Shown: positions 1 to 50,477 of the stretch, piece after piece
Numbering within the stretch: the stretch's first letter is position 1
Layout of the letters: every line of letters begins with the position of its first letter
Source of the DNA: a virus
Taxonomy: Duplodnaviria; Caudoviricetes
IMG/VR virus record: IMGVR_UViG_3300003635_000004
Location: 1 to 50,477 of that record
Direction: 5' to 3' (one strand)
DNA length: 50,477 nucleotides
Made by a program: the position numbers and the translations under genes
The notes under the pieces: model-generated
Databases searched by the model: none
Seen by the model: only the letters and a program-made list of their open reading frames with translations
Told to the model about the DNA's origin: nothing

Positions 1-210
1 GTTCGCTGGGAGTACACGAATGACGTGATCGCTGGCGGCTACCTGTTTTCGTACATCCTGCTCTCGGCACTCGACGGCTACTGGGTAATCGACCTCGCGG
101 CACTCCCGACCTACTGGCGGATGACACTCGTCGGGATTGCACTGATCGTCGCCGCGTGGACCTTCGGCGGTGGGGCTGTCCGGGCGGCCTCGAAGTTCCA
201 AGGCGGATGA
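1..210 (+). CDS. Small two-TM membrane protein, 5'-truncated; possible holin-like protein
   Basis: Frame open from base 1; two hydrophobic stretches then basic-polar tail (GAVRAASKFQGG); stop overlaps next ATG. Confidence 0.5.
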   Translation, partial: VRWEYTNDVIAGGYLFSYILLSALDGYWVIDLAALPTYWRMTLVGIALIVAAWTFGGGAVRAASKFQGG

Positions 211-404
211 CCGATATCGACCCCGAACCGCCCTATTCCGAGGCGGAGGTCGACGCAGCCCTTGACGAACTGAACGCGCGGATGGACGCGTTCGACACGC
301 CGACCGAGCGCGAGGCGTACTCGAAGAGCATCGTCGCCTATCACATGCTACTCACCCACGGTCAGCTCCCCGGCGGTCTACTCCCCGCCGATATCGATGA
401 CTGA
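207..404 (+). CDS. Hypothetical acidic protein (65 aa)
   Basis: ATGA overlap with upstream gene; acidic composition MTDIDPEPPYSEAEVDAALDEL. Confidence 0.65.
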   Translation: MTDIDPEPPYSEAEVDAALDELNARMDAFDTPTEREAYSKSIVAYHMLLTHGQLPGGLLPADIDD

Positions 405-537
405 CGACCGCCACCACTACCCTGCCGAACTCCCCAGCTGTGCGCCGTGTTACGACCCCCGCCGCACACCGTGTTTCCTGTGTAAACTCCGCCGGCTTGC
501 ATGGCTCGTTGATCCCCGACAGCGCCCCTTTCCATGA
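397..537 (+). CDS. Zinc-finger microprotein (46 aa)
   Basis: Hand translation MTDDRHHYPAELPSCAPCYDPRRTPCFLCKLRRLAWLVDPRQRPFP; two CxxC; fills the gap with overlaps at both ends. Confidence 0.55.
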   Translation: MTDDRHHYPAELPSCAPCYDPRRTPCFLCKLRRLAWLVDPRQRPFP

Positions 538-2003
538 CAGACACGACAGAGCCTGACCTCTCGGACGCACCGCGTCTGCAGGAGCTCCTCGAGCAGCTTC
601 CCGCGTCGACATCGGAGATCGCGACCGCGATGGACGTCGCGAACACGACCGTCGAGTCCTACCGGAACCGACTCGAGGAGGTCCACGGCATCGACCTCGA
701 GTACGACCGCGGAGCGAATGAGTGGTATCGTGCGGGCGTCGTCGACGAACTCACCGAGACGGGCGCCACTGACCTCCCCGACCTCTCCGACGTTGATCAG
801 GGCGAGGATCCCGACCCCAACGACCTCACGGGCCGAGAAGAGTTCGTCGTCCGCGAACTGCAGACCGGCGCGACAGTTGAGGACCTCGCCGAGTCACTCG
901 AAGAACGCCCCACCGTCATCACGCAGTACCTGCGGGACTTGAAGCGCGAGGGGTGGCAAGTCTACATCGACGAGACCGCGGGCAATGTCGCCATCGAGGG
1001 TGAATACACGCTGCGGTCGAGCGAACACAAGGGCACCCGGACGCGGAAAGCGAACCGCTGGTGGGAGGCCACTCACAACGCCATCGAGCGCGAGTGGAAC
1101 GGCATCGACTCGTACCGCGTTCCGCTCGTCTCCGAAGACGGGAACGAGGACTGGGTCACCCACATCACTGACACCCACGCCGGCGATATCGTCCGGGACT
1201 ACGCCGGCGACGTGGTTTACAAGACCGAGGACATCCCGGACATCTTTCAGTACATCACGAAGCAGTCCATCGCACTCGCGGAGAAACACAACGCCACCTA
1301 TGACACCGCCCACCTTCTCTACGGTGGCGATCTGGTCACCAACGAGGCCATCTACGAGGGGCAGTTCGAGGACCTCGATGCGTGGCTTGACGAGCAGGCT
1401 GACGTCGTCCAGGACGCACTCATCCAGCAGGTCTACGCCTTCAGCGAGCACTTCGACGCCGTCAACGTCGTCTGCCAGATCGGGAACCACGGCGTCAATC
1501 GAGCCAGCGGGACGTCGAAACACAACAACGCGGACCTGCTCGTCTACAAGGCGTTGCGGAACTACATCGGGAACGCGCAGTCGCATCACGACGCCCTCCA
1601 GAACGTCCGCATCAAGATCGGCGAAGCGCGGCCGTACACACCGGTCCGTCTCCGCGGCGGCGATATTCACGGCCAACTCCGTCACGGGCAGCATCGGAAG
1701 CCCCAGGCCGAGACGAGCGCCCGCCTGAAGGAGTGGCTCTCGACGCTACTTGATACCATCAACAGCTCGTGGGGCGCGTTCGATGTGGCGTGGATGGGTC
1801 ACCATCACGTCTCGGGGCGCATCCCGTGGAACGGGCCGCCGATCATCGTTTCCGGCTCGCCCAAACCCGGCGGCGACTACGTCGAGGAGCTCGGCGTGAA
1901 GGGGGCCAGCGTGCAACCCAAGGAGATCGCCCACTGCCACGGCGTCTCCGATGACGGGCTCACGAGCGTCTGGCCGATTGACACGCGGAACTACGACCGA
2001 TGA
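534..2003 (+). CDS. Tandem HTH domains fused to calcineurin-like metallophosphoesterase
   Basis: Two wHTH-like segments (STSEIATAMDVANTTVESYRNRL; TVEDLAESLEERPTVITQYLRDL) and motifs DTH, GGD, GNHG, RHG, GHHH. Confidence 0.8.
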   Translation: MTDTTEPDLSDAPRLQELLEQLPASTSEIATAMDVANTTVESYRNRLEEVHGIDLEYDRGANEWYRAGVVDELTETGATDLPDLSDVDQGEDPDPNDLTGREEFVVRELQTGATVEDLAESLEERPTVITQYLRDLKREGWQVYIDETAGNVAIEGEYTLRSSEHKGTRTRKANRWWEATHNAIEREWNGIDSYRVPLVSEDGNEDWVTHITDTHAGDIVRDYAGDVVYKTEDIPDIFQYITKQSIALAEKHNATYDTAHLLYGGDLVTNEAIYEGQFEDLDAWLDEQADVVQDALIQQVYAFSEHFDAVNVVCQIGNHGVNRASGTSKHNNADLLVYKALRNYIGNAQSHHDALQNVRIKIGEARPYTPVRLRGGDIHGQLRHGQHRKPQAETSARLKEWLSTLLDTINSSWGAFDVAWMGHHHVSGRIPWNGPPIIVSGSPKPGGDYVEELGVKGASVQPKEIAHCHGVSDDGLTSVWPIDTRNYDR

Positions 2004-2027
2004 TCCCGCCTCGCCTTCTCTTCACCC

Positions 2028-2126
2028 ATGCACTCCCGACCGTACGCCCGTCGCGCGCCCTACCGCTGCGACGCTTGCGAGCGGCTGGTCGCACCGCCAC
2101 ACGACTGTTCCGGAGACGGCACCTGA
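2028..2126 (+). CDS. Zinc-finger microprotein (32 aa)
   Basis: MHSRPYARRAPYRCDACERLVAPPHDCSGDGT; CxxC..HxC; TGATG overlap with next gene. Confidence 0.45.
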   Translation: MHSRPYARRAPYRCDACERLVAPPHDCSGDGT

Positions 2127-2299
2127 TGCACCAACCTGTGAACAGCTGGCCACACAACTCGGTCCCGGATACGGACGAGCACGACTGCCTCTGCTGGCTG
2201 CCGGATGGCGACACCCTCCTGCTGTATGATCCCGTGAGTGAGACTTCGGAGGCGTGGCTCTGCTGTGACGAGCCGGTCGACCTCCGGGACTACGCCTGA
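2126..2299 (+). CDS. Small hypothetical protein (57 aa)
   Basis: Acidic C-terminal part of the 2000..2299 ORF; ATG coupled to upstream stop. Confidence 0.55.
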   Translation: MHQPVNSWPHNSVPDTDEHDCLCWLPDGDTLLLYDPVSETSEAWLCCDEPVDLRDYA

Positions 2300-2305
2300 C
2301 ACACC

Positions 2306-2650
2306 ATGATTTCCGAAGCTACGTTCGCCGACCGGGTCGTCACCCCACGCCTTGAGACGCTGTTCGGCTCCGACGCTGTCGAACACGAGCGGTATCTCGA
2401 TGGCACTGGTGGCTACGCGGACTACTGGGTTGATCTGGGTGTCGTCACTCTTGCCATCGAAGTCGAGAACGACGCCGACTCGGTTCGAAGTGGCGTCGCG
2501 CAGGCGCTAGAGTACGCCCAGAACGACGACCGGGCACTCCCCGCGGTGATCACGCCCGAGGGCTGCGTCGACGAGGCACAGGCCGACCAGTTGCGCGACA
2601 TCTGCCCGATCGTCGAACTGCCGATCCCCGAAGACATCGACGATGAGTGA
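2306..2650 (+). CDS. Small PD-(D/E)XK-superfamily nuclease-like protein
   Basis: ADYWVD...IEVEN...GVAQALEYA pattern (D..ExE with QxxxY helix). Confidence 0.6.
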   Translation: MISEATFADRVVTPRLETLFGSDAVEHERYLDGTGGYADYWVDLGVVTLAIEVENDADSVRSGVAQALEYAQNDDRALPAVITPEGCVDEAQADQLRDICPIVELPIPEDIDDE

Positions 2651-2879
2651 CCGTAAGCAGATCTCGATTTCGCCGGAGGTCTTCGAGGAGGCCAAGGCAA
2701 ACAAGGGCGACCGGACGTGGGACGAACTCGTCCTCGACGGCGCCCACGCTGACGAAACCGAGGGACGTAACGATGAGGGGCAAAATGAGGGGCATCCGAC
2801 GCCGCTCACCGCTGAGGACATCCCGATGCTCCGTCGCGAAATCGGCGAAGAAGTCGAGAATCGCATGACGCGACGATGA
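2643..2879 (+). CDS. Small DNA-binding/antitoxin-like protein (ribbon-helix-helix type N-terminus)
   Basis: RKQISISPEVFEEAKANKGDRTWDELV resembles haloarchaeal RHH/VapB-like starts. Confidence 0.5.
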   Translation: MSDRKQISISPEVFEEAKANKGDRTWDELVLDGAHADETEGRNDEGQNEGHPTPLTAEDIPMLRREIGEEVENRMTRR

Positions 2880-2897
2880 GGGGCAGGTGATTGGCAC

Positions 2898-3014
2898 ATG
2901 GGCTACAAGACTGAGTGCGACGACTGCGGGGACGTCGTCGACGAGGAAGCGCTCTCCCCGCCCGTTCCGACCTACACCTCGCCGCCCCAACCGGGCGATC
3001 TCTCCCCGCCGTGA
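2898..3014 (+). CDS. Possible microprotein with CxxC (38 aa)
   Basis: GGTGA SD upstream; MGYKTECDDCGDVVDEEALSPP... Confidence 0.35.
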   Translation: MGYKTECDDCGDVVDEEALSPPVPTYTSPPQPGDLSPP

Positions 3015-3063
3015 ACGCCCCATGCCATTGCGTCGTTGACGAACACCCCATGCCATTCCCCTC

Positions 3064-3501
3064 ATGACATCTTCCGAACCCCTCTCTGATCGCTGCGGTG
3101 CGAAGTGCAAGAGTGGGGGCTACTGCACACAGTATCCAGTTAATGGATCCGAGCGGTGCCGGATGCATAGTGGGACCGCGGACAACACGGGTGAGAACAA
3201 CGGGAACTACAAACACGGCGCGTTCTCGAAGCACCTCCAGTCGGATCTGTCCGAGCGCGAGACAGAGGCCTTCGAGGACCTCGCTGGCGCCCTCGACGAT
3301 CAAGAGGCCGCCCAAGACGTCGTCCGAGAACTCGCGGCCGAGGCCCTGCTGAAGTACAAGCGGTCGAACGATGCTCGCTTCCTGCGGGAGGCCCGACAGT
3401 TGCTTTCCGAGTTCAACATCGCTGACGCAACCGACCACGTCGACGTCGACGGCGTCGAGGGACTGCTGATGAAAGATCTTCGCGAGGCCCACGATGAGTA
3501 G
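3064..3501 (+). CDS. terS: Terminase small subunit (HGGxSTG-like Cys/His domain)
   Basis: CGAKCKSGGYC...RCRMHSG...GNYKHGAFSK; directly upstream of large terminase. Confidence 0.75.
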   Translation: MTSSEPLSDRCGAKCKSGGYCTQYPVNGSERCRMHSGTADNTGENNGNYKHGAFSKHLQSDLSERETEAFEDLAGALDDQEAAQDVVRELAAEALLKYKRSNDARFLREARQLLSEFNIADATDHVDVDGVEGLLMKDLREAHDE

Positions 3502-5071
3502 TACGACCGCCGATTCTGCGTCAGCATCGCGCCCTCGCCGACCGAGACACTACGCCGAGCGCGCGAAGGCGGGCGACGAGACGTGGATCGAAGACGCCAT
3601 CGAGGACGTCCTCGGGCTGACAGTCACCGAAGCCCAGCGGACGATCTGTCGGTCGGTCGCCGCGAACCAGAAGACGCTCGTCGTCACCGCGAACGGGCTG
3701 GGGAAGTCCTACATCCTAGCGGCGATCGTCAACGTCTGGCTGTACGCGCTGTATCCCGCGACCGTCCTCACGACCTCGGGGACGGAGAAGAAGATGAAGC
3801 GGACGTTCTGCAAGCCGGTCGACAACCTCCACTCGAGTGCGCGGATCACGCTCCCTGGCACGTACAAACACCGCCCGGAGCGCATCGAGTTCGACGAGGA
3901 CCCCGAACACTGGTTCGAGGCGACCAGCCCACAGGACGCCGGCGAACTCGAGGGCGTCCACTCGCGCTACCACCTGAGCATCATCGAGGAGGCTGACAAG
4001 AAGGACGTCGACGCCGACACGCTGGACGCGATGGATTCGCTGGTGACCGACCAGCGCGACCGGATGATCGCCATCGCGAACCCGCCGGAGGATGACGCCA
4101 ACCTTGTCGCGGACCTGATGGACAAGCGGACGTGGGAGACCGTTCGCTTCTCCAGTTTCGATAGCCACAACGTCCAGGTCGAACTCGACAACGTCGGCGG
4201 CGAGATGATCGACGGCCTCGCCACACTCTGGAAGATCAAGGAGGACTGGCGCGAGTTCAACGACGAGCCGTGGCCCGGCGTCAAGCAGGCCCAGCGGTGG
4301 TCCGATCCGGATAGTGACGAGTTCCGCGAGGAGTTGGACAAGCGCTGGTTCCGGCGTCGTGCCGGGCGCATCCCGCCGGCAGGCGCGAGTGCCAATCGCC
4401 CCTTCACCGTCTCCGACGTCAAGGCCGCGTGGGATCGCGAGCCGTCGTCGACGCGCGTCAACCCCTACGGGACTGGGATCGACGTGGCGCGCTCCGGTGA
4501 TCAGACTGTCCTGGCGAGCATCCACGCCGACCGCTGTGTGATCCACTACGCCGAGACGGGGACGAACCATCCCCAGCAGGAGTCACGGATCCGCAACGGT
4601 CACGGCCAGTTCGACGGTCTCAACGCGTTCCATGACCATCCCGGCGCTGTCGACGCTGTCGGCGAGGGGAGTGGGATGGCCGACCGACTCTGCCAGGCTT
4701 ATCCCGAATTCCACCGCTTCAAGTCGGGGCAGGTGGCCGACAACGAGACCGAGTATAAGGACTGCTGGGCTGAGGCACTCGCAGTGTTCGGCCAATGGCT
4801 CAAGGAGGGCGGTTGCATCGAGGATCGAGAGCTCTACGAGCAGGCGCTGATCGCCGCCCGCGTCATCGAGTACGAGGAGAAGTTCTACGCCTCACACGGG
4901 CCGGATGGCGCCGAGGTTCTGGTCGCGACGCCGAAGAGCGAGATCAAGGAGCAACTGGACGGCAACCGCTCCCCCGACCACCTCGATGCGGCGATCATGG
5001 CGGCGTTCGCGGCCGAGGGGAAGCACTGCGGGACCGGATCGTCCGGCACGGGCGTCTGGGGGTCTAACTGA
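3494..5071 (+). CDS. terL: Terminase large subunit
   Basis: Walker A ANGLGKS, Walker B IIEEAD, IAIANP coupling motif, nuclease motifs GIDVARSGD and SPDHLDA. Confidence 0.92.
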   Translation: MSSTTADSASASRPRRPRHYAERAKAGDETWIEDAIEDVLGLTVTEAQRTICRSVAANQKTLVVTANGLGKSYILAAIVNVWLYALYPATVLTTSGTEKKMKRTFCKPVDNLHSSARITLPGTYKHRPERIEFDEDPEHWFEATSPQDAGELEGVHSRYHLSIIEEADKKDVDADTLDAMDSLVTDQRDRMIAIANPPEDDANLVADLMDKRTWETVRFSSFDSHNVQVELDNVGGEMIDGLATLWKIKEDWREFNDEPWPGVKQAQRWSDPDSDEFREELDKRWFRRRAGRIPPAGASANRPFTVSDVKAAWDREPSSTRVNPYGTGIDVARSGDQTVLASIHADRCVIHYAETGTNHPQQESRIRNGHGQFDGLNAFHDHPGAVDAVGEGSGMADRLCQAYPEFHRFKSGQVADNETEYKDCWAEALAVFGQWLKEGGCIEDRELYEQALIAARVIEYEEKFYASHGPDGAEVLVATPKSEIKEQLDGNRSPDHLDAAIMAAFAAEGKHCGTGSSGTGVWGSN

Positions 5072-5073
5072 TC

Positions 5074-6510
5074 ATGGACGAACTATCTGACCACATCGAT
5101 GCCGACGCCGACGGGACGTACGAACTCACCGCGAACGAGTTGGCGGGCATCCAGATGCGGACGATGCTCGCGGCCAATCTCGGGAAGCAGTACGACGGTG
5201 ACCGCGATCTCTACGATGCGTTCGGCTGGGAGAAACAGCCCGATGTCGAGGACTTCTACGCGATGTACCTCCGGCATCCCTACGCACGGGCTGTCGTCGA
5301 CATGCCCGCGGTCACGACGTGGCGCGACAGCCCCAACATCGTCGACGAGAAGGACACGGAGGCTGACGAGAACACCGACTTCGAGGATGATGTCACCACG
5401 CTCGAGGACGACGAACGGCTCTGGCACTACTGCAAGCGGGCGGACAAGCTCGCCGGCATCGGGGAGTACGGGCTTCTAGTACTCGGCTTCGCCGATGATC
5501 AGGACCTCGTCCAGCCGGTCGACGACTCGAAGATCGAGGGGCCGGACGACGTCCAGTGGTTGCGCCCGTTCTCGCAGCGCTCCATCGAGGACCTCCGCCT
5601 CGACGAGGATCCCCAGAGCGACCGGTGGGGCTACCCACTGTACTACAAGCTCGATCTCGGTGACGAGGACGACGCGACCCCGTCGACGTCGACGACGGCG
5701 TGGGTGCACCACAGTCGCGTCATCCACATCGCGGAGAACCTGCTAGACGACGAGGTCCGGGGGACGCCGCGGATGGAGCCGGTCTACAACGCGCTGTTCG
5801 ACATCGAGAAGACGCTCGGCGCCGCTGCGGAGATGGCCTACCGCGGCGCCGACTATGGCCTCGCGGTCAACGTCGACAGCGGCTACCAGCTTGAGGATGG
5901 CGGGGAGCGGATGGAGAAAGAGGTTCAGGAGTTCATCCACGGCTTCTCGAAGACGATGCAGTTGGAGGGCGCCGAGGTCGAGCAGATCGGCGGCAACGAT
6001 ATCGACCCGACGCCCATCATCGACCCCGAGATCGAGGCCGTCTCGGCGTACACCGGCATCCCGCAGTCCATCCTGAAAGGCAACGAGACGGGCGAGCGGG
6101 CAACCACCGAGGACCGCAAGGAGTGGTACGGCAAAGGCGCCGAGCGTCGCGAGCAGATCGCGACGCCGGTGATCGTCCGCGACCTCATCGACCGCTTCCG
6201 AAAGTTCGGCGCCGTCAGTGATCCCGCCGGCGATGGCTACGATGTCGACTGGCCGCCGCTAGCGGAGCAGTCCGAGATGGACGAGTCCGAGGTCCAGGTC
6301 AACCGCGCGAACGTGCTCAAGCAGGTGCAGGCGTTGCTGGCGGGCATGGACACCGCCGACGTCGTCGAGTTCATCGAGACTGGCGAGTTCCCCGACTTCG
6401 GCGCCGAGTCGACGGCTGATGTGCCGCCACTCGACGAAGAGAACGAACAGGTCCAAGAGTACTACAACAGTGCCTTCCCGGATCAGGCAGGGGCGGAGGC
6501 CGATGACTGA
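5074..6510 (+). CDS. Portal protein (DUF1073-like)
   Basis: Position after terL, 478 aa, YLRHPYARAVVDMP, VHHSRVIH, TGIPQSILKG motifs. Confidence 0.85.
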   Translation: MDELSDHIDADADGTYELTANELAGIQMRTMLAANLGKQYDGDRDLYDAFGWEKQPDVEDFYAMYLRHPYARAVVDMPAVTTWRDSPNIVDEKDTEADENTDFEDDVTTLEDDERLWHYCKRADKLAGIGEYGLLVLGFADDQDLVQPVDDSKIEGPDDVQWLRPFSQRSIEDLRLDEDPQSDRWGYPLYYKLDLGDEDDATPSTSTTAWVHHSRVIHIAENLLDDEVRGTPRMEPVYNALFDIEKTLGAAAEMAYRGADYGLAVNVDSGYQLEDGGERMEKEVQEFIHGFSKTMQLEGAEVEQIGGNDIDPTPIIDPEIEAVSAYTGIPQSILKGNETGERATTEDRKEWYGKGAERREQIATPVIVRDLIDRFRKFGAVSDPAGDGYDVDWPPLAEQSEMDESEVQVNRANVLKQVQALLAGMDTADVVEFIETGEFPDFGAESTADVPPLDEENEQVQEYYNSAFPDQAGAEADD

Positions 6511-7355
6511 TGGCAACCTGCGACCACGATCACCACCGCGAGTTGGTCGCGAACGAGCAGCAGGACCTGACGAACACGACCACACTCCACCGCCGGGAGT
6601 TCGCCCCGGCGCTTACCAAGCGCTTTCGCCGCCTCAAGGGGCTGATCCGCACCACGGTCAGCTACGAGAACGACGCCCTCGAGTTGTCCGCGGCCGAGCC
6701 GCGTGAGCAGTTTCAGTTCGAGGAAGACGAGGGGGCGATAGAGAAGTTCGAACTCTGGCTGCAGGCCGCCATCGCCCAAGAAGTCCTCGAACGCGTCCCG
6801 CTTCGGCGCATCGAGCGGGGGCAACACTACACCGCGTCGTTCGTGCGGTCGGCGTATCTCCGTGGCCTGCGCGGCGCCGAGCGTCGGCTGGACGACGTCG
6901 GCGTCGAGATCGGCGACTCGAACATCGGCGCGATGTTCAACATGCCGATCCACCAGCGGACGGTCCAGACGATCTACACGCGGACCTACGAGAACCTCGA
7001 AGGGATCACGGAGGACATGCAGACCGCCGTCCGCGACGAGCTGTCGACGGCGCTGTCGCAAGGCTGGAACCCAAAGAAGGCCGCCACGCAGCTGAACCGC
7101 GAGGTCGACGATATCGGCATCACACGAGCGCGGACGCTGTCTCGAACGGAGATCTCGAACGCGTACAACACCGCCTCGGCGCGGCGCTACGAGCAGTCGG
7201 GAAACGTCTCCGAGGTGCGGATCCTGACCTCGGACCCCTGCCCGATCTGCAAGACGCTCGCTGCGAACGGCCCGTATCCGGTGTCGGAGGCGGCGACGCT
7301 GATCCCTGGCCGCACACATCCCCGTTGCGTGTGCGCTATCGCCCCTGTAGTGTAG
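6510..7355 (+). CDS. Head morphogenesis protein (Mu gpF/SPP1 gp7-like)
   Basis: RARTLSRTE, DPCPIC and HPRCVC motifs; follows portal. Confidence 0.88.
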   Translation: MATCDHDHHRELVANEQQDLTNTTTLHRREFAPALTKRFRRLKGLIRTTVSYENDALELSAAEPREQFQFEEDEGAIEKFELWLQAAIAQEVLERVPLRRIERGQHYTASFVRSAYLRGLRGAERRLDDVGVEIGDSNIGAMFNMPIHQRTVQTIYTRTYENLEGITEDMQTAVRDELSTALSQGWNPKKAATQLNREVDDIGITRARTLSRTEISNAYNTASARRYEQSGNVSEVRILTSDPCPICKTLAANGPYPVSEAATLIPGRTHPRCVCAIAPVV

Positions 7356-7380
7356 GTAGAATACCCAAACTGCACTTGCA

Positions 7381-7388
7381 TTTATGAT
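7381..7388 (+). promoter_or_regulatory. TATA-like box for leaderless HNH transcript
   Basis: TTTATGAT 29 nt upstream of ATG 7410. Confidence 0.55.
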
Positions 7389-7409
7389 ACTGTAGCGCGT
7401 GATGGGTGT

Positions 7410-8102
7410 ATGGGCGGCAAGCGTTATCGAGAGGCATCGTGGCTCAGAGAGAAGTACCACGAGGAGGAACTCACAACAGTCGAGATCGCCGATATTTGTG
7501 ATGTAGATGACTCAACGATCTACAGGTGGATTGAACGCCACGAAATCGAGAAACGGGACTTCAACCCTAAAGAACGGACCAAAGCAGCCAGAGAAGCCGC
7601 CACCGAGAAGTACGGTGAAGGTGGTCCCATCGGAGCGATGTGGAAGGAGAGGACCGACGAGATGATACAGCACGCCAGAACCGCCGCCCCCCTTGGCACG
7701 CCTGCTCGTGAAGAGAACGGTATGGCTGGTGTCACTGGCGAGGACGCCCCTCTCGGGGGCGTTACGGGCGAAGACCATCCTGCTCACGGGCACACGCCAT
7801 GGTCGCAAGGAGTCACCGGGCAGGACCACCCATCTTGGCGTGGTGGGAAAGACATCTACGACGCGGTCAAGAAGCAACTCCCCGGCCCGTCGTGGCGAAC
7901 GATCCGAAAGCGCCACCGTGCCAGTAAATGTGAGCAGTGTGGGGCGACGGACCAAGAACTCCACCTCCACCACATCGTCCCCCTCCTCGCCGGCGGGACT
8001 AACGAGCCTTGGAACCTGATGACGCTGTGCGAGGGCTGCCACACCACAGCCGAGTGGGTAACGCGGCAGTACGACGAGTTCGCCCCCGTTCTCACCGACT
8101 GA
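7410..8102 (+). CDS. HNH endonuclease with N-terminal HTH and three GVTG(E/Q)D NUMOD3-like repeats
   Basis: WLREKYHEEELTTVEIADICDV HTH; CEQCG..LHLHHIVP..GGTN..NLMTLCEGCH HNH motif. Confidence 0.9.
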   Translation: MGGKRYREASWLREKYHEEELTTVEIADICDVDDSTIYRWIERHEIEKRDFNPKERTKAAREAATEKYGEGGPIGAMWKERTDEMIQHARTAAPLGTPAREENGMAGVTGEDAPLGGVTGEDHPAHGHTPWSQGVTGQDHPSWRGGKDIYDAVKKQLPGPSWRTIRKRHRASKCEQCGATDQELHLHHIVPLLAGGTNEPWNLMTLCEGCHTTAEWVTRQYDEFAPVLTD

Positions 8103-8212
8103 CTGCTCCAACTGCGTGTGTGCGCTGGCGCCGGTTGTATAGGCCGCCCACTACCCGATGACGGCGTCGACGGCACAGGCCTGAGCCAGAGGTTCTGGAC
8201 TCCTTTCAAGCA

Positions 8213-9487
8213 ATGACAAGTACACTACGCGTCCCTGTCCGGTATCTGCAGGCAGCGGACGATGACGACTTCGACGAGGACGATCCGCCGTGGCGCTTCT
8301 CCGGCATCGCCGTCGGCCCTGGCGACGTACTGCACATGGAGGACGGCACGCCCGTCCTGTTCAAGGCAGACGAGCTCCAGGACGCCGCCGACTCACAATC
8401 CGGTGAGCCCCTGACTGCGGACCACCCACAAGACGAGTTCGGCCGCCCCGAGTACCCGCCGAGTACGGACGACACCTACGGCAAGGTCGAGAAGTCCGGC
8501 TACATCGACGGCAAAGGCGTCGGCTACGAGGCGATCACGCACGACCCCGAGCTGGCGCGCGGCATCTACGCCGGGACGTACGAGGTCTCGATCCATCCGC
8601 GGTTCAAAGCCGACCAGACCGACGACGAGACTGGTCTGCTGATGGCCGAGGACGTCGAGTTCCTCGACCTCTCGGTCGTCTCGAAGGGCGATTCGCCCTC
8701 GAACACGGCCAACTGGGGGCCGTCCCAGGAGCTGGCGGCGTGGGTCCACGCGGCCCTCAACGATGCCGACCCAAACGGCGCCGAAGCGAGCGCGTCCGCT
8801 GGTGAGGGTGACGAGGAGTCCGCACCTGAAAAGCGCGGATTCCTGCAGACGATGGCGGACGTCCTCGGCGTCGATGCCGATCTCACTGCCGATGATACCG
8901 AGACAGCACCGGCTGGCGAACAGGGCGACGACGAACCGGCGGAATCCGGCGCGACACCTTCTGACACGATGGACAACAACGACAAGATCCAGACGCTCGT
9001 GAGCGAACACGACTTCAACGAAGAGTCGCTCGAGGCCATGTCCGAGGAGGACCTCGACCGACTCTACGAGTCCGTCGCCGAGGCCGATCCCGATGGCGGG
9101 GGCGGTGGCGGCGACGGCTCCCAGGACAGCAACACGACTACCGTGGAAGCGGACATCGGCGACCACGACTCCTTCGAGGACTATCTCGACGAACTCGTCG
9201 CCGAGCGCGTCGACGAGGCGGAGGCCAACCGCGAACAGGCCGACCTCGTCGACGAGATCATCGCCCACTCCGACAGCTTCGACGAAGACGACCGCGAGGA
9301 ACTGATGTCCTCGGCGCGCCCCGTCGTGGAGAAGCTCCACGAGGACGCGACCGCGTCGACTGCCTCGCGCCTGCCGGGCGCAACGGGTCGGGGGCAGCAG
9401 GTCACCGCCAGTGCTGGCGGTGGCGACTCGGAGAAGTTCGAGGAGATCGTCGGCCAGCTGAATGGCGACGGTACAGGAGGTGACTGA
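8213..9487 (+). CDS. Prohead protease/scaffold protein
   Basis: PLTADHP and EVSIH protease-like N-terminus, very acidic C-terminal scaffold region, position before capsid genes. Confidence 0.7.
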   Translation: MTSTLRVPVRYLQAADDDDFDEDDPPWRFSGIAVGPGDVLHMEDGTPVLFKADELQDAADSQSGEPLTADHPQDEFGRPEYPPSTDDTYGKVEKSGYIDGKGVGYEAITHDPELARGIYAGTYEVSIHPRFKADQTDDETGLLMAEDVEFLDLSVVSKGDSPSNTANWGPSQELAAWVHAALNDADPNGAEASASAGEGDEESAPEKRGFLQTMADVLGVDADLTADDTETAPAGEQGDDEPAESGATPSDTMDNNDKIQTLVSEHDFNEESLEAMSEEDLDRLYESVAEADPDGGGGGGDGSQDSNTTTVEADIGDHDSFEDYLDELVAERVDEAEANREQADLVDEIIAHSDSFDEDDREELMSSARPVVEKLHEDATASTASRLPGATGRGQQVTASAGGGDSEKFEEIVGQLNGDGTGGD

Positions 9488-9489
9488 GC

Positions 9490-9990
9490 ATGTCGAGTAA
9501 CAAGATCGTCATGGGCGGCCCGACCGCCACGGAGAAGGAAGGCGAGGCCGCCGAGAGCATCACGCCCGGCCACCTCGTCGAGTACGTGGGCGGCAACCTC
9601 GAACAGTTCCAAAAGCACAGCACGCAGGCCGGCGTCGCTGAGCCGCTGGTCGCGACGAAGGCGCCCTACTCGGGCGATCCGACCAACAGCACCGAAGCGG
9701 TCGAGGATGCCTACGCCAACGGCGACTACATGTTCGTCGCTGGACTGCATCGCTTCAACCGCGTCCTCGGGCTGGTGTTCGGTGGCTCGAACGCGGGCGG
9801 CGCCGGCGCCGACGTGGCGGCGAACGCGAACATCACGGCGGGCGACTTGCTGGTGAGCTACGGCAACGGCGCCGTCCGGAAGTACGACTCCGCGAACGAC
9901 TCGCCCGGCGCCGTGATCGGTGTCGCTCGTGAGGATGTCGACAACTCTGGGTCTGCCAGTCAGGCCCGCCTGGTCTACGAGGTGATCTAG
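9490..9990 (+). CDS. Head decoration/cement protein
   Basis: EGEAAESITPGHLVE..ITAGDLLVSYGNG..VIGVARED; between scaffold and MCP. Confidence 0.65.
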   Translation: MSSNKIVMGGPTATEKEGEAAESITPGHLVEYVGGNLEQFQKHSTQAGVAEPLVATKAPYSGDPTNSTEAVEDAYANGDYMFVAGLHRFNRVLGLVFGGSNAGGAGADVAANANITAGDLLVSYGNGAVRKYDSANDSPGAVIGVAREDVDNSGSASQARLVYEVI

Positions 9991-9991
9991 A

Positions 9992-11032
9992 ATGAGCACG
10001 CAGCAGGTCGGCAGTGCACAGGTGAAGAGTGCGAAGGGGCTGTTCGCGGAAGGCGACGGCGACCGCGGCTTCCAGTACCTCATGGCGTCGGAAGATGAGC
10101 GCGCGGAGCTCATCGCTGACGGCGCCCTCGAGTACGAGGAGTGGAAGGATCTCTCGGACGTCGTCGTCGAGAACCGCAACCAGCAGCTGAACCTCGTGAA
10201 CGACCTTCGCGACGCGGGGCTCACGACCGAGGAGGACCTCGCGACGTGGGTCAGTCGCTGGCAGACGATGGGCGACATCAGCGAGGACGCCGAGATCGGG
10301 ATGAACCCCGAGGGTAACTCCGACGAGGAGGACCCCGGCTACGGCCTGGACGGCGTCCCGCTGCCGTGTATCTGGAAGGACTGGCGGATCGACCGCCGGC
10401 TCCTCATGACGAGCCGCCGTGGCCCCGGCAACGCGCTGGACACGAAGGTGCCGTCGCAGGCAACTCGGGCCGTTGGGAGTACGTTCGAGAAGTACTTCAT
10501 GAACGGCTGGAAGCGGCCGGTCGACGGCTACGAGATGTACGGCTTCCTCAACCACCCCGACCGCAACACGGTCGCGGGATCGAACTGGCACGACGACACG
10601 ACAGACGCCGAAGACATCCGCGACGACACGCTGTCGGCCATCGAGGTCCTCGAGAACGACGAGTTCGACGACGGCGGCTACTGGATGTACGTCAGCCGGA
10701 CGCAGTACCAGCGCCTTCGCCGGATCATCGCGGACTTCGGCTCCGGCAACCCCGGCAACACGAACATGCGCGAGCGGATCCTCGACGAGCTCGCCGACGA
10801 GATCAGTCGCATCCGCGTCACCAAGCACGTCCCCGACGGCGAGGCCGTCGTGTTCCAGCCGACCCGCGACGTCGTCGAGCTGGGCGTGGCCGAGGACATC
10901 CAGCCGATCGAGTGGGAGAGTCCCAGCGGCTGGACGCTCCACATGAAGATCTTCGGCGGCATGAACCTGCAGCTGGCGTCGACCGAAGCCGGGCAGATGG
11001 GCGTCGCTCACATGAGCGGCCTGCACGGGTGA
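9992..11032 (+). CDS. Major capsid protein (HK97 fold, encapsulin/linocin-like type)
   Basis: 346 aa, VPLPCIWKDWRIDRR and YGFLNHPDRN motifs, position in head operon. Confidence 0.85.
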   Translation: MSTQQVGSAQVKSAKGLFAEGDGDRGFQYLMASEDERAELIADGALEYEEWKDLSDVVVENRNQQLNLVNDLRDAGLTTEEDLATWVSRWQTMGDISEDAEIGMNPEGNSDEEDPGYGLDGVPLPCIWKDWRIDRRLLMTSRRGPGNALDTKVPSQATRAVGSTFEKYFMNGWKRPVDGYEMYGFLNHPDRNTVAGSNWHDDTTDAEDIRDDTLSAIEVLENDEFDDGGYWMYVSRTQYQRLRRIIADFGSGNPGNTNMRERILDELADEISRIRVTKHVPDGEAVVFQPTRDVVELGVAEDIQPIEWESPSGWTLHMKIFGGMNLQLASTEAGQMGVAHMSGLHG

Positions 11033-11038
11033 TGAGTC

Positions 11039-11392
11039 ATGAGTGAGTACCGCTTCACCGGCACTCGGCTCGTCCGCGATGGCGGGCAAACGACGATCAC
11101 CCGCGGCGACGTCATCGAACCGACTGAGGCCGAACTCGAGGCGTTCGGCGATCTCTTCGAGCGCGTCGACGAAACCGACACGCTGGACGCGGCGGCTGCG
11201 GACGGCGACGAGTCAGACCCCGAACCGCCGTTCGACCCAACTGAACTCACCGTGGCCTCGGTGCGAAGTAACCTCGACGAGGGCGACTACTCTGCGGCAG
11301 AACTCGACGCGATCGAGGCTGCCGAGCGCGCCGGCGAGGAGCGCTCGACCGCCCTCGACGCCATCGAGGACGCTCGCGCGTCTGAGGAGTGA
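11039..11392 (+). CDS. Hypothetical acidic virion-associated protein
   Basis: In-operon ORF after MCP; ELTVASVR..AERAGEERSTALDAI helical C-terminus. Confidence 0.65.
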   Translation: MSEYRFTGTRLVRDGGQTTITRGDVIEPTEAELEAFGDLFERVDETDTLDAAAADGDESDPEPPFDPTELTVASVRSNLDEGDYSAAELDAIEAAERAGEERSTALDAIEDARASEE

Positions 11393-11400
11393 CCTAACCG

Positions 11401-11796
11401 ATGGCCTACGACTCGGAGTCGGACCTGAAGTATATCGACGGGCTAGCGGCGATGCCGCTTACTGGCCCAGATCCGTTCGACAAGGACGACAAGCTCCAGG
11501 CCGCCGAGTCGGCGGAGTCGCTGCTCGAGGCGCGTGCCAACGACGGGCGTGCGATCACCGACCCCGAGGCACTCCATCGGACTGCCGCGAACGCCTACGC
11601 CTCCTACATCCTCCTGTCTGGCGTCGAGCATCCCAACTCGGCGCAGTCGGGCGACTTCTACAGCGGCTCCAACGAGGACGTCGCGGAAGTCGCCTCGGAG
11701 ATGAAGAACATTTGGGAGGACTCGGTGGCGGCAATCCTCGAAGCCGACCACGACGAGAGCGTCGGGACCGCGAGCATCAACGTCCCTGACATCTGA
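11401..11796 (+). CDS. Putative head-tail adaptor
   Basis: Size and position only. Confidence 0.5.
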   Translation: MAYDSESDLKYIDGLAAMPLTGPDPFDKDDKLQAAESAESLLEARANDGRAITDPEALHRTAANAYASYILLSGVEHPNSAQSGDFYSGSNEDVAEVASEMKNIWEDSVAAILEADHDESVGTASINVPDI

Positions 11797-11798
11797 CG

Positions 11799-12263
11799 GT
11801 GACTCGTATCGATGGCTTCGGCGACGCGGCAGACGAGTTCGCCGACTTCGCCGACAACCTCCGCGAGGCCGCCGCTGGCGTTGATGCCGCCGTCGATGGC
11901 GGGGCCAAGAAGACGAGCGAGCAAGTCGAAGGGACGGCGAAGGAGAAAGTCGCAGTCGAAAGCGGGACCCTCCGCTCGTCGATCTCACACCGCCGCATCG
12001 ACGTTGCGGAGTACGTCGTCGGCACGCCGGTTGACTACGGTCCAGACGTCGAGTTCGGCACCCAACCTCACGTAATCACGCCGAATGACGGCGAGTTCCT
12101 GTACTTCGAAGGTGAGGACGGCCACCTGATCCGCAAGCGGTCCGTGAACCATCCCGGCACGCCTGCCCAGCCGTACCTCCGCCCGGCGCTGCGGGAGCAT
12201 CAGTCGGATCTATCGCGGAACATCGCGGAGGCCATCAACGACCTGCTTCGCAGGGTATTCTGA
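11799..12263 (+). CDS. HK97 gp10-like neck protein
   Basis: VESGTLRSSI..YGPDVEFGT..HPGTPAQPYLRPA motifs. Confidence 0.85.
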   Translation: MTRIDGFGDAADEFADFADNLREAAAGVDAAVDGGAKKTSEQVEGTAKEKVAVESGTLRSSISHRRIDVAEYVVGTPVDYGPDVEFGTQPHVITPNDGEFLYFEGEDGHLIRKRSVNHPGTPAQPYLRPALREHQSDLSRNIAEAINDLLRRVF

Positions 12264-12265
12264 TC

Positions 12266-12868
12266 ATGACACCACAGGAGGTCCTCGACGCAATCGTCGC
12301 GGCGCTGGAGAACTCGTCGCAGTTCTCCGCCGGCGACTACGTCACCCAAGAGATCGACCCCAACGGCGCGGGCAACCGGTACGATCAGCCCATCGTCGAA
12401 CTACAGTTCACGGGCGGCACTCGAGCCGACCAGTGGAATACCGACCTCGTCGGCTACACGACCGACGGAGCTGGCAATCGGACAGGCAAGATCTTCGAGC
12501 CGACATGGGAGGGCGTGGGCATCCAAGCCGATATCTGGGTCGCGGCGGGCAACACGCAGCTCGATGCCACTGACTTAGGGGGTGACCTCGAGCAGGCGTT
12601 GTACCGTCACGACTCTCAAGGCCCGGATGTCTCCCTCCCCGACGGCGCGGGCGGTACGGCTGACGATATCGAGGAATTCCTCGTCGGCGAGGGGCGTCGG
12701 CAGGATGATCTTGCCGGTCCAGGCGTCCGCCGATGGCGCCACGACCTCACCGTCGACTTCACGGATCGCGTGACGACCGAGGCGGAGTACGTCGAGGTCG
12801 TCGACACACCGACCGATGGCGACAGTACGGGCGGCGACGCCGTCGCCATCGAACTAACCGTTTCTTAA
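12266..12868 (+). CDS. Putative tail completion/terminator protein
   Basis: Position between gp10-like gene and sheath. Confidence 0.55.
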   Translation: MTPQEVLDAIVAALENSSQFSAGDYVTQEIDPNGAGNRYDQPIVELQFTGGTRADQWNTDLVGYTTDGAGNRTGKIFEPTWEGVGIQADIWVAAGNTQLDATDLGGDLEQALYRHDSQGPDVSLPDGAGGTADDIEEFLVGEGRRQDDLAGPGVRRWRHDLTVDFTDRVTTEAEYVEVVDTPTDGDSTGGDAVAIELTVS

Positions 12869-12877
12869 CCATACGAC

Positions 12878-14197
12878 ATGACTACGTACGGCAACACGTC
12901 ACGGATCTCCGTAACGACGGAGGGCGGCGGGATTGGGGCGCTGAACCTCGATTCCGTGCAGAAGGTCGTCCTCTTCGCCCGCGGCGATCCCGGCGCAGGC
13001 AGTGCATCGACAAACGACCCGACACGCGTGTCGGGGCCGGGCGAACTCGAATCGACGTTCGGCGCGGACACCGATATCGTGGAGGCATTCCGCGGGGCGG
13101 CTGCGAACGGCGTCTCCTACGACGTCCTCTACGGGGTGATGCCCGCGACTCAGAGCGCCACCGGCGAGGCAGTCGCCGGCGGTAGTGGCACGCTCGGCAA
13201 CACGCCCATCATCGAGGACACCGCTGAGCTCACGGTCACGAACACGACTGCGGGCGCCGACGAAACGCCGGTGTTCCGGTACGAGAGCCCGCCCCAGACG
13301 GGGTCGCTCGCGGACGACGAGGTGGCGATCAACCCGTTCACGGGCGAGGTCGAGGCGGGCGACGCCGACGACTACGAGGTCGACTACAAGTGGCTCGACT
13401 GGCAGTCGGCGTTCGACGCTGCGACGAACGTCGTCCAAGAGCAGGAGGAAGGCCTCTGGTACGTCCGCTCCGAATCGGAGTCGGCCGTGTCGGATGCTAT
13501 CGCGACGGCGACGCCGCTGCGGGAAAACCAGTGGAAGATGGTTCGCGTCGCCGGCGACGCGGAGCCGAACGCCACGCAGTCGGATGGGTCGGCAGAGATC
13601 GATGTCGGGAGCTACTCCGACAATCTCGACGACGACGCGCTGTTCGTCTTCGGGCCGGTCCGACAGGCCAACGCCGCCCATGCTGTGTCGGGCGGTATCG
13701 CGGGGGTGCTCGGTGGCGTCGCGACGACCGAGTCGATCCTCGGGCAGAGTCTGACGGGGTATGGCGACCTCGTCCAGACGCTGAACGTCCCCGATCAGGA
13801 GGATCTGGAAGACGCGGGCGTCATCCCCATCTCGGATGCCGGCGCCCCGAGCATCGAGAGCAACCTCTCGACGTCGACCGAGACGGGGTGGACGCGGTCG
13901 TACTTCGCGCGCCGACTCGCGGACCGACTGATCCTCGCGGCCCGCGCCATTGGCCGGGCGACGCGGGGCGACATCGCGAACGACAACACGACGCGGCTGA
14001 TCGAAGGCCGGCTCGGCGACGAGATTCTCGACCTCGTGGACGATGGCGTCCTCGAGCCCAACTCGCAGGCCGAGACCAACTGGTTCGTCACGGCGAGCGA
14101 GGACCCGGACAACCCGCGCAAGATCAACGTGAGCTTCGGCTTCACGCCGGAGGGCGTCGTCGACACGCTCGACTTCTCCGCCACGATCAACACCTGA
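12878..14197 (+). CDS. Tail sheath protein
   Basis: 439 aa; GELESTFG N-terminal motif, LEDAGVIPI..RRLADRL..INVSFGFTPEG C-terminal sheath pattern. Confidence 0.82.
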   Translation: MTTYGNTSRISVTTEGGGIGALNLDSVQKVVLFARGDPGAGSASTNDPTRVSGPGELESTFGADTDIVEAFRGAAANGVSYDVLYGVMPATQSATGEAVAGGSGTLGNTPIIEDTAELTVTNTTAGADETPVFRYESPPQTGSLADDEVAINPFTGEVEAGDADDYEVDYKWLDWQSAFDAATNVVQEQEEGLWYVRSESESAVSDAIATATPLRENQWKMVRVAGDAEPNATQSDGSAEIDVGSYSDNLDDDALFVFGPVRQANAAHAVSGGIAGVLGGVATTESILGQSLTGYGDLVQTLNVPDQEDLEDAGVIPISDAGAPSIESNLSTSTETGWTRSYFARRLADRLILAARAIGRATRGDIANDNTTRLIEGRLGDEILDLVDDGVLEPNSQAETNWFVTASEDPDNPRKINVSFGFTPEGVVDTLDFSATINT

Positions 14198-14208
14198 GGT
14201 GACCAGAC

Positions 14209-14604
14209 ATGAACAAGAATGAGACCGGCAAGGACGGCGAACTCACCGTCGAGACCGAGAACGGGACGCGTACCGTGCCGTTCACGAACGCCGACTACGA
14301 GATCAGCTACGATATCGCGGAGTCGGAGTTCAACGACTCGATGGAGAAACCGTCTGCGTACACCGGCAAGCGTGCCTCGGGGACGATCGAGGCCGAGGGA
14401 TCGAAGGCCGAGCTGAAGCGGCTCATCATGGACGAACAGGGGATGCCCGTCGAGGACATCCGCATCGAGATCTTCGGGAGCGAAGGCGGCGACCGCTTCA
14501 CCGAGGTCAAGATCGAGTCGTTCGGACGAGAGTTCCCCGGCGGCGACAAGACGACGACGGAGATCCCGTTCCAGGCCGACAAGCACCGGCCGATCAACCT
14601 CTAA
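14209..14604 (+). CDS. Tail tube protein
   Basis: 131 aa beta-rich ORF directly after sheath. Confidence 0.75.
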   Translation: MNKNETGKDGELTVETENGTRTVPFTNADYEISYDIAESEFNDSMEKPSAYTGKRASGTIEAEGSKAELKRLIMDEQGMPVEDIRIEIFGSEGGDRFTEVKIESFGREFPGGDKTTTEIPFQADKHRPINL

Positions 14605-14610
14605 TGATTC

Positions 14611-15114
14611 ATGAGTGACGACGCCCTCGACGTCTACGACGAGATCACGGGTGGCGAGCGGGCCAACGGCACGTTCACGCTCACGCTCGGTGAGGAAGAC
14701 GACGCAAAGGAAATCCAGTGGGACGTAACACCACTCCCGCGGCCGCAAAAGAACGAACTCCTCACACATCTCCCCGACGGTTACTTCGACCCAGTACTCG
14801 ACCTTGAGAAGGTCGATGTCGACGAAGACGAGCTGGAGGCGATGGACAAGGACGAGGTGATGTCGCTGCTGAAAGAGCACGATGTCGACCTCGCGGAGGC
14901 GACGCGGTCGATGCTTCTCGACGAGGAGGGGACTGACGAGGCCATCGACTCGATCGTCGAGAGCTTCGAACACCCGAAGCTCAGCGATCAGAAGACGGAG
15001 GTGCTGGTCCGCTCTTCGAAGTTCCCCGACCCAGCCTTCGAGAACGCCCTACGGACGGTGCTGGAGGTGTCGTCCGCCGACGACGACGTCGTCGAGTTTC
15101 GCTCGGAGAGATAG
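14611..15114 (+). CDS. Tail assembly chaperone
   Basis: Between tube and tape measure; ends VVEFRSER with TTT-CGC slippery motif. Confidence 0.75.
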   Translation: MSDDALDVYDEITGGERANGTFTLTLGEEDDAKEIQWDVTPLPRPQKNELLTHLPDGYFDPVLDLEKVDVDEDELEAMDKDEVMSLLKEHDVDLAEATRSMLLDEEGTDEAIDSIVESFEHPKLSDQKTEVLVRSSKFPDPAFENALRTVLEVSSADDDVVEFRSER

Positions 15115-15262
15115 CGGGCAGGTGCTTCTAGAGAACATCGAAGCGTTCGGCATCGACGGCGTCGACAGCGTCCGCGACCTGACCGAAGCGCAGTACGTTT
15201 TCATGCACGAAGCGCGGCGGACGCGCCGCGACCGAGAATCACCCGAGACAGGAGGCCTCTGA
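15097..15262 (+). CDS. +1 frameshift extension of tail assembly chaperone
   Basis: TTT CGC at 15097-15102; +1 frame FARRDSGQVLLENIEAFGIDGVDSVRDLTEAQYVF... has no own start and ends 3 nt before tape measure ATG. Confidence 0.75.
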
Positions 15263-15265
15263 CTG

Positions 15266-17109
15266 ATGGAAGTAGAGACACTGAAGGCGAAACTCATCGC
15301 CCAGAACCAGCTCAAGACAGAGCTGATCGGGACGGCAGCAGCGGCGGACCGTGTCGAGAGTTCGATGCGCGAGGGCGCGGTCGCCGGGACGGAACTTGCC
15401 GCCGGTATGTCCCTCAGCGAGGACGAGGCCTCGGCGCTCGCACGGAACCTCGGCGACGCGAATTCCGAACTCGCACAGGGCGCGGCCCAAGGCGCGGTCT
15501 ACGCCGAGGGCATGAGCGAAGTCGCCCAAGAGCAGGCGGAGGCCTCGGCGGCGGCGGCAATGCTCCAGCAACAGATCGAACGCGTTGGGGACGAGGCGAC
15601 CCAGAGTGGACTAAAGGCTCGCTTCTTCGGTGAGTCACTCGACGATATCGACGCCGTGGACCTCCGAGCGAACCTCGGTCCGCTGTCCGGGTCCATCGCG
15701 AGTGTCGGGGCGACAGCCGCGGCAGCGACGCCGGCGATCCTCGGCATGGTCTCGGCGGTTGGCGGGCTGTCCGCCGGTGGCATCCTCGCCGGCGCGGGCG
15801 GGGCCGCGCTGTTCGCCGGCGGGATCCAGAAGCGCGCGGAGGATCTCGCAGCCACGACAGAGCGCTTCGAAAATGCCTCTGAGGCATCCGAGGCGATCTG
15901 GACGAACGTGAAAGAACAGATCGATCAGGCGACAGCACCACTCCAGACCGAGCGGTCCGCGCAGTTCGCGACGGAGAACCTCGAGGCGCTCGTCACCCTC
16001 TCGGGGATGGCCGCCGACGAACTCGCGGACGTCCAAGACACGCTGTATCCGTTGCTGTCGGGGCTCCGCGCGTCTGCCCTGCAGGAGGCCCCTGAGTTCT
16101 TTGATGCGCTTGGGGATAGTGTCGAGCGCCTCGAACCGCAACTGCGCGGGTTGGAGTCGGTTATCGAGGCGGCGCCGGACGCAGTCAGGTACTTCACCGA
16201 TGCGGCGGTCCGGCTCGGTCCGGAGCTGACGCACCTCGCGTGGTCGGCAACACGACTCGCCGCCGAGGCTGGTGAATTGGGACTGACCATCGGCGAAGTC
16301 ACACTCCCGCCACTGAATACGTTGCTTGACGTCGCCGCGTGGGGGTTGGATCTGTTCAACAGTCTCCCCGGCCCGATCAAACAGGCAGGCGTGGCGGCGG
16401 CGCTGGCGGCGGGCGGTGTCACTTTGCTGTCGGGGGCGGTCTGGTCGCTCGCAGCAGCCCTGTGGGCGACCGGCATCCCCGAGATCGCGATCCTTGTCGG
16501 CGTCCTTGTCGGGGCGCTGGCCGGGCTGGAAGCGAAGTTCGGGCTCGTGTCCAAATACCTCAATTTGCAAGTCGCCCTCTGGAACGCGTGGGTCGACGTC
16601 GCGGAACTTGCGACCAACCATATCCTCGGCTTGGCGCAGTCAGTCACAGATCTCTTGGGCCCCTTCACGATGCTAATACCGGTGTTCGGGCCGGCGCTAT
16701 ATCTACTCGGGAACCTTGACCGAATCCTCCAGAGCGCTGGCGACGCCGCCGCCTGGCTTGGTGGCTATCTCGGCTGGCGGACAAGTATCTCGGGCCGGTG
16801 CTCGACAAGCTCGACAAGGCGAGCGAGAAATCCGAAGAGGTTGGCGGCGTCAACCTCGAGTTCGCAAAGATCGGCGACGATGGGGATGGGAGTTCGAACA
16901 GCGGATCTGGTGGCGACAGCGGCAACTCTCCACCGTCACCGCCAGCCGCGCCCGGACAGACGGCGGGCGACGGTAGCGGCACGACGGTCGACATGTCGAA
17001 CTCCGAGTTCTACGGCTCCAACAAGAGCGACGTGAAGACGTGGGTCAAGGAAGCTATCGAGGAGTCGAACCGGTCGAGCCGCCGCCGCGAAGACGCGCAG
17101 GGAGGCTAA
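15266..17109 (+). CDS. Tape measure protein, frameshifted near 16775 in this sequence
   Basis: Ala/Leu/Gly-rich helical ORF after chaperone; sense continues in -1 frame LADKYLGPVLDKLDKASEK... to 17109. Confidence 0.8.
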
Positions 17110-17112
17110 CCC

Positions 17113-17478
17113 ATGCCTGATACACGCCCGATCACGCGGTTGGGAGAGATCGTCTTCGAGCGATTCCCACATCCGCCCCTGGACGTGGATGGCGGCACGA
17201 AGACAGCCCGGCACGAGCCGATTGGCGAACCGGACGTCATCGACTACATGGGCCGAGGGGCGAAGTCGTTCACACTCCGCGGCCACTGCCATCCCGAGAC
17301 GGCCACGCAGATCGACGCCCTCTCCGAGCAGAGCGTTCACGAACTCCGTCACTCCCGGTGGAGCGGGCGCGTCCTCGTCGAGGGCCACAACACAGAGTCT
17401 GACGGCGCCTTCCTCGATCCGGAGCAAGGCATCCTCCGCTACACCTACACCATCAACCTCACGGAGATCATCGAGTAA
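17113..17478 (+). CDS. Tail tube initiator (P2 gpU-like)
   Basis: ARHEPIGEPDVIDYMGRGAKSFTLRG..YTINLTE pattern; after tape measure. Confidence 0.7.
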   Translation: MPDTRPITRLGEIVFERFPHPPLDVDGGTKTARHEPIGEPDVIDYMGRGAKSFTLRGHCHPETATQIDALSEQSVHELRHSRWSGRVLVEGHNTESDGAFLDPEQGILRYTYTINLTEIIE

Positions 17479-18437
17479 TGCCGACGCGCCAGCTCACCGC
17501 CGCGGTCGACACACCAGTGGGGACGCTCGTCCCCGCTGATGACGAGGCACTTCGGCTGACGGTCGACCGGCGGAACACAGCAGCCGAACTCACGACGAAG
17601 GGCCTGATCGACACGATCCCTGCCGAGGACGTTCCGGTCCAAGCATCGGTGATGGGTGAGCAGATCTTTGCGGGGACCGCGACGGACACCCAAGAGACTG
17701 GCGACGGTCGTGTCTCGATCACGGCCTACGACGCAGCTCGTGACCTGAAGCGGGCGACGTTGAGCCAGTCCTACACCCAAGCGAGTCTCGCAACGATTGC
17801 CGAGGATGCCTGTCAGCAGGCCGGCATCGACTACGATCTCGATCTCCCACGCGAGACGACGTCAGCCGAGTACCCGGACAAGCGGTGTGACGTCGTCCTG
17901 CAGAAGATGGCGGACCTGGGAAAAGCCGTCTGGGTGGTCGACCCGCAGGGAACCGTCGTCGTCACGCAGGATGTGGGTGGCTTGTCCACCGAGCATCAGC
18001 TTGAGTACGTCCTCGATCACTCCGCCGGCAAGGCCACGCCCGCGTACCAGTCCGTGCGTGTCTACGGCGCGTCGCCGGCGAGTGCGGGGACGTCGAATCG
18101 CTCTGGCGGCCAGTCAGCGATGCACCTGCTGTCCTCGGCGCCGATCACGGCCACGGCTGGAGATGGCGAGCCGAGGTACACGTACACAGACGACGACATT
18201 CGCACCCAACAGCAGGCCCAGAACGTCGCGGATCGCGTCCTGCAGAAACTCCAGACCCAGCGAAAGAGCGGCTGGATCGATATCGTGGGCGACCCGACGA
18301 TCAGGCCGTACGACACCGTGACGATGCCCGATCATCTCGGCGGCGAGTCCTATCTTGTCTCGGGCGTCACGCATCGCCTGAGTGCCGATAACGGCTACAC
18401 CACACGCCTGTCCTGTGGCGGGGTGATCGACACGTGA
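17478..18437 (+). CDS. Baseplate hub protein (gpD/gp27-like)
   Basis: ITAYDAARDL, IVGDPTIRPYDTV, YLVSGVTHRLSADNGYTT motifs. Confidence 0.8.
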   Translation: MPTRQLTAAVDTPVGTLVPADDEALRLTVDRRNTAAELTTKGLIDTIPAEDVPVQASVMGEQIFAGTATDTQETGDGRVSITAYDAARDLKRATLSQSYTQASLATIAEDACQQAGIDYDLDLPRETTSAEYPDKRCDVVLQKMADLGKAVWVVDPQGTVVVTQDVGGLSTEHQLEYVLDHSAGKATPAYQSVRVYGASPASAGTSNRSGGQSAMHLLSSAPITATAGDGEPRYTYTDDDIRTQQQAQNVADRVLQKLQTQRKSGWIDIVGDPTIRPYDTVTMPDHLGGESYLVSGVTHRLSADNGYTTRLSCGGVIDT

Positions 18438-19090
18438 CCACCGAGGACATCGACGACAGCGAACGTGGGCGCATCCTGCAGGTCGTCCGCAGCGAGCTAT
18501 CGATGCTCCGGATCGGGCGCGTGACCACCGTGTGGACACACACCACCGAGACCGACCAGAGCAACCACGAGGTTGACGTCGCGATCCCGCCAGGCGAGTC
18601 CATGCAGGAGCCGGATCGCGTCCCGATCATGCAGTCGACGAGTGGGGCGGCGTACGTCCCCCGAGAGGGCGACCTCGTCCTCGTGGGCTACCTGCAGGGG
18701 AGCGGCGAGCGGCCAGTTGTCCTCGGCGCCGTCTACGGCGACGCCGATGCTGACCGTGCGCCGCTCGCGGATGAGGGCGATGTCCGCATTCACCGCGGCC
18801 AGCTCTACTCTGAACTCGCTGGCGATGGGTCCGTCGCACGGATCGCGAAGAAGCCCGGCGATCAAGACACACCGACGGCCCGCGTCGAGATCGATGACAC
18901 TGGCTCGGTGACCGTCGAAACAGACGGCGACATCACCATCTCAGCAAATGGCGACGTCGTGATCGACGAGGGGGGCGAGGCCAAATCGGTCGCGACGGCT
19001 GACCACACGCACGACTACTCGTGGACGGACGCCGGTGGCAGCGGGATAACCGGCCCGCCGAGCGAGACGACCAGCACGGAGATCGAGTGA
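18434..19090 (+). CDS. Baseplate spike protein (gpV-like)
   Basis: OB-fold PREGDLVLVGYLQGSGERPVVLGAVY and C-terminal HTH (His-x-His) metal-binding tip motif ADHTHDY. Confidence 0.85.
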   Translation: MTTEDIDDSERGRILQVVRSELSMLRIGRVTTVWTHTTETDQSNHEVDVAIPPGESMQEPDRVPIMQSTSGAAYVPREGDLVLVGYLQGSGERPVVLGAVYGDADADRAPLADEGDVRIHRGQLYSELAGDGSVARIAKKPGDQDTPTARVEIDDTGSVTVETDGDITISANGDVVIDEGGEAKSVATADHTHDYSWTDAGGSGITGPPSETTSTEIE

Positions 19091-19096
19091 CAACCC

Positions 19097-19414
19097 ATGC
19101 CCAGTGACTTCGAACTCAGCGAGGACAGAGGTATCGCCACGGAGAACGGGCGATTCGGAACGGTCGATGGCGACGCCTTCGTCCGCCAGCACGTCGCGAT
19201 CGCGGTGTTGGATGTCCTCGCAGAGCAGCAGTACGGCCGCCGGACCGAGGAGCTGATCGAGGACGTAAAACTCGCCCTGCGCCGGCGGTTGGAAAACCAC
19301 GACAATGTTGACAGCCTCGTCAGGATTAGCATCGACCGCGAGGCGCCCCCGCGCGTCCTTCGTGGTGAGATTGTTACCGACGCGGTGTCGGTGCCATTCG
19401 AGGGGTCACTCTAA
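19097..19414 (+). CDS. Baseplate wedge/sheath initiator (gp25/gpW-like)
   Basis: Size and position between spike and J. Confidence 0.6.
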   Translation: MPSDFELSEDRGIATENGRFGTVDGDAFVRQHVAIAVLDVLAEQQYGRRTEELIEDVKLALRRRLENHDNVDSLVRISIDREAPPRVLRGEIVTDAVSVPFEGSL

Positions 19415-19417
19415 CCA

Positions 19418-20743
19418 ATGTCGCTCACAGCCACCGGATACGACACACTGGACGAACAGGAGATCTACAATACGCTGGCGACGCTGTTTCGGGAGCGGGC
19501 CAAGACAGATGCGCCGATCCGGGACTACGCAGCCGTCTCGCAGGAACAGTCGACGCCGACGCTCCTCGAAGCGAGCCTCTTGGCCCAAGCCGCCACATTA
19601 GCGACAACCCAAGAGGAAGCGCTCGCTGAGGTCTCCGAATCCGGCTTCATCCAGACCGCGACTGGGGAGGCACTCACGCGGCTCGCCGAAGAACTCGGAC
19701 TATCCCGCCGTCCGCCAGTCGCCGCGACGGGCGTCGTCGAGTTCTCCCGTGATTCGGCGGCCAATCAAGACTACGTGATCCCCAGCGGGACGGTCGTCCA
19801 GACGGCGGGGACAGACCCAATTCGGTTCACGACTGTCACGACCGCGACGATCAGCTCCGGATCCACGTCGGCGCAGGCGACGATCAAGGCAACTGAGCCT
19901 GGGGACGAGGGGAACGTCGGTCCGGGGGCGATCACCGTGATGCCCAGCCCGCCAGCGGGCGTCCAGAACGTCACGAACCCTGATGCGACAGGCGACCCCT
20001 CGGTGACCGACACGCGGGGGGATCCGCTCGTGTCGGGGCGTGATCGCGAGTCCGACAGCAGTCTTCGGGAGCGAGCGCTTCAGCGTACTGACTTTGGGGA
20101 TACGGCTACAGCCGGCGCTGTGCGGACGTCACTCTCCAATATCGATGCGCTCGATTCCTATGCAGTCAACCATAACCCCGAGTCGACGGCCACGGCCGAC
20201 GGCCTTGATCCGTACCACACGGAGGTAATCGCCTACGGTGGCGCCGCGAAGGAGATCGTGCTCTCGCTGCGGGACGTGATGAGTGTTGGCGACTTCCTTC
20301 GACTGCAGTCCGTGCATGGCACGGCTGACTCCTACACGACGACCATCGACTTGCTCGAGGACTCCTACGACATCCCGATCAGCCGGCCGACAGTGAGCAA
20401 TGTCGATGTCGATGTGACGGTCTCGACGCAGTCGGAATGGGCTGGCACTGCCGCAGTGAAACGCGAAATCGTCGAGTACCTAGGTGGCACGGACGCTGAT
20501 GGCGAGTTCGTGCCTGGACTTGGCGTCGCGGCAGACGCCTACATCGGCGAACTCCGGAACCGAATCACGGATCTGGACGGTGTGGTGGCGCTGACGAATA
20601 TCGTGGTCGACGACAACGGCGATGGGACGACCAACACCACGGCCGATGCGAACGGTGTCGAGTACTACGATGTAGGCGCGGCCGAAGTCGTCGAGACGAA
20701 CGTCTCGGACGGCTCGGTGACGGTTACCCGCAACGCCATCTGA
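19418..20743 (+). CDS. Baseplate J-like protein
   Basis: TATGEALTRLA..RRPPVAATGVVEF..IPSGTVV..GRDRESDSSLRER motifs. Confidence 0.9.
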   Translation: MSLTATGYDTLDEQEIYNTLATLFRERAKTDAPIRDYAAVSQEQSTPTLLEASLLAQAATLATTQEEALAEVSESGFIQTATGEALTRLAEELGLSRRPPVAATGVVEFSRDSAANQDYVIPSGTVVQTAGTDPIRFTTVTTATISSGSTSAQATIKATEPGDEGNVGPGAITVMPSPPAGVQNVTNPDATGDPSVTDTRGDPLVSGRDRESDSSLRERALQRTDFGDTATAGAVRTSLSNIDALDSYAVNHNPESTATADGLDPYHTEVIAYGGAAKEIVLSLRDVMSVGDFLRLQSVHGTADSYTTTIDLLEDSYDIPISRPTVSNVDVDVTVSTQSEWAGTAAVKREIVEYLGGTDADGEFVPGLGVAADAYIGELRNRITDLDGVVALTNIVVDDNGDGTTNTTADANGVEYYDVGAAEVVETNVSDGSVTVTRNAI

Positions 20744-20756
20744 TAACTGATTCACC

Positions 20757-21173
20757 ATGCCCTACGGATTCAACGACAGCACAGAGGTCGCCGTCCTCGA
20801 GGATTTCTTCGACGGGCGGACGTTTGAGATGGGCCTCTACAACGACGGGACGGACAGTCTGACAGACAGTGACGGGGTGGGTGCGGTCAACACCGAGCCA
20901 GATGGTGCGGCGTACTCGCGACCGACCGTCGACGGCAGCGGTGACGTGACAGTGACCTCAAACAGCGGGACGGCAGTAGTCGATGTCGCCGCACAGCTGT
21001 TCGACGTCTCTGATGACGGCGAGAACGTCGACGCGTTCTTCCTGTATGACCCGTCTGATGGGTCATTTTTCCGCGGCGAGATTGACACGTCCTCGCTCGG
21101 GAACAACTACGTCGACCTCTCGCCGAACACGTCGGTCAAACTCGGCGGCGTGATCACGGGGTTCGAGGGGTGA
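20757..21173 (+). CDS. Tail-fibre-associated hypothetical protein
   Basis: MGLYND..TEPDGAAYSRPTV pattern seen in fibre-attachment proteins; position. Confidence 0.5.
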   Translation: MPYGFNDSTEVAVLEDFFDGRTFEMGLYNDGTDSLTDSDGVGAVNTEPDGAAYSRPTVDGSGDVTVTSNSGTAVVDVAAQLFDVSDDGENVDAFFLYDPSDGSFFRGEIDTSSLGNNYVDLSPNTSVKLGGVITGFEG

Positions 21174-21177
21174 ATAG

Positions 21178-21741
21178 ATGACCGATAAAGTTCTCGTGCA
21201 GGACGAAGCGGCGTTCAACGTCGCGGATCACGACACCAACTACGCCGCCTACTTCGGGGCGCTCGCCCATGCTGGCCGGCCAGTAGGATGTGTCGTCGAC
21301 GGGCTGGCGCTGACGAACTACGCGGCCTCGACGCCGGCGGTCGACGTGACCGCGGGGAAGGCCGTGGTGACTCGCTCGTCGGCTGTCGACGGCGGGGACA
21401 CGATTATCGAGGGACAAGCTGTCGTCGCCCAACTGGACGCACGGGGTGGTATCGTCCTGGCCGATGGCGCGGTCAACGAAATCTTCGTCGCCATCGACAC
21501 GGATGCGATGGACAGCCCTCGGATCACCGCCTCGACGAGTGGGGCCCCAAGTGACCCCTCGGTGAAGATCGGGGAAGTGGACACGGGTAGTGATACCGTC
21601 TCCTCGCAGTGGTATCTGCTCACCGACAGCGGGCAACTCTCCTTCCCTTCTGAATCGGCTGTGAGTGAAGCATCGGACACGCTCCGTGAGGGCACACAGA
21701 TGTTCTCCCGCGCAGACAACGCGTACTTCAAGGTGACATAA
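21178..21741 (+). CDS. Putative tail fibre component
   Basis: VVDGLAL..VDVTAGKAVV..SVKIGEVDT pattern; position. Confidence 0.5.
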   Translation: MTDKVLVQDEAAFNVADHDTNYAAYFGALAHAGRPVGCVVDGLALTNYAASTPAVDVTAGKAVVTRSSAVDGGDTIIEGQAVVAQLDARGGIVLADGAVNEIFVAIDTDAMDSPRITASTSGAPSDPSVKIGEVDTGSDTVSSQWYLLTDSGQLSFPSESAVSEASDTLREGTQMFSRADNAYFKVT

Positions 21742-21742
21742 C

Positions 21743-22999
21743 ATGGGATACGAATCACTCGGCGGTGGCGGCTTCGACTACGTGCAATCGACTGCCCCTG
21801 CTGATCCAGACGCAGGTGAGACGTGGTTCGACACGTCGGTAAATAATGGCGCAGGCAAAATCTACGCTGATTTAGGAAGTGGATCGCAATGGCATACTTT
21901 TCCGACACAAAAAGAACTCGCAGAGGGGCGGACGCGGGAGCTGCTGCTGCTCTTACAGGACAACCCCATCCCCGAGGTTCAGGACCCGATAAATTTCCAG
22001 AGCAGTCTATCGAATACAGTCACAACAGATGATAATGAAAACTATATTATTAGTTTGTCATCAACTACAGCTTTACTTAACAGCAGTGGCAGTGAGGGGT
22101 TTAGCATAACAGATGGTGGTGTAGTATTCAACCCAAATGCCGAACTAAAAAAATTAGAATTCACGGTGTCATCTGGTAGTCCAGAATCAGTTGATAATGT
22201 TAGAATCCTAAAAGTAAGCGACAGCACAGAAATTGAAAGCTTTGGTACAGTAGCGGCTGGCGAAAAGGCAACCTCTAATAAAACATTTTCAAGTGGTGTG
22301 GATTATGCACTGGTAGGAGACACACAAGACGATGGACAAGACTTTTCTTCAGATAGATTTCCTGCCACTTCTACTAACGTTGATATTGTTGGTGGATGGT
22401 CTGGTGGGACTAGTGGTGAAGGGTATCATTTTCAAAGCGTAACTGGTTACGCTGAAGCGAATAATGGATACGTAACTGATGAATACACAGCCCCGACGAC
22501 CGCCCCCGGCGACTTCAAGCAGTGGAACGCAATCCGTGCCGAAGACGTGACTGCGGGCGGATCGACCTCGCCCACTCCCGTCGAGTTTGACATTCTCGAC
22601 AGTAGTGACGCGGCTGTCAACTCGGCACGCATCCCGGCGTCGGAGATCGCGGACTCCCCGTTCAGTCTGCGGGATCGAGAGTGGTCGGCGTCTGCCTCGG
22701 CGGGACAGTCCGAGTTTGTCATCCCCGAGACAGGGGCGGGCGGCCACTACGGAATCCCCGTTTTGAGTGTGGCGACTGTCGAGCGGAATGGGAGCGTCCT
22801 CGACCCTGATACGTGGGAATTCGACAGCACAGATACCGTAACGCTCGACAACGGAGCGAGTGACGGAGATGCTATCACCGTCTCATATGACTTCGATGTA
22901 TTCAACTCGACGCTCCAACCGAGAGCGCACCTGTCCCGTGAGTCCGCGAGTGAGGCAAGCCCGAGTATCAGCCACTTCCGCTACGAATACGTGGTGTAA
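21743..22999 (+). CDS. Putative tail fibre/adhesin with AT-rich central module
   Basis: N-terminal QSTAPADPDAGETWFDTS motif; Ser/Thr-rich beta domains; abrupt GC drop about 21990-22490. Confidence 0.6.
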   Translation: MGYESLGGGGFDYVQSTAPADPDAGETWFDTSVNNGAGKIYADLGSGSQWHTFPTQKELAEGRTRELLLLLQDNPIPEVQDPINFQSSLSNTVTTDDNENYIISLSSTTALLNSSGSEGFSITDGGVVFNPNAELKKLEFTVSSGSPESVDNVRILKVSDSTEIESFGTVAAGEKATSNKTFSSGVDYALVGDTQDDGQDFSSDRFPATSTNVDIVGGWSGGTSGEGYHFQSVTGYAEANNGYVTDEYTAPTTAPGDFKQWNAIRAEDVTAGGSTSPTPVEFDILDSSDAAVNSARIPASEIADSPFSLRDREWSASASAGQSEFVIPETGAGGHYGIPVLSVATVERNGSVLDPDTWEFDSTDTVTLDNGASDGDAITVSYDFDVFNSTLQPRAHLSRESASEASPSISHFRYEYVV

Positions 23000-23002
23000 T
23001 CC

Positions 23003-23233
23003 ATGGATGACACTGCCCAGCGCCGACAGCGAGCCGAACAAGACCTCAAACAGCGCCGTCTGAAGAAACAACTGAGCGAGAAGGCCCGCACACACATCGA
23101 CGAGGCTCATCGGCTCGAAGAACAGGCTAACATCCAGAAGATGAGCACCGAGGATCAGATGCTCTATCACTACATGGTCGCCATTTCGACCGTGCTGGAG
23201 CAGGACTACGACATCTTCCTCGATAGGGAGTGA
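23003..23233 (+). CDS. Hypothetical helical protein
   Basis: In-operon 76 aa ORF. Confidence 0.55.
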   Translation: MDDTAQRRQRAEQDLKQRRLKKQLSEKARTHIDEAHRLEEQANIQKMSTEDQMLYHYMVAISTVLEQDYDIFLDRE

Positions 23234-23236
23234 GCA

Positions 23237-24328
23237 ATGCCAGGCATCGGCCAAGTGGGAGTCGGGACTGCCGCTATCGGCGGTATCACGGTTCTCACGG
23301 CGGCGACACACGGCGCATCGGCGTCGTCGACACCGGCGACGCTCACCGCCGAGTACGAGGCCTCGCCCGTCTCGCACGGCGCGACGGCCACGTCCGAGGC
23401 GATCCCGCCGGTCATCTTGGAGCCACGAAATCTCACCGTCTACTACGACGAGCAGGCCAGCGAGTTCCGGTCTGAGTGGTTCCCAAAGCGCGTCCCCGAC
23501 GACGGGGAGCGGTGTGTCTGCTTGACTGCAGCATTCCGGGCGAACAGCAGTCCAGACGCCTTCGAGGTTATCGTCGAGCGCGACGATACTGGCGATGGGC
23601 AACCTGACGGGCAGACGCGCCGCTTGGAGGTGGCTCCCCAGACAGGCATCACGTTGCTCACAGAGTCGAATACTGACTTCGAGTTCGCCGACGATGCGCG
23701 GTACCGCGTACGCTTTCCCTCGTACGCCCAACCCGACGTCGTTACACAGTTCCATCTTGCGCTCGCCATCGATTCCCGCCAGCGCCTCAAAGACGCATGG
23801 CCGCTCGCGGCAGTCGATACGGCGGATCCAGCGGTCACGGACCTGCTGAATGTTCTCGGCACCTCACTCACGCGAGAGACAGCGCGGATCGACGAAACCT
23901 ACGACGAGCACTTCGTCGGCACGGCGAGCGGCCAGCGACTCGAGGCCCACGCCGAAGAGGTGGGGCTCAACCGGCGCGGCGGGGAAACAGATCGGGAACT
24001 CCGGATTCGAGTCCAAGTCGCCAAGGTCGCCGCGACGACGTCGACGACGCTCGACGAATTCGCGCGGGCGCTGCAGGTCATCTTCGGGTCTGCAGCTCAG
24101 ACCGCAACGGTAGATGCGGTCGCCGGCGAGGCGGCGGTTGAGGTGACGATTCCGGAGGCCGCACTCGAGGCGACGCCGCTGGGTGCCGGCACAGTCGAGA
24201 ACCTTCTGCAGTCGACGACGAGCATCGGCGAGGGCGTCCGTGTCCGCGTCGAAGGCTCGTTCAGTTTCGGTGGCGAGGAAGGGACCGGCTTCGGCAGCGG
24301 CAGTCTCTCGCGACGCATCATCGACTGA
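23237..24328 (+). CDS. Baseplate wedge protein (P2 gpI-like C-terminal half) with extra N-terminal domain
   Basis: FVGTASGQRLEAHAEEVGLNRRGGETDRELRIR motif. Confidence 0.65.
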   Translation: MPGIGQVGVGTAAIGGITVLTAATHGASASSTPATLTAEYEASPVSHGATATSEAIPPVILEPRNLTVYYDEQASEFRSEWFPKRVPDDGERCVCLTAAFRANSSPDAFEVIVERDDTGDGQPDGQTRRLEVAPQTGITLLTESNTDFEFADDARYRVRFPSYAQPDVVTQFHLALAIDSRQRLKDAWPLAAVDTADPAVTDLLNVLGTSLTRETARIDETYDEHFVGTASGQRLEAHAEEVGLNRRGGETDRELRIRVQVAKVAATTSTTLDEFARALQVIFGSAAQTATVDAVAGEAAVEVTIPEAALEATPLGAGTVENLLQSTTSIGEGVRVRVEGSFSFGGEEGTGFGSGSLSRRIID

Positions 24329-24379
24329 CCGGCAGTAGCGACAACGACAGCCACAGCACCAGCATCAGGAAGCGTTTCT

Positions 24380-24769
24380 ATGCCAAGTCAACAGACCGAG
24401 CAAGAGGACATCGACTGGGGCGCACAGGGCGTTCAGCCACCGAACGGGCATCAGTTCACTGACGACGACGAGAGTAATCCTGGCGAAGAGGAGCCCGCCG
24501 CAGACACCTTCAACTGGCTCGTCTACGGTTTTATCCAGCTGAAGAACAACGTTGCTGCCGACATCAGCAACATCCTCGACGGGACGCTCAAAGTGGGCGA
24601 CGCAGAAAGTGCCGATGTCGCCGACTCGGCGAACGCCGTCGACGGCGGGGACGTGAACGGGGCCGTCGATGAGGCGGATATCAGCGACCAAACTCGTGGC
24701 TTCGACGTTCGAGCATCCGATCCGTCAGACCCCGCTGACGGACAGGTGTGGCTACGGAGCGATCTGTGA
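24380..24769 (+). CDS. Short tail fibre protein
   Basis: WGAQGVQPP..EEPAADTFNWL N-terminus; ADxA repeats; ASDPSDPADGQVWLRSD C-terminus. Confidence 0.6.
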   Translation: MPSQQTEQEDIDWGAQGVQPPNGHQFTDDDESNPGEEEPAADTFNWLVYGFIQLKNNVAADISNILDGTLKVGDAESADVADSANAVDGGDVNGAVDEADISDQTRGFDVRASDPSDPADGQVWLRSDL

Positions 24770-24789
24770 TCCCTGGAGCGTGAGAGTGC

Positions 24790-25725
24790 GTGGCCCAAAC
24801 CTATACTAGTCAGTGGTTCCGCATCTCGAACGGCGCGATCACGACCCACAACCCGCAGTCGCTTGTCCCGACGCCGGCTGATATCCGCATCCTGTCGGCT
24901 GACATCCAGTGGGAAGGCATCGAGACGAGTAAGACGACCACGTCGACGAACACCAACTCGAACTCTCAAGACTACACGTCGATCAGCTCGACGACAACGT
25001 GGTCAGTCAATTCTCCTTCGCAGCCCGCGGGGTCGTTCGAAAAGGCGGTCGCTGAACTCAACTATGCGGGACCCCTCCCCGAGACGGCAGTCGATTTGTC
25101 AATCGCGTTCGGTGGGGAGACGACGCAGACCACCGCCGATGCTGGCCAAGGCGCGTATCTCACGATCACCGATACGTCAGGGATTCCGTCGAAAGCCGAC
25201 TTCTCGTGGTCGCCCAACAGTTCGACGAGTAACACTGCCGAGGTCTATTCATCGGTCACGGTCTACACGAGCGAGACGACGACCACCTACTACGATACGA
25301 CTGATCCGAGAGCGACACGAGATGTCCTCGGGGAGTCGGGGGGGATTACGCTCACAGACGGCGAGCGGTCCTCCTGGTTCGCACTCGACAGCCTCGAGCC
25401 CGATCCTGAGGAGTTCTATCACGACATCGACGGCTCCGGCGAGGCACGCTTCCGGTTCCGATTCGACTGGGAAGAGAAGTTCCCGACGGCGCTGAAACAA
25501 CTCCGCGTCTACGACGCCGATACGGATGGGATTCGGACAGTCGCGCTCGCCGATCCTGCCGACTCGCAGCTGGACTACAACGCTATCCGGACGGCTGTTG
25601 GGGGGACGGTCTACGCGATCGACGTCGTCGACCCGAGTGATCCTGACGCGATCTCCTCCCACCGCATCCAGCATCCGACTCACGGGACGTTGTGCCCGAG
25701 AGCCTCCGGCACCGTGTCGGTGTAG
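24790..25725 (+). CDS. Putative distal fibre/adhesin
   Basis: Ser/Thr-rich, last gene of the tail operon. Confidence 0.55.
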   Translation: MAQTYTSQWFRISNGAITTHNPQSLVPTPADIRILSADIQWEGIETSKTTTSTNTNSNSQDYTSISSTTTWSVNSPSQPAGSFEKAVAELNYAGPLPETAVDLSIAFGGETTQTTADAGQGAYLTITDTSGIPSKADFSWSPNSSTSNTAEVYSSVTVYTSETTTTYYDTTDPRATRDVLGESGGITLTDGERSSWFALDSLEPDPEEFYHDIDGSGEARFRFRFDWEEKFPTALKQLRVYDADTDGIRTVALADPADSQLDYNAIRTAVGGTVYAIDVVDPSDPDAISSHRIQHPTHGTLCPRASGTVSV

Positions 25726-25730
25726 CACGA

Positions 25731-25740
25731 CTCCTTTTCA
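25731..25740 (+). terminator. Pyrimidine/T-tract terminator candidate of late operon
   Basis: CTCCTTTTCA just after the last tail gene. Confidence 0.35.
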
Positions 25741-25993
25741 GGCGAGATGCTCGCGGCCCCACGCCGGCGATTCTGGGTGTGGGCGATACACATCGATAGC
25801 GGGGTGGGTAGTGACGACGCTGGCGCCGAACGGGGATGGAGGGTTGGGGAGTGATCGAACAGACCGCATGCGGAGACCAGTGGGGTCAACTGCTCCGAAT
25901 GGACATGCCCATCAAGTGGGCAGGGGGCAGTATACCAGCCAGAGTTGTAAAAGTCCGTCAGACAGGCGTCAGCCTACAGTTGAAACGGTGGGG

Positions 25994-26251
25994 TTACTCG
26001 CCACCGCTACCCATCTCTTCAAACAGATCTTCGGCTTCCATGTCGAGCGTGGCCGCGAATTCTGCAAAGGACATCGGCGTACCGATGTCCTCATAGATGA
26101 CGCGGGCTAACCCACCGAGCTGTACTGCGATCAGGAACTCAGAAAGCTCTCCTTGTTCTCGGTGCTTCGTGACCACCTCGAGTAGATCGTCTTGGAGCTG
26201 CTCGGCAGCCTCGTTCGCTTCTTGGGACCCTAATTCGAATTCGTCGTCCAT
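25994..26251 (-). CDS. Hypothetical acidic protein
   Basis: MDDEFELGSQEANEAAEQLQDDLL...; lower GC than core genes. Confidence 0.6.
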   Translation of the reverse strand: MDDEFELGSQEANEAAEQLQDDLLEVVTKHREQGELSEFLIAVQLGGLARVIYEDIGTPMSFAEFAATLDMEAEDLFEEMGSGGE

Positions 26252-26361
26252 ACGCCTCGATGACAGCGCCACTCCTTTACGCTGTTCCCATACAGGGGTT
26301 TAGCGCTTAGTCAAAACGGCGCGGGCGACAACTCATCCAGCAGATCTACGGTCGCTACACG

Positions 26362-26613
26362 CTACTTTTCGAGCCCAAATCGATCGATGAGGCGGGTTTG
26401 AGTGCGCCGAGCGGCCTCGGTCAATTTGTCGTTCTCATATTGGGCTACAGATAGAGCATCGACGATGATGTCTGCCTGAGCCTTCGTGAGTTCAACACGC
26501 TCGGAATCCATCTCTACACCGAGAGTTTCCCCTTGCACCGTCCGCTCGATCGTATCTCCCATGTACATACGAACCATCTCTTCATCGGACAGATCAGAGA
26601 ATTCATCTGACAT
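26362..26613 (-). CDS. Hypothetical acidic protein with own promoter
   Basis: MSDEFSDLSDEEMV...; ATTTATCC TATA-like element about 25 nt upstream on minus strand. Confidence 0.6.
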   Translation of the reverse strand: MSDEFSDLSDEEMVRMYMGDTIERTVQGETLGVEMDSERVELTKAQADIIVDALSVAQYENDKLTEAARRTQTRLIDRFGLEK

Positions 26614-26677
26614 CGGACCCATCTACCACGCCTGGATAAATCAGATTTCGGGGGATCTTGATACGATCATTTTACCA

Positions 26678-28504
26678 TCATAACTGCTCCATCAGTTCTT
26701 CACGCTTCTCCAGCCGCCGCGACTGCTCCTTGACCTCGCGGATCCCGCCGATGTTGAAGTCGACGACCGGCTCATCCCCACTCTCGTCGAGCGTGATCAC
26801 GCGGCGCTCCGCCAACTGATTCGCCGCGCGGGAGATGTGACTCCGACTGCTGGCGTCAGGATACTCCTCAATCTCGCCGAAGGTCACCGCCTCACCGGCT
26901 TCCAGAATCGTCGCGGCGATAGCCTTCACGTACCGCTCGGAGACGTTGTTCGCATCCTTCGCGGCCGCGATCTGCTCGCGGACCGTCTCGTCGTCGACGA
27001 AGTCCTCGTAGTCTGTCGGCACGATCACACCGCTGGCTTCCTCGGCGGCCTCGCGCAGGCGCTCGTTCTCAGCCTCGAGCGAGTCGATCCGCTCGTGGGC
27101 ATCCTGTAGCCTGCCACGCAACTCCGTGACTTCCTCGCGAGCTTCGTCGTACCCTTCGACGAGTCCATCCGCGCCCCCGACATCGACATCGGCGTCCACG
27201 TCGAAGACGTCCACCAGCGCCCGCACGTGTTCAGCCGCCTCGTCAAACGCTTCGTCTCGCATCTCGGCCGCTTCGAGGCGGTCCTCGGCGGCGCTGAGTC
27301 GCTCCCGAAGCCGCTCGGCCTCGGCCTGTTGTTCGTCACGTTCCTCGCGGACAGCGTCGAGCTCTGCACGCGTCTCGTCCAATTCAGCTTCAACCTCCTG
27401 TTTGGCCTGCCGCACCTCCATCACCTCGGCCTGGATGGTCTGCTGGACCGTCTCGCCCTCGTCAGCACTGTCGGCTTTCGAGAGCATCGCCTCGGCCATC
27501 CGGTCAAACGTCGACTGGACAGCCTCCTGGTTGTCGAGTTCCCGCTCCAGCTCGGCGATGCGATCCTCTTTTTCTTCGATCTCTGCGCGCAAGCGCTCGA
27601 TTTCGGACTGGCGCTGCTGGCGCTCCGCCGAGATCTCTTCGAGTTGGTCCTGCAGGTCCTCACCAATCGACTTCAGTTCGGGTGTGTCCGCCTCGTCCAG
27701 TCCCGGTCGCGCGCCGGCGTCGTGGGTTCGTTTTCGCCGAAACTGCACGCACTCCGTTCGGTCGCGCCAGTCGGCCTGCAGGAAGGCCTGGCCATCCGCG
27801 AGGTCCTTCACGTTGACGCTGTCGACGGTATCCGTATCAAGGACGCGCCGGACGACTTTCGTGTCGTTCTCCCAGGTGAGGCGATGCCAGGCGATCCACT
27901 CACACTGCGTGATGAAGTCCTTCTTCACGTTCGCCGGGCGCTGGCTGATGCCCATGATGCCGAGCCCGCGCTTCCGGCCGCGCTTCGCGACGCGAATCAG
28001 CATCTTCCCCGTGTCGTCCAGCCCGCCACCCTCGGGGATGTACTCGTGACACTCCTCGACGACGAGGAGGAAGGGGCGTTCGAGGCGCTTCTCGCGCTTG
28101 AAGAGTTCGCGTGCCGTCTCGCGCACGAGGTCGTCCGCGGTGTCCTCGTCGAGATACTCGGAGACGTCGAGGATGATCGGCACGCGCTCCTCTAGGGCGA
28201 GGTCAGCAAGTTTCGAGGCGTGTTCCGGCCCCACCTGCAGGTCGACGTCGTCGCCGGCGCCGACGTGCAGAATCTCGTAGCGTTCCTTCAGGCCCCAGTA
28301 CTCCCCGTCTGTGTCGACGATGAGCGTCGGGTGGCCGTCCTCGAGGAGCTCTTCGATCACGACGCTCGCCGTGTTCGACTTCCCCGAGCCGGACTTGCCG
28401 GTGATGAACGCCCGCCCGGTGAGGACCTCCACGGTCGGGAGGCGGATCGGGTCGCCGTCGAGGCTCTCCGCGACCGTGATGTGTTCGGGTTCGGTGTTGC
28501 TCAT
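26678..28504 (-). CDS. HerA/DUF87-like ATPase with long coiled coil and C-terminal wHTH
   Basis: Walker A GKSGSGKS, IVDTDGEY, Walker B VVEECH, KRGRKRGLG, SQRPA; heptad-rich middle; SRSHISRAANQL HTH. Confidence 0.85.
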   Translation of the reverse strand: MSNTEPEHITVAESLDGDPIRLPTVEVLTGRAFITGKSGSGKSNTASVVIEELLEDGHPTLIVDTDGEYWGLKERYEILHVGAGDDVDLQVGPEHASKLADLALEERVPIILDVSEYLDEDTADDLVRETARELFKREKRLERPFLLVVEECHEYIPEGGGLDDTGKMLIRVAKRGRKRGLGIMGISQRPANVKKDFITQCEWIAWHRLTWENDTKVVRRVLDTDTVDSVNVKDLADGQAFLQADWRDRTECVQFRRKRTHDAGARPGLDEADTPELKSIGEDLQDQLEEISAERQQRQSEIERLRAEIEEKEDRIAELERELDNQEAVQSTFDRMAEAMLSKADSADEGETVQQTIQAEVMEVRQAKQEVEAELDETRAELDAVREERDEQQAEAERLRERLSAAEDRLEAAEMRDEAFDEAAEHVRALVDVFDVDADVDVGGADGLVEGYDEAREEVTELRGRLQDAHERIDSLEAENERLREAAEEASGVIVPTDYEDFVDDETVREQIAAAKDANNVSERYVKAIAATILEAGEAVTFGEIEEYPDASSRSHISRAANQLAERRVITLDESGDEPVVDFNIGGIREVKEQSRRLEKREELMEQL

Positions 28505-28743
28505 GTTTTCATCTCCGTGTCAAGCCACTCCCACTGGATTGCCTTCGCTTCGACCTCGTCGATAAAGTCCTCTTTCCAGCGCGTTCCGCCAGAACAGATG
28601 GGGTCGCCTGCAGGGCGGGTGGCGACGCCGATGATCGTCCACGGTGAGTGGCGCTTGATCTTCCGCATCTCGCCATAGATCGGCGTCCCGCAGTCGCTCT
28701 GAGACCGGTAGAGAAAGACACCGATCAGGTTGTTCTCACTCAC
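28501..28743 (-). CDS. Hypothetical protein
   Basis: GTG start coupled to upstream gene, stop overlaps HerA ATG. Confidence 0.5.
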   Translation of the reverse strand: MSENNLIGVFLYRSQSDCGTPIYGEMRKIKRHSPWTIIGVATRPAGDPICSGGTRWKEDFIDEVEAKAIQWEWLDTEMKT

Positions 28744-28981
28744 GCTCTCCCTCCCACGGCTCCCCTTCAACGACGAAGGTCATTCGGACCTCGTGTTCGC
28801 CGTCGGAGTTCACCGATGTCCCGTGCTGCTGGAGTTCCATTCTGTCGTCGGCATCGACACGCGTCAGCAGTGGCGCCAGTTTCGAGCGACAGTAGTCCAT
28901 CTCCGCGGCCCACCACTCTGTGTGCTCGACATGCTCCCTCCCCAACGCGTCGGCTATCTTCTCGCGATCTTCGTCGTTCAT
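28736..28981 (-). CDS. Hypothetical protein
   Basis: Acidic, overlapping start/stop chain. Confidence 0.6.
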   Translation of the reverse strand: MNDEDREKIADALGREHVEHTEWWAAEMDYCRSKLAPLLTRVDADDRMELQQHGTSVNSDGEHEVRMTFVVEGEPWEGERE

Positions 28982-29529
28982 CCCAAATACTCCCCCAGCT
29001 TCTTCGAGTTCGACCCTCGCTCACGCACGTCTCCGAACGGCGTCTCTTCGACGGGGCGGATGATCGCGATGGTGTCGTAGGGACTGCCTCGTTCGCCCGC
29101 GAACAGGTCGTCGAACCACTCGCGGTCGACGTCGATGCGCTCCTCGGTGAACCTGAGGACGTCGTCCGCCTCGTCGTGGTAGGGCTGTATCTTCATGCCG
29201 CGCAGTTCGTCGTCGACAACACGGACGAACGGCCGGCTCCCGACGAACAGGTGGACGAGATTGGCGACGAGACTCCCGCGGCTCGCCTCAAGGACGTTCC
29301 ACAGCGTGTCGGCATCCTCGACTTCCCAGTAGGCGCCGGCGACGCGGTTGTATCGCTCCTGCCAGCAGTCCTGGCAGAGCGGGTCAACACCGGGGCGACG
29401 CGTAAAGCCGTCCTGCTCGGGGCCCCAGTCGCCGTAGACGTGCAGATGAGAGTGTCCCTCGCGCTCGCGCCCGCAGTGGACGCACTCGCTGGGATCCTCC
29501 GGCCAGCCGTCGATACCATCGTCACTCAT
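28978..29529 (-). CDS. Hypothetical protein with N-terminal zinc finger
   Basis: CVHC...CQDC. Confidence 0.65.
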   Translation of the reverse strand: MSDDGIDGWPEDPSECVHCGREREGHSHLHVYGDWGPEQDGFTRRPGVDPLCQDCWQERYNRVAGAYWEVEDADTLWNVLEASRGSLVANLVHLFVGSRPFVRVVDDELRGMKIQPYHDEADDVLRFTEERIDVDREWFDDLFAGERGSPYDTIAIIRPVEETPFGDVRERGSNSKKLGEYLG

Positions 29530-29671
29530 CGTCGCCCTCCGCCCTACGGGCGTATTTCAGCGTCCCATGCTGTGGACAGAGAAACTGGCCGAACTTCGGC
29601 AGTGCGCTGCGACCGCAGATTGCACACGGCCCCATGTCGTCCCCCGACTCCGGTTTGGGATGGTCACTCAT
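29522..29671 (-). CDS. Zinc-finger microprotein (49 aa)
   Basis: Hand translation MSDHPKPESGDDMGPCAICGRSALPKFGQFLCPQHGTLKYARRAEGDDE; overlaps both neighbours. Confidence 0.6.
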   Translation of the reverse strand: MSDHPKPESGDDMGPCAICGRSALPKFGQFLCPQHGTLKYARRAEGDDE

Positions 29672-30245
29672 CGCTGAACGCCCCCAGTGACTGATTCGCC
29701 TCGCGCCGGCGCTCCTGCTTCCGCTGTTCCCGTTCGTCGTCAGAGAGCCGCCCCGACTGCCAGCTCAGGTCCGCGGCGATCTCCGCTGCCGCGTCACCGG
29801 CTGCGTACCTCGCCAGCACTTCGCCGACCGTCGCCCAGAGCTCATCGTCGCTTGGATCGGTGCGCGAGAACACGGTCTCACCGCCGATGGAAAACTCGTG
29901 TTCGAGGATTACTGGGCCGTTTGGGGAGTCCTCGACGATGTCGTTGATGAGGAACGCCCGCTCGCCGCGGTGCTCTTCGATGGCATCGTAGTCCGGTTCG
30001 AGGGCGTCGTAGACGTCGTCGGTCGTGGCGTGTCCTTCACCGATATCGGGGAATCGATACCAGCCGACAGCATCGCCCTCTGGTTCGTCGAGGACCCAGT
30101 CGGCGGGACACGGGTACGGTTGCGGACCGCGGTAGCGCGTCCAGTCGTGTTCGGCCGCCCAGTCCGCTTCGGGGGCGTCCCAGCGGTTGATCGTGCCGAG
30201 GCGGTGCTGTTCCTTCTGGTCGGTGTTGGTGTCGTCACTCGGCAT
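29664..30245 (-). CDS. Hypothetical protein with C-terminal PIP-like motif
   Basis: Acidic ORF ending EANQSLGAFSDE. Confidence 0.65.
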   Translation of the reverse strand: MPSDDTNTDQKEQHRLGTINRWDAPEADWAAEHDWTRYRGPQPYPCPADWVLDEPEGDAVGWYRFPDIGEGHATTDDVYDALEPDYDAIEEHRGERAFLINDIVEDSPNGPVILEHEFSIGGETVFSRTDPSDDELWATVGEVLARYAAGDAAAEIAADLSWQSGRLSDDEREQRKQERRREANQSLGAFSDE

Positions 30246-30534
30246 CGTTGCCCCTCCGAAGTAGCGGCTTACCCCGGAATGCGAGGATGCGCGTCAGTCC
30301 CTCGTCCGAGAACCAGTCCCACGTGTACCGCACCGTTTGCATCCCATTGGCCTCTTCCGGCGCGGGGTAGCGCCACGGCGTGATCGTCGGCGGCGACGGA
30401 TGGATCGGCGCGTAGTCGAGGTCGACGCCGTCGTAGCCCGCTCGGATCGCCCCGCGGATCGCGCGCTTGATGCGACGTTGTTCGGCTTCGAAAGCCTCGT
30501 CGATAACGTCCGTGCGGATGCTCTCACTCGTCAT
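30235..30534 (-). CDS. Hypothetical protein
   Basis: Operon chain. Confidence 0.55.
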   Translation of the reverse strand: MTSESIRTDVIDEAFEAEQRRIKRAIRGAIRAGYDGVDLDYAPIHPSPPTITPWRYPAPEEANGMQTVRYTWDWFSDEGLTRILAFRGKPLLRRGNDAE

Positions 30535-30808
30535 CGTCGATCACCTCAAACTCGACATTCTCGGTCCCTTGGTCCCGCATGATCCGGTCGCCGCTGGTTC
30601 CGTTCGGATCGAGATGGAATTCGGCCTCGTCGGCATATACTCCGACAGCGAGGAGGTCTTCGAGCCGAAGGACGCCCGGAACATCGTTCGTCTCTATCAC
30701 TTCTCTGTCCGGGCCGACATCCAGGACGCTAGCTGCTTGCTCCTCGCCGTTGGCGTCAAGGTAAACGACGAGGGCACCTGCCCCGATCCGCACGTGTTCA
30801 CTCTGCAT
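30524..30808 (-). CDS. Hypothetical protein
   Basis: Acidic, operon chain. Confidence 0.6.
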   Translation of the reverse strand: MQSEHVRIGAGALVVYLDANGEEQAASVLDVGPDREVIETNDVPGVLRLEDLLAVGVYADEAEFHLDPNGTSGDRIMRDQGTENVEFEVIDDDE

Positions 30809-31106
30809 CAGCCATCGCCTCCAGTGTCTCCCGCATCTTCGACAGCGGTTCGTCCGCCGAGTCGTAGACAGTGCTGCCCATCACGACCGCCCGGTAACCC
30901 TGCTTCGGCGCGATCCCCATCGACCACTTCTGATCGGCACTGCGCTCGCGGCGCCACTCCGTCGGGACCGCGTCCAGCTGCTCTTCGATGTACGTTTCGA
31001 GGTAGCGTTTGGCCTCGTCGGGATCCGAGAAGTAGTTGATCGCTCGGTCGCTGCGCGCGAAGTCGCGGTTCACGATTCGCGTTCGGTAGACGTACTCGTC
31101 AGTCAC
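30798..31106 (-). CDS. Hypothetical protein
   Basis: Operon chain. Confidence 0.6.
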   Translation of the reverse strand: MTDEYVYRTRIVNRDFARSDRAINYFSDPDEAKRYLETYIEEQLDAVPTEWRRERSADQKWSMGIAPKQGYRAVVMGSTVYDSADEPLSKMRETLEAMADAE

Positions 31107-31251
31107 TGTTATTCCTCCTGTTCGCTTTCTTCATTCGGCGGACCGCTGCAGCCGCATCGTTGCAGTCGTCGCAGTAGACCTCGCCATCATCCGTCCGAAA
31201 CCCGTTCACGTCGACAGTAACTACCTTCCCGCAGCCATCACAGATCGCCAT
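31099..31251 (-). CDS. Zinc-finger microprotein (50 aa)
   Basis: MAICDGCGK...YCDDC. Confidence 0.6.
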   Translation of the reverse strand: MAICDGCGKVVTVDVNGFRTDDGEVYCDDCNDAAAAVRRMKKANRRNNSD

Positions 31252-31708
31252 CGATACACCCCCGCGCCCAGCAGCGTGAACTGCAGAAGGGCGTCTCTTG
31301 GTCGTCGTCCTCGGCGTCGTAGACGGCGCTGCGTTGTCGGATCGGATCACCGCAACACGCGCACGTCAGCCGATGCTCGACGAACTCCGGCTCGTCGACG
31401 TCAGCAACGCGAAGCCCGACTTCGGGCGCGACTGTCTTGATGAACTTCCGCATCTCCTCGTTCGAGAGCTGTAGAAGCGCGCGCCCTCGGCCACCGAACT
31501 CGAAGTCCATCGAGATCTCGGTCTTCGTGCCGAAAAACCGAGCGTCGACCTCGACTGGCGGGTCGTGATCGTACTCGACTCGGTGTTCGTGATCGACTTG
31601 GCGGCCACCCGCCTCGATACTTACGTAGCCTCGCTCGGCGTTGAGCGGCTTGTCGAAAAGATCGACACCTCGTGCGTGTGCGCCCGTTTCGAGACCTTGG
31701 TCAGCCAT
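31238..31708 (-). CDS. Hypothetical protein with C-terminal TRASH/treble-clef-like zinc finger
   Basis: CACCGDPI...FCSSRCW. Confidence 0.6.
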   Translation of the reverse strand: MADQGLETGAHARGVDLFDKPLNAERGYVSIEAGGRQVDHEHRVEYDHDPPVEVDARFFGTKTEISMDFEFGGRGRALLQLSNEEMRKFIKTVAPEVGLRVADVDEPEFVEHRLTCACCGDPIRQRSAVYDAEDDDQETPFCSSRCWARGCIDGDL

Positions 31709-32066
31709 TACTGCGCTCCCAATCTGTCTCTGGTGCGTTCTCGCCGATGCGCTGATACAGCTCTCCCAACTCGGCGGCTTCGCTGTCCATCCCGACAGAC
31801 TCGCAGTACTCGACTGCTGTGGCGATGCCATTTAGGACGTCTTCAAGCGCCGGTGTCGGTTCGCCGCGCGGATCATCAACGAGTTCCCAGAGGCCACGGG
31901 CCAGCTTTTCGACATGGCCATGTTCGCCTAGGCGCTTGAGACGCTGGTTGATATACGACGAATCCTCTCCGAGTTGCTCGCTGAGGTAGCCAGGGGACGC
32001 CCGGTCGTCTGCAAGCTCGTCGAGAATTCGCTGATCCAGGTCGTTCAGCTGTCGTGGTTCCAGCAT
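31701..32066 (-). CDS. wHTH transcriptional regulator (PhiH1 repressor-like), copy 1
   Basis: LNDLDQRILDELADDRASPGYLSEQLGEDSSYINQRLKRLGEHGHVEKLARGLWEL; start could be further upstream. Confidence 0.8.
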   Translation of the reverse strand: MLEPRQLNDLDQRILDELADDRASPGYLSEQLGEDSSYINQRLKRLGEHGHVEKLARGLWELVDDPRGEPTPALEDVLNGIATAVEYCESVGMDSEAAELGELYQRIGENAPETDWERSNG

Positions 32067-32094
32067 TAAGTGCTGATCTATGCTCACGGCACTT

Positions 32095-32170
32095 ACTTCC
32101 TTTTCAAAGCTCAAATAACCAGCGGTAAGTAAAAGCTAAGCAACTAAGCTAAAGTTAGTATTAAGTGGGT
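32095..32170. promoter_or_regulatory. Divergent promoter/operator region 1
   Basis: AT-rich island with repeated (C)TAAG and TATTAAGT TATA-like box at 32159-32166. Confidence 0.65.
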
Positions 32171-32191
32171 GGCGGATAGAGATGTACGTGT

Positions 32192-32247
32192 GAAGCGGGA
32201 CGCCTCGGAGAATCTGAGGCCGGTGCTTGCGACACCGACCCCGCTTC
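32192..32247 (+). ncRNA. Structured 5' leader RNA (three-way junction), copy 1
   Basis: P1 GAAGCGGG/CCCGCTTC, P2 GCCTCGGA/TCTGAGGC, P3 CGGTG/CACCG; begins about 25 nt after TATA. Confidence 0.6.
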
Positions 32248-32261
32248 CCAGGAAGGAAGCA

Positions 32262-32638
32262 ATGGCGACTATCACCACGAGCCGGCATGAACGTGCCGGC
32301 ATCGACGAACTGACGACGACGCCGCCGAGCGCGTCGACGACGTCCGCTATCTCGACGTGGGCGACCGCGTCCGACTGAACGACCGCGCGAAGCCCCTCAC
32401 CGTGACGGGCACCGATACTCGCACGCGGGAGACGGTCGTTGCGGGGCGCAAGGTCACCCAGCACGGCGTCGAACTCGAGGGCGACTGGGACGGCGCGCAG
32501 ACCTACGTCGTGTACAACCGCGTCGACGGCTGGCGCGGTGTCGAACTGGCGGAACAGCGCTGTCTCGAGGACGGCCCGACCGGCGAGATCACGCTGGAGC
32601 TCGTCGCGATGGCCGACAGCGAGTGGAGGGCCGAGTGA
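32262..32638 (+). CDS. Hypothetical protein, frameshifted near 32313 in this sequence
   Basis: MATITTSRHERAGIDEL then -1 frame DDAAERVDDVRYLDVGDRVRLNDRAKPLTV... Confidence 0.55.
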
Positions 32639-32730
32639 TGTTCGCGTCGGACCACGACGACGCGACGTTCTGCCCGGACTGTGCGCGCTACCGCGTCGCC
32701 TGCCGCCATCAGGACGGTGAGGACCGATGA
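32638..32730 (+). CDS. Zinc-finger microprotein (30 aa)
   Basis: MFASDHDDATFCPDCARYRVACRHQDGEDR; TGATG and ATGA overlaps. Confidence 0.5.
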   Translation: MFASDHDDATFCPDCARYRVACRHQDGEDR

Positions 32731-33047
32731 GTACGACCCGACCGATGGCGACTGCCAACGACCTCCCGCAGACGCATGTGCGGGCGCTCACGGAGCCGAT
32801 GGCGATCAACCAGGACGATCCCGACGCCTGGGGAGAGCATGAAGTCGCGGTCTACAGCGAAGATCGCCAGTACTTGGTGAACATCGAGATCGGCCACTGT
32901 GGCTGCCCGGACGTACAGTATCGGCGTCGTGAGTGCAAGCATATCGTCCGATGCAAGTACGCCCTCGGGGAGTACGACCTCCCCGAGTGGGTACAGGCGG
33001 ATCGTCTTGACGACCAACTGCGACGCCGGCTGGAGGATAATTCATGA
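32727..33047 (+). CDS. SWIM zinc-finger protein
   Basis: YLVN..CGCPD..CKHI motif. Confidence 0.8.
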   Translation: MSTTRPMATANDLPQTHVRALTEPMAINQDDPDAWGEHEVAVYSEDRQYLVNIEIGHCGCPDVQYRRRECKHIVRCKYALGEYDLPEWVQADRLDDQLRRRLEDNS

Positions 33048-33625
33048 GCGACGACACCACGACGGAAGACAGTACTGACACGCTGACGCTGATCGCCCGC
33101 GGCCCGGCCGTAATCGAGCGCGAGCGGGACGAGGGCGCCCTGTCGGTGACGGTCACCGAAGACGTCGACCTGGAGGCCACGCTCGACGTCGATCCCGACT
33201 GGATCGAGAGGCACGGTGCCGTCCGCAAGGATACCGCCCTCCTGTTGCAGAGCGATATCGCGGAACTGGTCGTCGACACACTGTCTTCGGAGGACGCGAA
33301 CAACCCGAACTACCGCGCCGGCAACGAGCGTCACAGCGAGTGGACGCTCACGCTCACCGGTCGCGTCGACGACTGGATCAACGTGGCCGTTCGGCTCGCC
33401 CAGAACCAGATCTCTGTGGGGCCGGACGCGAGGATCATCACGTCGGCCTGCCACATCATCGATGACCTCGCGGAGTTCTCTCCGGATGATAGGCCGCGTC
33501 TCGCGATGCTCGATCTCGTCGAACAGTACGACGTGAGCGACTACACGCGGGGGTGGCTTCTCGACGAGCTGTCCGGCGACGACAATCGCGACACCGGCGT
33601 CGAGGAGGTGACTGCCGATGCCTGA
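33044..33625 (+). CDS. Hypothetical acidic protein
   Basis: Operon chain with SD motif. Confidence 0.65.
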   Translation: MSDDTTTEDSTDTLTLIARGPAVIERERDEGALSVTVTEDVDLEATLDVDPDWIERHGAVRKDTALLLQSDIAELVVDTLSSEDANNPNYRAGNERHSEWTLTLTGRVDDWINVAVRLAQNQISVGPDARIITSACHIIDDLAEFSPDDRPRLAMLDLVEQYDVSDYTRGWLLDELSGDDNRDTGVEEVTADA

Positions 33626-34313
33626 GCAGGAGCCTGCACCCATCGACTTCGAGACGGGTGTGCAGTACGCTCTGCAGCAGGCGAACGATCCCGACTCCCA
33701 CACGGAACTCGACGCCCACACGTTCCACCCGAGCCAGATCGCGCGCTGCCAGCGCCGCGCCTACTGCAGCAAGCTCGGGCTTGAGGACCAGTCGGACATC
33801 CTCGGCATCTTCCAGACGGGGACGCTTATCCACGAGTTCCTCGAGGAGCACATGGCCGAGCAGTTCCCCCACGCCGAGTTCGAGACGCCGATCACGCACG
33901 CCGAGCGCGGCGTCCAGTTCACCGGCCGCGCGGACTGCTACGATCCCGAGACGGGTTCCGTCTACGACTTCAAGACGCGGAACGGCTGGTACAACTTCGA
34001 CCCGCCAACGCAACGCCATCTCGATCAGGTGTACATCTACATGGCCGCCCTCGGTGCGGACAAGGGGCAGATCGTCTACCTCTCAAAGGGCGACCTAGAG
34101 GTGCGGACCTATCCCGAAGAGGGCTTCTTCGAGTTCGACGCCGAGCGGTTCGGCACGCTCGTCGAGAAGGCTAGTCGGATCAAGCACGCTATCGAGACCG
34201 AAGGACTGCCCAGCGGGCCGGATGACATCCCGTTCGAGACGTGTGACTGCTACTTCTGCAGTCAGGAGACGCTCGTCGACGCCGACGCGTTCCCAGGTGA
34301 TCGCGATGCGTGA
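33618..34313 (+). CDS. Solo Cas4-like PD-(D/E)XK exonuclease
   Basis: PSQIARCQRR, GTLIH, GRAD, YDFKT, QVYIY, C-terminal CDCYFC (1+3 Cys Fe-S pattern). Confidence 0.85.
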   Translation: MPEQEPAPIDFETGVQYALQQANDPDSHTELDAHTFHPSQIARCQRRAYCSKLGLEDQSDILGIFQTGTLIHEFLEEHMAEQFPHAEFETPITHAERGVQFTGRADCYDPETGSVYDFKTRNGWYNFDPPTQRHLDQVYIYMAALGADKGQIVYLSKGDLEVRTYPEEGFFEFDAERFGTLVEKASRIKHAIETEGLPSGPDDIPFETCDCYFCSQETLVDADAFPGDRDA

Positions 34314-34644
34314 CCGCCTCGAAGTCACGTTCCTCGAAACGCAGTCGAACGAACGGCGCCGGCGCGTTCTCGAAACGCGGGATACCGACACGGGGACCTA
34401 CGACTACGTCGAAGGGTTCTGGAACGGCTGTACATGGGCTCCTCGCGGTCACGAGATCGTCACCGACCTGGAGATCGAGGGGACCCTGCCCGGCACCGCG
34501 ATGCTCGCCGCGCCCGACGGCGGCACCAGTCTGCAGGCGATCCGCGACCAGCTCGAACAGGCACTCGAGGACGAGACGGACACGCGCTTTCACGTTCGGC
34601 AGGCGCTGCAGTTGGTTGAGGCAGCTGAGGAGGATAGCCGATGA
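34306..34644 (+). CDS. Hypothetical protein
   Basis: SD GGTGA; ends RFHVRQALQL. Confidence 0.6.
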   Translation: MRDRLEVTFLETQSNERRRRVLETRDTDTGTYDYVEGFWNGCTWAPRGHEIVTDLEIEGTLPGTAMLAAPDGGTSLQAIRDQLEQALEDETDTRFHVRQALQLVEAAEEDSR

Positions 34645-34775
34645 CCGCGACAGCGACCTGTCCGAACGGCTGCTGGGAAGTCTCTCTCCCCAAGACAGCA
34701 ACGGAAGCAATGGTTCAGATGATGACGTGCCCCGACTGCGAGACCCGTCTTGAAGCCACGGAGGACGGCCGATGA
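34641..34775 (+). CDS. Zinc-ribbon microprotein (44 aa)
   Basis: MTATATCPNGCWEV...TCPDCETRLEATEDGR; ATGA overlaps at both ends. Confidence 0.6.
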   Translation: MTATATCPNGCWEVSLPKTATEAMVQMMTCPDCETRLEATEDGR

Positions 34776-35173
34776 ACAAGCGCCAGCGCCAGGAGTTCGA
34801 CGATCGGAAGCGCCTTCAGGACGCCGGGTGGAAGGTTCGGCAGCGCGACGCTGTCGCATTCAATAGCGGTAGTGAGAACCCGACCCACTACCTCTGTAAG
34901 GCACTCGTCGCGCAGGTGCTGAAAGCGCGTGGCTTCCGCATCGACACCGAGGTCGCAAAGGAGAGCGCGGGCGAGATCGATGTCGTCGCCTACGGGAAAG
35001 ATGATGCTCCCACGGTGATCGAGGTGGAAACCGACCCGACCGAGGCGGTCATCCAGGACAAGCTCACGCGCTACTACGAGGACGAGCCGTTTCGCGAGGT
35101 GTTTGTCATCGACCCCACGGAGATGCCCGAATCGCTTTTCGAGGCACGCAACTGGGTGAGTGAGCAGCTATGA
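34772..35173 (+). CDS. PD-(D/E)XK nuclease-like protein
   Basis: THYLCK..GFRIDTEV..EIDVVAY..VIEVET. Confidence 0.65.
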   Translation: MNKRQRQEFDDRKRLQDAGWKVRQRDAVAFNSGSENPTHYLCKALVAQVLKARGFRIDTEVAKESAGEIDVVAYGKDDAPTVIEVETDPTEAVIQDKLTRYYEDEPFREVFVIDPTEMPESLFEARNWVSEQL

Positions 35174-35358
35174 GCGGCGATGTGCTCCCTCACGAGATTC
35201 GAGCCATCTTCGCGGGCTGTCTGATCGGCTTTGCGATCGTGTGCGCCCGAAACTACCTCACCCGAGGTGGCGCCGGCATTCTTCTGGTAGGTGTCGTCAG
35301 CCTACTCGTCGGTACCGCAATCGCGACCCACGTCACGACGGAGGTGCGGGCGCTATGA
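35170..35358 (+). CDS. Small two-TM membrane protein
   Basis: Two hydrophobic segments; ATGA overlaps. Confidence 0.55.
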   Translation: MSGDVLPHEIRAIFAGCLIGFAIVCARNYLTRGGAGILLVGVVSLLVGTAIATHVTTEVRAL

Positions 35359-35840
35359 AGGTCGGCTTCAAGGAACTCCCCAACATCCCGGTCGAGAAGA
35401 TGGCGGTCATCGAGGCCGAGGAGTTCGAAATCGGCGCGTGTGTCGGCTACCGCTGCCAGCTGTGTGGCGAAGCCGATGAGACGCTCCGCCAGCTGTTCCA
35501 CAAGTCTGACTGCGATCTCGCGGGGGTGCACGGCCGACGGTTCTTCGGAGACGACGCGAATCTCGGCTCCTCGAGCGATGGCCGACTCTCCGCGGAACCC
35601 GATCCGGACAACCCGCTGTGGCTCGTCGTGAGTGGCGAAACGGATCGCGCGGACGACGTCTACAACGGGGAGGTCGTCGGGATCCTCTGCCGTTGCGGGA
35701 ATCTCGACGATGATGCCTTCGATATCGTCCACGACGAGAACTGTGAGCTTGCCGACGAACACAGCGATCTGGGGACGACCGACGTCGAGGACCTGCAGGG
35801 CATCGACGAGGCGGTCGCGGACGGCGGTCAGGCAGGGTAG
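35355..35840 (+). CDS. Hypothetical protein with two Cys/His repeats
   Basis: CQLCG..HKSDC and CRCG..HDENC. Confidence 0.65.
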   Translation: MKVGFKELPNIPVEKMAVIEAEEFEIGACVGYRCQLCGEADETLRQLFHKSDCDLAGVHGRRFFGDDANLGSSSDGRLSAEPDPDNPLWLVVSGETDRADDVYNGEVVGILCRCGNLDDDAFDIVHDENCELADEHSDLGTTDVEDLQGIDEAVADGGQAG

Positions 35841-35974
35841 CCCACCCAAACGCTTTCGTTCTTGCATATCGACCTGTCACGTGCCCGCGGGGAAGGCACG
35901 CAGTACTCCGGGCACCTAGAGCTCCACTCGCATTCTCTCACTTCGGCGCTCACAGAGAAAGATGCTGGATTCGT

Positions 35975-36017
35975 GTTACCCCACGAATCCGAATCGGCGT
36001 CTGAATTGTGGGGTAAC
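35975..36017. repeat. GTTACCCCAC-N23-GTGGGGTAAC inverted repeat, copy 1
   Basis: Direct reading; TTTCCGGAACC box follows at 36034. Confidence 0.9.
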
Positions 36018-36203
36018 TCACAACCCCACTCACTTTCCGGAACCGACCTCCCATCGTTTCCAATACTCCACACGCAGATGTTCCAGAATAGTGGGCGATT
36101 ACTTTTCTGCGTTCACGGTCGAAAGCCACTGGCTCGCCGGCGAGCCACTCCACGCAGGCGCGGTTCGGAGAAGGGGGTGCCTCCCGCGCCTGTTTTCGCA
36201 CCC

Positions 36204-36246
36204 GTTACCCCACCCGTTCGACTCCGATCCCCACTCGTGGGGTAAC
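36204..36246. repeat. GTTACCCCAC-N23-GTGGGGTAAC inverted repeat, copy 2
   Basis: Direct reading; TTTCCGGAACCCCCC at 36269 and TTTATG at 36292 upstream of orc1. Confidence 0.9.
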
Positions 36247-36321
36247 GATACTTCCCCGAAGCCCGCCCTTTCCGGAACCCCCCTCCCATCGTTTATGTTC
36301 CTCCCCGGACCACTCCGGAAT

Positions 36322-37356
36322 GTGATACTCGACCGGCAAGTCCTCGATCCCACTGTCGTGCCAGATCAGGAGCTGATCGTCCATCGCGGGCGAGAGCTCG
36401 AGGACTGCCGAGCCGCGCTCGATTTGCTCGCTGACGCACCAACGAATTCTTGCCTCGTCATTCACGGCCCGCCAGGCACGGGCAAGACGATGATCGCTCG
36501 CGAAGTACTGCGACGCCTCCGCCAGCAGAACACGCTCCGAACAGCCTACGTCGACTGTTGGGAGCACTATACCGCCAACCACGCCCTGTACGAAGTCGCA
36601 GACGCGCTCAACGCCGGCGGCATCATCCACCGCAATTCAACGCCGACACAGGAACTGACTGCGGCGCTGCAAGCCCATCCAGAGCAGCGACGAGTGGCCG
36701 TCCTCGACGAGGCCGAGATGATCATCGACGCGTCTGTGTTCCGGACGCTTCGCGACGCGCCCAAACTGGATATCGTCTGCATCGTCAACGACACGGGCGA
36801 GCTTATTGAGGAGCATCCTGACGATGTCCGCGCGGCACTCGATCTCGCGACTTCGCTGCACTTCGGTCAGTACTCTGTCCAGCAGTTGATCGCGATTCTC
36901 TCCGCTCGCGCCGAGCATGGGATTCGGGATGGCGTGGTTCGCAAGCGGGCGATCGAACGCTTCGCCGAGGCCGCTGGCGGCGACGCCCGGCTCGGGATCG
37001 CGGCACTTCGAGCTGCTGCCGAGTCAGCTGTGGAGGCCTCGCGTGACGTGATCTATCCGCAGCATGTCGAGCCCCCTGTCACGAACGCCGCACGGCGATT
37101 ACACCGGCAGACGCTGGACCGGCTTTCAGAGCACCAGGAGCAATTGTATCAGCTGATCGTCGATGCCGACGAGATCGAGCCGGGCGAGTTGTACGCTCGG
37201 TATGCCGACTCAGTCGCGGACCCGAAATCTGAGCGGACGGTGCGGACCTACCTGACGAAGATGGCTCACTACGGCCTCGTTACTGTTGAGGGCGCGAGTC
37301 GAGACCGGCGTTACACTCTGGACCGCGGGGGGTATGTCGATCCGGGCGTGGTGTGA
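36322..37356 (+). CDS. orc1/cdc6: Orc1/Cdc6 family AAA+ ATPase
   Basis: VLDPTVVP..HRGREL, Walker A GPPGTGKT, Walker B VLDEAE, GGDARLGI, C-terminal wHTH; GTG start 30 nt after TATA-like box. Confidence 0.92.
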   Translation: MILDRQVLDPTVVPDQELIVHRGRELEDCRAALDLLADAPTNSCLVIHGPPGTGKTMIAREVLRRLRQQNTLRTAYVDCWEHYTANHALYEVADALNAGGIIHRNSTPTQELTAALQAHPEQRRVAVLDEAEMIIDASVFRTLRDAPKLDIVCIVNDTGELIEEHPDDVRAALDLATSLHFGQYSVQQLIAILSARAEHGIRDGVVRKRAIERFAEAAGGDARLGIAALRAAAESAVEASRDVIYPQHVEPPVTNAARRLHRQTLDRLSEHQEQLYQLIVDADEIEPGELYARYADSVADPKSERTVRTYLTKMAHYGLVTVEGASRDRRYTLDRGGYVDPGVV

Positions 37357-38313
37357 TTAGCTACTTGACGGGGAGTACGTGTCCACAGTCTCGTCGTTTA
37401 TGATATATCGGAGTTCCATGTCCCCTGCGTTGATTGCTTGAACCTGAGACTGCGTGAGATCCGATGCCGTCGCGATTCGCCATAATACCTGCCGCTCGCT
37501 ATTTGCACGAACGGTTATCTCTTCCTCGTGGGTTGCGGCCACCTCGCCATCAATAACCAACTCAACACGCATCGTGTTCGTGATCTCGCTATCAGTCGGG
37601 TTCGTGACAGTCGCATCAGTAGAAATCGTGTTTGATGTCGCGTCCATGCCACCATCAACTTCGAGCTGTGGCTCGGCGGTGAGCAGTTCTGGACCGACAA
37701 CCACCCCAGCAGCGATCACGCCGACCACCACGATCCCTGCTGCGACATAGCGCAACGGCAGATTGATACCACCGCCCGAAGGCGCTGCGCCCCCTCCACC
37801 GAGATAAACCCCACCGAGGCCAGTGAGACCGGTCGGGAGTGCCACGGCAATAATTGGGATGATGTACTCTCCAATAGGCAAGCCACCAGAGGAGCCACCA
37901 TTTGTCGTGGTCTGGCCCGCGGCGTCGGTGGCGGCGCTGCTGCCACCACCTGCACCGCCACCAGCGACAGCTGCGACCGCGATACTCAGCGCCAGGACGA
38001 CGACGAGGATCATCACGAAGTAGCCAGCGACTGAGCCGAGTACGCCGGCGAGATATGACTCCGAGGTGCGTCCCATGCCATCACCAGTTCGAAGCCCGGA
38101 GATCAAGCCGATAATGGGGCCGAGCAAGAACGCCACCGTAAGAATCACCAGCACAAGAAGCCCGCTGAAGATGGCGCTTCCGGAACTCAGTTGCGTCATC
38201 GCGACACCACCAGTTGCCCCGATCCCGACGCCCGCAAGAGCGAATATCCCGACTACCTGACCGATAGTACTGAGTGGAACGCCAGACCCATCTGCCGTTT
38301 CGGAACCCGACAT
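37357..38313 (-). CDS. Multi-pass membrane protein with C-terminal extracellular Ig/CARDB-like domain (cargo)
   Basis: About five hydrophobic segments, DATVTNPTD beta domain; own TATA-like CTTTATCA; lower GC. Confidence 0.75.
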   Translation of the reverse strand: MSGSETADGSGVPLSTIGQVVGIFALAGVGIGATGGVAMTQLSSGSAIFSGLLVLVILTVAFLLGPIIGLISGLRTGDGMGRTSESYLAGVLGSVAGYFVMILVVVLALSIAVAAVAGGGAGGGSSAATDAAGQTTTNGGSSGGLPIGEYIIPIIAVALPTGLTGLGGVYLGGGGAAPSGGGINLPLRYVAAGIVVVGVIAAGVVVGPELLTAEPQLEVDGGMDATSNTISTDATVTNPTDSEITNTMRVELVIDGEVAATHEEEITVRANSERQVLWRIATASDLTQSQVQAINAGDMELRYIINDETVDTYSPSSS

Positions 38314-38370
38314 GGCTTGAGTGTCAAATGTGAGACTGATAAAGGCTTGCCCGTAAAGCCACGCTCTGAA

Positions 38371-38413
38371 GTTACCCCACGTATTCGAACACTAGTGCAA
38401 CTCGTGGGGTAAC
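38371..38413. repeat. GTTACCCCAC-N23-GTGGGGTAAC inverted repeat, copy 3
   Basis: Direct reading. Confidence 0.9.
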
Positions 38414-38432
38414 TAACTGGCGCCCGGCGAGT

Positions 38433-38475
38433 CTTAACCAACACCCAACTGCACCGGGCCGCTCTGTTGGTTAAC
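38433..38475. repeat. Variant inverted repeat CTTAACCAAC-N23-GTTGGTTAAC, copy 4
   Basis: Same 23-nt spacer, same two C-to-A changes mirrored in both arms; TTTCCGGAACCCCCC follows at 38490. Confidence 0.75.
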
Positions 38476-38489
38476 ACTCCTTCAGAAGC

Positions 38490-38523
38490 TTTCCGGAACC
38501 CCCCTGAAAACGACTTTTTATAT
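38490..38523 (+). promoter_or_regulatory. Promoter pointing antisense into repressor gene
   Basis: TTTCCGGAACCCCCC box, purine-rich BRE-like GAAAA, TTTTTATA; no typical sense gene downstream. Confidence 0.6.
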
Positions 38524-38552
38524 GGTGGGCGTAGCAGGATGTGATGGTCGCG

Positions 38553-38819
38553 TCACTCGGGCTCCTCGACCGGCTCAAGTGTCGAGGCGTCGAGCTCCTC
38601 GTCCAAGTAGGCGCGGCCGGCGTCAGTGATGGCGTAGAGTCCCCGAGAAATTCGTTCGACAAGGCCGTAATTGCGAAGCGAGCGAAGACGATCTTGGCAA
38701 TGGCCAGCGCTAGGCCCGCCGAAATCCTCGATCGCCTGTGGTGTCAGATTCCCATGTTCCCTCAGAAGCTCAAGTATTGGGTCATCCGAGGGAACCATCC
38801 AATCCGCACGCTTCCGCAT
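38553..38819 (-). CDS. PhiH1 repressor-like wHTH protein, copy 2
   Basis: MRKRADWMVPSDDPILELLREHGNLTP..RLRSLRNYGLVERISRGLYAITDAGRAYLDEELD. Confidence 0.88.
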   Translation of the reverse strand: MRKRADWMVPSDDPILELLREHGNLTPQAIEDFGGPSAGHCQDRLRSLRNYGLVERISRGLYAITDAGRAYLDEELDASTLEPVEEPE

Positions 38820-38869
38820 ATCGTCTTTGTCGTCCGGGGTCATGCTGATAATCGTACCCATTACCACGT

Positions 38870-38945
38870 CTTTCGGCTTTATCCACCTTAATTACTGCTT
38901 AAATCTCAGTGTTCGATGGGAAACTCTCAGTAAGGTATTTACCAC
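38870..38945. promoter_or_regulatory. Divergent promoter/operator region 2
   Basis: AT-rich; TCTCAGT twice, TTACTG/CAGTAA inverted pair, TATTTACC TATA-like at 38936-38943. Confidence 0.65.
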
Positions 38946-38965
38946 GGGCGACATAACCACTTGAC

Positions 38966-39022
38966 GACCCGGCCCTTGCGGGTAGAAGGTGCCCGCCGTG
39001 TAGGAGCACGACGGGCTGGGTC
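38966..39022 (+). ncRNA. Structured 5' leader RNA (three-way junction), copy 2
   Basis: P1 GACCCGGCCC/GGGCTGGGTC, P2 GCGGGTA/TGCCCGC, P3 CGTG/CACG; begins about 23 nt after TATA. Confidence 0.6.
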
Positions 39023-39053
39023 TACTCCCCACGAGGGAGATTTGGAACGACCC

Positions 39054-39593
39054 ATGACAGAATCTATCGAGGGTGGCAAAAAGAATACTGCCACTACGAC
39101 GGACGCATCAGGTGTTAATCAGGAGTTAGAGAGTGCATTTCCGGAGGATGTGGTCCTCCGACGTGAGGGGCAGGACTGCGAGTTCTACTACACGATCCAG
39201 AACGGCACGCTCGTCGAGCGGGCAGTGTTCGACGATGGCCATATCGGCGGCGTCTACCAAGCCGGTCACGACGTCGACCCCGAGGCCGACGACATCGACG
39301 TCCTCGATCCGGAGGCGTGGCCCACCCGCGAGGATGACTTCGACACGGGGGCGCCCGTGTTGATGACCGACGGCGGCGGCTTCGACATCACGCTCAACCG
39401 AACCTTCGTCCGCACCGACGACGGCGAAGAGAAAGGAATCTGGAAGGCGACTGTCGACAACGCGCAGGCGTACCGCGAGATGGGCGGGGAGACGGCAGCC
39501 GGCGCGCTTCACGCACTTGCCCGCGAGTTCGAAGACAAGTTCTGCGAAGGCGACGGCGAGGCAGAGGAGTTGACGCGAGGGGGTGACGCGTAG
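39054..39593 (+). CDS. Hypothetical acidic protein
   Basis: First gene after leader; contains LMTDGG linker typical of haloarchaeal mobile-element proteins. Confidence 0.65.
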   Translation: MTESIEGGKKNTATTTDASGVNQELESAFPEDVVLRREGQDCEFYYTIQNGTLVERAVFDDGHIGGVYQAGHDVDPEADDIDVLDPEAWPTREDDFDTGAPVLMTDGGGFDITLNRTFVRTDDGEEKGIWKATVDNAQAYREMGGETAAGALHALAREFEDKFCEGDGEAEELTRGGDA

Positions 39594-39861
39594 ATGCCCG
39601 AGAAGATCGTCCAGGTCGGCCTGTCCGGTTCTGGCGACGCGAAGGTCTACCACACGCAGGCGGACTGTTCGGCACTCAAGAACATCGTCGATCCCCAAGA
39701 CGTTCCGGCCGAATCACTGACTGACGAGTGGCGCGAGTGTGGCTACTGTTCGGGCGAGCACGATCAACCCCAGCGAGACGAAAAACGGGTTGCTCGAAAC
39801 AGATCCAGAAGACCTCGGACTGACGCCCATCGGAGAGCGGCGTGATGGAGGTGCGGCATGA
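39594..39861 (+). CDS. Small HxxxxC/CxxC zinc-binding protein, probably frameshifted at A-run near 39781
   Basis: [20 protein letters not shown]; +1 frame [25 protein letters not shown] overlaps PCNA ATG. Confidence 0.55.
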
Positions 39862-40607
39862 CGTTCCACGCGATCATCGCGGCGGACACGCTGGCGACGT
39901 ATGTCGACGTGCTCCGAACCATCGTCGAAGAAGCTAAACTCCACGTCGACGAGGATGGCCTGCGGACGAAGGCGGTCGACCCAGCAAATGTGGCGATGCA
40001 ATCCGTCTCGCTGGACGCCGCGGCGTTCGAGTCCTACGAGGCCGACGGCGGCGTCCTCGGGGTCAACCTCGGGCGCTTGGACGACGTGGTCGGGATGGCC
40101 AGCGCCGGCGAGCTGGTGCATCTCGAGCTCGACGAGGAGACGCGGAAATTACAGATCGCACACGGCGGGTTGAGCTACACGCTCGCGTTGATCGACCCCG
40201 ATTCAATCCGCGCCGAGCCGGACATCCCCGAACTGGACCTGTCAACACATCTCGTCCTCGAGGGGCGGCATCTCAGTCGGGGCGCGAAGGCAGCCGATCT
40301 CGTCTCGGATCACATCGAGTATCGCAGCGCCACCGACGAGACAGCCTTCATCATCGCCGCCGAGGGTGACACTGACGACACCGAGTTGGTCGTCGACCAG
40401 GAGGACCTGATCCAGGCGCAGATCCCCGAAGCCGAACACTCGCTACTCTCGCTGGATTACGTCAAGGACCTCCTGAAGCCAGTCGATGACGATGCCGAGG
40501 TCACGATCGAGTTGGGCACCGAGTTCCCGGTGAAGTGGCACTACGAGTTCGCAACGGGGCACGGGGAGGTGACGTCGATGCTCGCGCCCCGTATTCAGAG
40601 CGACTAG
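39858..40607 (+). CDS. pcn: DNA polymerase sliding clamp PCNA
   Basis: [50 protein letters not shown]; 249 aa. Confidence 0.95.
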
Positions 40608-40612
40608 TCACG

Positions 40613-41392
40613 ATGTCCCACGAAGATATCGACTTCAGGCAGTTGCTGAAGCGATACGGGTCGCTGTGGCAACTCACCGGAACGGACACGTCCAACTCCC
40701 AGCACAAGCTCCACACGGCAGAGGACTGCGATGATCTGAAGAAGAGCGAGCGAGACGCGAAAGAAATCACTCACGCGGGGCAACTACCGCTGCGACCGGA
40801 TCTCTGCAGTCGGTGTGAGGCGCGACCGTTCACGCACGGCATCGTGGTCGTCGGGCTCCCTGGTGCCGGAAAGACCGAAGGAGGGAAATTTGCGGCCGTC
40901 GCACTCAATGGCGCCCACGTCATCGAGACAGGCGGCGTCGTTCGTCGCGGCGCCGCGCAGTTTTACCAACAGGACGTCGAGGACCTCACCAGCGACCAGC
41001 TGGGTGAGTACTCGACGATGCGCCGCGAACGTGATGGCGGCGACTACGTCGCCCGCGACGTGATCGACACGCTCGAAACCGAGGCGGGTGGCGACGAATC
41101 CGCGGTCATCATCGGGATGCGGGATACCGAGGCGATTCCTGTCCTCGAGGACTATTTCGACGGCCTGCAGATCGTCTGGATCCACGCCCCGCATGACGTG
41201 CGCTTGGAGCGACTGCAGGACCGTGACCGGCAGGACGAAGCCGGATTCACGAGCGAGGACCTGCAGCGTCGGGACGGTCGCGAGTCCATGTGGGGCACGC
41301 CCGAGTGGGCGTTCCACGCCGACGTGCGGGTTCTGAACACTGGGACGCTGGATCATCTTCGCCGACGCGTCGAAACGGAGGTGCGGGGTTGA
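40613..41392 (+). CDS. Zinc-binding domain fused to nucleotide/dephospho-CoA kinase-like P-loop domain
   Basis: LHTAEDC..CSRC then VVGLPGAGKT, ETGGVVR, WIHAPHDVRLERL, ADVRVLNTGTL. Confidence 0.75.
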   Translation: MSHEDIDFRQLLKRYGSLWQLTGTDTSNSQHKLHTAEDCDDLKKSERDAKEITHAGQLPLRPDLCSRCEARPFTHGIVVVGLPGAGKTEGGKFAAVALNGAHVIETGGVVRRGAAQFYQQDVEDLTSDQLGEYSTMRRERDGGDYVARDVIDTLETEAGGDESAVIIGMRDTEAIPVLEDYFDGLQIVWIHAPHDVRLERLQDRDRQDEAGFTSEDLQRRDGRESMWGTPEWAFHADVRVLNTGTLDHLRRRVETEVRG

Positions 41393-42081
41393 TGCGAGCC
41401 GCTGTTATCGGCCTGCTGGCCGACGGTAGCGTCAACCTGGAACTCGAGTCGAAGTACAACAAGGACCTCCCAGCGATCCACGTCGAGGAGGTCCACACTC
41501 TCGACAGCGGCTCGATCTACGAGGGCACCGCCGCCGGGCGACATCACACCGAACAGCAGGTGGCGATGGTCGGAGAGGGCTTCATCACCGACGAGCGTGA
41601 GGAGACGACCGAGGAGATCGTCACCGACTTCGTCGCCGATCCGCAGGGCGGCTGGGTCGGCATCGACACCTCGAAAGCGGAATTCCTCTGGAACATCGTG
41701 CAGACCCAGACCGGATCGATGGTCGAGCGGGCGTTGATCGACGTCGATGGACTGGCCGAGCAGCTGGGTGGCGAAGAGACGGCAACCTGGCAGATCGGTT
41801 GGTCCGGTGGCGACGATCACGCTGGCAGCGTCTACCACGAGGATGCTGAGATGCACGCCGCTGAAGGCCCGCTGTCGCAGTTCGGGTTCAGCACCGAGTG
41901 GCGTGGGCGACCGATCCGTGGGACTGTGGCGGCGAGCGGCTACGTCGCGGCGTTCCACGGGCTCGAACACGCCGAGGCGTTCACGCAGTTCGTCCGAGAT
42001 GTCGTGTTGCCCCACTGCAGTCTCCCCGAATCTGAGCAACAGTTCCTCTCCGACGTGGCGGGAGGTGATGGTCATGCCTGA
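41392..42081 (+). CDS. Hypothetical protein
   Basis: TGATG coupling, acidic. Confidence 0.65.
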   Translation: MRAAVIGLLADGSVNLELESKYNKDLPAIHVEEVHTLDSGSIYEGTAAGRHHTEQQVAMVGEGFITDEREETTEEIVTDFVADPQGGWVGIDTSKAEFLWNIVQTQTGSMVERALIDVDGLAEQLGGEETATWQIGWSGGDDHAGSVYHEDAEMHAAEGPLSQFGFSTEWRGRPIRGTVAASGYVAAFHGLEHAEAFTQFVRDVVLPHCSLPESEQQFLSDVAGGDGHA

Positions 42082-42376
42082 ACAGGTGCAGGAAACGCAC
42101 CTCAATCCAGACCGCGGCCTGTGGATCCCGCCGCGGCTTCGCGAGTTCGGTCAGGGAATCGTGATCCGGACACCGCGGGAGACGATCCAACACTTTGGCG
42201 ACGGTCCGATGGATCCGTACTACGGCATGGTCGACGAGCGGTCATTCGGTCCGGCATCGGAGTTCCGCGACGCTAGGAACCCAGATCTTGCTCCCGATAA
42301 GGTCCGGATCAAGCCGTACGGAGAGAACGCAGTTGAACTCAGAGTCGACCTGCCCCAAGGCGGTGAGTCAGCATGA
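42074..42376 (+). CDS. Hypothetical protein
   Basis: SD GGAGGTGA; overlap chain. Confidence 0.6.
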   Translation: MPEQVQETHLNPDRGLWIPPRLREFGQGIVIRTPRETIQHFGDGPMDPYYGMVDERSFGPASEFRDARNPDLAPDKVRIKPYGENAVELRVDLPQGGESA

Positions 42377-42507
42377 AGGAGGCGTTCCGACAGGATCTGA
42401 AGGACGTCGTCGCGAAGCACTCGATGGACTTGTCGCCGGATGATCTGCGCGAGGCGGCCGATCGGCTCCAGAACGAGGCCGAACGCAGGGAGGACTCGGC
42501 GCTATGA
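42373..42507 (+). CDS. Hypothetical microprotein (44 aa)
   Basis: MKEAFRQDLKDVVAKHSMDLSPDDLREAADRLQNEAERREDSAL; ATGA overlaps both ends. Confidence 0.55.
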   Translation: MKEAFRQDLKDVVAKHSMDLSPDDLREAADRLQNEAERREDSAL

Positions 42508-42812
42508 GCACCGAGCAGACTCCCGATTCTCTCCGCTCGGAGTTGGAGACCGTCATCGCCCGTCACAACGACCTCGTGACCAAGGTTCCCGGCTACGTGG
42601 CCGCGATGCTCCTGCACGAGGCAGACGACATCTGCGGGAAGCACGGCGTCGAGATCGAGAGCATCGACGAGGACGGCGGCGCCGACGGCGTCTACGTCGT
42701 GCAGTTCGAGAGCAATTCCGCGTTGCTCGGTGTCTGTCGTGACCTCGATAAGCTGGACCGCCTCGAGGCAGATGTCGCGATGATCGACGATCGCATGGGA
42801 GGATCAGCATGA
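42504..42812 (+). CDS. Hypothetical protein
   Basis: Acidic, overlap chain. Confidence 0.6.
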   Translation: MSTEQTPDSLRSELETVIARHNDLVTKVPGYVAAMLLHEADDICGKHGVEIESIDEDGGADGVYVVQFESNSALLGVCRDLDKLDRLEADVAMIDDRMGGSA

Positions 42813-42898
42813 CCTGGGCGCAACGCCGGACGCTGGTCCTGCTCTGCGGGTTCGTGGTCGTCATCGTGGGCGCGTTCCTGCTGACTGGGGGGCTCTGA
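42809..42898 (+). CDS. Single-TM microprotein (29 aa)
   Basis: MTWAQRRTLVLLCGFVVVIVGAFLLTGGL; SD GGAGG. Confidence 0.5.
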   Translation: MTWAQRRTLVLLCGFVVVIVGAFLLTGGL

Positions 42899-42900
42899 GG

Positions 42901-43314
42901 ATGGCCATGTCCGAGGAGTCCTCCAGTCGTGCAAGCGGGACGAAGTACACGGTGAGCGCGCGGATGCGACACGCCGCCGAGGCCGACCTCCCCGTCCTCA
43001 CTGACCACGCCCACGACAAGTGGGATGAGCGGGTGCCGTCCGAAGCAGTCAGCGCCGAGGCCGCCCTCGAGGCGGCCACGCGGTTGACCGATCTCGCCTC
43101 GCATGGCCACTGGCGGGCTGCCGGGCGGGATCAACGTCTCCCCGACGCAGTATGGGTCTACCGCGGGATTCTCGATCAGCGGGCCTACACGGCCGCATTC
43201 GTCGAGCATTCCGGCGCGATCACGACCATCCTCCGCGCCTCAGAGATGACGCACCGCCCGATGGCCGCCTACGTCCGCACTGCGGCGCGCAGCCGGGTGA
43301 ACCATCATGAGTAG
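42901..43314 (+). CDS. Hypothetical protein (RelE/DUF4258-like pattern)
   Basis: LTDHAHDKWDERV...GAITTIL. Confidence 0.5.
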   Translation: MAMSEESSSRASGTKYTVSARMRHAAEADLPVLTDHAHDKWDERVPSEAVSAEAALEAATRLTDLASHGHWRAAGRDQRLPDAVWVYRGILDQRAYTAAFVEHSGAITTILRASEMTHRPMAAYVRTAARSRVNHHE

Positions 43315-43480
43315 TGAATCGATATCGCGAGATACGGTTGATGAGGCCCCGGTCGAGGATCGTCTCCGGGATCTGGAAGAGATACGGGAGGACCTCGAAC
43401 TCGTCGCCAATTCGGAGGCCGCGTATGCGACGTACGCGGAGTCACTGCTGTCGAAACTGGAGGCTGTTGAGGATGCGTGA
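43307..43480 (+). CDS. Small acidic protein convergent on integrase (57 aa)
   Basis: Hand translation MSSESISRDTVDEAPVEDRLRDLEEIREDLELVANSEAAYATYAESLLSKLEAVEDA. Confidence 0.55.
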   Translation: MSSESISRDTVDEAPVEDRLRDLEEIREDLELVANSEAAYATYAESLLSKLEAVEDA

Positions 43481-43481
43481 G

Positions 43482-44732
43482 TCAGTCGTCGGCTTGGAGG
43501 CGGAGGACGGCGTCGTCGCCGAGGAACCGCTCGATCCGCTGGATCGCGGCGCCGACATCTTCGGGGACACGTCGCTGGTCGCTCATCGCAGTATCGCGCT
43601 GCTCCTCAACGATCTCGGTAGCGGCGTGGGAGAGCGACTGGCCGCACCAGACACAAGCCGGTTCGTCGTGCGGCGTTTCCTTATCGCACCGCGGACAGAC
43701 GACCGGCGCGAGGTCTTCGGGGTCGTCTTCGGAGACTTCGACCCCATGTGCGCGCGCGATTTCGCGGTCGTTGGCCTCCTGAAACACAGAGACGTAGCGT
43801 GCAGCGATGTCCGAGCCACGACTCCAGCCGTGATGGTCCTCGAGGTGGTTCTGGGAGACGTTCTGGGAGGCGAGATGCGATGCCGAGGACTTCCGGAAGT
43901 TCGACGGTGTGACCGGTCGCTCGACGCCGGCATCACGGGCGCGGTCTTTCAGGATGTCTCGGATGTAGTTGTTCGACACCTGGGCGGTGCTGTCGAGACG
44001 GCACCACAGCGGGTCGTCGTGACTGTCGCCGGGGTGGAGGGACCGCCACTGGTTGACGTACGGGACCGACGGGACGAGGACGGCCGAGCGCCGGCCACGC
44101 TTCCCGTCGACGGTGACTTGCAGGCCGTAATCATGGTCGGCGAACGACCCGAGTGTCATGTCGAACAGTTCGTGAGGGCGCGGGCCGAGGTCCCACGCGA
44201 GGGCGATCAGCGCCTTGTCTCGGTAGTTGTGGCAGGCATCGAGCATCGGCTTCACGTCCGACTCCCAGCGGAGCATCTTCGCGGGGTCGGGCGCGGGGTC
44301 ATAGTTTTCAGGGTAGCCTCCTGGGACCCACGCCAGCGACTCGACGATCCCATCGGGGTCGGTGCCGATTTTCCCGAACTGGCGGAGGGCCACGCGATAG
44401 TCCTTGTTCGTCTCAGGCGAATCGTTCTTCGCGGTATTGACGTGCGCGACCAGTTGTTCGGCAGCGTCGCGATCGTCGAGGGCGTCGGAAAGACCGCCGA
44501 CCTCAACGGCGAGTGTGACCAGTCGCATGAGGTACTTCTCGTGGGACCAGACGGAGCAGTACGAACTCCCGAGAAGTCGGATCTGGTCACTCATCGCCAA
44601 GAGCGCCTCGGCGTCGGCGCCGCTGATGCGTGGGTCGGGGACCTCGTCGACGTCCTCGACGTCGTCGATAGCACCCTCGTCGCCGAGGCGAGCGCGCAAC
44701 CGTGTGATGCTTTGGTCGGGCTGATCGGTCAT
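43482..44732 (-). CDS. int: Tyrosine integrase, SNJ2-like, with C-terminal zinc ribbon
   Basis: LGPRPHEL, DGKRGRR, PSNFRKSSAS, HHGWSRGS, ARYV; CPRC..CVWC. Confidence 0.92.
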   Translation of the reverse strand: MTDQPDQSITRLRARLGDEGAIDDVEDVDEVPDPRISGADAEALLAMSDQIRLLGSSYCSVWSHEKYLMRLVTLAVEVGGLSDALDDRDAAEQLVAHVNTAKNDSPETNKDYRVALRQFGKIGTDPDGIVESLAWVPGGYPENYDPAPDPAKMLRWESDVKPMLDACHNYRDKALIALAWDLGPRPHELFDMTLGSFADHDYGLQVTVDGKRGRRSAVLVPSVPYVNQWRSLHPGDSHDDPLWCRLDSTAQVSNNYIRDILKDRARDAGVERPVTPSNFRKSSASHLASQNVSQNHLEDHHGWSRGSDIAARYVSVFQEANDREIARAHGVEVSEDDPEDLAPVVCPRCDKETPHDEPACVWCGQSLSHAATEIVEEQRDTAMSDQRRVPEDVGAAIQRIERFLGDDAVLRLQADD

Positions 44733-44769
44733 CCACGCCGACCCACTCAGTCGGGGCATGTAAACATCT

Positions 44770-44792
44770 GGTTCGGAGCCCACCCCGGGCAC
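44770..44792 (+). other. attP core matching the 3' end (T-loop to acceptor) of a tRNA, probably haloarchaeal elongator tRNA-Met
   Basis: GGTTCGGAGCCCACCCCGGGCAC directly upstream of int; tRNA identity recalled from memory, not searched. Confidence 0.75.
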
Positions 44793-44866
44793 TCATCAAA
44801 TTGTTGTCATGCCCACGTAAAAAGGCAGAGTGGTGACGCCCACTCGCCCGCGGGGGGTGCGTTGGC

Positions 44867-47428
44867 ATGACGCCGGGCCTCACCGCCTCACAGCAGCTCC
44901 CGGTTACTGCCGACGTTCGTGTCAGGATAGATGGGTCGACCCCCGCGGCACTCTGGCAGGAGATCGCGACGGCAGAGCACTTCCAGCGCGCGCTCATCGA
45001 CGCTGTTCGCGAGCTCCTCGTCGGCGTGCCCCATCACGCACGCCTACGGACGCTCGTCGATGCGGGCGTCACCGCCGCCGAGGGTGGATACGCATCGGTG
45101 ATCGCCGCGCTCGGCCGGCCGCCAGAGACCGAGCGGCACCAGCAGGCACTCACGACGACCGCTCGGTTTGGTGCTGCCGAGGCGTCGCTCCTGGGCCACC
45201 TCGACCTCGACGCGATCGCGGAGGGGCCACTCGCCGTCCTTGACGCTGTCGAGCGAGTGCCGACCATCGCCGTGCGGGTGTCGGACGCGTTTAGAGACCG
45301 CAGACACCAGGCCCGCGCCGATGTCCTCTCGCTGCTCGCCCGTCTCGGGCAGGCCTGCGATGTCCGCATCGTCACAGGGCGGCTGACCGCCCGCTGGCTC
45401 GCTACGGAACATCGGGCACAACTTCCGGCGGCGTTTAGCGAGTCGGTCGGTGCGGGGCAGGAGGAAGCCCCGCCCATCGACGAGGCGGTCGTCCAGGCCC
45501 GCGAGGCGTTCGCCCCCGACAGCCGCGCGGTGTCGATACTCCGGCGACTGGCCGATGAGCCGGTCGAGACGCTCGCCTACAGCGAACTTGTCGCGGTGAC
45601 AACCGTCTCGAAGAGTCGCGTCTCCCAGCTCTTGGGGCGCCTCGAGGAGTACTCACTCGTCGAGCGGTACGGCCCGCGGACTGACCAACGCGTCGACCTC
45701 CGACCAGCCGGATCGGCGTTCGTGGACGCTCTCGACGCCGATATCGGTCGACAGGCTGACCTCGATGCCGCGTTTAGCGAGACCGGACAGAAGCAGACAC
45801 AGTGCCGTGTAACCCCGCGCGCACACGTGACCCCCTCCCCGGACGGCGCCGACGCCGCTGACGGGGCGGCCGGCCCGTACCGAACCCGCTACTGCAACCG
45901 CCCGGCGCATCATGCCGCCGCTGCGACGGCTGAATCGGGGTCGATCACCGCCATCGAGGCGCCCTTCGACACCGCTGACCCCCGGACGCGGTGGGTATCG
46001 TACAACTACTGCCGTGACGAGGTCGTCGTCGCTGTCCAGGCCAAAACACCCCTCCAGTATGTGACCAGCACCGCGCTGAGTTTAGCGTCGCCACGGCTGT
46101 TCGACCGCGCCCTGCCGGTGGATCGCCTCGACGACATCGACACGCCGCCCGAGATTCTTCGGGATGCGCGGTGCATCGGCGGCCTCTCCAGCGAGGCAGC
46201 CGCGGACGGGCAGACGCTCCGCGATGCGTTGATCGAGTGGGGCGAGACAATCGCGGAGTCGACGACGAAACTCCGTCGCGGAGATCACGAGCAGGACCGC
46301 GACCGCTTCCGCAGCGAGATCATGCGCTCGGCGCACGGCCTCGCTGGGACGATCATCCACCTGCTCGATGTCGTCGGCGTCGACGTGGTGCGCGAACTGC
46401 GTGTGCCGGCCGGCCTCCCCCACGACCGCCTCGCCGGCATCGCGAAGACAGTGAGCATCGCGACGGCCATCCAGTCGGAGTATGCTGACCGCACGCTCTA
46501 CCGCCAAGTGTTCGAGCGACGCGAGGAGAAGCGAACGAGCGCCTTCGGCGTCGACGTCGATGCCGCCGACCCGCTGGGGCGGTACATCGGCGGGCTCGTA
46601 CTCCGCGGCCCAGACGCCAATCGGCTTGCCCGGCACGTTGAGGGGCAACTCCCCTCGCCCGCTCCGGTCCACGAGGACGCCCCCGAAATCGCGGTTCGGA
46701 TCTCCGTTCGGACGCCTGACCGCTCGACCTACGCCGAGACGGTCGCACGGATGGGCCGCGAGAAGCAGCTCGACCCGACTCGGGAAGCTGTCACCGTCTT
46801 TCGGGCACTCACTGGCTCACCCTACGCCGTTGCCGAGGCGATGCACGCGCTCGGTTCTGAGCCGGTTGCCCGTGATATCTGCCTCGACGAGGTCCGCGCG
46901 GCACTCGCGACGCTGGACGCTGACCGGTTGCTCCCCGCGGCGCCGCCGACGGTCGGGAAGACTATCCGGGCGCTACTGCGGTCGTCGACAGCGCTCACGA
47001 AGGCGGAGCTAGCCGAGGCGGCGGGTGTGTCGACGCGGTCGCTCCGCCGCCACGTGGACATCCTCGCCGCCCTCACGCTCGTCGAGGAGACCGACGACGG
47101 CCTTCGCGTCGCCCTACCGAGCCGCGAAGAGCGAGGCGACGCCATCGAGCCGGCAGTACTCGCGGATCGGCAGGCAGCCCGACAAGACATCCTGTTCGAT
47201 ATTGCGCTGACGCTGACGTCCGATGCCGGCCTCCCCGAGAGATTACGACAGGTGTGGACTGGCGGCTACGACGAGCATCGACTCCGAGCGGTTCTCCCCC
47301 GCATCGAGCCCTGGATTCGGGTCGCGAGGGCGCTGTGTGACGACCCGGATCCGACACCGGCCGCGATCACGGTGGGGAATCCGACCGCGCAGCAAGCGGT
47401 GCAGACTGCTACAGGAGGCTACACATGA
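44867..47428 (+). CDS. repH: RepH-like replication protein with two wHTH domains
   Basis: 853 aa; wHTH at LAYSELVAVTTVSKSRVSQLL and LTKAELAEAAGVSTRSLRRH; AHGLAGTIIHLLD segment recalled from haloarchaeal RepH-like proteins. Confidence 0.7.
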   Translation: MTPGLTASQQLPVTADVRVRIDGSTPAALWQEIATAEHFQRALIDAVRELLVGVPHHARLRTLVDAGVTAAEGGYASVIAALGRPPETERHQQALTTTARFGAAEASLLGHLDLDAIAEGPLAVLDAVERVPTIAVRVSDAFRDRRHQARADVLSLLARLGQACDVRIVTGRLTARWLATEHRAQLPAAFSESVGAGQEEAPPIDEAVVQAREAFAPDSRAVSILRRLADEPVETLAYSELVAVTTVSKSRVSQLLGRLEEYSLVERYGPRTDQRVDLRPAGSAFVDALDADIGRQADLDAAFSETGQKQTQCRVTPRAHVTPSPDGADAADGAAGPYRTRYCNRPAHHAAAATAESGSITAIEAPFDTADPRTRWVSYNYCRDEVVVAVQAKTPLQYVTSTALSLASPRLFDRALPVDRLDDIDTPPEILRDARCIGGLSSEAAADGQTLRDALIEWGETIAESTTKLRRGDHEQDRDRFRSEIMRSAHGLAGTIIHLLDVVGVDVVRELRVPAGLPHDRLAGIAKTVSIATAIQSEYADRTLYRQVFERREEKRTSAFGVDVDAADPLGRYIGGLVLRGPDANRLARHVEGQLPSPAPVHEDAPEIAVRISVRTPDRSTYAETVARMGREKQLDPTREAVTVFRALTGSPYAVAEAMHALGSEPVARDICLDEVRAALATLDADRLLPAAPPTVGKTIRALLRSSTALTKAELAEAAGVSTRSLRRHVDILAALTLVEETDDGLRVALPSREERGDAIEPAVLADRQAARQDILFDIALTLTSDAGLPERLRQVWTGGYDEHRLRAVLPRIEPWIRVARALCDDPDPTPAAITVGNPTAQQAVQTATGGYT

Positions 47429-47601
47429 CCGAGTTCTGCGACCACGACAAGGGCTGGAACGAGTACGATGCCGACGACCACCCAGATATCGGCGGGCGCA
47501 CAGTCCACGAGCGATGCCCGGCTGAGGACTGTGGCGTCCGTCGTCACCGCTGGCAGTCCCAGCCGACGCTCACGGACTTCACGGGAGGTGAGCCAGCGTG
47601 A
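47425..47601 (+). CDS. Zinc-finger microprotein with C-terminal PIP-like motif (58 aa)
   Basis: MTEFCDH...CPAEDCG...QPTLTDFTGGEPA; overlaps both neighbours. Confidence 0.6.
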   Translation: MTEFCDHDKGWNEYDADDHPDIGGRTVHERCPAEDCGVRRHRWQSQPTLTDFTGGEPA

Positions 47602-48260
47602 CGCGCATCACGGACTTCTCGGACATCCGCGTCGACCGCCCACTCGACCGCGAGACACTCCGGGCGACCGAGTGGGGCTTCCTCGTCACCTGCTACGACA
47701 CGCAGTGCGACTGGCAGGGCCTGTTCCCGGATCCCAACCTTGCGGCGACGGCCTGCGAACGCCACTGGGATCACGAGCAGCGGTCCGGGGAGTGGCACTA
47801 CGGTGTCCGGAACTACACGGTGATCGAACTGCTCGATACCGCAACCGCGTGTACGCTGGACCAGTCCGAACTCGGCCTGAGCGTCGAGGAGATCCGCCTC
47901 GGGACGACCAATGGCGGCGTTCGCGAGGTGGAGTTCCCGCGGACGACCGGCGACGTCTCCGAGCTGGTTGAGCGCGGTGATCGCGTCCGACTTCCGCCGG
48001 ACCGCCCCCAGAAGGTGACGAGCGTCGTCGAATCGCGGAGCTACGGCCTGCCGGTGTGGTCGGTTGGCTACTGCGATGTCGACGACGACCTCCTCTCGGG
48101 GAACCTACCACCACGGGGACAGAACGAACTGATCGCCCGCGACGGGCAGGCCTACCCGTCGTTCGGACCCGATCCACTCAGTTCGCCAGCGTTCGAGATA
48201 GTGGGGCAGACGGATCACCAAGCCGACCTGGGGGCGTTTTCGGGAGGCGAGACGGCATGA
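47598..48260 (+). CDS. Hypothetical protein with C2H2-like finger and C-terminal PIP-like motif
   Basis: CYDTQC..HWDHE; ends QADLGAFSGGETA. Confidence 0.65.
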   Translation: MTRITDFSDIRVDRPLDRETLRATEWGFLVTCYDTQCDWQGLFPDPNLAATACERHWDHEQRSGEWHYGVRNYTVIELLDTATACTLDQSELGLSVEEIRLGTTNGGVREVEFPRTTGDVSELVERGDRVRLPPDRPQKVTSVVESRSYGLPVWSVGYCDVDDDLLSGNLPPRGQNELIARDGQAYPSFGPDPLSSPAFEIVGQTDHQADLGAFSGGETA

Positions 48261-48463
48261 CCGACGACCTCCCCGACGCGACCGGCTTCGCCGGCTCGGC
48301 CGCCGAGGTCACACGCCTCGAAGGCGACACCGTGCCTGGCATCGTGCGGGGCACCTACCGCCCGGCACCGGACCGACACCCGAATACGGTGCGCGTCCTC
48401 GTCGAGGCCGAGGACGCCGACGGCCTGATCGACACGGACAGCAGCCGCGTGGAGGTGCTCTGA
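48257..48463 (+). CDS. Hypothetical protein (68 aa)
   Basis: SD GGAGG; ATGA overlap. Confidence 0.55.
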   Translation: MTDDLPDATGFAGSAAEVTRLEGDTVPGIVRGTYRPAPDRHPNTVRVLVEAEDADGLIDTDSSRVEVL

Positions 48464-49294
48464 ATGCAGACCAGCGACATCAGCTGGACCGACTACAGCT
48501 GGAATCCCATCACGGGCTGCTCGAAGATCGGTCCCGAATGCACCAACTGCTACGCCGAGACATTCTCGAATCGACAGGCTCAACGCGAGAACCCGCCCGA
48601 AGGAGCCACCGACAGGGCGTGGACCCACGAGAACGCCGACGAGAACGTGCAGCTGCATCCCGACCGACTCGACGAGCCACTCGAGTACAACTACCCGCTC
48701 GGCCCTGGCCGGGTGTTCGTCGGCAGCATGACCGACATGTTCCACTCCGAGTCCGATCCGGACCACGTCCAACAGGCGCTGGACCGCTGTGCCGAGGTTC
48801 CGGAGTGCCTCTGGATCTGGCTGACAAAGCGCCCGCATCGCGCCGCGGAATGGCCCCTCGACTGGCCAGAGAACACGATGCTCGGCGTCTCGGTCGGCTC
48901 CGGTCCTGGTGGCGAATATCCGAACACGACACACCGGATCGAACAACTCCGCGACGTCGACGCGCCGCAGAAGTGGGTGAGCTTCGAGCCACTCGTCGAC
49001 CCCGTCGGCGAGGTCGCGCTCGATCACATCGACTGGGTTGTCGTGGGTGGGGAGACTGGTCCCGCCGAGGTTCGGCGCGAGATGGAGCACGAGTGGGCGC
49101 GAGAGATACTGCGGCAGGCGCGCGAGGAGGACATCCCGTTCCACTTCAAGCAGTCGTCGGGGCGCTACCCGCACGAGAATCCCGCGCTGAGCGTGCTTCG
49201 GGGAGGAGTAACGGTCCAAAAGAAGATCCGCGAGGGGCCGCCGCTCCCCAAGACCGTCTTGGAGGCCCGCGGGGGTGACGATATCGATGAGTGA
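48464..49294 (+). CDS. DUF5131 / phage Gp37Gp68 family protein
   Basis: ISWTDYSWNPITGCSKIGPECTNCYA, VFVGSMTDMFH, LTKRP, SFEPL, WVVVGGETG, FHFKQ. Confidence 0.92.
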   Translation: MQTSDISWTDYSWNPITGCSKIGPECTNCYAETFSNRQAQRENPPEGATDRAWTHENADENVQLHPDRLDEPLEYNYPLGPGRVFVGSMTDMFHSESDPDHVQQALDRCAEVPECLWIWLTKRPHRAAEWPLDWPENTMLGVSVGSGPGGEYPNTTHRIEQLRDVDAPQKWVSFEPLVDPVGEVALDHIDWVVVGGETGPAEVRREMEHEWAREILRQAREEDIPFHFKQSSGRYPHENPALSVLRGGVTVQKKIREGPPLPKTVLEARGGDDIDE

Positions 49295-49859
49295 GCAGTC
49301 TGTGAGCGATATCGAACGATCCGGCCTCCTGGCGGACGACCGCCACGGCGCCATCCTCGACGAGGATCGGGAGTACCGCTACAGCCTGACGCGGACGTGG
49401 GACACCGAGAAGCCCACGCTCGCGTGGATCATGCTGAACCCGAGCACCGCCGACGAAACTGAGGATGACCCGACAATTCGGAGATGCATCGGTTTCGCCA
49501 AGGACCGGGGCTACGGCTCGATCGAGGTCGCTAACCTGTTCGCGCTCCGGGCGACAGACCCCGACGAACTCCAGCAACATCCGGCGCCGGTTGGCGAGGA
49601 GAATGACGCCCACCTCCAGCGCGTATGTGACCAGGCGGAGATGGTTGTCGCTGCTTGGGGGGCGAAGGGTGGACTACAGAATCGCGCCGGTGAAGTCGCG
49701 CAGTTGCTCGACGCTGATCTCTACGCGCTGGACACCACGGTGGAGGGCCACCCTGTTCACCCGCTCTACCAGCCGTCGGATGCAGAACTAGAGCCGTGGA
49801 ACGAGAGTCACCTAAAGCCGAACAGCGCGCAATCTGGAGGTGAATCTGATGGCGACTGA
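49287..49859 (+). CDS. DUF1643 family protein
   Basis: YRYSLTRTW, IMLNPSTAD..DDPTIRRC, NLFALRATDP, VAAWG, HPLY. Confidence 0.92.
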   Translation: MSEQSVSDIERSGLLADDRHGAILDEDREYRYSLTRTWDTEKPTLAWIMLNPSTADETEDDPTIRRCIGFAKDRGYGSIEVANLFALRATDPDELQQHPAPVGEENDAHLQRVCDQAEMVVAAWGAKGGLQNRAGEVAQLLDADLYALDTTVEGHPVHPLYQPSDAELEPWNESHLKPNSAQSGGESDGD

Positions 49860-49965
49860 CGCGGACCGCGAGGGGCGCCTCGACAACCTCGTAAAGAAAC
49901 TGAGCATCCCACGCGATGAGGCGCGAATCCTACTGGAGAACCTGGAGGCCGAAGATGGGCAGTAA
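49849..49965 (+). CDS. Hypothetical microprotein (38 aa)
   Basis: SD GGAGGTGA; MATDADREGRLDNLVKKLSIPRDEARILLENLEAEDGQ. Confidence 0.5.
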   Translation: MATDADREGRLDNLVKKLSIPRDEARILLENLEAEDGQ

Positions 49966-50477
49966 CGAGGCCTATGCCGAACGCTACTTCCGAACGTGGG
50001 AGCGTGACGGCCGTCGGCAGCTGGACGGCAAGCTCGCCCTCGCGTTCGACGACTACGACGAGCGCCGTTCTAGCCGCCTCGGAGCCCTCGACTGGGACGA
50101 GCACCATGCCACCTACAGTTCTCGACAGTCGATATCACCCGCGACGAGACGGGCGCCTGGACGGTCGACGACGACACAAAAACCATCGCCGCGCTGCGGG
50201 AGCGGGATATCGAGGTTCCGAACATGGACACGGTTCCGCTCGCACTCGATGTCAACCAGCGACGAATGGCCGAAGTAGACCGCACCTGCCCGGCCTGCCA
50301 CCACGACCGGCTCTGCAGCAAGCGCGACGTCGAGGGGGCCTATCCCCCAGCCGAGCGCGGGACGGCGATGCAGGCGTTCCTCGACTCTGAACAGGGAACC
50401 CACATGTGCGTCCACTGCCGGCGGTTCTTCGATATCCAGGTAACATCGACACAGTCGACGAGAGACGTGGGCGTCGA
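49955..50477 (+). CDS. Hypothetical zinc-finger protein, frameshifted near 50117 and 3'-truncated
   Basis: MGSNEAYAERYF..HATY then -1 frame FSTVDITRDETGAW..CPAC..CVHC open to the window end. Confidence 0.5.

What the first reader, a model, noticed from the sequence alone, without database searches (positions are those of the whole stretch)
32192..39022. Conserved three-way-junction RNA leader at the start of both early operons (32192-32247 and 38966-39022)
The two elements share little sequence but have the same fold and linkers: P1 (8 or 10 bp), 2-nt linker, P2 (8 or 7 bp, loop starting GAA), zero linker, P3 (CGGTG-CTTGCGA-CACCG or CGTG-TAGGAG-CACG), an identical AC linker, then P1 3'. The P1 and P2 stems differ almost entirely while pairing is kept (mismatches are G-U), and each starts at the predicted transcription start before a long operon. 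This looks like a cis-acting RNA family that I cannot name. Possible roles (inference): an archaeal antitermination signal analogous to HK022 put or lambda nut, a tRNA-like processing signal through the T-loop-like P3, or an antisense target analogous to P1 c4 sites.
Basis: partly seen in the sequence, partly recalled or inferred. Interest (0 to 1): 0.8.

Follow-up and report, generated by a model that had tools for sequence, protein, structure and literature searches.

The report
Structured leader RNA of halovirus operons
Both elements are real copies of an undescribed, widespread three-stem RNA that sits at the very start of the repressor-controlled early transcripts of salt-loving archaeal viruses and plasmids, and it probably acts as a fold-switching leader that controls the first gene.

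Summary
Observation confirmed. Both stretches fold as the three-way junctions described (z about -5). They lie 24-27 nt after a TATA box, opposite a small repressor-like gene, before replication operons of a temperate haloarchaeal siphovirus.

Neither is in Rfam or tRNA-like.

el1 belongs to a large family. A model built from three viral copies hits 50 of 151 sampled Halobacteria genomes. In 30 copies, 95% of cells pair and 18 of 21 pairs change on both sides.

el2 is a rarer sister class, with 9 copies seen. The el1-class model misses el2 itself (13.4 bits, E 0.77). It does find the el2-class copies of virus BJ1 and of L002.

Copies also lie in PhiCh1 and phiH1. In phiH1 the mapped start of early lytic transcript T4 is the first base of P1.

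New: the five bases at the 5' end recur just before the start codon. The 3' strand of P1 can therefore pair with either copy. This second hairpin covaries, and the two folds are nearly equal in energy in the el1 class.

Best reading: a bistable leader that gates translation or processing. Antitermination, tRNA-like and antisense-target readings gain no support.

The parts
32155..32166 (+). AT-rich TATA-box-like motif of the el1 promoter; its 3' end lies about 25 nt before P1
   Evidence: Read. The same spacing is seen in 31 of 33 family copies.
32192..32247 (+). el1, a three-way-junction leader of the GAAGC class. P1 32192-32199 with 32240-32247. P2 32202-32209 with 32213-32220. P3 32221-32225 with 32233-32237. 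AC linker 32238-32239.
   Evidence: Fold. Model scores 91.8, 83.8 and 75.1 bits. Family covariation.
32243..32260 (+). Alternative hairpin HP4. The P1 3' strand plus one base (32243-32248) pairs with 32255-32260, which holds the second copy of the 5' pentamer GAAGC (32256-32260), two bases before the ATG at 32262.
   Evidence: The constrained fold of state II is only 1.9 kcal/mol above state I.
32262..32638 (+). First gene of operon 1. An ATG ORF at 32262-32378 runs into the 93-aa ORF at 32357-32638 in another frame. Homologues (P0005-P0008) are one continuous protein.
31701..32066 (-). Divergent winged-helix regulator gene beside el1 (start taken at the ATG at 32066)
   Evidence: Pfam HTH_24, E 1.1e-4.
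38934..38942 (+). TATA-box-like motif of the el2 promoter, 24 nt before P1
   Evidence: Read. Same spacing in L002 and in the genomic copies.
38966..39022 (+). el2, a three-way-junction leader of the GACCC class. P1 38966-38975 with 39013-39022. P2 38978-38984 with 38990-38996. P3 38997-39000 with 39007-39010. AC linker 39011-39012.
   Evidence: Fold. Homologues with stem-preserving changes.
39025..39039 (+). Conserved spacer hairpin (5 bp, 5-nt loop), followed by AUUU
   Evidence: Fold. Kept, with changed loop or stem, in all 9 copies of the class.
39049..39053 (+). Second copy of the 5' pentamer GACCC, directly before the ATG at 39054
   Evidence: Same in L002, BJ1 and 5 of 6 genomic copies.
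38553..38867 (-). Divergent winged-helix regulator-like gene beside el2
   Evidence: Weak matches below the curated cut-offs: Mrr_N, AbiEi_4, HVO_A0261_N, TrmB.
39054..39593 (+). First gene of operon 2 (179 aa, no family). It is followed by a zinc-ribbon-like ORF and a PCNA gene at 39858-40607.

Best explanation
el1 and el2 are two copies, from two sequence classes, of one family of structured 5' leader RNAs. The RNA begins at, or within a base or two of, the transcription start of the repressor-controlled early operon of temperate haloarchaeal viruses, proviruses and plasmids. This is the 'T4-type' transcript of phage phiH.

The leader folds into a three-way junction whose closing helix P1 uses the first bases of the transcript. 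The 3' strand of P1 (X') is also complementary to a second copy of the 5' pentamer (X) placed just before the start codon. The RNA can therefore adopt two folds:
- State I: P1 closed, 5' end paired, start-codon region open.
- State II: X' paired with the pre-AUG copy, giving a hairpin that abuts the AUG and a free 5' end.

Inferred mechanism: the junction acts as the sensing or stabilising part. Whatever holds or opens P1 (a host or viral protein, a small ligand, 5' trimming or the ribosome) sets how well the first gene is translated, and perhaps how long the 5' end survives or whether the leader is clipped off.

Shown: the fold, its conservation and covariation, its place at +1, and the alternative hairpin.

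Inferred: that the RNA switches, and what the switch does.
For: Fold. Both elements fold as three-way junctions, z about -5, with 0 of 200 shuffles as good.

Family size. Model R2, built from 3 viral copies, matches 50 of 151 sampled Halobacteria genomes at E<=0.05, and 29 of them below 1e-3. Of the 30 loci fetched, 29 show an upstream TATA-like motif and an ATG 10-18 nt after the element. One locus (L274) looks false.

Covariation in 30 copies:
- 95.4% of 591 cells are paired.
- 18 of 21 pairs change on both sides.
- 0 of 500 shuffles reach the observed values.
- Slid controls give 35-44% paired.

Strand. G-U pairs number 25 against 7 A-C.

el2 class. 9 copies all give the same fold plus a spacer hairpin.

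Link between the classes. R3, built from el1-class copies only, finds the el2-class copy of BJ1 (30.4 bits, E 4.9e-5) and of L002 (22.1 bits, E 0.004).

Start site. The AT-rich box ends 23-31 nt upstream in 31 of 33 copies. In the phiH1 record the mapped T4 start (34556) is the first base of a 16-bp P1; the fold has z -6.3.

Alternative hairpin in 30 el1-class copies:
- X' pairs 5 of 5 with the pre-AUG pentamer in 25 of 30 copies.
- The next position is paired in 25 of 29, against a shuffle mean of 11.8; 0 of 2000 shuffles reach the observed count. Pair types are G-C, C-G and U-A.
- In L277 and L276/L280 the pre-AUG motif follows a change in X' where the 5' copy does not.

Energies. State II minus state I averages +1.5 kcal/mol over the 30 leaders folded, which include the two el2-class ones. 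It is within 2.5 kcal/mol in 19 of 30.
Against: - No RNA data exist for this virus.
- In the el2 class, state II is 7-8 kcal/mol worse than state I, so a switch there is doubtful unless a factor helps.
- In phiH1 and PhiCh1 the second copy of X lies about 100 nt after the start and not next to the ATG.
- Energies are for 37 C and standard salt, not for haloarchaeal cytoplasm.
- The alignment behind one search was fitted to the model, which favours pairing.
- The first genes after the leader differ between copies, so a gene-specific autoregulator is unlikely, and no effector is identified.
- el2 itself is not significant under the el1-class model (13.4 bits, E 0.77). 4 of the 9 el2-class copies get no hit at E<=1.
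Confidence: 0.5

Rival explanations
1. Processing signal. The structured leader marks the primary transcript for cleavage just upstream of the start codon. The mature mRNA then has a very short leader of the kind haloarchaeal ribosomes prefer. The repeated pentamer gives the processed RNA the same 5' end as the primary one.
For: The phiH1 record lists a second early 5' end, T5, only 8 nt before the ATG of the first gene, 166 nt after the T4 start. No clear AT-rich box lies about 27 nt before it (read). In the compact copies the second pentamer sits 0-2 nt before the ATG. A duplex-dependent RNase activity in Halobacterium is in the title of a paper cited in PMC6210493 (reference list seen; paper not read).
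Against: T5 is annotated as a transcription start, not as a processed end. No cleavage motif is known. Bulge-helix-bulge geometry is not present in either fold, by my reading.
Confidence: 0.2
2. Passive 5' stabiliser. A fully paired 5' end simply protects early viral transcripts from 5'-end-dependent decay, with no switching.
For: P1 starts at +1 in every copy examined. State I is the MFE in most copies.
Against: A plain hairpin would do the job. The conserved junction, the conserved P3 sequence, the AGAA loop and the covarying second hairpin are not explained.
Confidence: 0.12
3. Riboswitch-like or protein-binding sensor. The junction binds a host metabolite or a conserved host or viral protein and so couples early gene expression to cell state.
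For: The layout matches that of translational riboswitches: a junction closed by P1 whose 3' strand is shared with a helix at the start codon. The bases around the junction and P3 are the most conserved part.
Against: The junction strands are short (0-5 nt). P2 and the loops vary, and no consistent loop-loop pairing was seen. No ligand or protein is indicated by any search.
Confidence: 0.1
4. Antitermination signal of the put or nut kind, acting on RNA polymerase.
For: One copy sits at the start of each of two early operons, as with put of HK022 (recalled). The el2 class has a hairpin followed by U3 after the junction.
Against: No run of 5 or more T on the coding strand in 32248-37400 or 39023-43500. 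U3 is short for archaeal termination (recalled). The tight link to the start codon is not expected of such a signal.
Confidence: 0.04
5. Not an RNA. Either it is a DNA palindrome bound by the neighbouring repressor, or it is part of the coding sequence, since some gene callers read through el1.
For: Inverted repeats next to a repressor gene. Proteins P0006-P0008 in public sets begin inside or before el1.
Against: P2 and P3 change sequence while keeping self-complementarity. G-U outnumbers A-C 25 to 7. Separate direct repeats, likelier operators, lie upstream of the TATA box in L216. The distance from the 5' end to the ATG is 0, 1 or 2 mod 3 in 14, 10 and 9 of 33 copies. The gene after the leader differs between copies.
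Confidence: 0.04

Closest known systems
5' region of early lytic transcript T4 of Halobacterium phage phiH (L region, opposite repR), and the ORF48-ORF49 intergenic region of Natrialba phage PhiCh1
   Same: Homologous locus. R3 matches phiH1 at 34564-34630 (26.1 bits) and PhiCh1 at 34054-34113 (28.7 bits), each between the repressor gene and the replication operon. The mapped T4 start is the first base of P1.
   Different: Those leaders are longer: 174 nt to the ATG in phiH1 against 70-88 nt here. Their second pentamer is not next to the ATG. I found no description of the RNA fold in the text I could search. The original phiH papers are not held.
Translational riboswitches, for example the add adenine switch (recalled)
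   Same: A three-way junction closed by P1. The P1 3' strand is shared with an alternative helix at the start codon.
   Different: No ligand is known and no Rfam match was found. The junction strands are much shorter. The setting is an archaeal virus, and the RNA starts exactly at +1.
Cloverleaf leader of the phage MS2 maturation gene (recalled)
   Same: A multi-stem 5' leader of a virus in which pairing of the extreme 5' end decides access to the start site.
   Different: In MS2 the 5' end pairs with the ribosome-binding site itself and the control is kinetic. Here the 5' end competes with the pre-AUG copy for a shared strand.
put RNAs of phage HK022 and nut of lambda (recalled)
   Same: Paired cis-acting RNA elements near the start of both early operons.
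   Different: Put is two successive stem-loops acting on bacterial RNA polymerase. No terminators are seen downstream here.
Intergenic repeats of halovirus HF2 (PMC8707807; passages read)
   Same: Repeated intergenic elements at the start of halovirus transcripts.
   Different: The HF2 repeats are AT-rich promoter DNA of 29 or 58 bp. The passages read describe no RNA junction.

Membership tests
Any Rfam 15 family | Score at or above the family's gathering threshold, or at least E<=10 | tested here: not met
   0 matches in the whole window at gathering scores. In 31900-39300 at E<=10 there are 2 weak matches, neither at the elements.
tRNA or tRNA-like element | Cloverleaf or acceptor/T-arm mimic with a conserved T-loop | tested here: not met
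   ARAGORN finds none. No tRNA-clan hit at E<=10. P3 loops differ in length and sequence between copies. A 2-nt linker separates P3 from P1.
Haloarchaeal T4-type three-way-junction leader (family defined here), el1 | Significant score to a covariance model built without the copy's own class being excluded | tested here: met
   el1 scores 75.1 bits, E 4.5e-15, under R3. Note that el1 is among the 30 seed sequences. Independent copies score 29-52 bits under R2.
Haloarchaeal T4-type three-way-junction leader, el2 | Significant score to the el1-class model | tested here: inconclusive
   el2 scores 13.4 bits, E 0.77 in the window. Its near-twin L002 scores 22.1 bits (E 0.004) and the same-class BJ1 copy 30.4 bits (E 4.9e-5). 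4 of the 9 class copies get no hit at E<=1.
Haloarchaeal T4-type three-way-junction leader, both elements | First base 23-31 nt after a TATA-like box, opposite a small regulator gene | tested here: met
Haloarchaeal T4-type three-way-junction leader, both elements | The 5' pentamer is repeated 0-2 nt before the start codon and is complementary to the P1 3' strand | tested here: met
   el1 has GAAGC at 32192 and 32256. el2 has GACCC at 38966 and 39049.
Riboswitch | Specific ligand binding by a conserved aptamer core | not testable with these tools
   Only the layout (P1 shared with a start-codon helix) could be checked.
put or nut antitermination RNA | Terminators downstream whose read-through depends on the element | tested here: not met
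   No T5+ run on the coding strand of either operon.

The most novel reading that the evidence does not exclude
The junction is a structure-based signal that lets haloarchaeal ribosomes start on a leadered mRNA without a Shine-Dalgarno sequence, or it is a true sensor (a riboswitch or a binding site for a host factor). In the el1 class the junction sits 10-18 nt before the AUG, and I note (my own idea, not tested) that this is about the length of mRNA a small ribosomal subunit would cover upstream of the start codon. Flipping between the two folds would then turn the early or replication operon of temperate haloviruses on or off according to host state. That would add an RNA layer to the lysis-lysogeny decision in Archaea.
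Probability: 0.15. Interest if true: 0.95.

Novelty: new variant of a known kind. Interest (0 to 1): 0.8.

Why it matters
Structured cis-regulatory RNAs are hardly known in Archaea, and none is described for archaeal viruses in what I could search.

This family is common. It is in about a fifth to a third of the sampled Halobacteria genomes. It sits at the key regulatory node of temperate haloviruses, directly after the repressor-controlled promoter.

It is also present in cultured, genetically tractable systems: phiH, PhiCh1, BJ1 and a Halorubrum lacusprofundi virus. Its function can therefore be tested directly.

Its two-state design bears on an open question: how haloarchaea translate leadered mRNAs that lack Shine-Dalgarno sequences.

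It also corrects gene calls that read through the element.

Tried and rejected
Relatives by protein.
- Single-protein scans of viral contigs with the first genes of both operons found none.
- tblastn of the 179-aa protein against phage records found none.
- The regulator protein found no relative in genome contigs.

Relatives by DNA.
- megablast and blastn of the region and of both leaders against phage records gave only chance hits.
- Exact patterns for el2 in viral contigs gave 0.
- A loose pattern for the el1 3' end gave 116 or more mostly chance loci, of which only L020 was new and real.
- A pattern in genome contigs gave 120 loci, of which one (L216) was real.

MAFFT could not align el1 with el2 by structure. 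Alignments were therefore made through cmsearch.

Alignments A3, A4 and A7 held reverse-strand or junk rows and were not used for models. For the G003 copy the model prefers the wrong strand (43.8 against 31.7 bits). Its orientation was set from the TATA box and ATG, and it was left out of the R3 seed, as were L274 (no TATA or ATG), L279 and L282 (the latter two look like repeats of L278 and L276).

Sequencing runs. No RNA holder is listed. Four DNA runs kept as contigs were laid. They give no start sites and no listed differences inside the elements. Contig pieces end at 32225, 32198/32196 and 39022. I do not use this as evidence.

The loop-loop pairing idea (P2 AGAA with the P3 loop) was checked by eye and is not consistent.

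I saw no hammerhead, k-turn or bulge-helix-bulge motif (by eye, with motifs recalled), and Rfam gave no hit.

Of 9 blastn loci for el2 that I read, 3 (L289, L290, L291) are partial matches in coding-like DNA and were dropped.

Literature searches found no description of this RNA. The early phiH papers and PMC207211 are not held, and supplements are closed, so an older mention cannot be excluded.

Full report
THE OBSERVATION. Reading the window shows both elements exactly as described. el1 (32192-32247) has P1 of 8 bp, linker AC, P2 of 8 bp with loop GAA, no linker, P3 of 5 bp with a 7-nt loop, linker AC, then the P1 3' strand. el2 (38966-39022) has P1 of 10 bp, linker UU, P2 of 7 bp with loop GAAGG, P3 of 4-5 bp, linker AC, then the P1 3' strand. 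RNAfold gives these junctions as both MFE and centroid: -31.9 and -37.2 kcal/mol, z -4.99 and -4.91, with 0 of 200 shuffles as good. The reverse strands fold less well, and for el2 into a different shape.

CHANCE. A strict descriptor of the shape finds 4 places in the window (both strands) against a mean of 0.03 in 30 dinucleotide shuffles. A loose one finds 10 against 3.6 +/- 1.5. The descriptor was written after the fact. One extra hit, 20494-20549, lies inside a coding gene and has z of only -2.15. The fourth hit, 32232-32288 on the minus strand, is the mirror of the second hairpin described below. Shape alone is therefore not rare enough. Position and conservation carry the case.

SETTING. 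The window is a whole IMG/VR virus record of 50,477 bases, estimated 92% complete. Its terminase is 58% identical to those of Halorubrum viruses CGphi46 and BJ1, and it carries an integrase at 43482-44792. Each element lies in a divergent intergenic region. On the minus strand is a small winged-helix regulator gene: 31701-32066, matching HTH_24, and 38553-38867, with weak winged-helix matches. On the plus strand is an operon. Operon 1 holds small proteins, a SWIM zinc-finger protein, a PD-(D/E)XK nuclease and an Orc1/Cdc6-like ATPase. Operon 2 holds a 179-aa protein, a zinc-ribbon-like ORF and PCNA. Calling them early or replication operons is reasonable.

NOT A KNOWN FAMILY. Rfam 15 gives no match at gathering scores in the window. 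At E<=10 it gives nothing at the elements. ARAGORN finds no tRNA.

el1 BELONGS TO A LARGE FAMILY.
- An exact pattern from P3 found two complete virus records, G001 and G002. Their copy has the same P1 and P3 but a fully different, still paired P2, and it precedes a different gene.
- G002 holds a second copy with the same P1 but different P2 and P3.
- G003 and a Salinibaculum litoreum chromosome hold further variants.
- Model R2, built from three viral copies, matched 50 of 151 sampled Halobacteria genomes at E<=0.05, 29 of them below 1e-3, with up to four copies per genome.
- Of the 30 loci fetched, 29 show an AT-rich box upstream and an ATG shortly downstream. One (L274) does not, and I take it as false.
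- An alignment of 30 copies gives 95.4% of 591 cells paired, 18 of 21 pairs with changes on both sides and 0 of 500 shuffles as high. Slid controls drop to 35-44% paired. This alignment was fitted to the model, which favours pairing.
- P3 and the bases around the junction are the best conserved part. P2 varies freely, but its tip holds AGAA in most of the copies I read.
- In a phylum-wide draw, R3 matched 7 of 151 genomes. All 7 carry handles already seen in the class draw. None of the listed new handles (G405 and up) matched.

el2 IS A SISTER CLASS. The metagenome contig L002 carries a near-twin. It differs only in loops and in one G-U to G-C change, while the promoter upstream has diverged. 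blastn of the el2 leader against 401 Halobacteria genomes gave six real copies among the nine loci I read. The cultured virus BJ1 has another, between ORF20 (repressor-like) and ORF21. All nine fold into the same junction, followed by a conserved hairpin and AUUU. They show compensated changes in P1, P2 and P3.

HOW THE TWO CLASSES RELATE BY SEQUENCE. Models built from el1 alone or from three copies do not see el2 at E<=10. The 30-copy model R3 aligns el2 end to end, but at 13.4 bits and E 0.77. R3 does detect BJ1 (30.4 bits, E 4.9e-5) and L002 (22.1 bits, E 0.004). Three more copies are weak and four are not reported at E<=1. I read this as one family with two classes, shown by architecture and partly bridged by sequence.

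START OF THE TRANSCRIPT. The AT-rich box ends 23-31 nt before the first base of P1 in 31 of 33 copies. R3 also finds copies in PhiCh1 (between ORF48, the repressor, and ORF49), in a Halorubrum lacusprofundi virus, and in phiH1. It finds nothing in HRTV-4 and only a 14.7-bit match (E 0.3) in CGphi46. The phiH1 record annotates mapped starts for T6 (repR), T4 (early lytic) and T5. The T4 start at 34556 is the first base of a 16-bp P1, and the fold from that base has z -6.3.

A SECOND, COMPETING HAIRPIN.
- The five bases at the 5' end (X: GAAGC in el1, GACCC in el2) recur 0-2 nt before the start codon in 23 of 33 copies. Most of the others carry a variant that still pairs with the P1 3' strand X'.
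- In 30 el1-class copies, X' pairs 5 of 5 with the pre-AUG pentamer in 25.
- The next position out is paired in 25 of 29, against a shuffle mean of 11.8, with 0 of 2000 shuffles reaching the observed count. Three pair types occur there. The position after that is paired in 15 of 23, with 5 of 2000 shuffles reaching it.
- Where X' has changed (L277, L276/L280), the pre-AUG copy has changed with it while the 5' copy has not.
- X' therefore has two partners. Constrained folds of 30 leaders (28 el1-class, 2 el2-class) put the two states within 2.5 kcal/mol in 19 of 30, with a mean of +1.5 in favour of the closed junction. In the two el2-class leaders the closed junction wins by 7-8 kcal/mol.

NOT CODING, NOT AN OPERATOR. 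Public gene calls P0006-P0008 read through el1. However, the distance from the 5' end to the ATG is 0, 1 or 2 mod 3 in 14, 10 and 9 of 33 copies, and the gene behind the leader differs between copies. G-U pairs outnumber A-C by 25 to 7. Likely operator repeats lie upstream of the TATA box in L216.

MECHANISM. I commit to a bistable leader. The junction with a closed P1 keeps the start region open and the 5' end paired. The alternative hairpin abuts the AUG and frees the 5' end. What sets the balance is unknown. Rivals are:
- a processing signal, since T5 in phiH1 starts 8 nt before the ATG;
- a plain 5' stabiliser;
- a ligand or protein sensor;
- antitermination, which is weakened by the absence of T5+ runs in both operons.
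Only the fold, its conservation, its position and the competing hairpin are shown. The switching itself is inference.

NOVELTY AND LIMITS. Five literature searches, with passages of PMC8707807 and PMC6210493 read, gave no description of this RNA. The early phiH papers are not held and supplements are closed. No RNA run holds this virus.

Noticed in passing
window 32262-32638: The first gene of operon 1 looks frameshifted. The ATG ORF (32262-32378) and the 93-aa ORF (32357-32638) are in different frames, while homologues P0005-P0008 are single proteins of 124-157 aa. This is either an assembly error or a real shift.
   Followed up: partly
window 20494-20549 (+): A three-way junction of the same dimensions lies inside a coding gene (z -2.15). 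It is probably chance and shows that the shape alone is not diagnostic.
   Followed up: partly
L216:5480-5570 (Salinibaculum litoreum chromosome): Three direct repeats of about 18-20 nt (core ATGCACCAGTGC) lie between the regulator gene and the TATA box, the last one overlapping it. They are likely repressor operators.
   Followed up: no
L328 (phiH1 MK002701.1) 34722: The annotated T5 start is only 8 nt before the ATG of PhiH1_275 and has no obvious TATA box about 27 nt upstream. It may be a processed end of T4.
   Followed up: partly
L326 (PhiCh1 NC_004084.1) about 34210-34480: An unannotated ORF starts at an ATG about 95 nt after the leader, upstream of the annotated ORF49. Its first residues resemble those of PhiH1_275.
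   Followed up: no
loci L258, L260, L263, L267, L255, L284, L265 and G003: Many first genes behind the leader encode small proteins sharing a motif like Y-x-G-x-D-x-x-G-x-x-H-H with no Pfam family. SWIM zinc-finger genes follow in several operons, as at window 32727-33047.
   Followed up: partly
el2-class promoters (window 38925-38942; L002, L286, L294): A conserved TCAGTAA or TCAGAAA motif lies directly upstream of the TATA box in several el2-class copies.
   Followed up: no
window 43482-47428: A third divergent region of only 74 nt lies between an integrase gene and an 853-aa MarR/HTH protein gene. It has no room for such a leader.
   Followed up: no
G002:C1:14067-14923 (-): The second leader copy of G002 stands upstream of an ORF (14067-14786) whose first residues looked integrase-like to me (not tested), near a ParA-like gene. 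The leader may therefore not be tied to replication operons only. G001, a close relative, showed no such copy in my pattern or descriptor scans.
   Followed up: partly

Follow-up and report, generated by a model that had tools for sequence, protein, structure and literature searches.

Gene organisation around the repressor

The DNA analysed here (the window) is a whole linear contig of 50,477 bases, IMG/VR record IMGVR_UViG_3300003635_000004, with an estimated completeness of 92% and a genome GC content of 63.7%. Its source is fairly described as a haloarchaeal tailed virus that is temperate and myovirus-like. The genome encodes a portal protein, a tail sheath (12878–14197) with 39% identity to the annotated HGTV-1 sheath, a Baseplate_J protein (19418–20743) and, on the minus strand, a tyrosine integrase (43782–44261), and its PCNA gene shares ∼70% DNA identity with the PCNA genes of phiCh1 and phiH. 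Three listed sequencing runs of one study contain this DNA, none of them recorded as RNA; related strains of the virus are represented in metagenome contigs at a depth of 12–20.

The locus begins with a plus-strand orc1/cdc6 gene running from a GTG at 36322 to 37356, whose 344-residue product carries the Pfam domains AAA_22 and Cdc6_lid and is 30% identical to SNJ2 Orf8 across 336 amino acids, 48% identical to the proteins of two metagenome loci, L043 and L044, and 46% identical to that of a third, L045. Between orc1 and the promoter described below lies a membrane protein gene on the opposite strand (37357–38313, minus), with TTTATC at 38338–38343 as its minus-strand TATA element; the same slot is filled by ORF17 in BJ1 and by a membrane protein in Harhisp1. 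Neither Orc1 nor the membrane protein, used as queries against IMG/VR, turned up a relative, and the intergenic regions, compared by blastn with every fetched locus, showed no similarity outside the window itself.

A spacer of 239 bases separates the membrane gene from the gene of a wHTH repressor (38553–38867, minus; likely start ATG 38861), a homologue of SNJ2 Orf4 and BJ1 ORF20. Its product is 57% identical to BJ1 ORF20, 52–55% identical to proteins of Harhisp1 and Humcor1 and 41% identical to the SNJ2 repressor Orf4 (gp4; tblastn, E 3e-9), and it falls in phrog_2440, a transcriptional regulator family (E 1.1e-32). The only T4 run behind its stop codon (38507–38510, minus) is the likely terminator of the repressor transcript. 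On its other side, a divergent region of 186 bases leads to a plus-strand early operon in the order g39054, a CxxC protein, PCNA and further genes. The repressor gene is thus divergent from the g39054/PCNA operon and not from the integrase gene, which lies ∼5 kb away.

The early operon is preceded by a conserved structured 5′ leader RNA (38962–39056, plus) that ends at the operon's first ATG, at 39054, and folds as a three-way junction with a 3′ hairpin; the word just before this ATG repeats the 5′ arm of the closing helix (P1). A covariance model (R1) built from 13 BJ1-like leaders matched the window at 43.5 bits (E 1.5e-9) and 27 other places among 42 sources. In the alignment fitted to this model 96.6% of cells are paired, and both partners vary in 22 of the 24 pairs, counts that are generous because the alignment leans to the model; none of 500 shuffles paired as well, slid controls paired at 31–53%, and the closing helix covaries on a plain MAFFT alignment too. 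A search of Rfam found nothing at the gathering threshold across the whole window, and nothing between 35800 and 39200 at E ≤1.

A predicted antisense promoter copies the orc1 promoter

On the plus strand, a 16-base box, TTTCCGGAACCCCCCT (38490–38505; box copy C), which is a candidate site for the viral Orc1, stands upstream of a TATA element, TTTTTATA (38515–38522), followed by the word ATGTGAT and a predicted transcription start (38539–38547, the start at about 38544–38547). We refer to this site as the antisense promoter, since it aims at the 3′ end of the minus-strand repressor gene, the stop codon of which occupies 38553–38555; only ∼30 bases separate the TATA element from this stop codon, with nothing coding between them. 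The box is an exact copy of that in the orc1 promoter (36269–36326, plus), where box (36269–36284), TATA element (TTTATG, 36292–36297), ATGTGAT (36320) and the GTG start (36322) follow one another in the same manner. Exactly two exact copies of the box exist, at 36269 and 38490 and both on the plus strand. Allowing up to three mismatches gave three matches where 0.26 were expected, a number that none of 100 shuffles reached. The third copy (36034–36049, plus) has two mismatches and a weak TATA behind it, and the 55-codon frame that follows has a codon score of −13.3 bits and is not coding-like.

The initial annotation had singled out the TATA element at 38515 as the best of the region, pointing into the repressor 3′ end, and had described the site as a mirror of the orc1 promoter. 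All of its coordinates hold. The distance from box start to GTG is 53 bases at orc1 and 51 at the antisense promoter, the gap between box end and TATA is 7 bases at orc1 and 9 here (38506–38514), and ATGTGAT at 36320 and 38539 accounts for two of the five copies in the window. TTTATA at 38517 is the sole copy on both strands of the 50,477-base genome. Since 0.93 copies would be expected anywhere, it is the location of this hexamer 12 bases past a box that matters, and not its mere presence.

The starts of orc1 and of the membrane gene both lie 24 bases behind their TATA hexamers, a spacing that fits leaderless transcripts. Applied to the antisense promoter, the same spacing would place +1 at 38547, and other TATA registers at 38545–38546, so that the start is uncertain by a few bases. 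In a transcript from 38546 or 38547 the first AUG is at 38629 and opens a frame of two codons, whereas a start at A38544 would instead yield a leaderless mRNA for a frame of 115 amino acids, considered below. At the sequence level we take the site to be a real promoter of the P7 kind (P7 being the promoter of orf7 in SNJ2). The whole reading, in which this promoter also makes a non-coding antisense transcript, is one to which we lean with reserve.

Orc1 and small-gene promoters share a genome-specific box

We asked how the site compares with the corresponding region of related elements. Loci were fetched by the wHTH protein (9 from IMG/VR and 27 from genomes) and by Orc1 (4 metagenome loci). 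In 18 loci the orc1 promoter and the promoter of a small gene share a box ∼10 bases upstream of the TATA element, and the sequence of this box differs from genome to genome: it is TCCCGGAAGT in Harhisp1, CCCCGGAAG in the Humcor1 group, CCCCTCCGAA in BJ1, TTTTGTGAACCCCCC at both promoters of L043 and L045, which hold the closest Orc1 relatives, and TTTCCGGAACCCCCC in the window. Cognate promoter pairs had a mean alignment score of 11.47, against 7.25±1.98 for 306 non-cognate pairs, and in 20,000 permutations the observed cognate mean was never attained. Individually, 8 of the 18 cognate pairs exceeded the 95th percentile of the non-cognate ones. SNJ2 and L042 score low (5.0), the orc1 start of L042 being probably wrongly placed.

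The window site (38490–38522) occupies the same slot as the second promoter of 17 relatives, and its box and TATA element are laid out in the same way. At this position the relatives, among them SNJ2, carry the Orc1-dependent promoter from which an Orf7-like gene is expressed. In SNJ2, Orf8, the Orc1 protein, is required for the P7 promoter and activates it after mitomycin C, the small Orf7 protein so expressed being an antagonist of the wHTH repressor, and the site that Orf8 binds is stated in that report to be unknown (Chen et al. 2023; PMC10123103). We infer from its pairing at the two promoters that the shared box is a candidate Orc1 recognition site. A genome-specific box common to both promoters in 18 loci makes this candidate concrete and testable. 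In the literature that we searched, neither the twin box, nor an antisense arrangement lacking Orf7, nor the occurrence of the module in BJ1 and Humcor1 was found described.

The small gene of related loci is absent from the window

After duplicates (L008, which equals BJ1, and L040, which equals L015) and L035, in which orc1 is on the other side, had been left out, 16 distinct loci remained in which orc1 converges on the wHTH gene. In each of them one small gene or more separates the wHTH 3′ end from a promoter of this kind; the window is the only one of 17 loci without it. The small genes resemble either Orf7 and Harhisp1_085 or BJ1 ORF18, the latter often with a CxxC gene like ORF19 next to it. 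Comparison of the ORF18-like and Orf7 families with hhalign gave a probability of 93.5% (E 2.2e-7 over 38 columns), and by profile comparison ORF18-like proteins are homologues of Orf7. An Orf7-like gene also lies immediately behind orc1 in the loci with the closest Orc1 relatives (L043/L044 and L045). The full three-part module, with true Orf7 homologues, thus extends beyond the betapleolipoviruses to two siphoviruses, BJ1 and Humcor1, and the module is also present in numerous proviruses.

The initial annotation had seen no typical protein gene at the site and had proposed a search of the genome for Orf7 homologues. No such gene was found in any of the six frames. With tblastn of ten small proteins against the six-frame translation of the window, the best match had an E value of 0.008 and lay off-site at 35259–35411, and HMMs of the three small-gene families gave nothing better than E 0.2 against every stop-to-stop segment in six frames. 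Searches against PHROGs and Pfam named none of the neighbouring genes an antirepressor.

In 12 of 15 loci (all 16 except BJ1, the distances being approximate because they were taken from alignment ends) the aligned end of the converging gene is about a dozen bases or less from the wHTH stop codon, so that the two transcripts must overlap.

A possible transcript antisense to the repressor, or a possible relic promoter

Two accounts of a promoter of this kind with no small gene behind it merit extended discussion. According to the first, which we hold to be quite possible though short of probable, the promoter depends on Orc1 and its product is a non-coding RNA, antisense to the repressor gene, that may read into the early operon. 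Orc1 would bind the shared box both at its own promoter and at the antisense promoter, and activated Orc1 would fire the latter. The predicted non-coding transcript (38547–39053, plus, heading towards the early operon) would begin 6 to 9 bases before the repressor stop codon and cross the whole of the wHTH gene, and convergent transcription together with antisense RNA would reduce repressor expression. The plus strand lacks any stretch of four T or longer between 38547 and 39053, and in the absence of oligo-T before 39054 the transcript may continue into the early operon. Read-through into the leader RNA, g39054 and PCNA could bypass a repressed early promoter. In lysogeny, conversely, the repressor transcript, predicted to end between box and TATA, would keep the antisense promoter down. 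With the T4 run at 38507–38510 lying between the opposing box and TATA element, and the plus strand free of T4, each transcript would cross the control region of the other; the predicted geometry is one of mutual interference between two opposed promoters with overlapping transcripts.

The layout of the site, its correspondence with relatives in position and box, the missing Orf7-like gene and the want of any coding signal in the overlapping frame were read directly from the sequences. That Orc1 binds the box, that the promoter is active and starts where indicated, that its transcript reads through and that the repressor is affected are predictions of the scheme. The fuller proposal, an Orc1-triggered exit from lysogeny that dispenses with an antirepressor protein because head-on transcription and antisense RNA silence the repressor while the same transcript reads the early operon, is slightly less likely still.

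In the second account one or more Orf7-like genes were recently deleted and the promoter persists by chance, firing or not, without an evolved role, the virus being either induction-defective or induced by another route. The initial annotation had itself raised a relic promoter as an alternative, and it stays a strong rival even though we think it on balance rather unlikely. A single locus without the small gene among 17 of this architecture fits recent loss as well as it fits an evolved alternative. The distance of ∼30 bases from TATA to wHTH stop is what a clean loss of 250–500 bases would leave. In the SNJ2 study 4 of 31 Orc1-encoding proviruses were reported to be without orf7, replacement or inactivation being suggested (PMC10123103). 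The Orf7 protein was moreover required in SNJ2: an orf7 frameshift abolished derepression although the induced promoter still transcribed towards orf4 in cis, which argues against transcription alone being sufficient there, although the two genes stand 578 bases apart with hicAB between them (PMC10123103). The estimated completeness of the record, 92%, likewise counts against the antisense reading. Other features speak against a relic. The box is identical to the orc1 copy at 16 of 16 positions, the spacing is intact and the TATA element is the best in the genome; the presence of related strains at a depth of 12–20 shows that the lineage is not a lone dead provirus; and in other respects the genome appears complete, having an integrase, structural genes and undamaged orc1 and repressor genes. 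These points do not, however, date the loss.

Were the promoter only a relic, the finding would be of modest interest, but the twin-box rule and the leader RNA would be useful all the same. If instead the antisense reading is true, the site at which Orc1 acts in the SNJ2-type pathway, long sought, would be the shared box. A myovirus-like genome without Orf7 and with an intact promoter constitutes in addition a natural experiment that separates convergent transcription from the Orf7 protein.

Inverted repeats and a possible replication origin

The boxes are accompanied by three inverted-repeat modules of the form GTTACCCCAC-N23-GTGGGGTAAC: module A at 35975–36017, module B at 36204–36246 and module C at 38371–38413, the last between the membrane-gene promoter and the antisense promoter. 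Each module stands ahead of one box. Six GTTACCCCAC arms flank orc1 in this way, and the window holds no other exact copies of this 10-mer.

This arrangement raises the question of whether boxes and repeats are the Orc1 sites of a replication origin, or serve Orc1 autoregulation only, in which case the TATA-like run would be an A+T-rich terminator of the repressor gene and there would be no plus-strand promoter. Haloarchaeal origins adjacent to orc genes are recognised by ORB repeats with a G-string beside an orc/cdc6 gene (PMC3528665). Repeats of this type do lie beside orc1 here: the three boxes carry a C4–C6 run, and the C6 run of the box is a G-string on the opposite strand, in which respect it resembles haloarchaeal ORB elements. 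The confinement of the six exact arms to the surroundings of orc1 points the same way, as does locus L016, in which an A+T-rich word also stands directly behind the wHTH stop codon although no orc1 is nearby. The three boxes are, however, all direct and none is inverted. The GTTACCCCAC arms do form inverted pairs, although the 23-base spacers between them are unremarkable in composition, and the boxes enclose no marked A+T-rich stretch, the lowest GC content near orc1 being 0.47 (60-base windows). In relatives, furthermore, the same box-to-TATA arrangement precedes real genes. We consider it improbable that the site has no plus-strand promoter; a role in an origin and a role as a promoter do not exclude each other.

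The overlapping reading frame is unlikely to be a gene

The reading frame at 38541–38891 (plus; 116 amino acids, net basic) overlaps the repressor gene fully and had been offered in the initial annotation as a possible product of the antisense promoter. It is the in-register antisense frame of the wHTH gene, and stop codons would arise in it only if the wHTH gene used TTA, CTA or TCA codons. An antisense frame was equally open in 226 of 495 control stretches of 104 codons taken from likely genes of this genome; with so many stretches free of TTA, CTA and TCA, an open antisense frame is ordinary. No Pfam or PHROG family matched the frame, which we regard as a shadow frame, not a gene. The frame is open in many relatives and is broken early in L016, L023, L028, L031, L034 and L035, in L016, the closest wHTH relative, at codon 40. 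Identity to relatives is 28–40% in the antisense frame where it is 52–65% in the wHTH frame.

We compared codon positions in the eight loci that also carry three control genes, a set with no close relative of the window among them. The third positions of the wHTH gene are the least conserved (0.50 versus 0.72 and 0.80), and these are what would be position 1 of codons in the antisense frame. Identity at fourfold sites of the wHTH gene (0.49) is not above that of the three control genes (0.50–0.59). Over the wHTH gene as a whole, the eight relatives thus gave no sign of purifying selection in a second frame. Synonymous conservation is higher only over the final 25 codons of the wHTH family (0.587 versus 0.416; Mann–Whitney p∼1e-4), which leaves room for some overlapping function at the 3′ end of the gene. 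Recombination at a conserved block would be a simpler reason. One metagenome contig tracks the window to 38646 and rejoins it at 39046, as if the DNA-binding part of the repressor and its operators had been swapped between conserved flanks.

Composition does not distinguish the two strands. The strand-specific codon usage of the wHTH gene is unusually weak (+3.7 bits versus 40.9±16.9) and does not separate the strands in the window (+3.7 versus +0.3 bits), and neither does GC3 (0.64 versus 0.66). Structure prediction for a complex of the wHTH protein with the product of the 115-residue frame returned a score of 0.00 with an uncertain fold of the partner, which says nothing either way on binding. 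From the control stretches and the comparison of codon positions, the overlapping frame is unlikely to be a gene.

That the frame from ATG 38544 to 38888 (115 amino acids) is nonetheless translated from a leaderless mRNA as a newborn protein antagonist of the repressor appears very improbable: it is open and its first base lies no more than 3 bases from the predicted transcription start, leaderless mRNAs are usual here (orc1 and membrane-gene starts), Humcor1 annotation calls the equivalent frame a gene (HrrHm1_215) and wHTH codon usage is oddly symmetric between strands, but the openness is expected from the control stretches, the frame is broken early in six relatives including L016, no family matches it, its identity to relatives falls well below that of the wHTH frame, and conservation by codon position fits the wHTH frame only.

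Comparison with known systems

The betapleolipovirus SNJ2 shares with the window a homologous wHTH repressor (41% identity), a homologous Orc1/Cdc6 protein (30% over 336 residues) and, downstream of orc1, a promoter aimed at the 3′ end of the repressor gene and oriented like the operon that the repressor faces. In SNJ2, however, orf7 and hicAB lie between promoter and repressor, 578 bases including hicAB separating orf7 from orf4 (PMC10123103), whereas the window promoter abuts the repressor stop codon. The repressor faces the integrase gene there and the early PCNA operon here, and the window virus is myovirus-like and has no Orf7-like gene in any frame. By its gene arrangement, the window module is a variant of the SNJ2-type module that lacks both the Orf7 gene and the pairing of repressor with integrase.

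The initial annotation had presented the module as described for pleolipoviruses and found here in a myovirus. The second half of this statement stands, given the tail sheath and Baseplate_J protein. The first needs qualifying: speculation on head-tailed viruses appears already in the SNJ2 study (Chen et al. 2023; PMC10123103), and for the tailed virus MSTV1 of Methanobrevibacter smithii, ORF6 and ORF7 have been proposed to form a wHTH and Orc1/Cdc6 pair with no recognised Orf7, the authors not deciding between a direct action of Orc1 and one that needs a third factor (PMC11375127). MSTV1 belongs to another host lineage (PMC11375127). The antisense precedent that had been cited from phiH is only a loose one. 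In phiH, a haloarchaeal myovirus whose PCNA operon is related to that of the window, lysogeny control does involve a cis-antisense RNA, T(ant). This RNA serves immunity, however, and pairs with the opening 151 bases of T1, the early lytic transcript (annotation of MK002701). It is not directed against the repressor, and no Orc1 is involved, phiH having repH.

Close counterparts in architecture, recognised in the present analysis, are BJ1 (ORF16–ORF20), Humcor1, Harhisp1 and 12 provirus loci, which have orc1, a membrane gene on the opposite strand, a box-plus-TATA promoter and a converging wHTH gene in common with the window, together with the twin boxes and the same structured leader ahead of the early operon. 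They differ in having one or two small genes behind the promoter, where the window has none.

Outside the archaea, two arrangements are comparable. The lambda promoter P_RE (like P_aQ) depends on an activator and gives a transcript that runs antisense through an opposing regulator gene and then reads the genes that are turned on. The window shares with it a putatively activator-dependent promoter behind the 3′ end of the opposing regulator, a predicted full antisense overlap and, beyond this, the genes of the other programme. It differs in that the lambda decision is towards lysogeny and that of the window would be towards induction, with archaeal machinery and Orc1 as the putative activator. 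In the pR-pL pair of the coliphages 186 and P2, convergent promoters of opposite programmes give overlapping transcripts and transcriptional interference; these promoters face each other across the 5′ ends, whereas in the window the overlap would span the whole repressor gene from its 3′ end. If it works, the window switch would be more like lambda P_RE or 186 pR-pL than like phiH T(ant). Should the antisense reading be true, the switch would mirror P_RE, and among archaeal viruses it would be the first to rely on convergent transcription.

A conserved leader RNA in front of the early operon

The early operon, which runs divergently from the wHTH repressor gene, is preceded by a conserved, structured 5' leader RNA (38962-39056, + strand). 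A covariance model of this RNA, R1, matched 28 places in 42 sources: one in the window, one in BJ1 (locus L003, 3404-3507) and the other 26 in the loci collected for comparison. The RNA was without a match in Rfam. It folds into a three-way junction followed by a 3' hairpin, and in the R1 alignment both-sided changes were found in 22 of the 24 pairs, with 96.6% of cells pairing. Immediately before the ATG, the closing helix's 5' arm recurs as a short word, which reads GACCC here and GAAGCC in other lineages. Word and arm covary, a sign that the leader RNA may have two alternative pairings.

In the divergent region that separates the repressor gene from the operon, two copies of the word TCTCAGT stand at a distance of 23 bases (38906-38935), and the matching region of BJ1 contains ACTGAG and CTGAG (L003, about 3330-3375). 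These words may be repressor operator half-sites.

Possible exchange around the repressor gene

Synonymous conservation was raised in the final 25 codons of the wHTH genes (0.587 vs 0.416; p about 1e-4; family alignment A4, columns 86-110), which encode the motif AYLDEELDAxELEP. A single contig of depth 18 from metagenome run X1 tracks the window up to 38646 (38553-38646 within the gene) and rejoins it at 39046. It looks as if the DNA-binding part of the repressor and the operators may have been exchanged between conserved flanks.

Repeats and ATGTGA words at the Orc-box promoters

Three inverted-repeat modules of the form GTTACCCCAC-N23-GTGGGGTAAC were found at 35975-36017, 36204-36246 and 38371-38413, each upstream of one Orc box, and their six arms are the sole exact copies of that 10-mer in the genome. 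The modules could serve either as operators or as origin elements of the ORB type; an A+T-rich stretch for unwinding was not found next to them. A stem-loop (38429-38479), its 15-base stem 93% complementary and its loop 21 bases long, lies between the third module and its Orc box.

Both the orc1 promoter and the promoter facing the 3' end of wHTH carry the word ATGTGA (36320-36325 and 38539-38544), in which ATG is followed directly by TGA and overlapped by an in-frame GTG. Since orc1 begins with ATGAT(A/T/C) in relatives, the orc1 start of the window looks, from this comparison, like a 2-base insertion rescued by the GTG.

Antisense shadow frames

In Humcor1 (MW344765) the annotated coding sequence HrrHm1_215 (L006, 4917-5315; record positions 33586-33984) lies on the strand opposite a clear, unannotated wHTH homologue (52% identity, E 1e-22), and the annotated frame is probably a shadow, that is, an open antisense frame of a real gene. 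The longest open reading frame at 43314-44870 (+ strand, 518 amino acids) is one more case of a long antisense frame in this genome: it shadows a real integrase gene on the minus strand (43782-44261; Pfam Phage_integrase, E 2.4e-13; open frame of 436 amino acids).

The Orf7 module in tailed viruses

Profile comparison of BJ1 ORF18-like proteins with Orf7 of SNJ2, the small antagonist in its lysogeny-induction module (hhalign 93.5%, E 2.2e-7), identifies them as remote homologues of Orf7. ORF18-like loci are found in BJ1 (L003, 2534-2998), in Humcor1 (L006) and in the relative loci L014, L015, L019, L026, L032, L038 and L041. With this homology, BJ1 and Humcor1, both siphoviruses, and the proviruses related to them thus possess the complete wHTH-Orf7-Orc1 module, often accompanied by an additional CxxC protein (ORF19-like).
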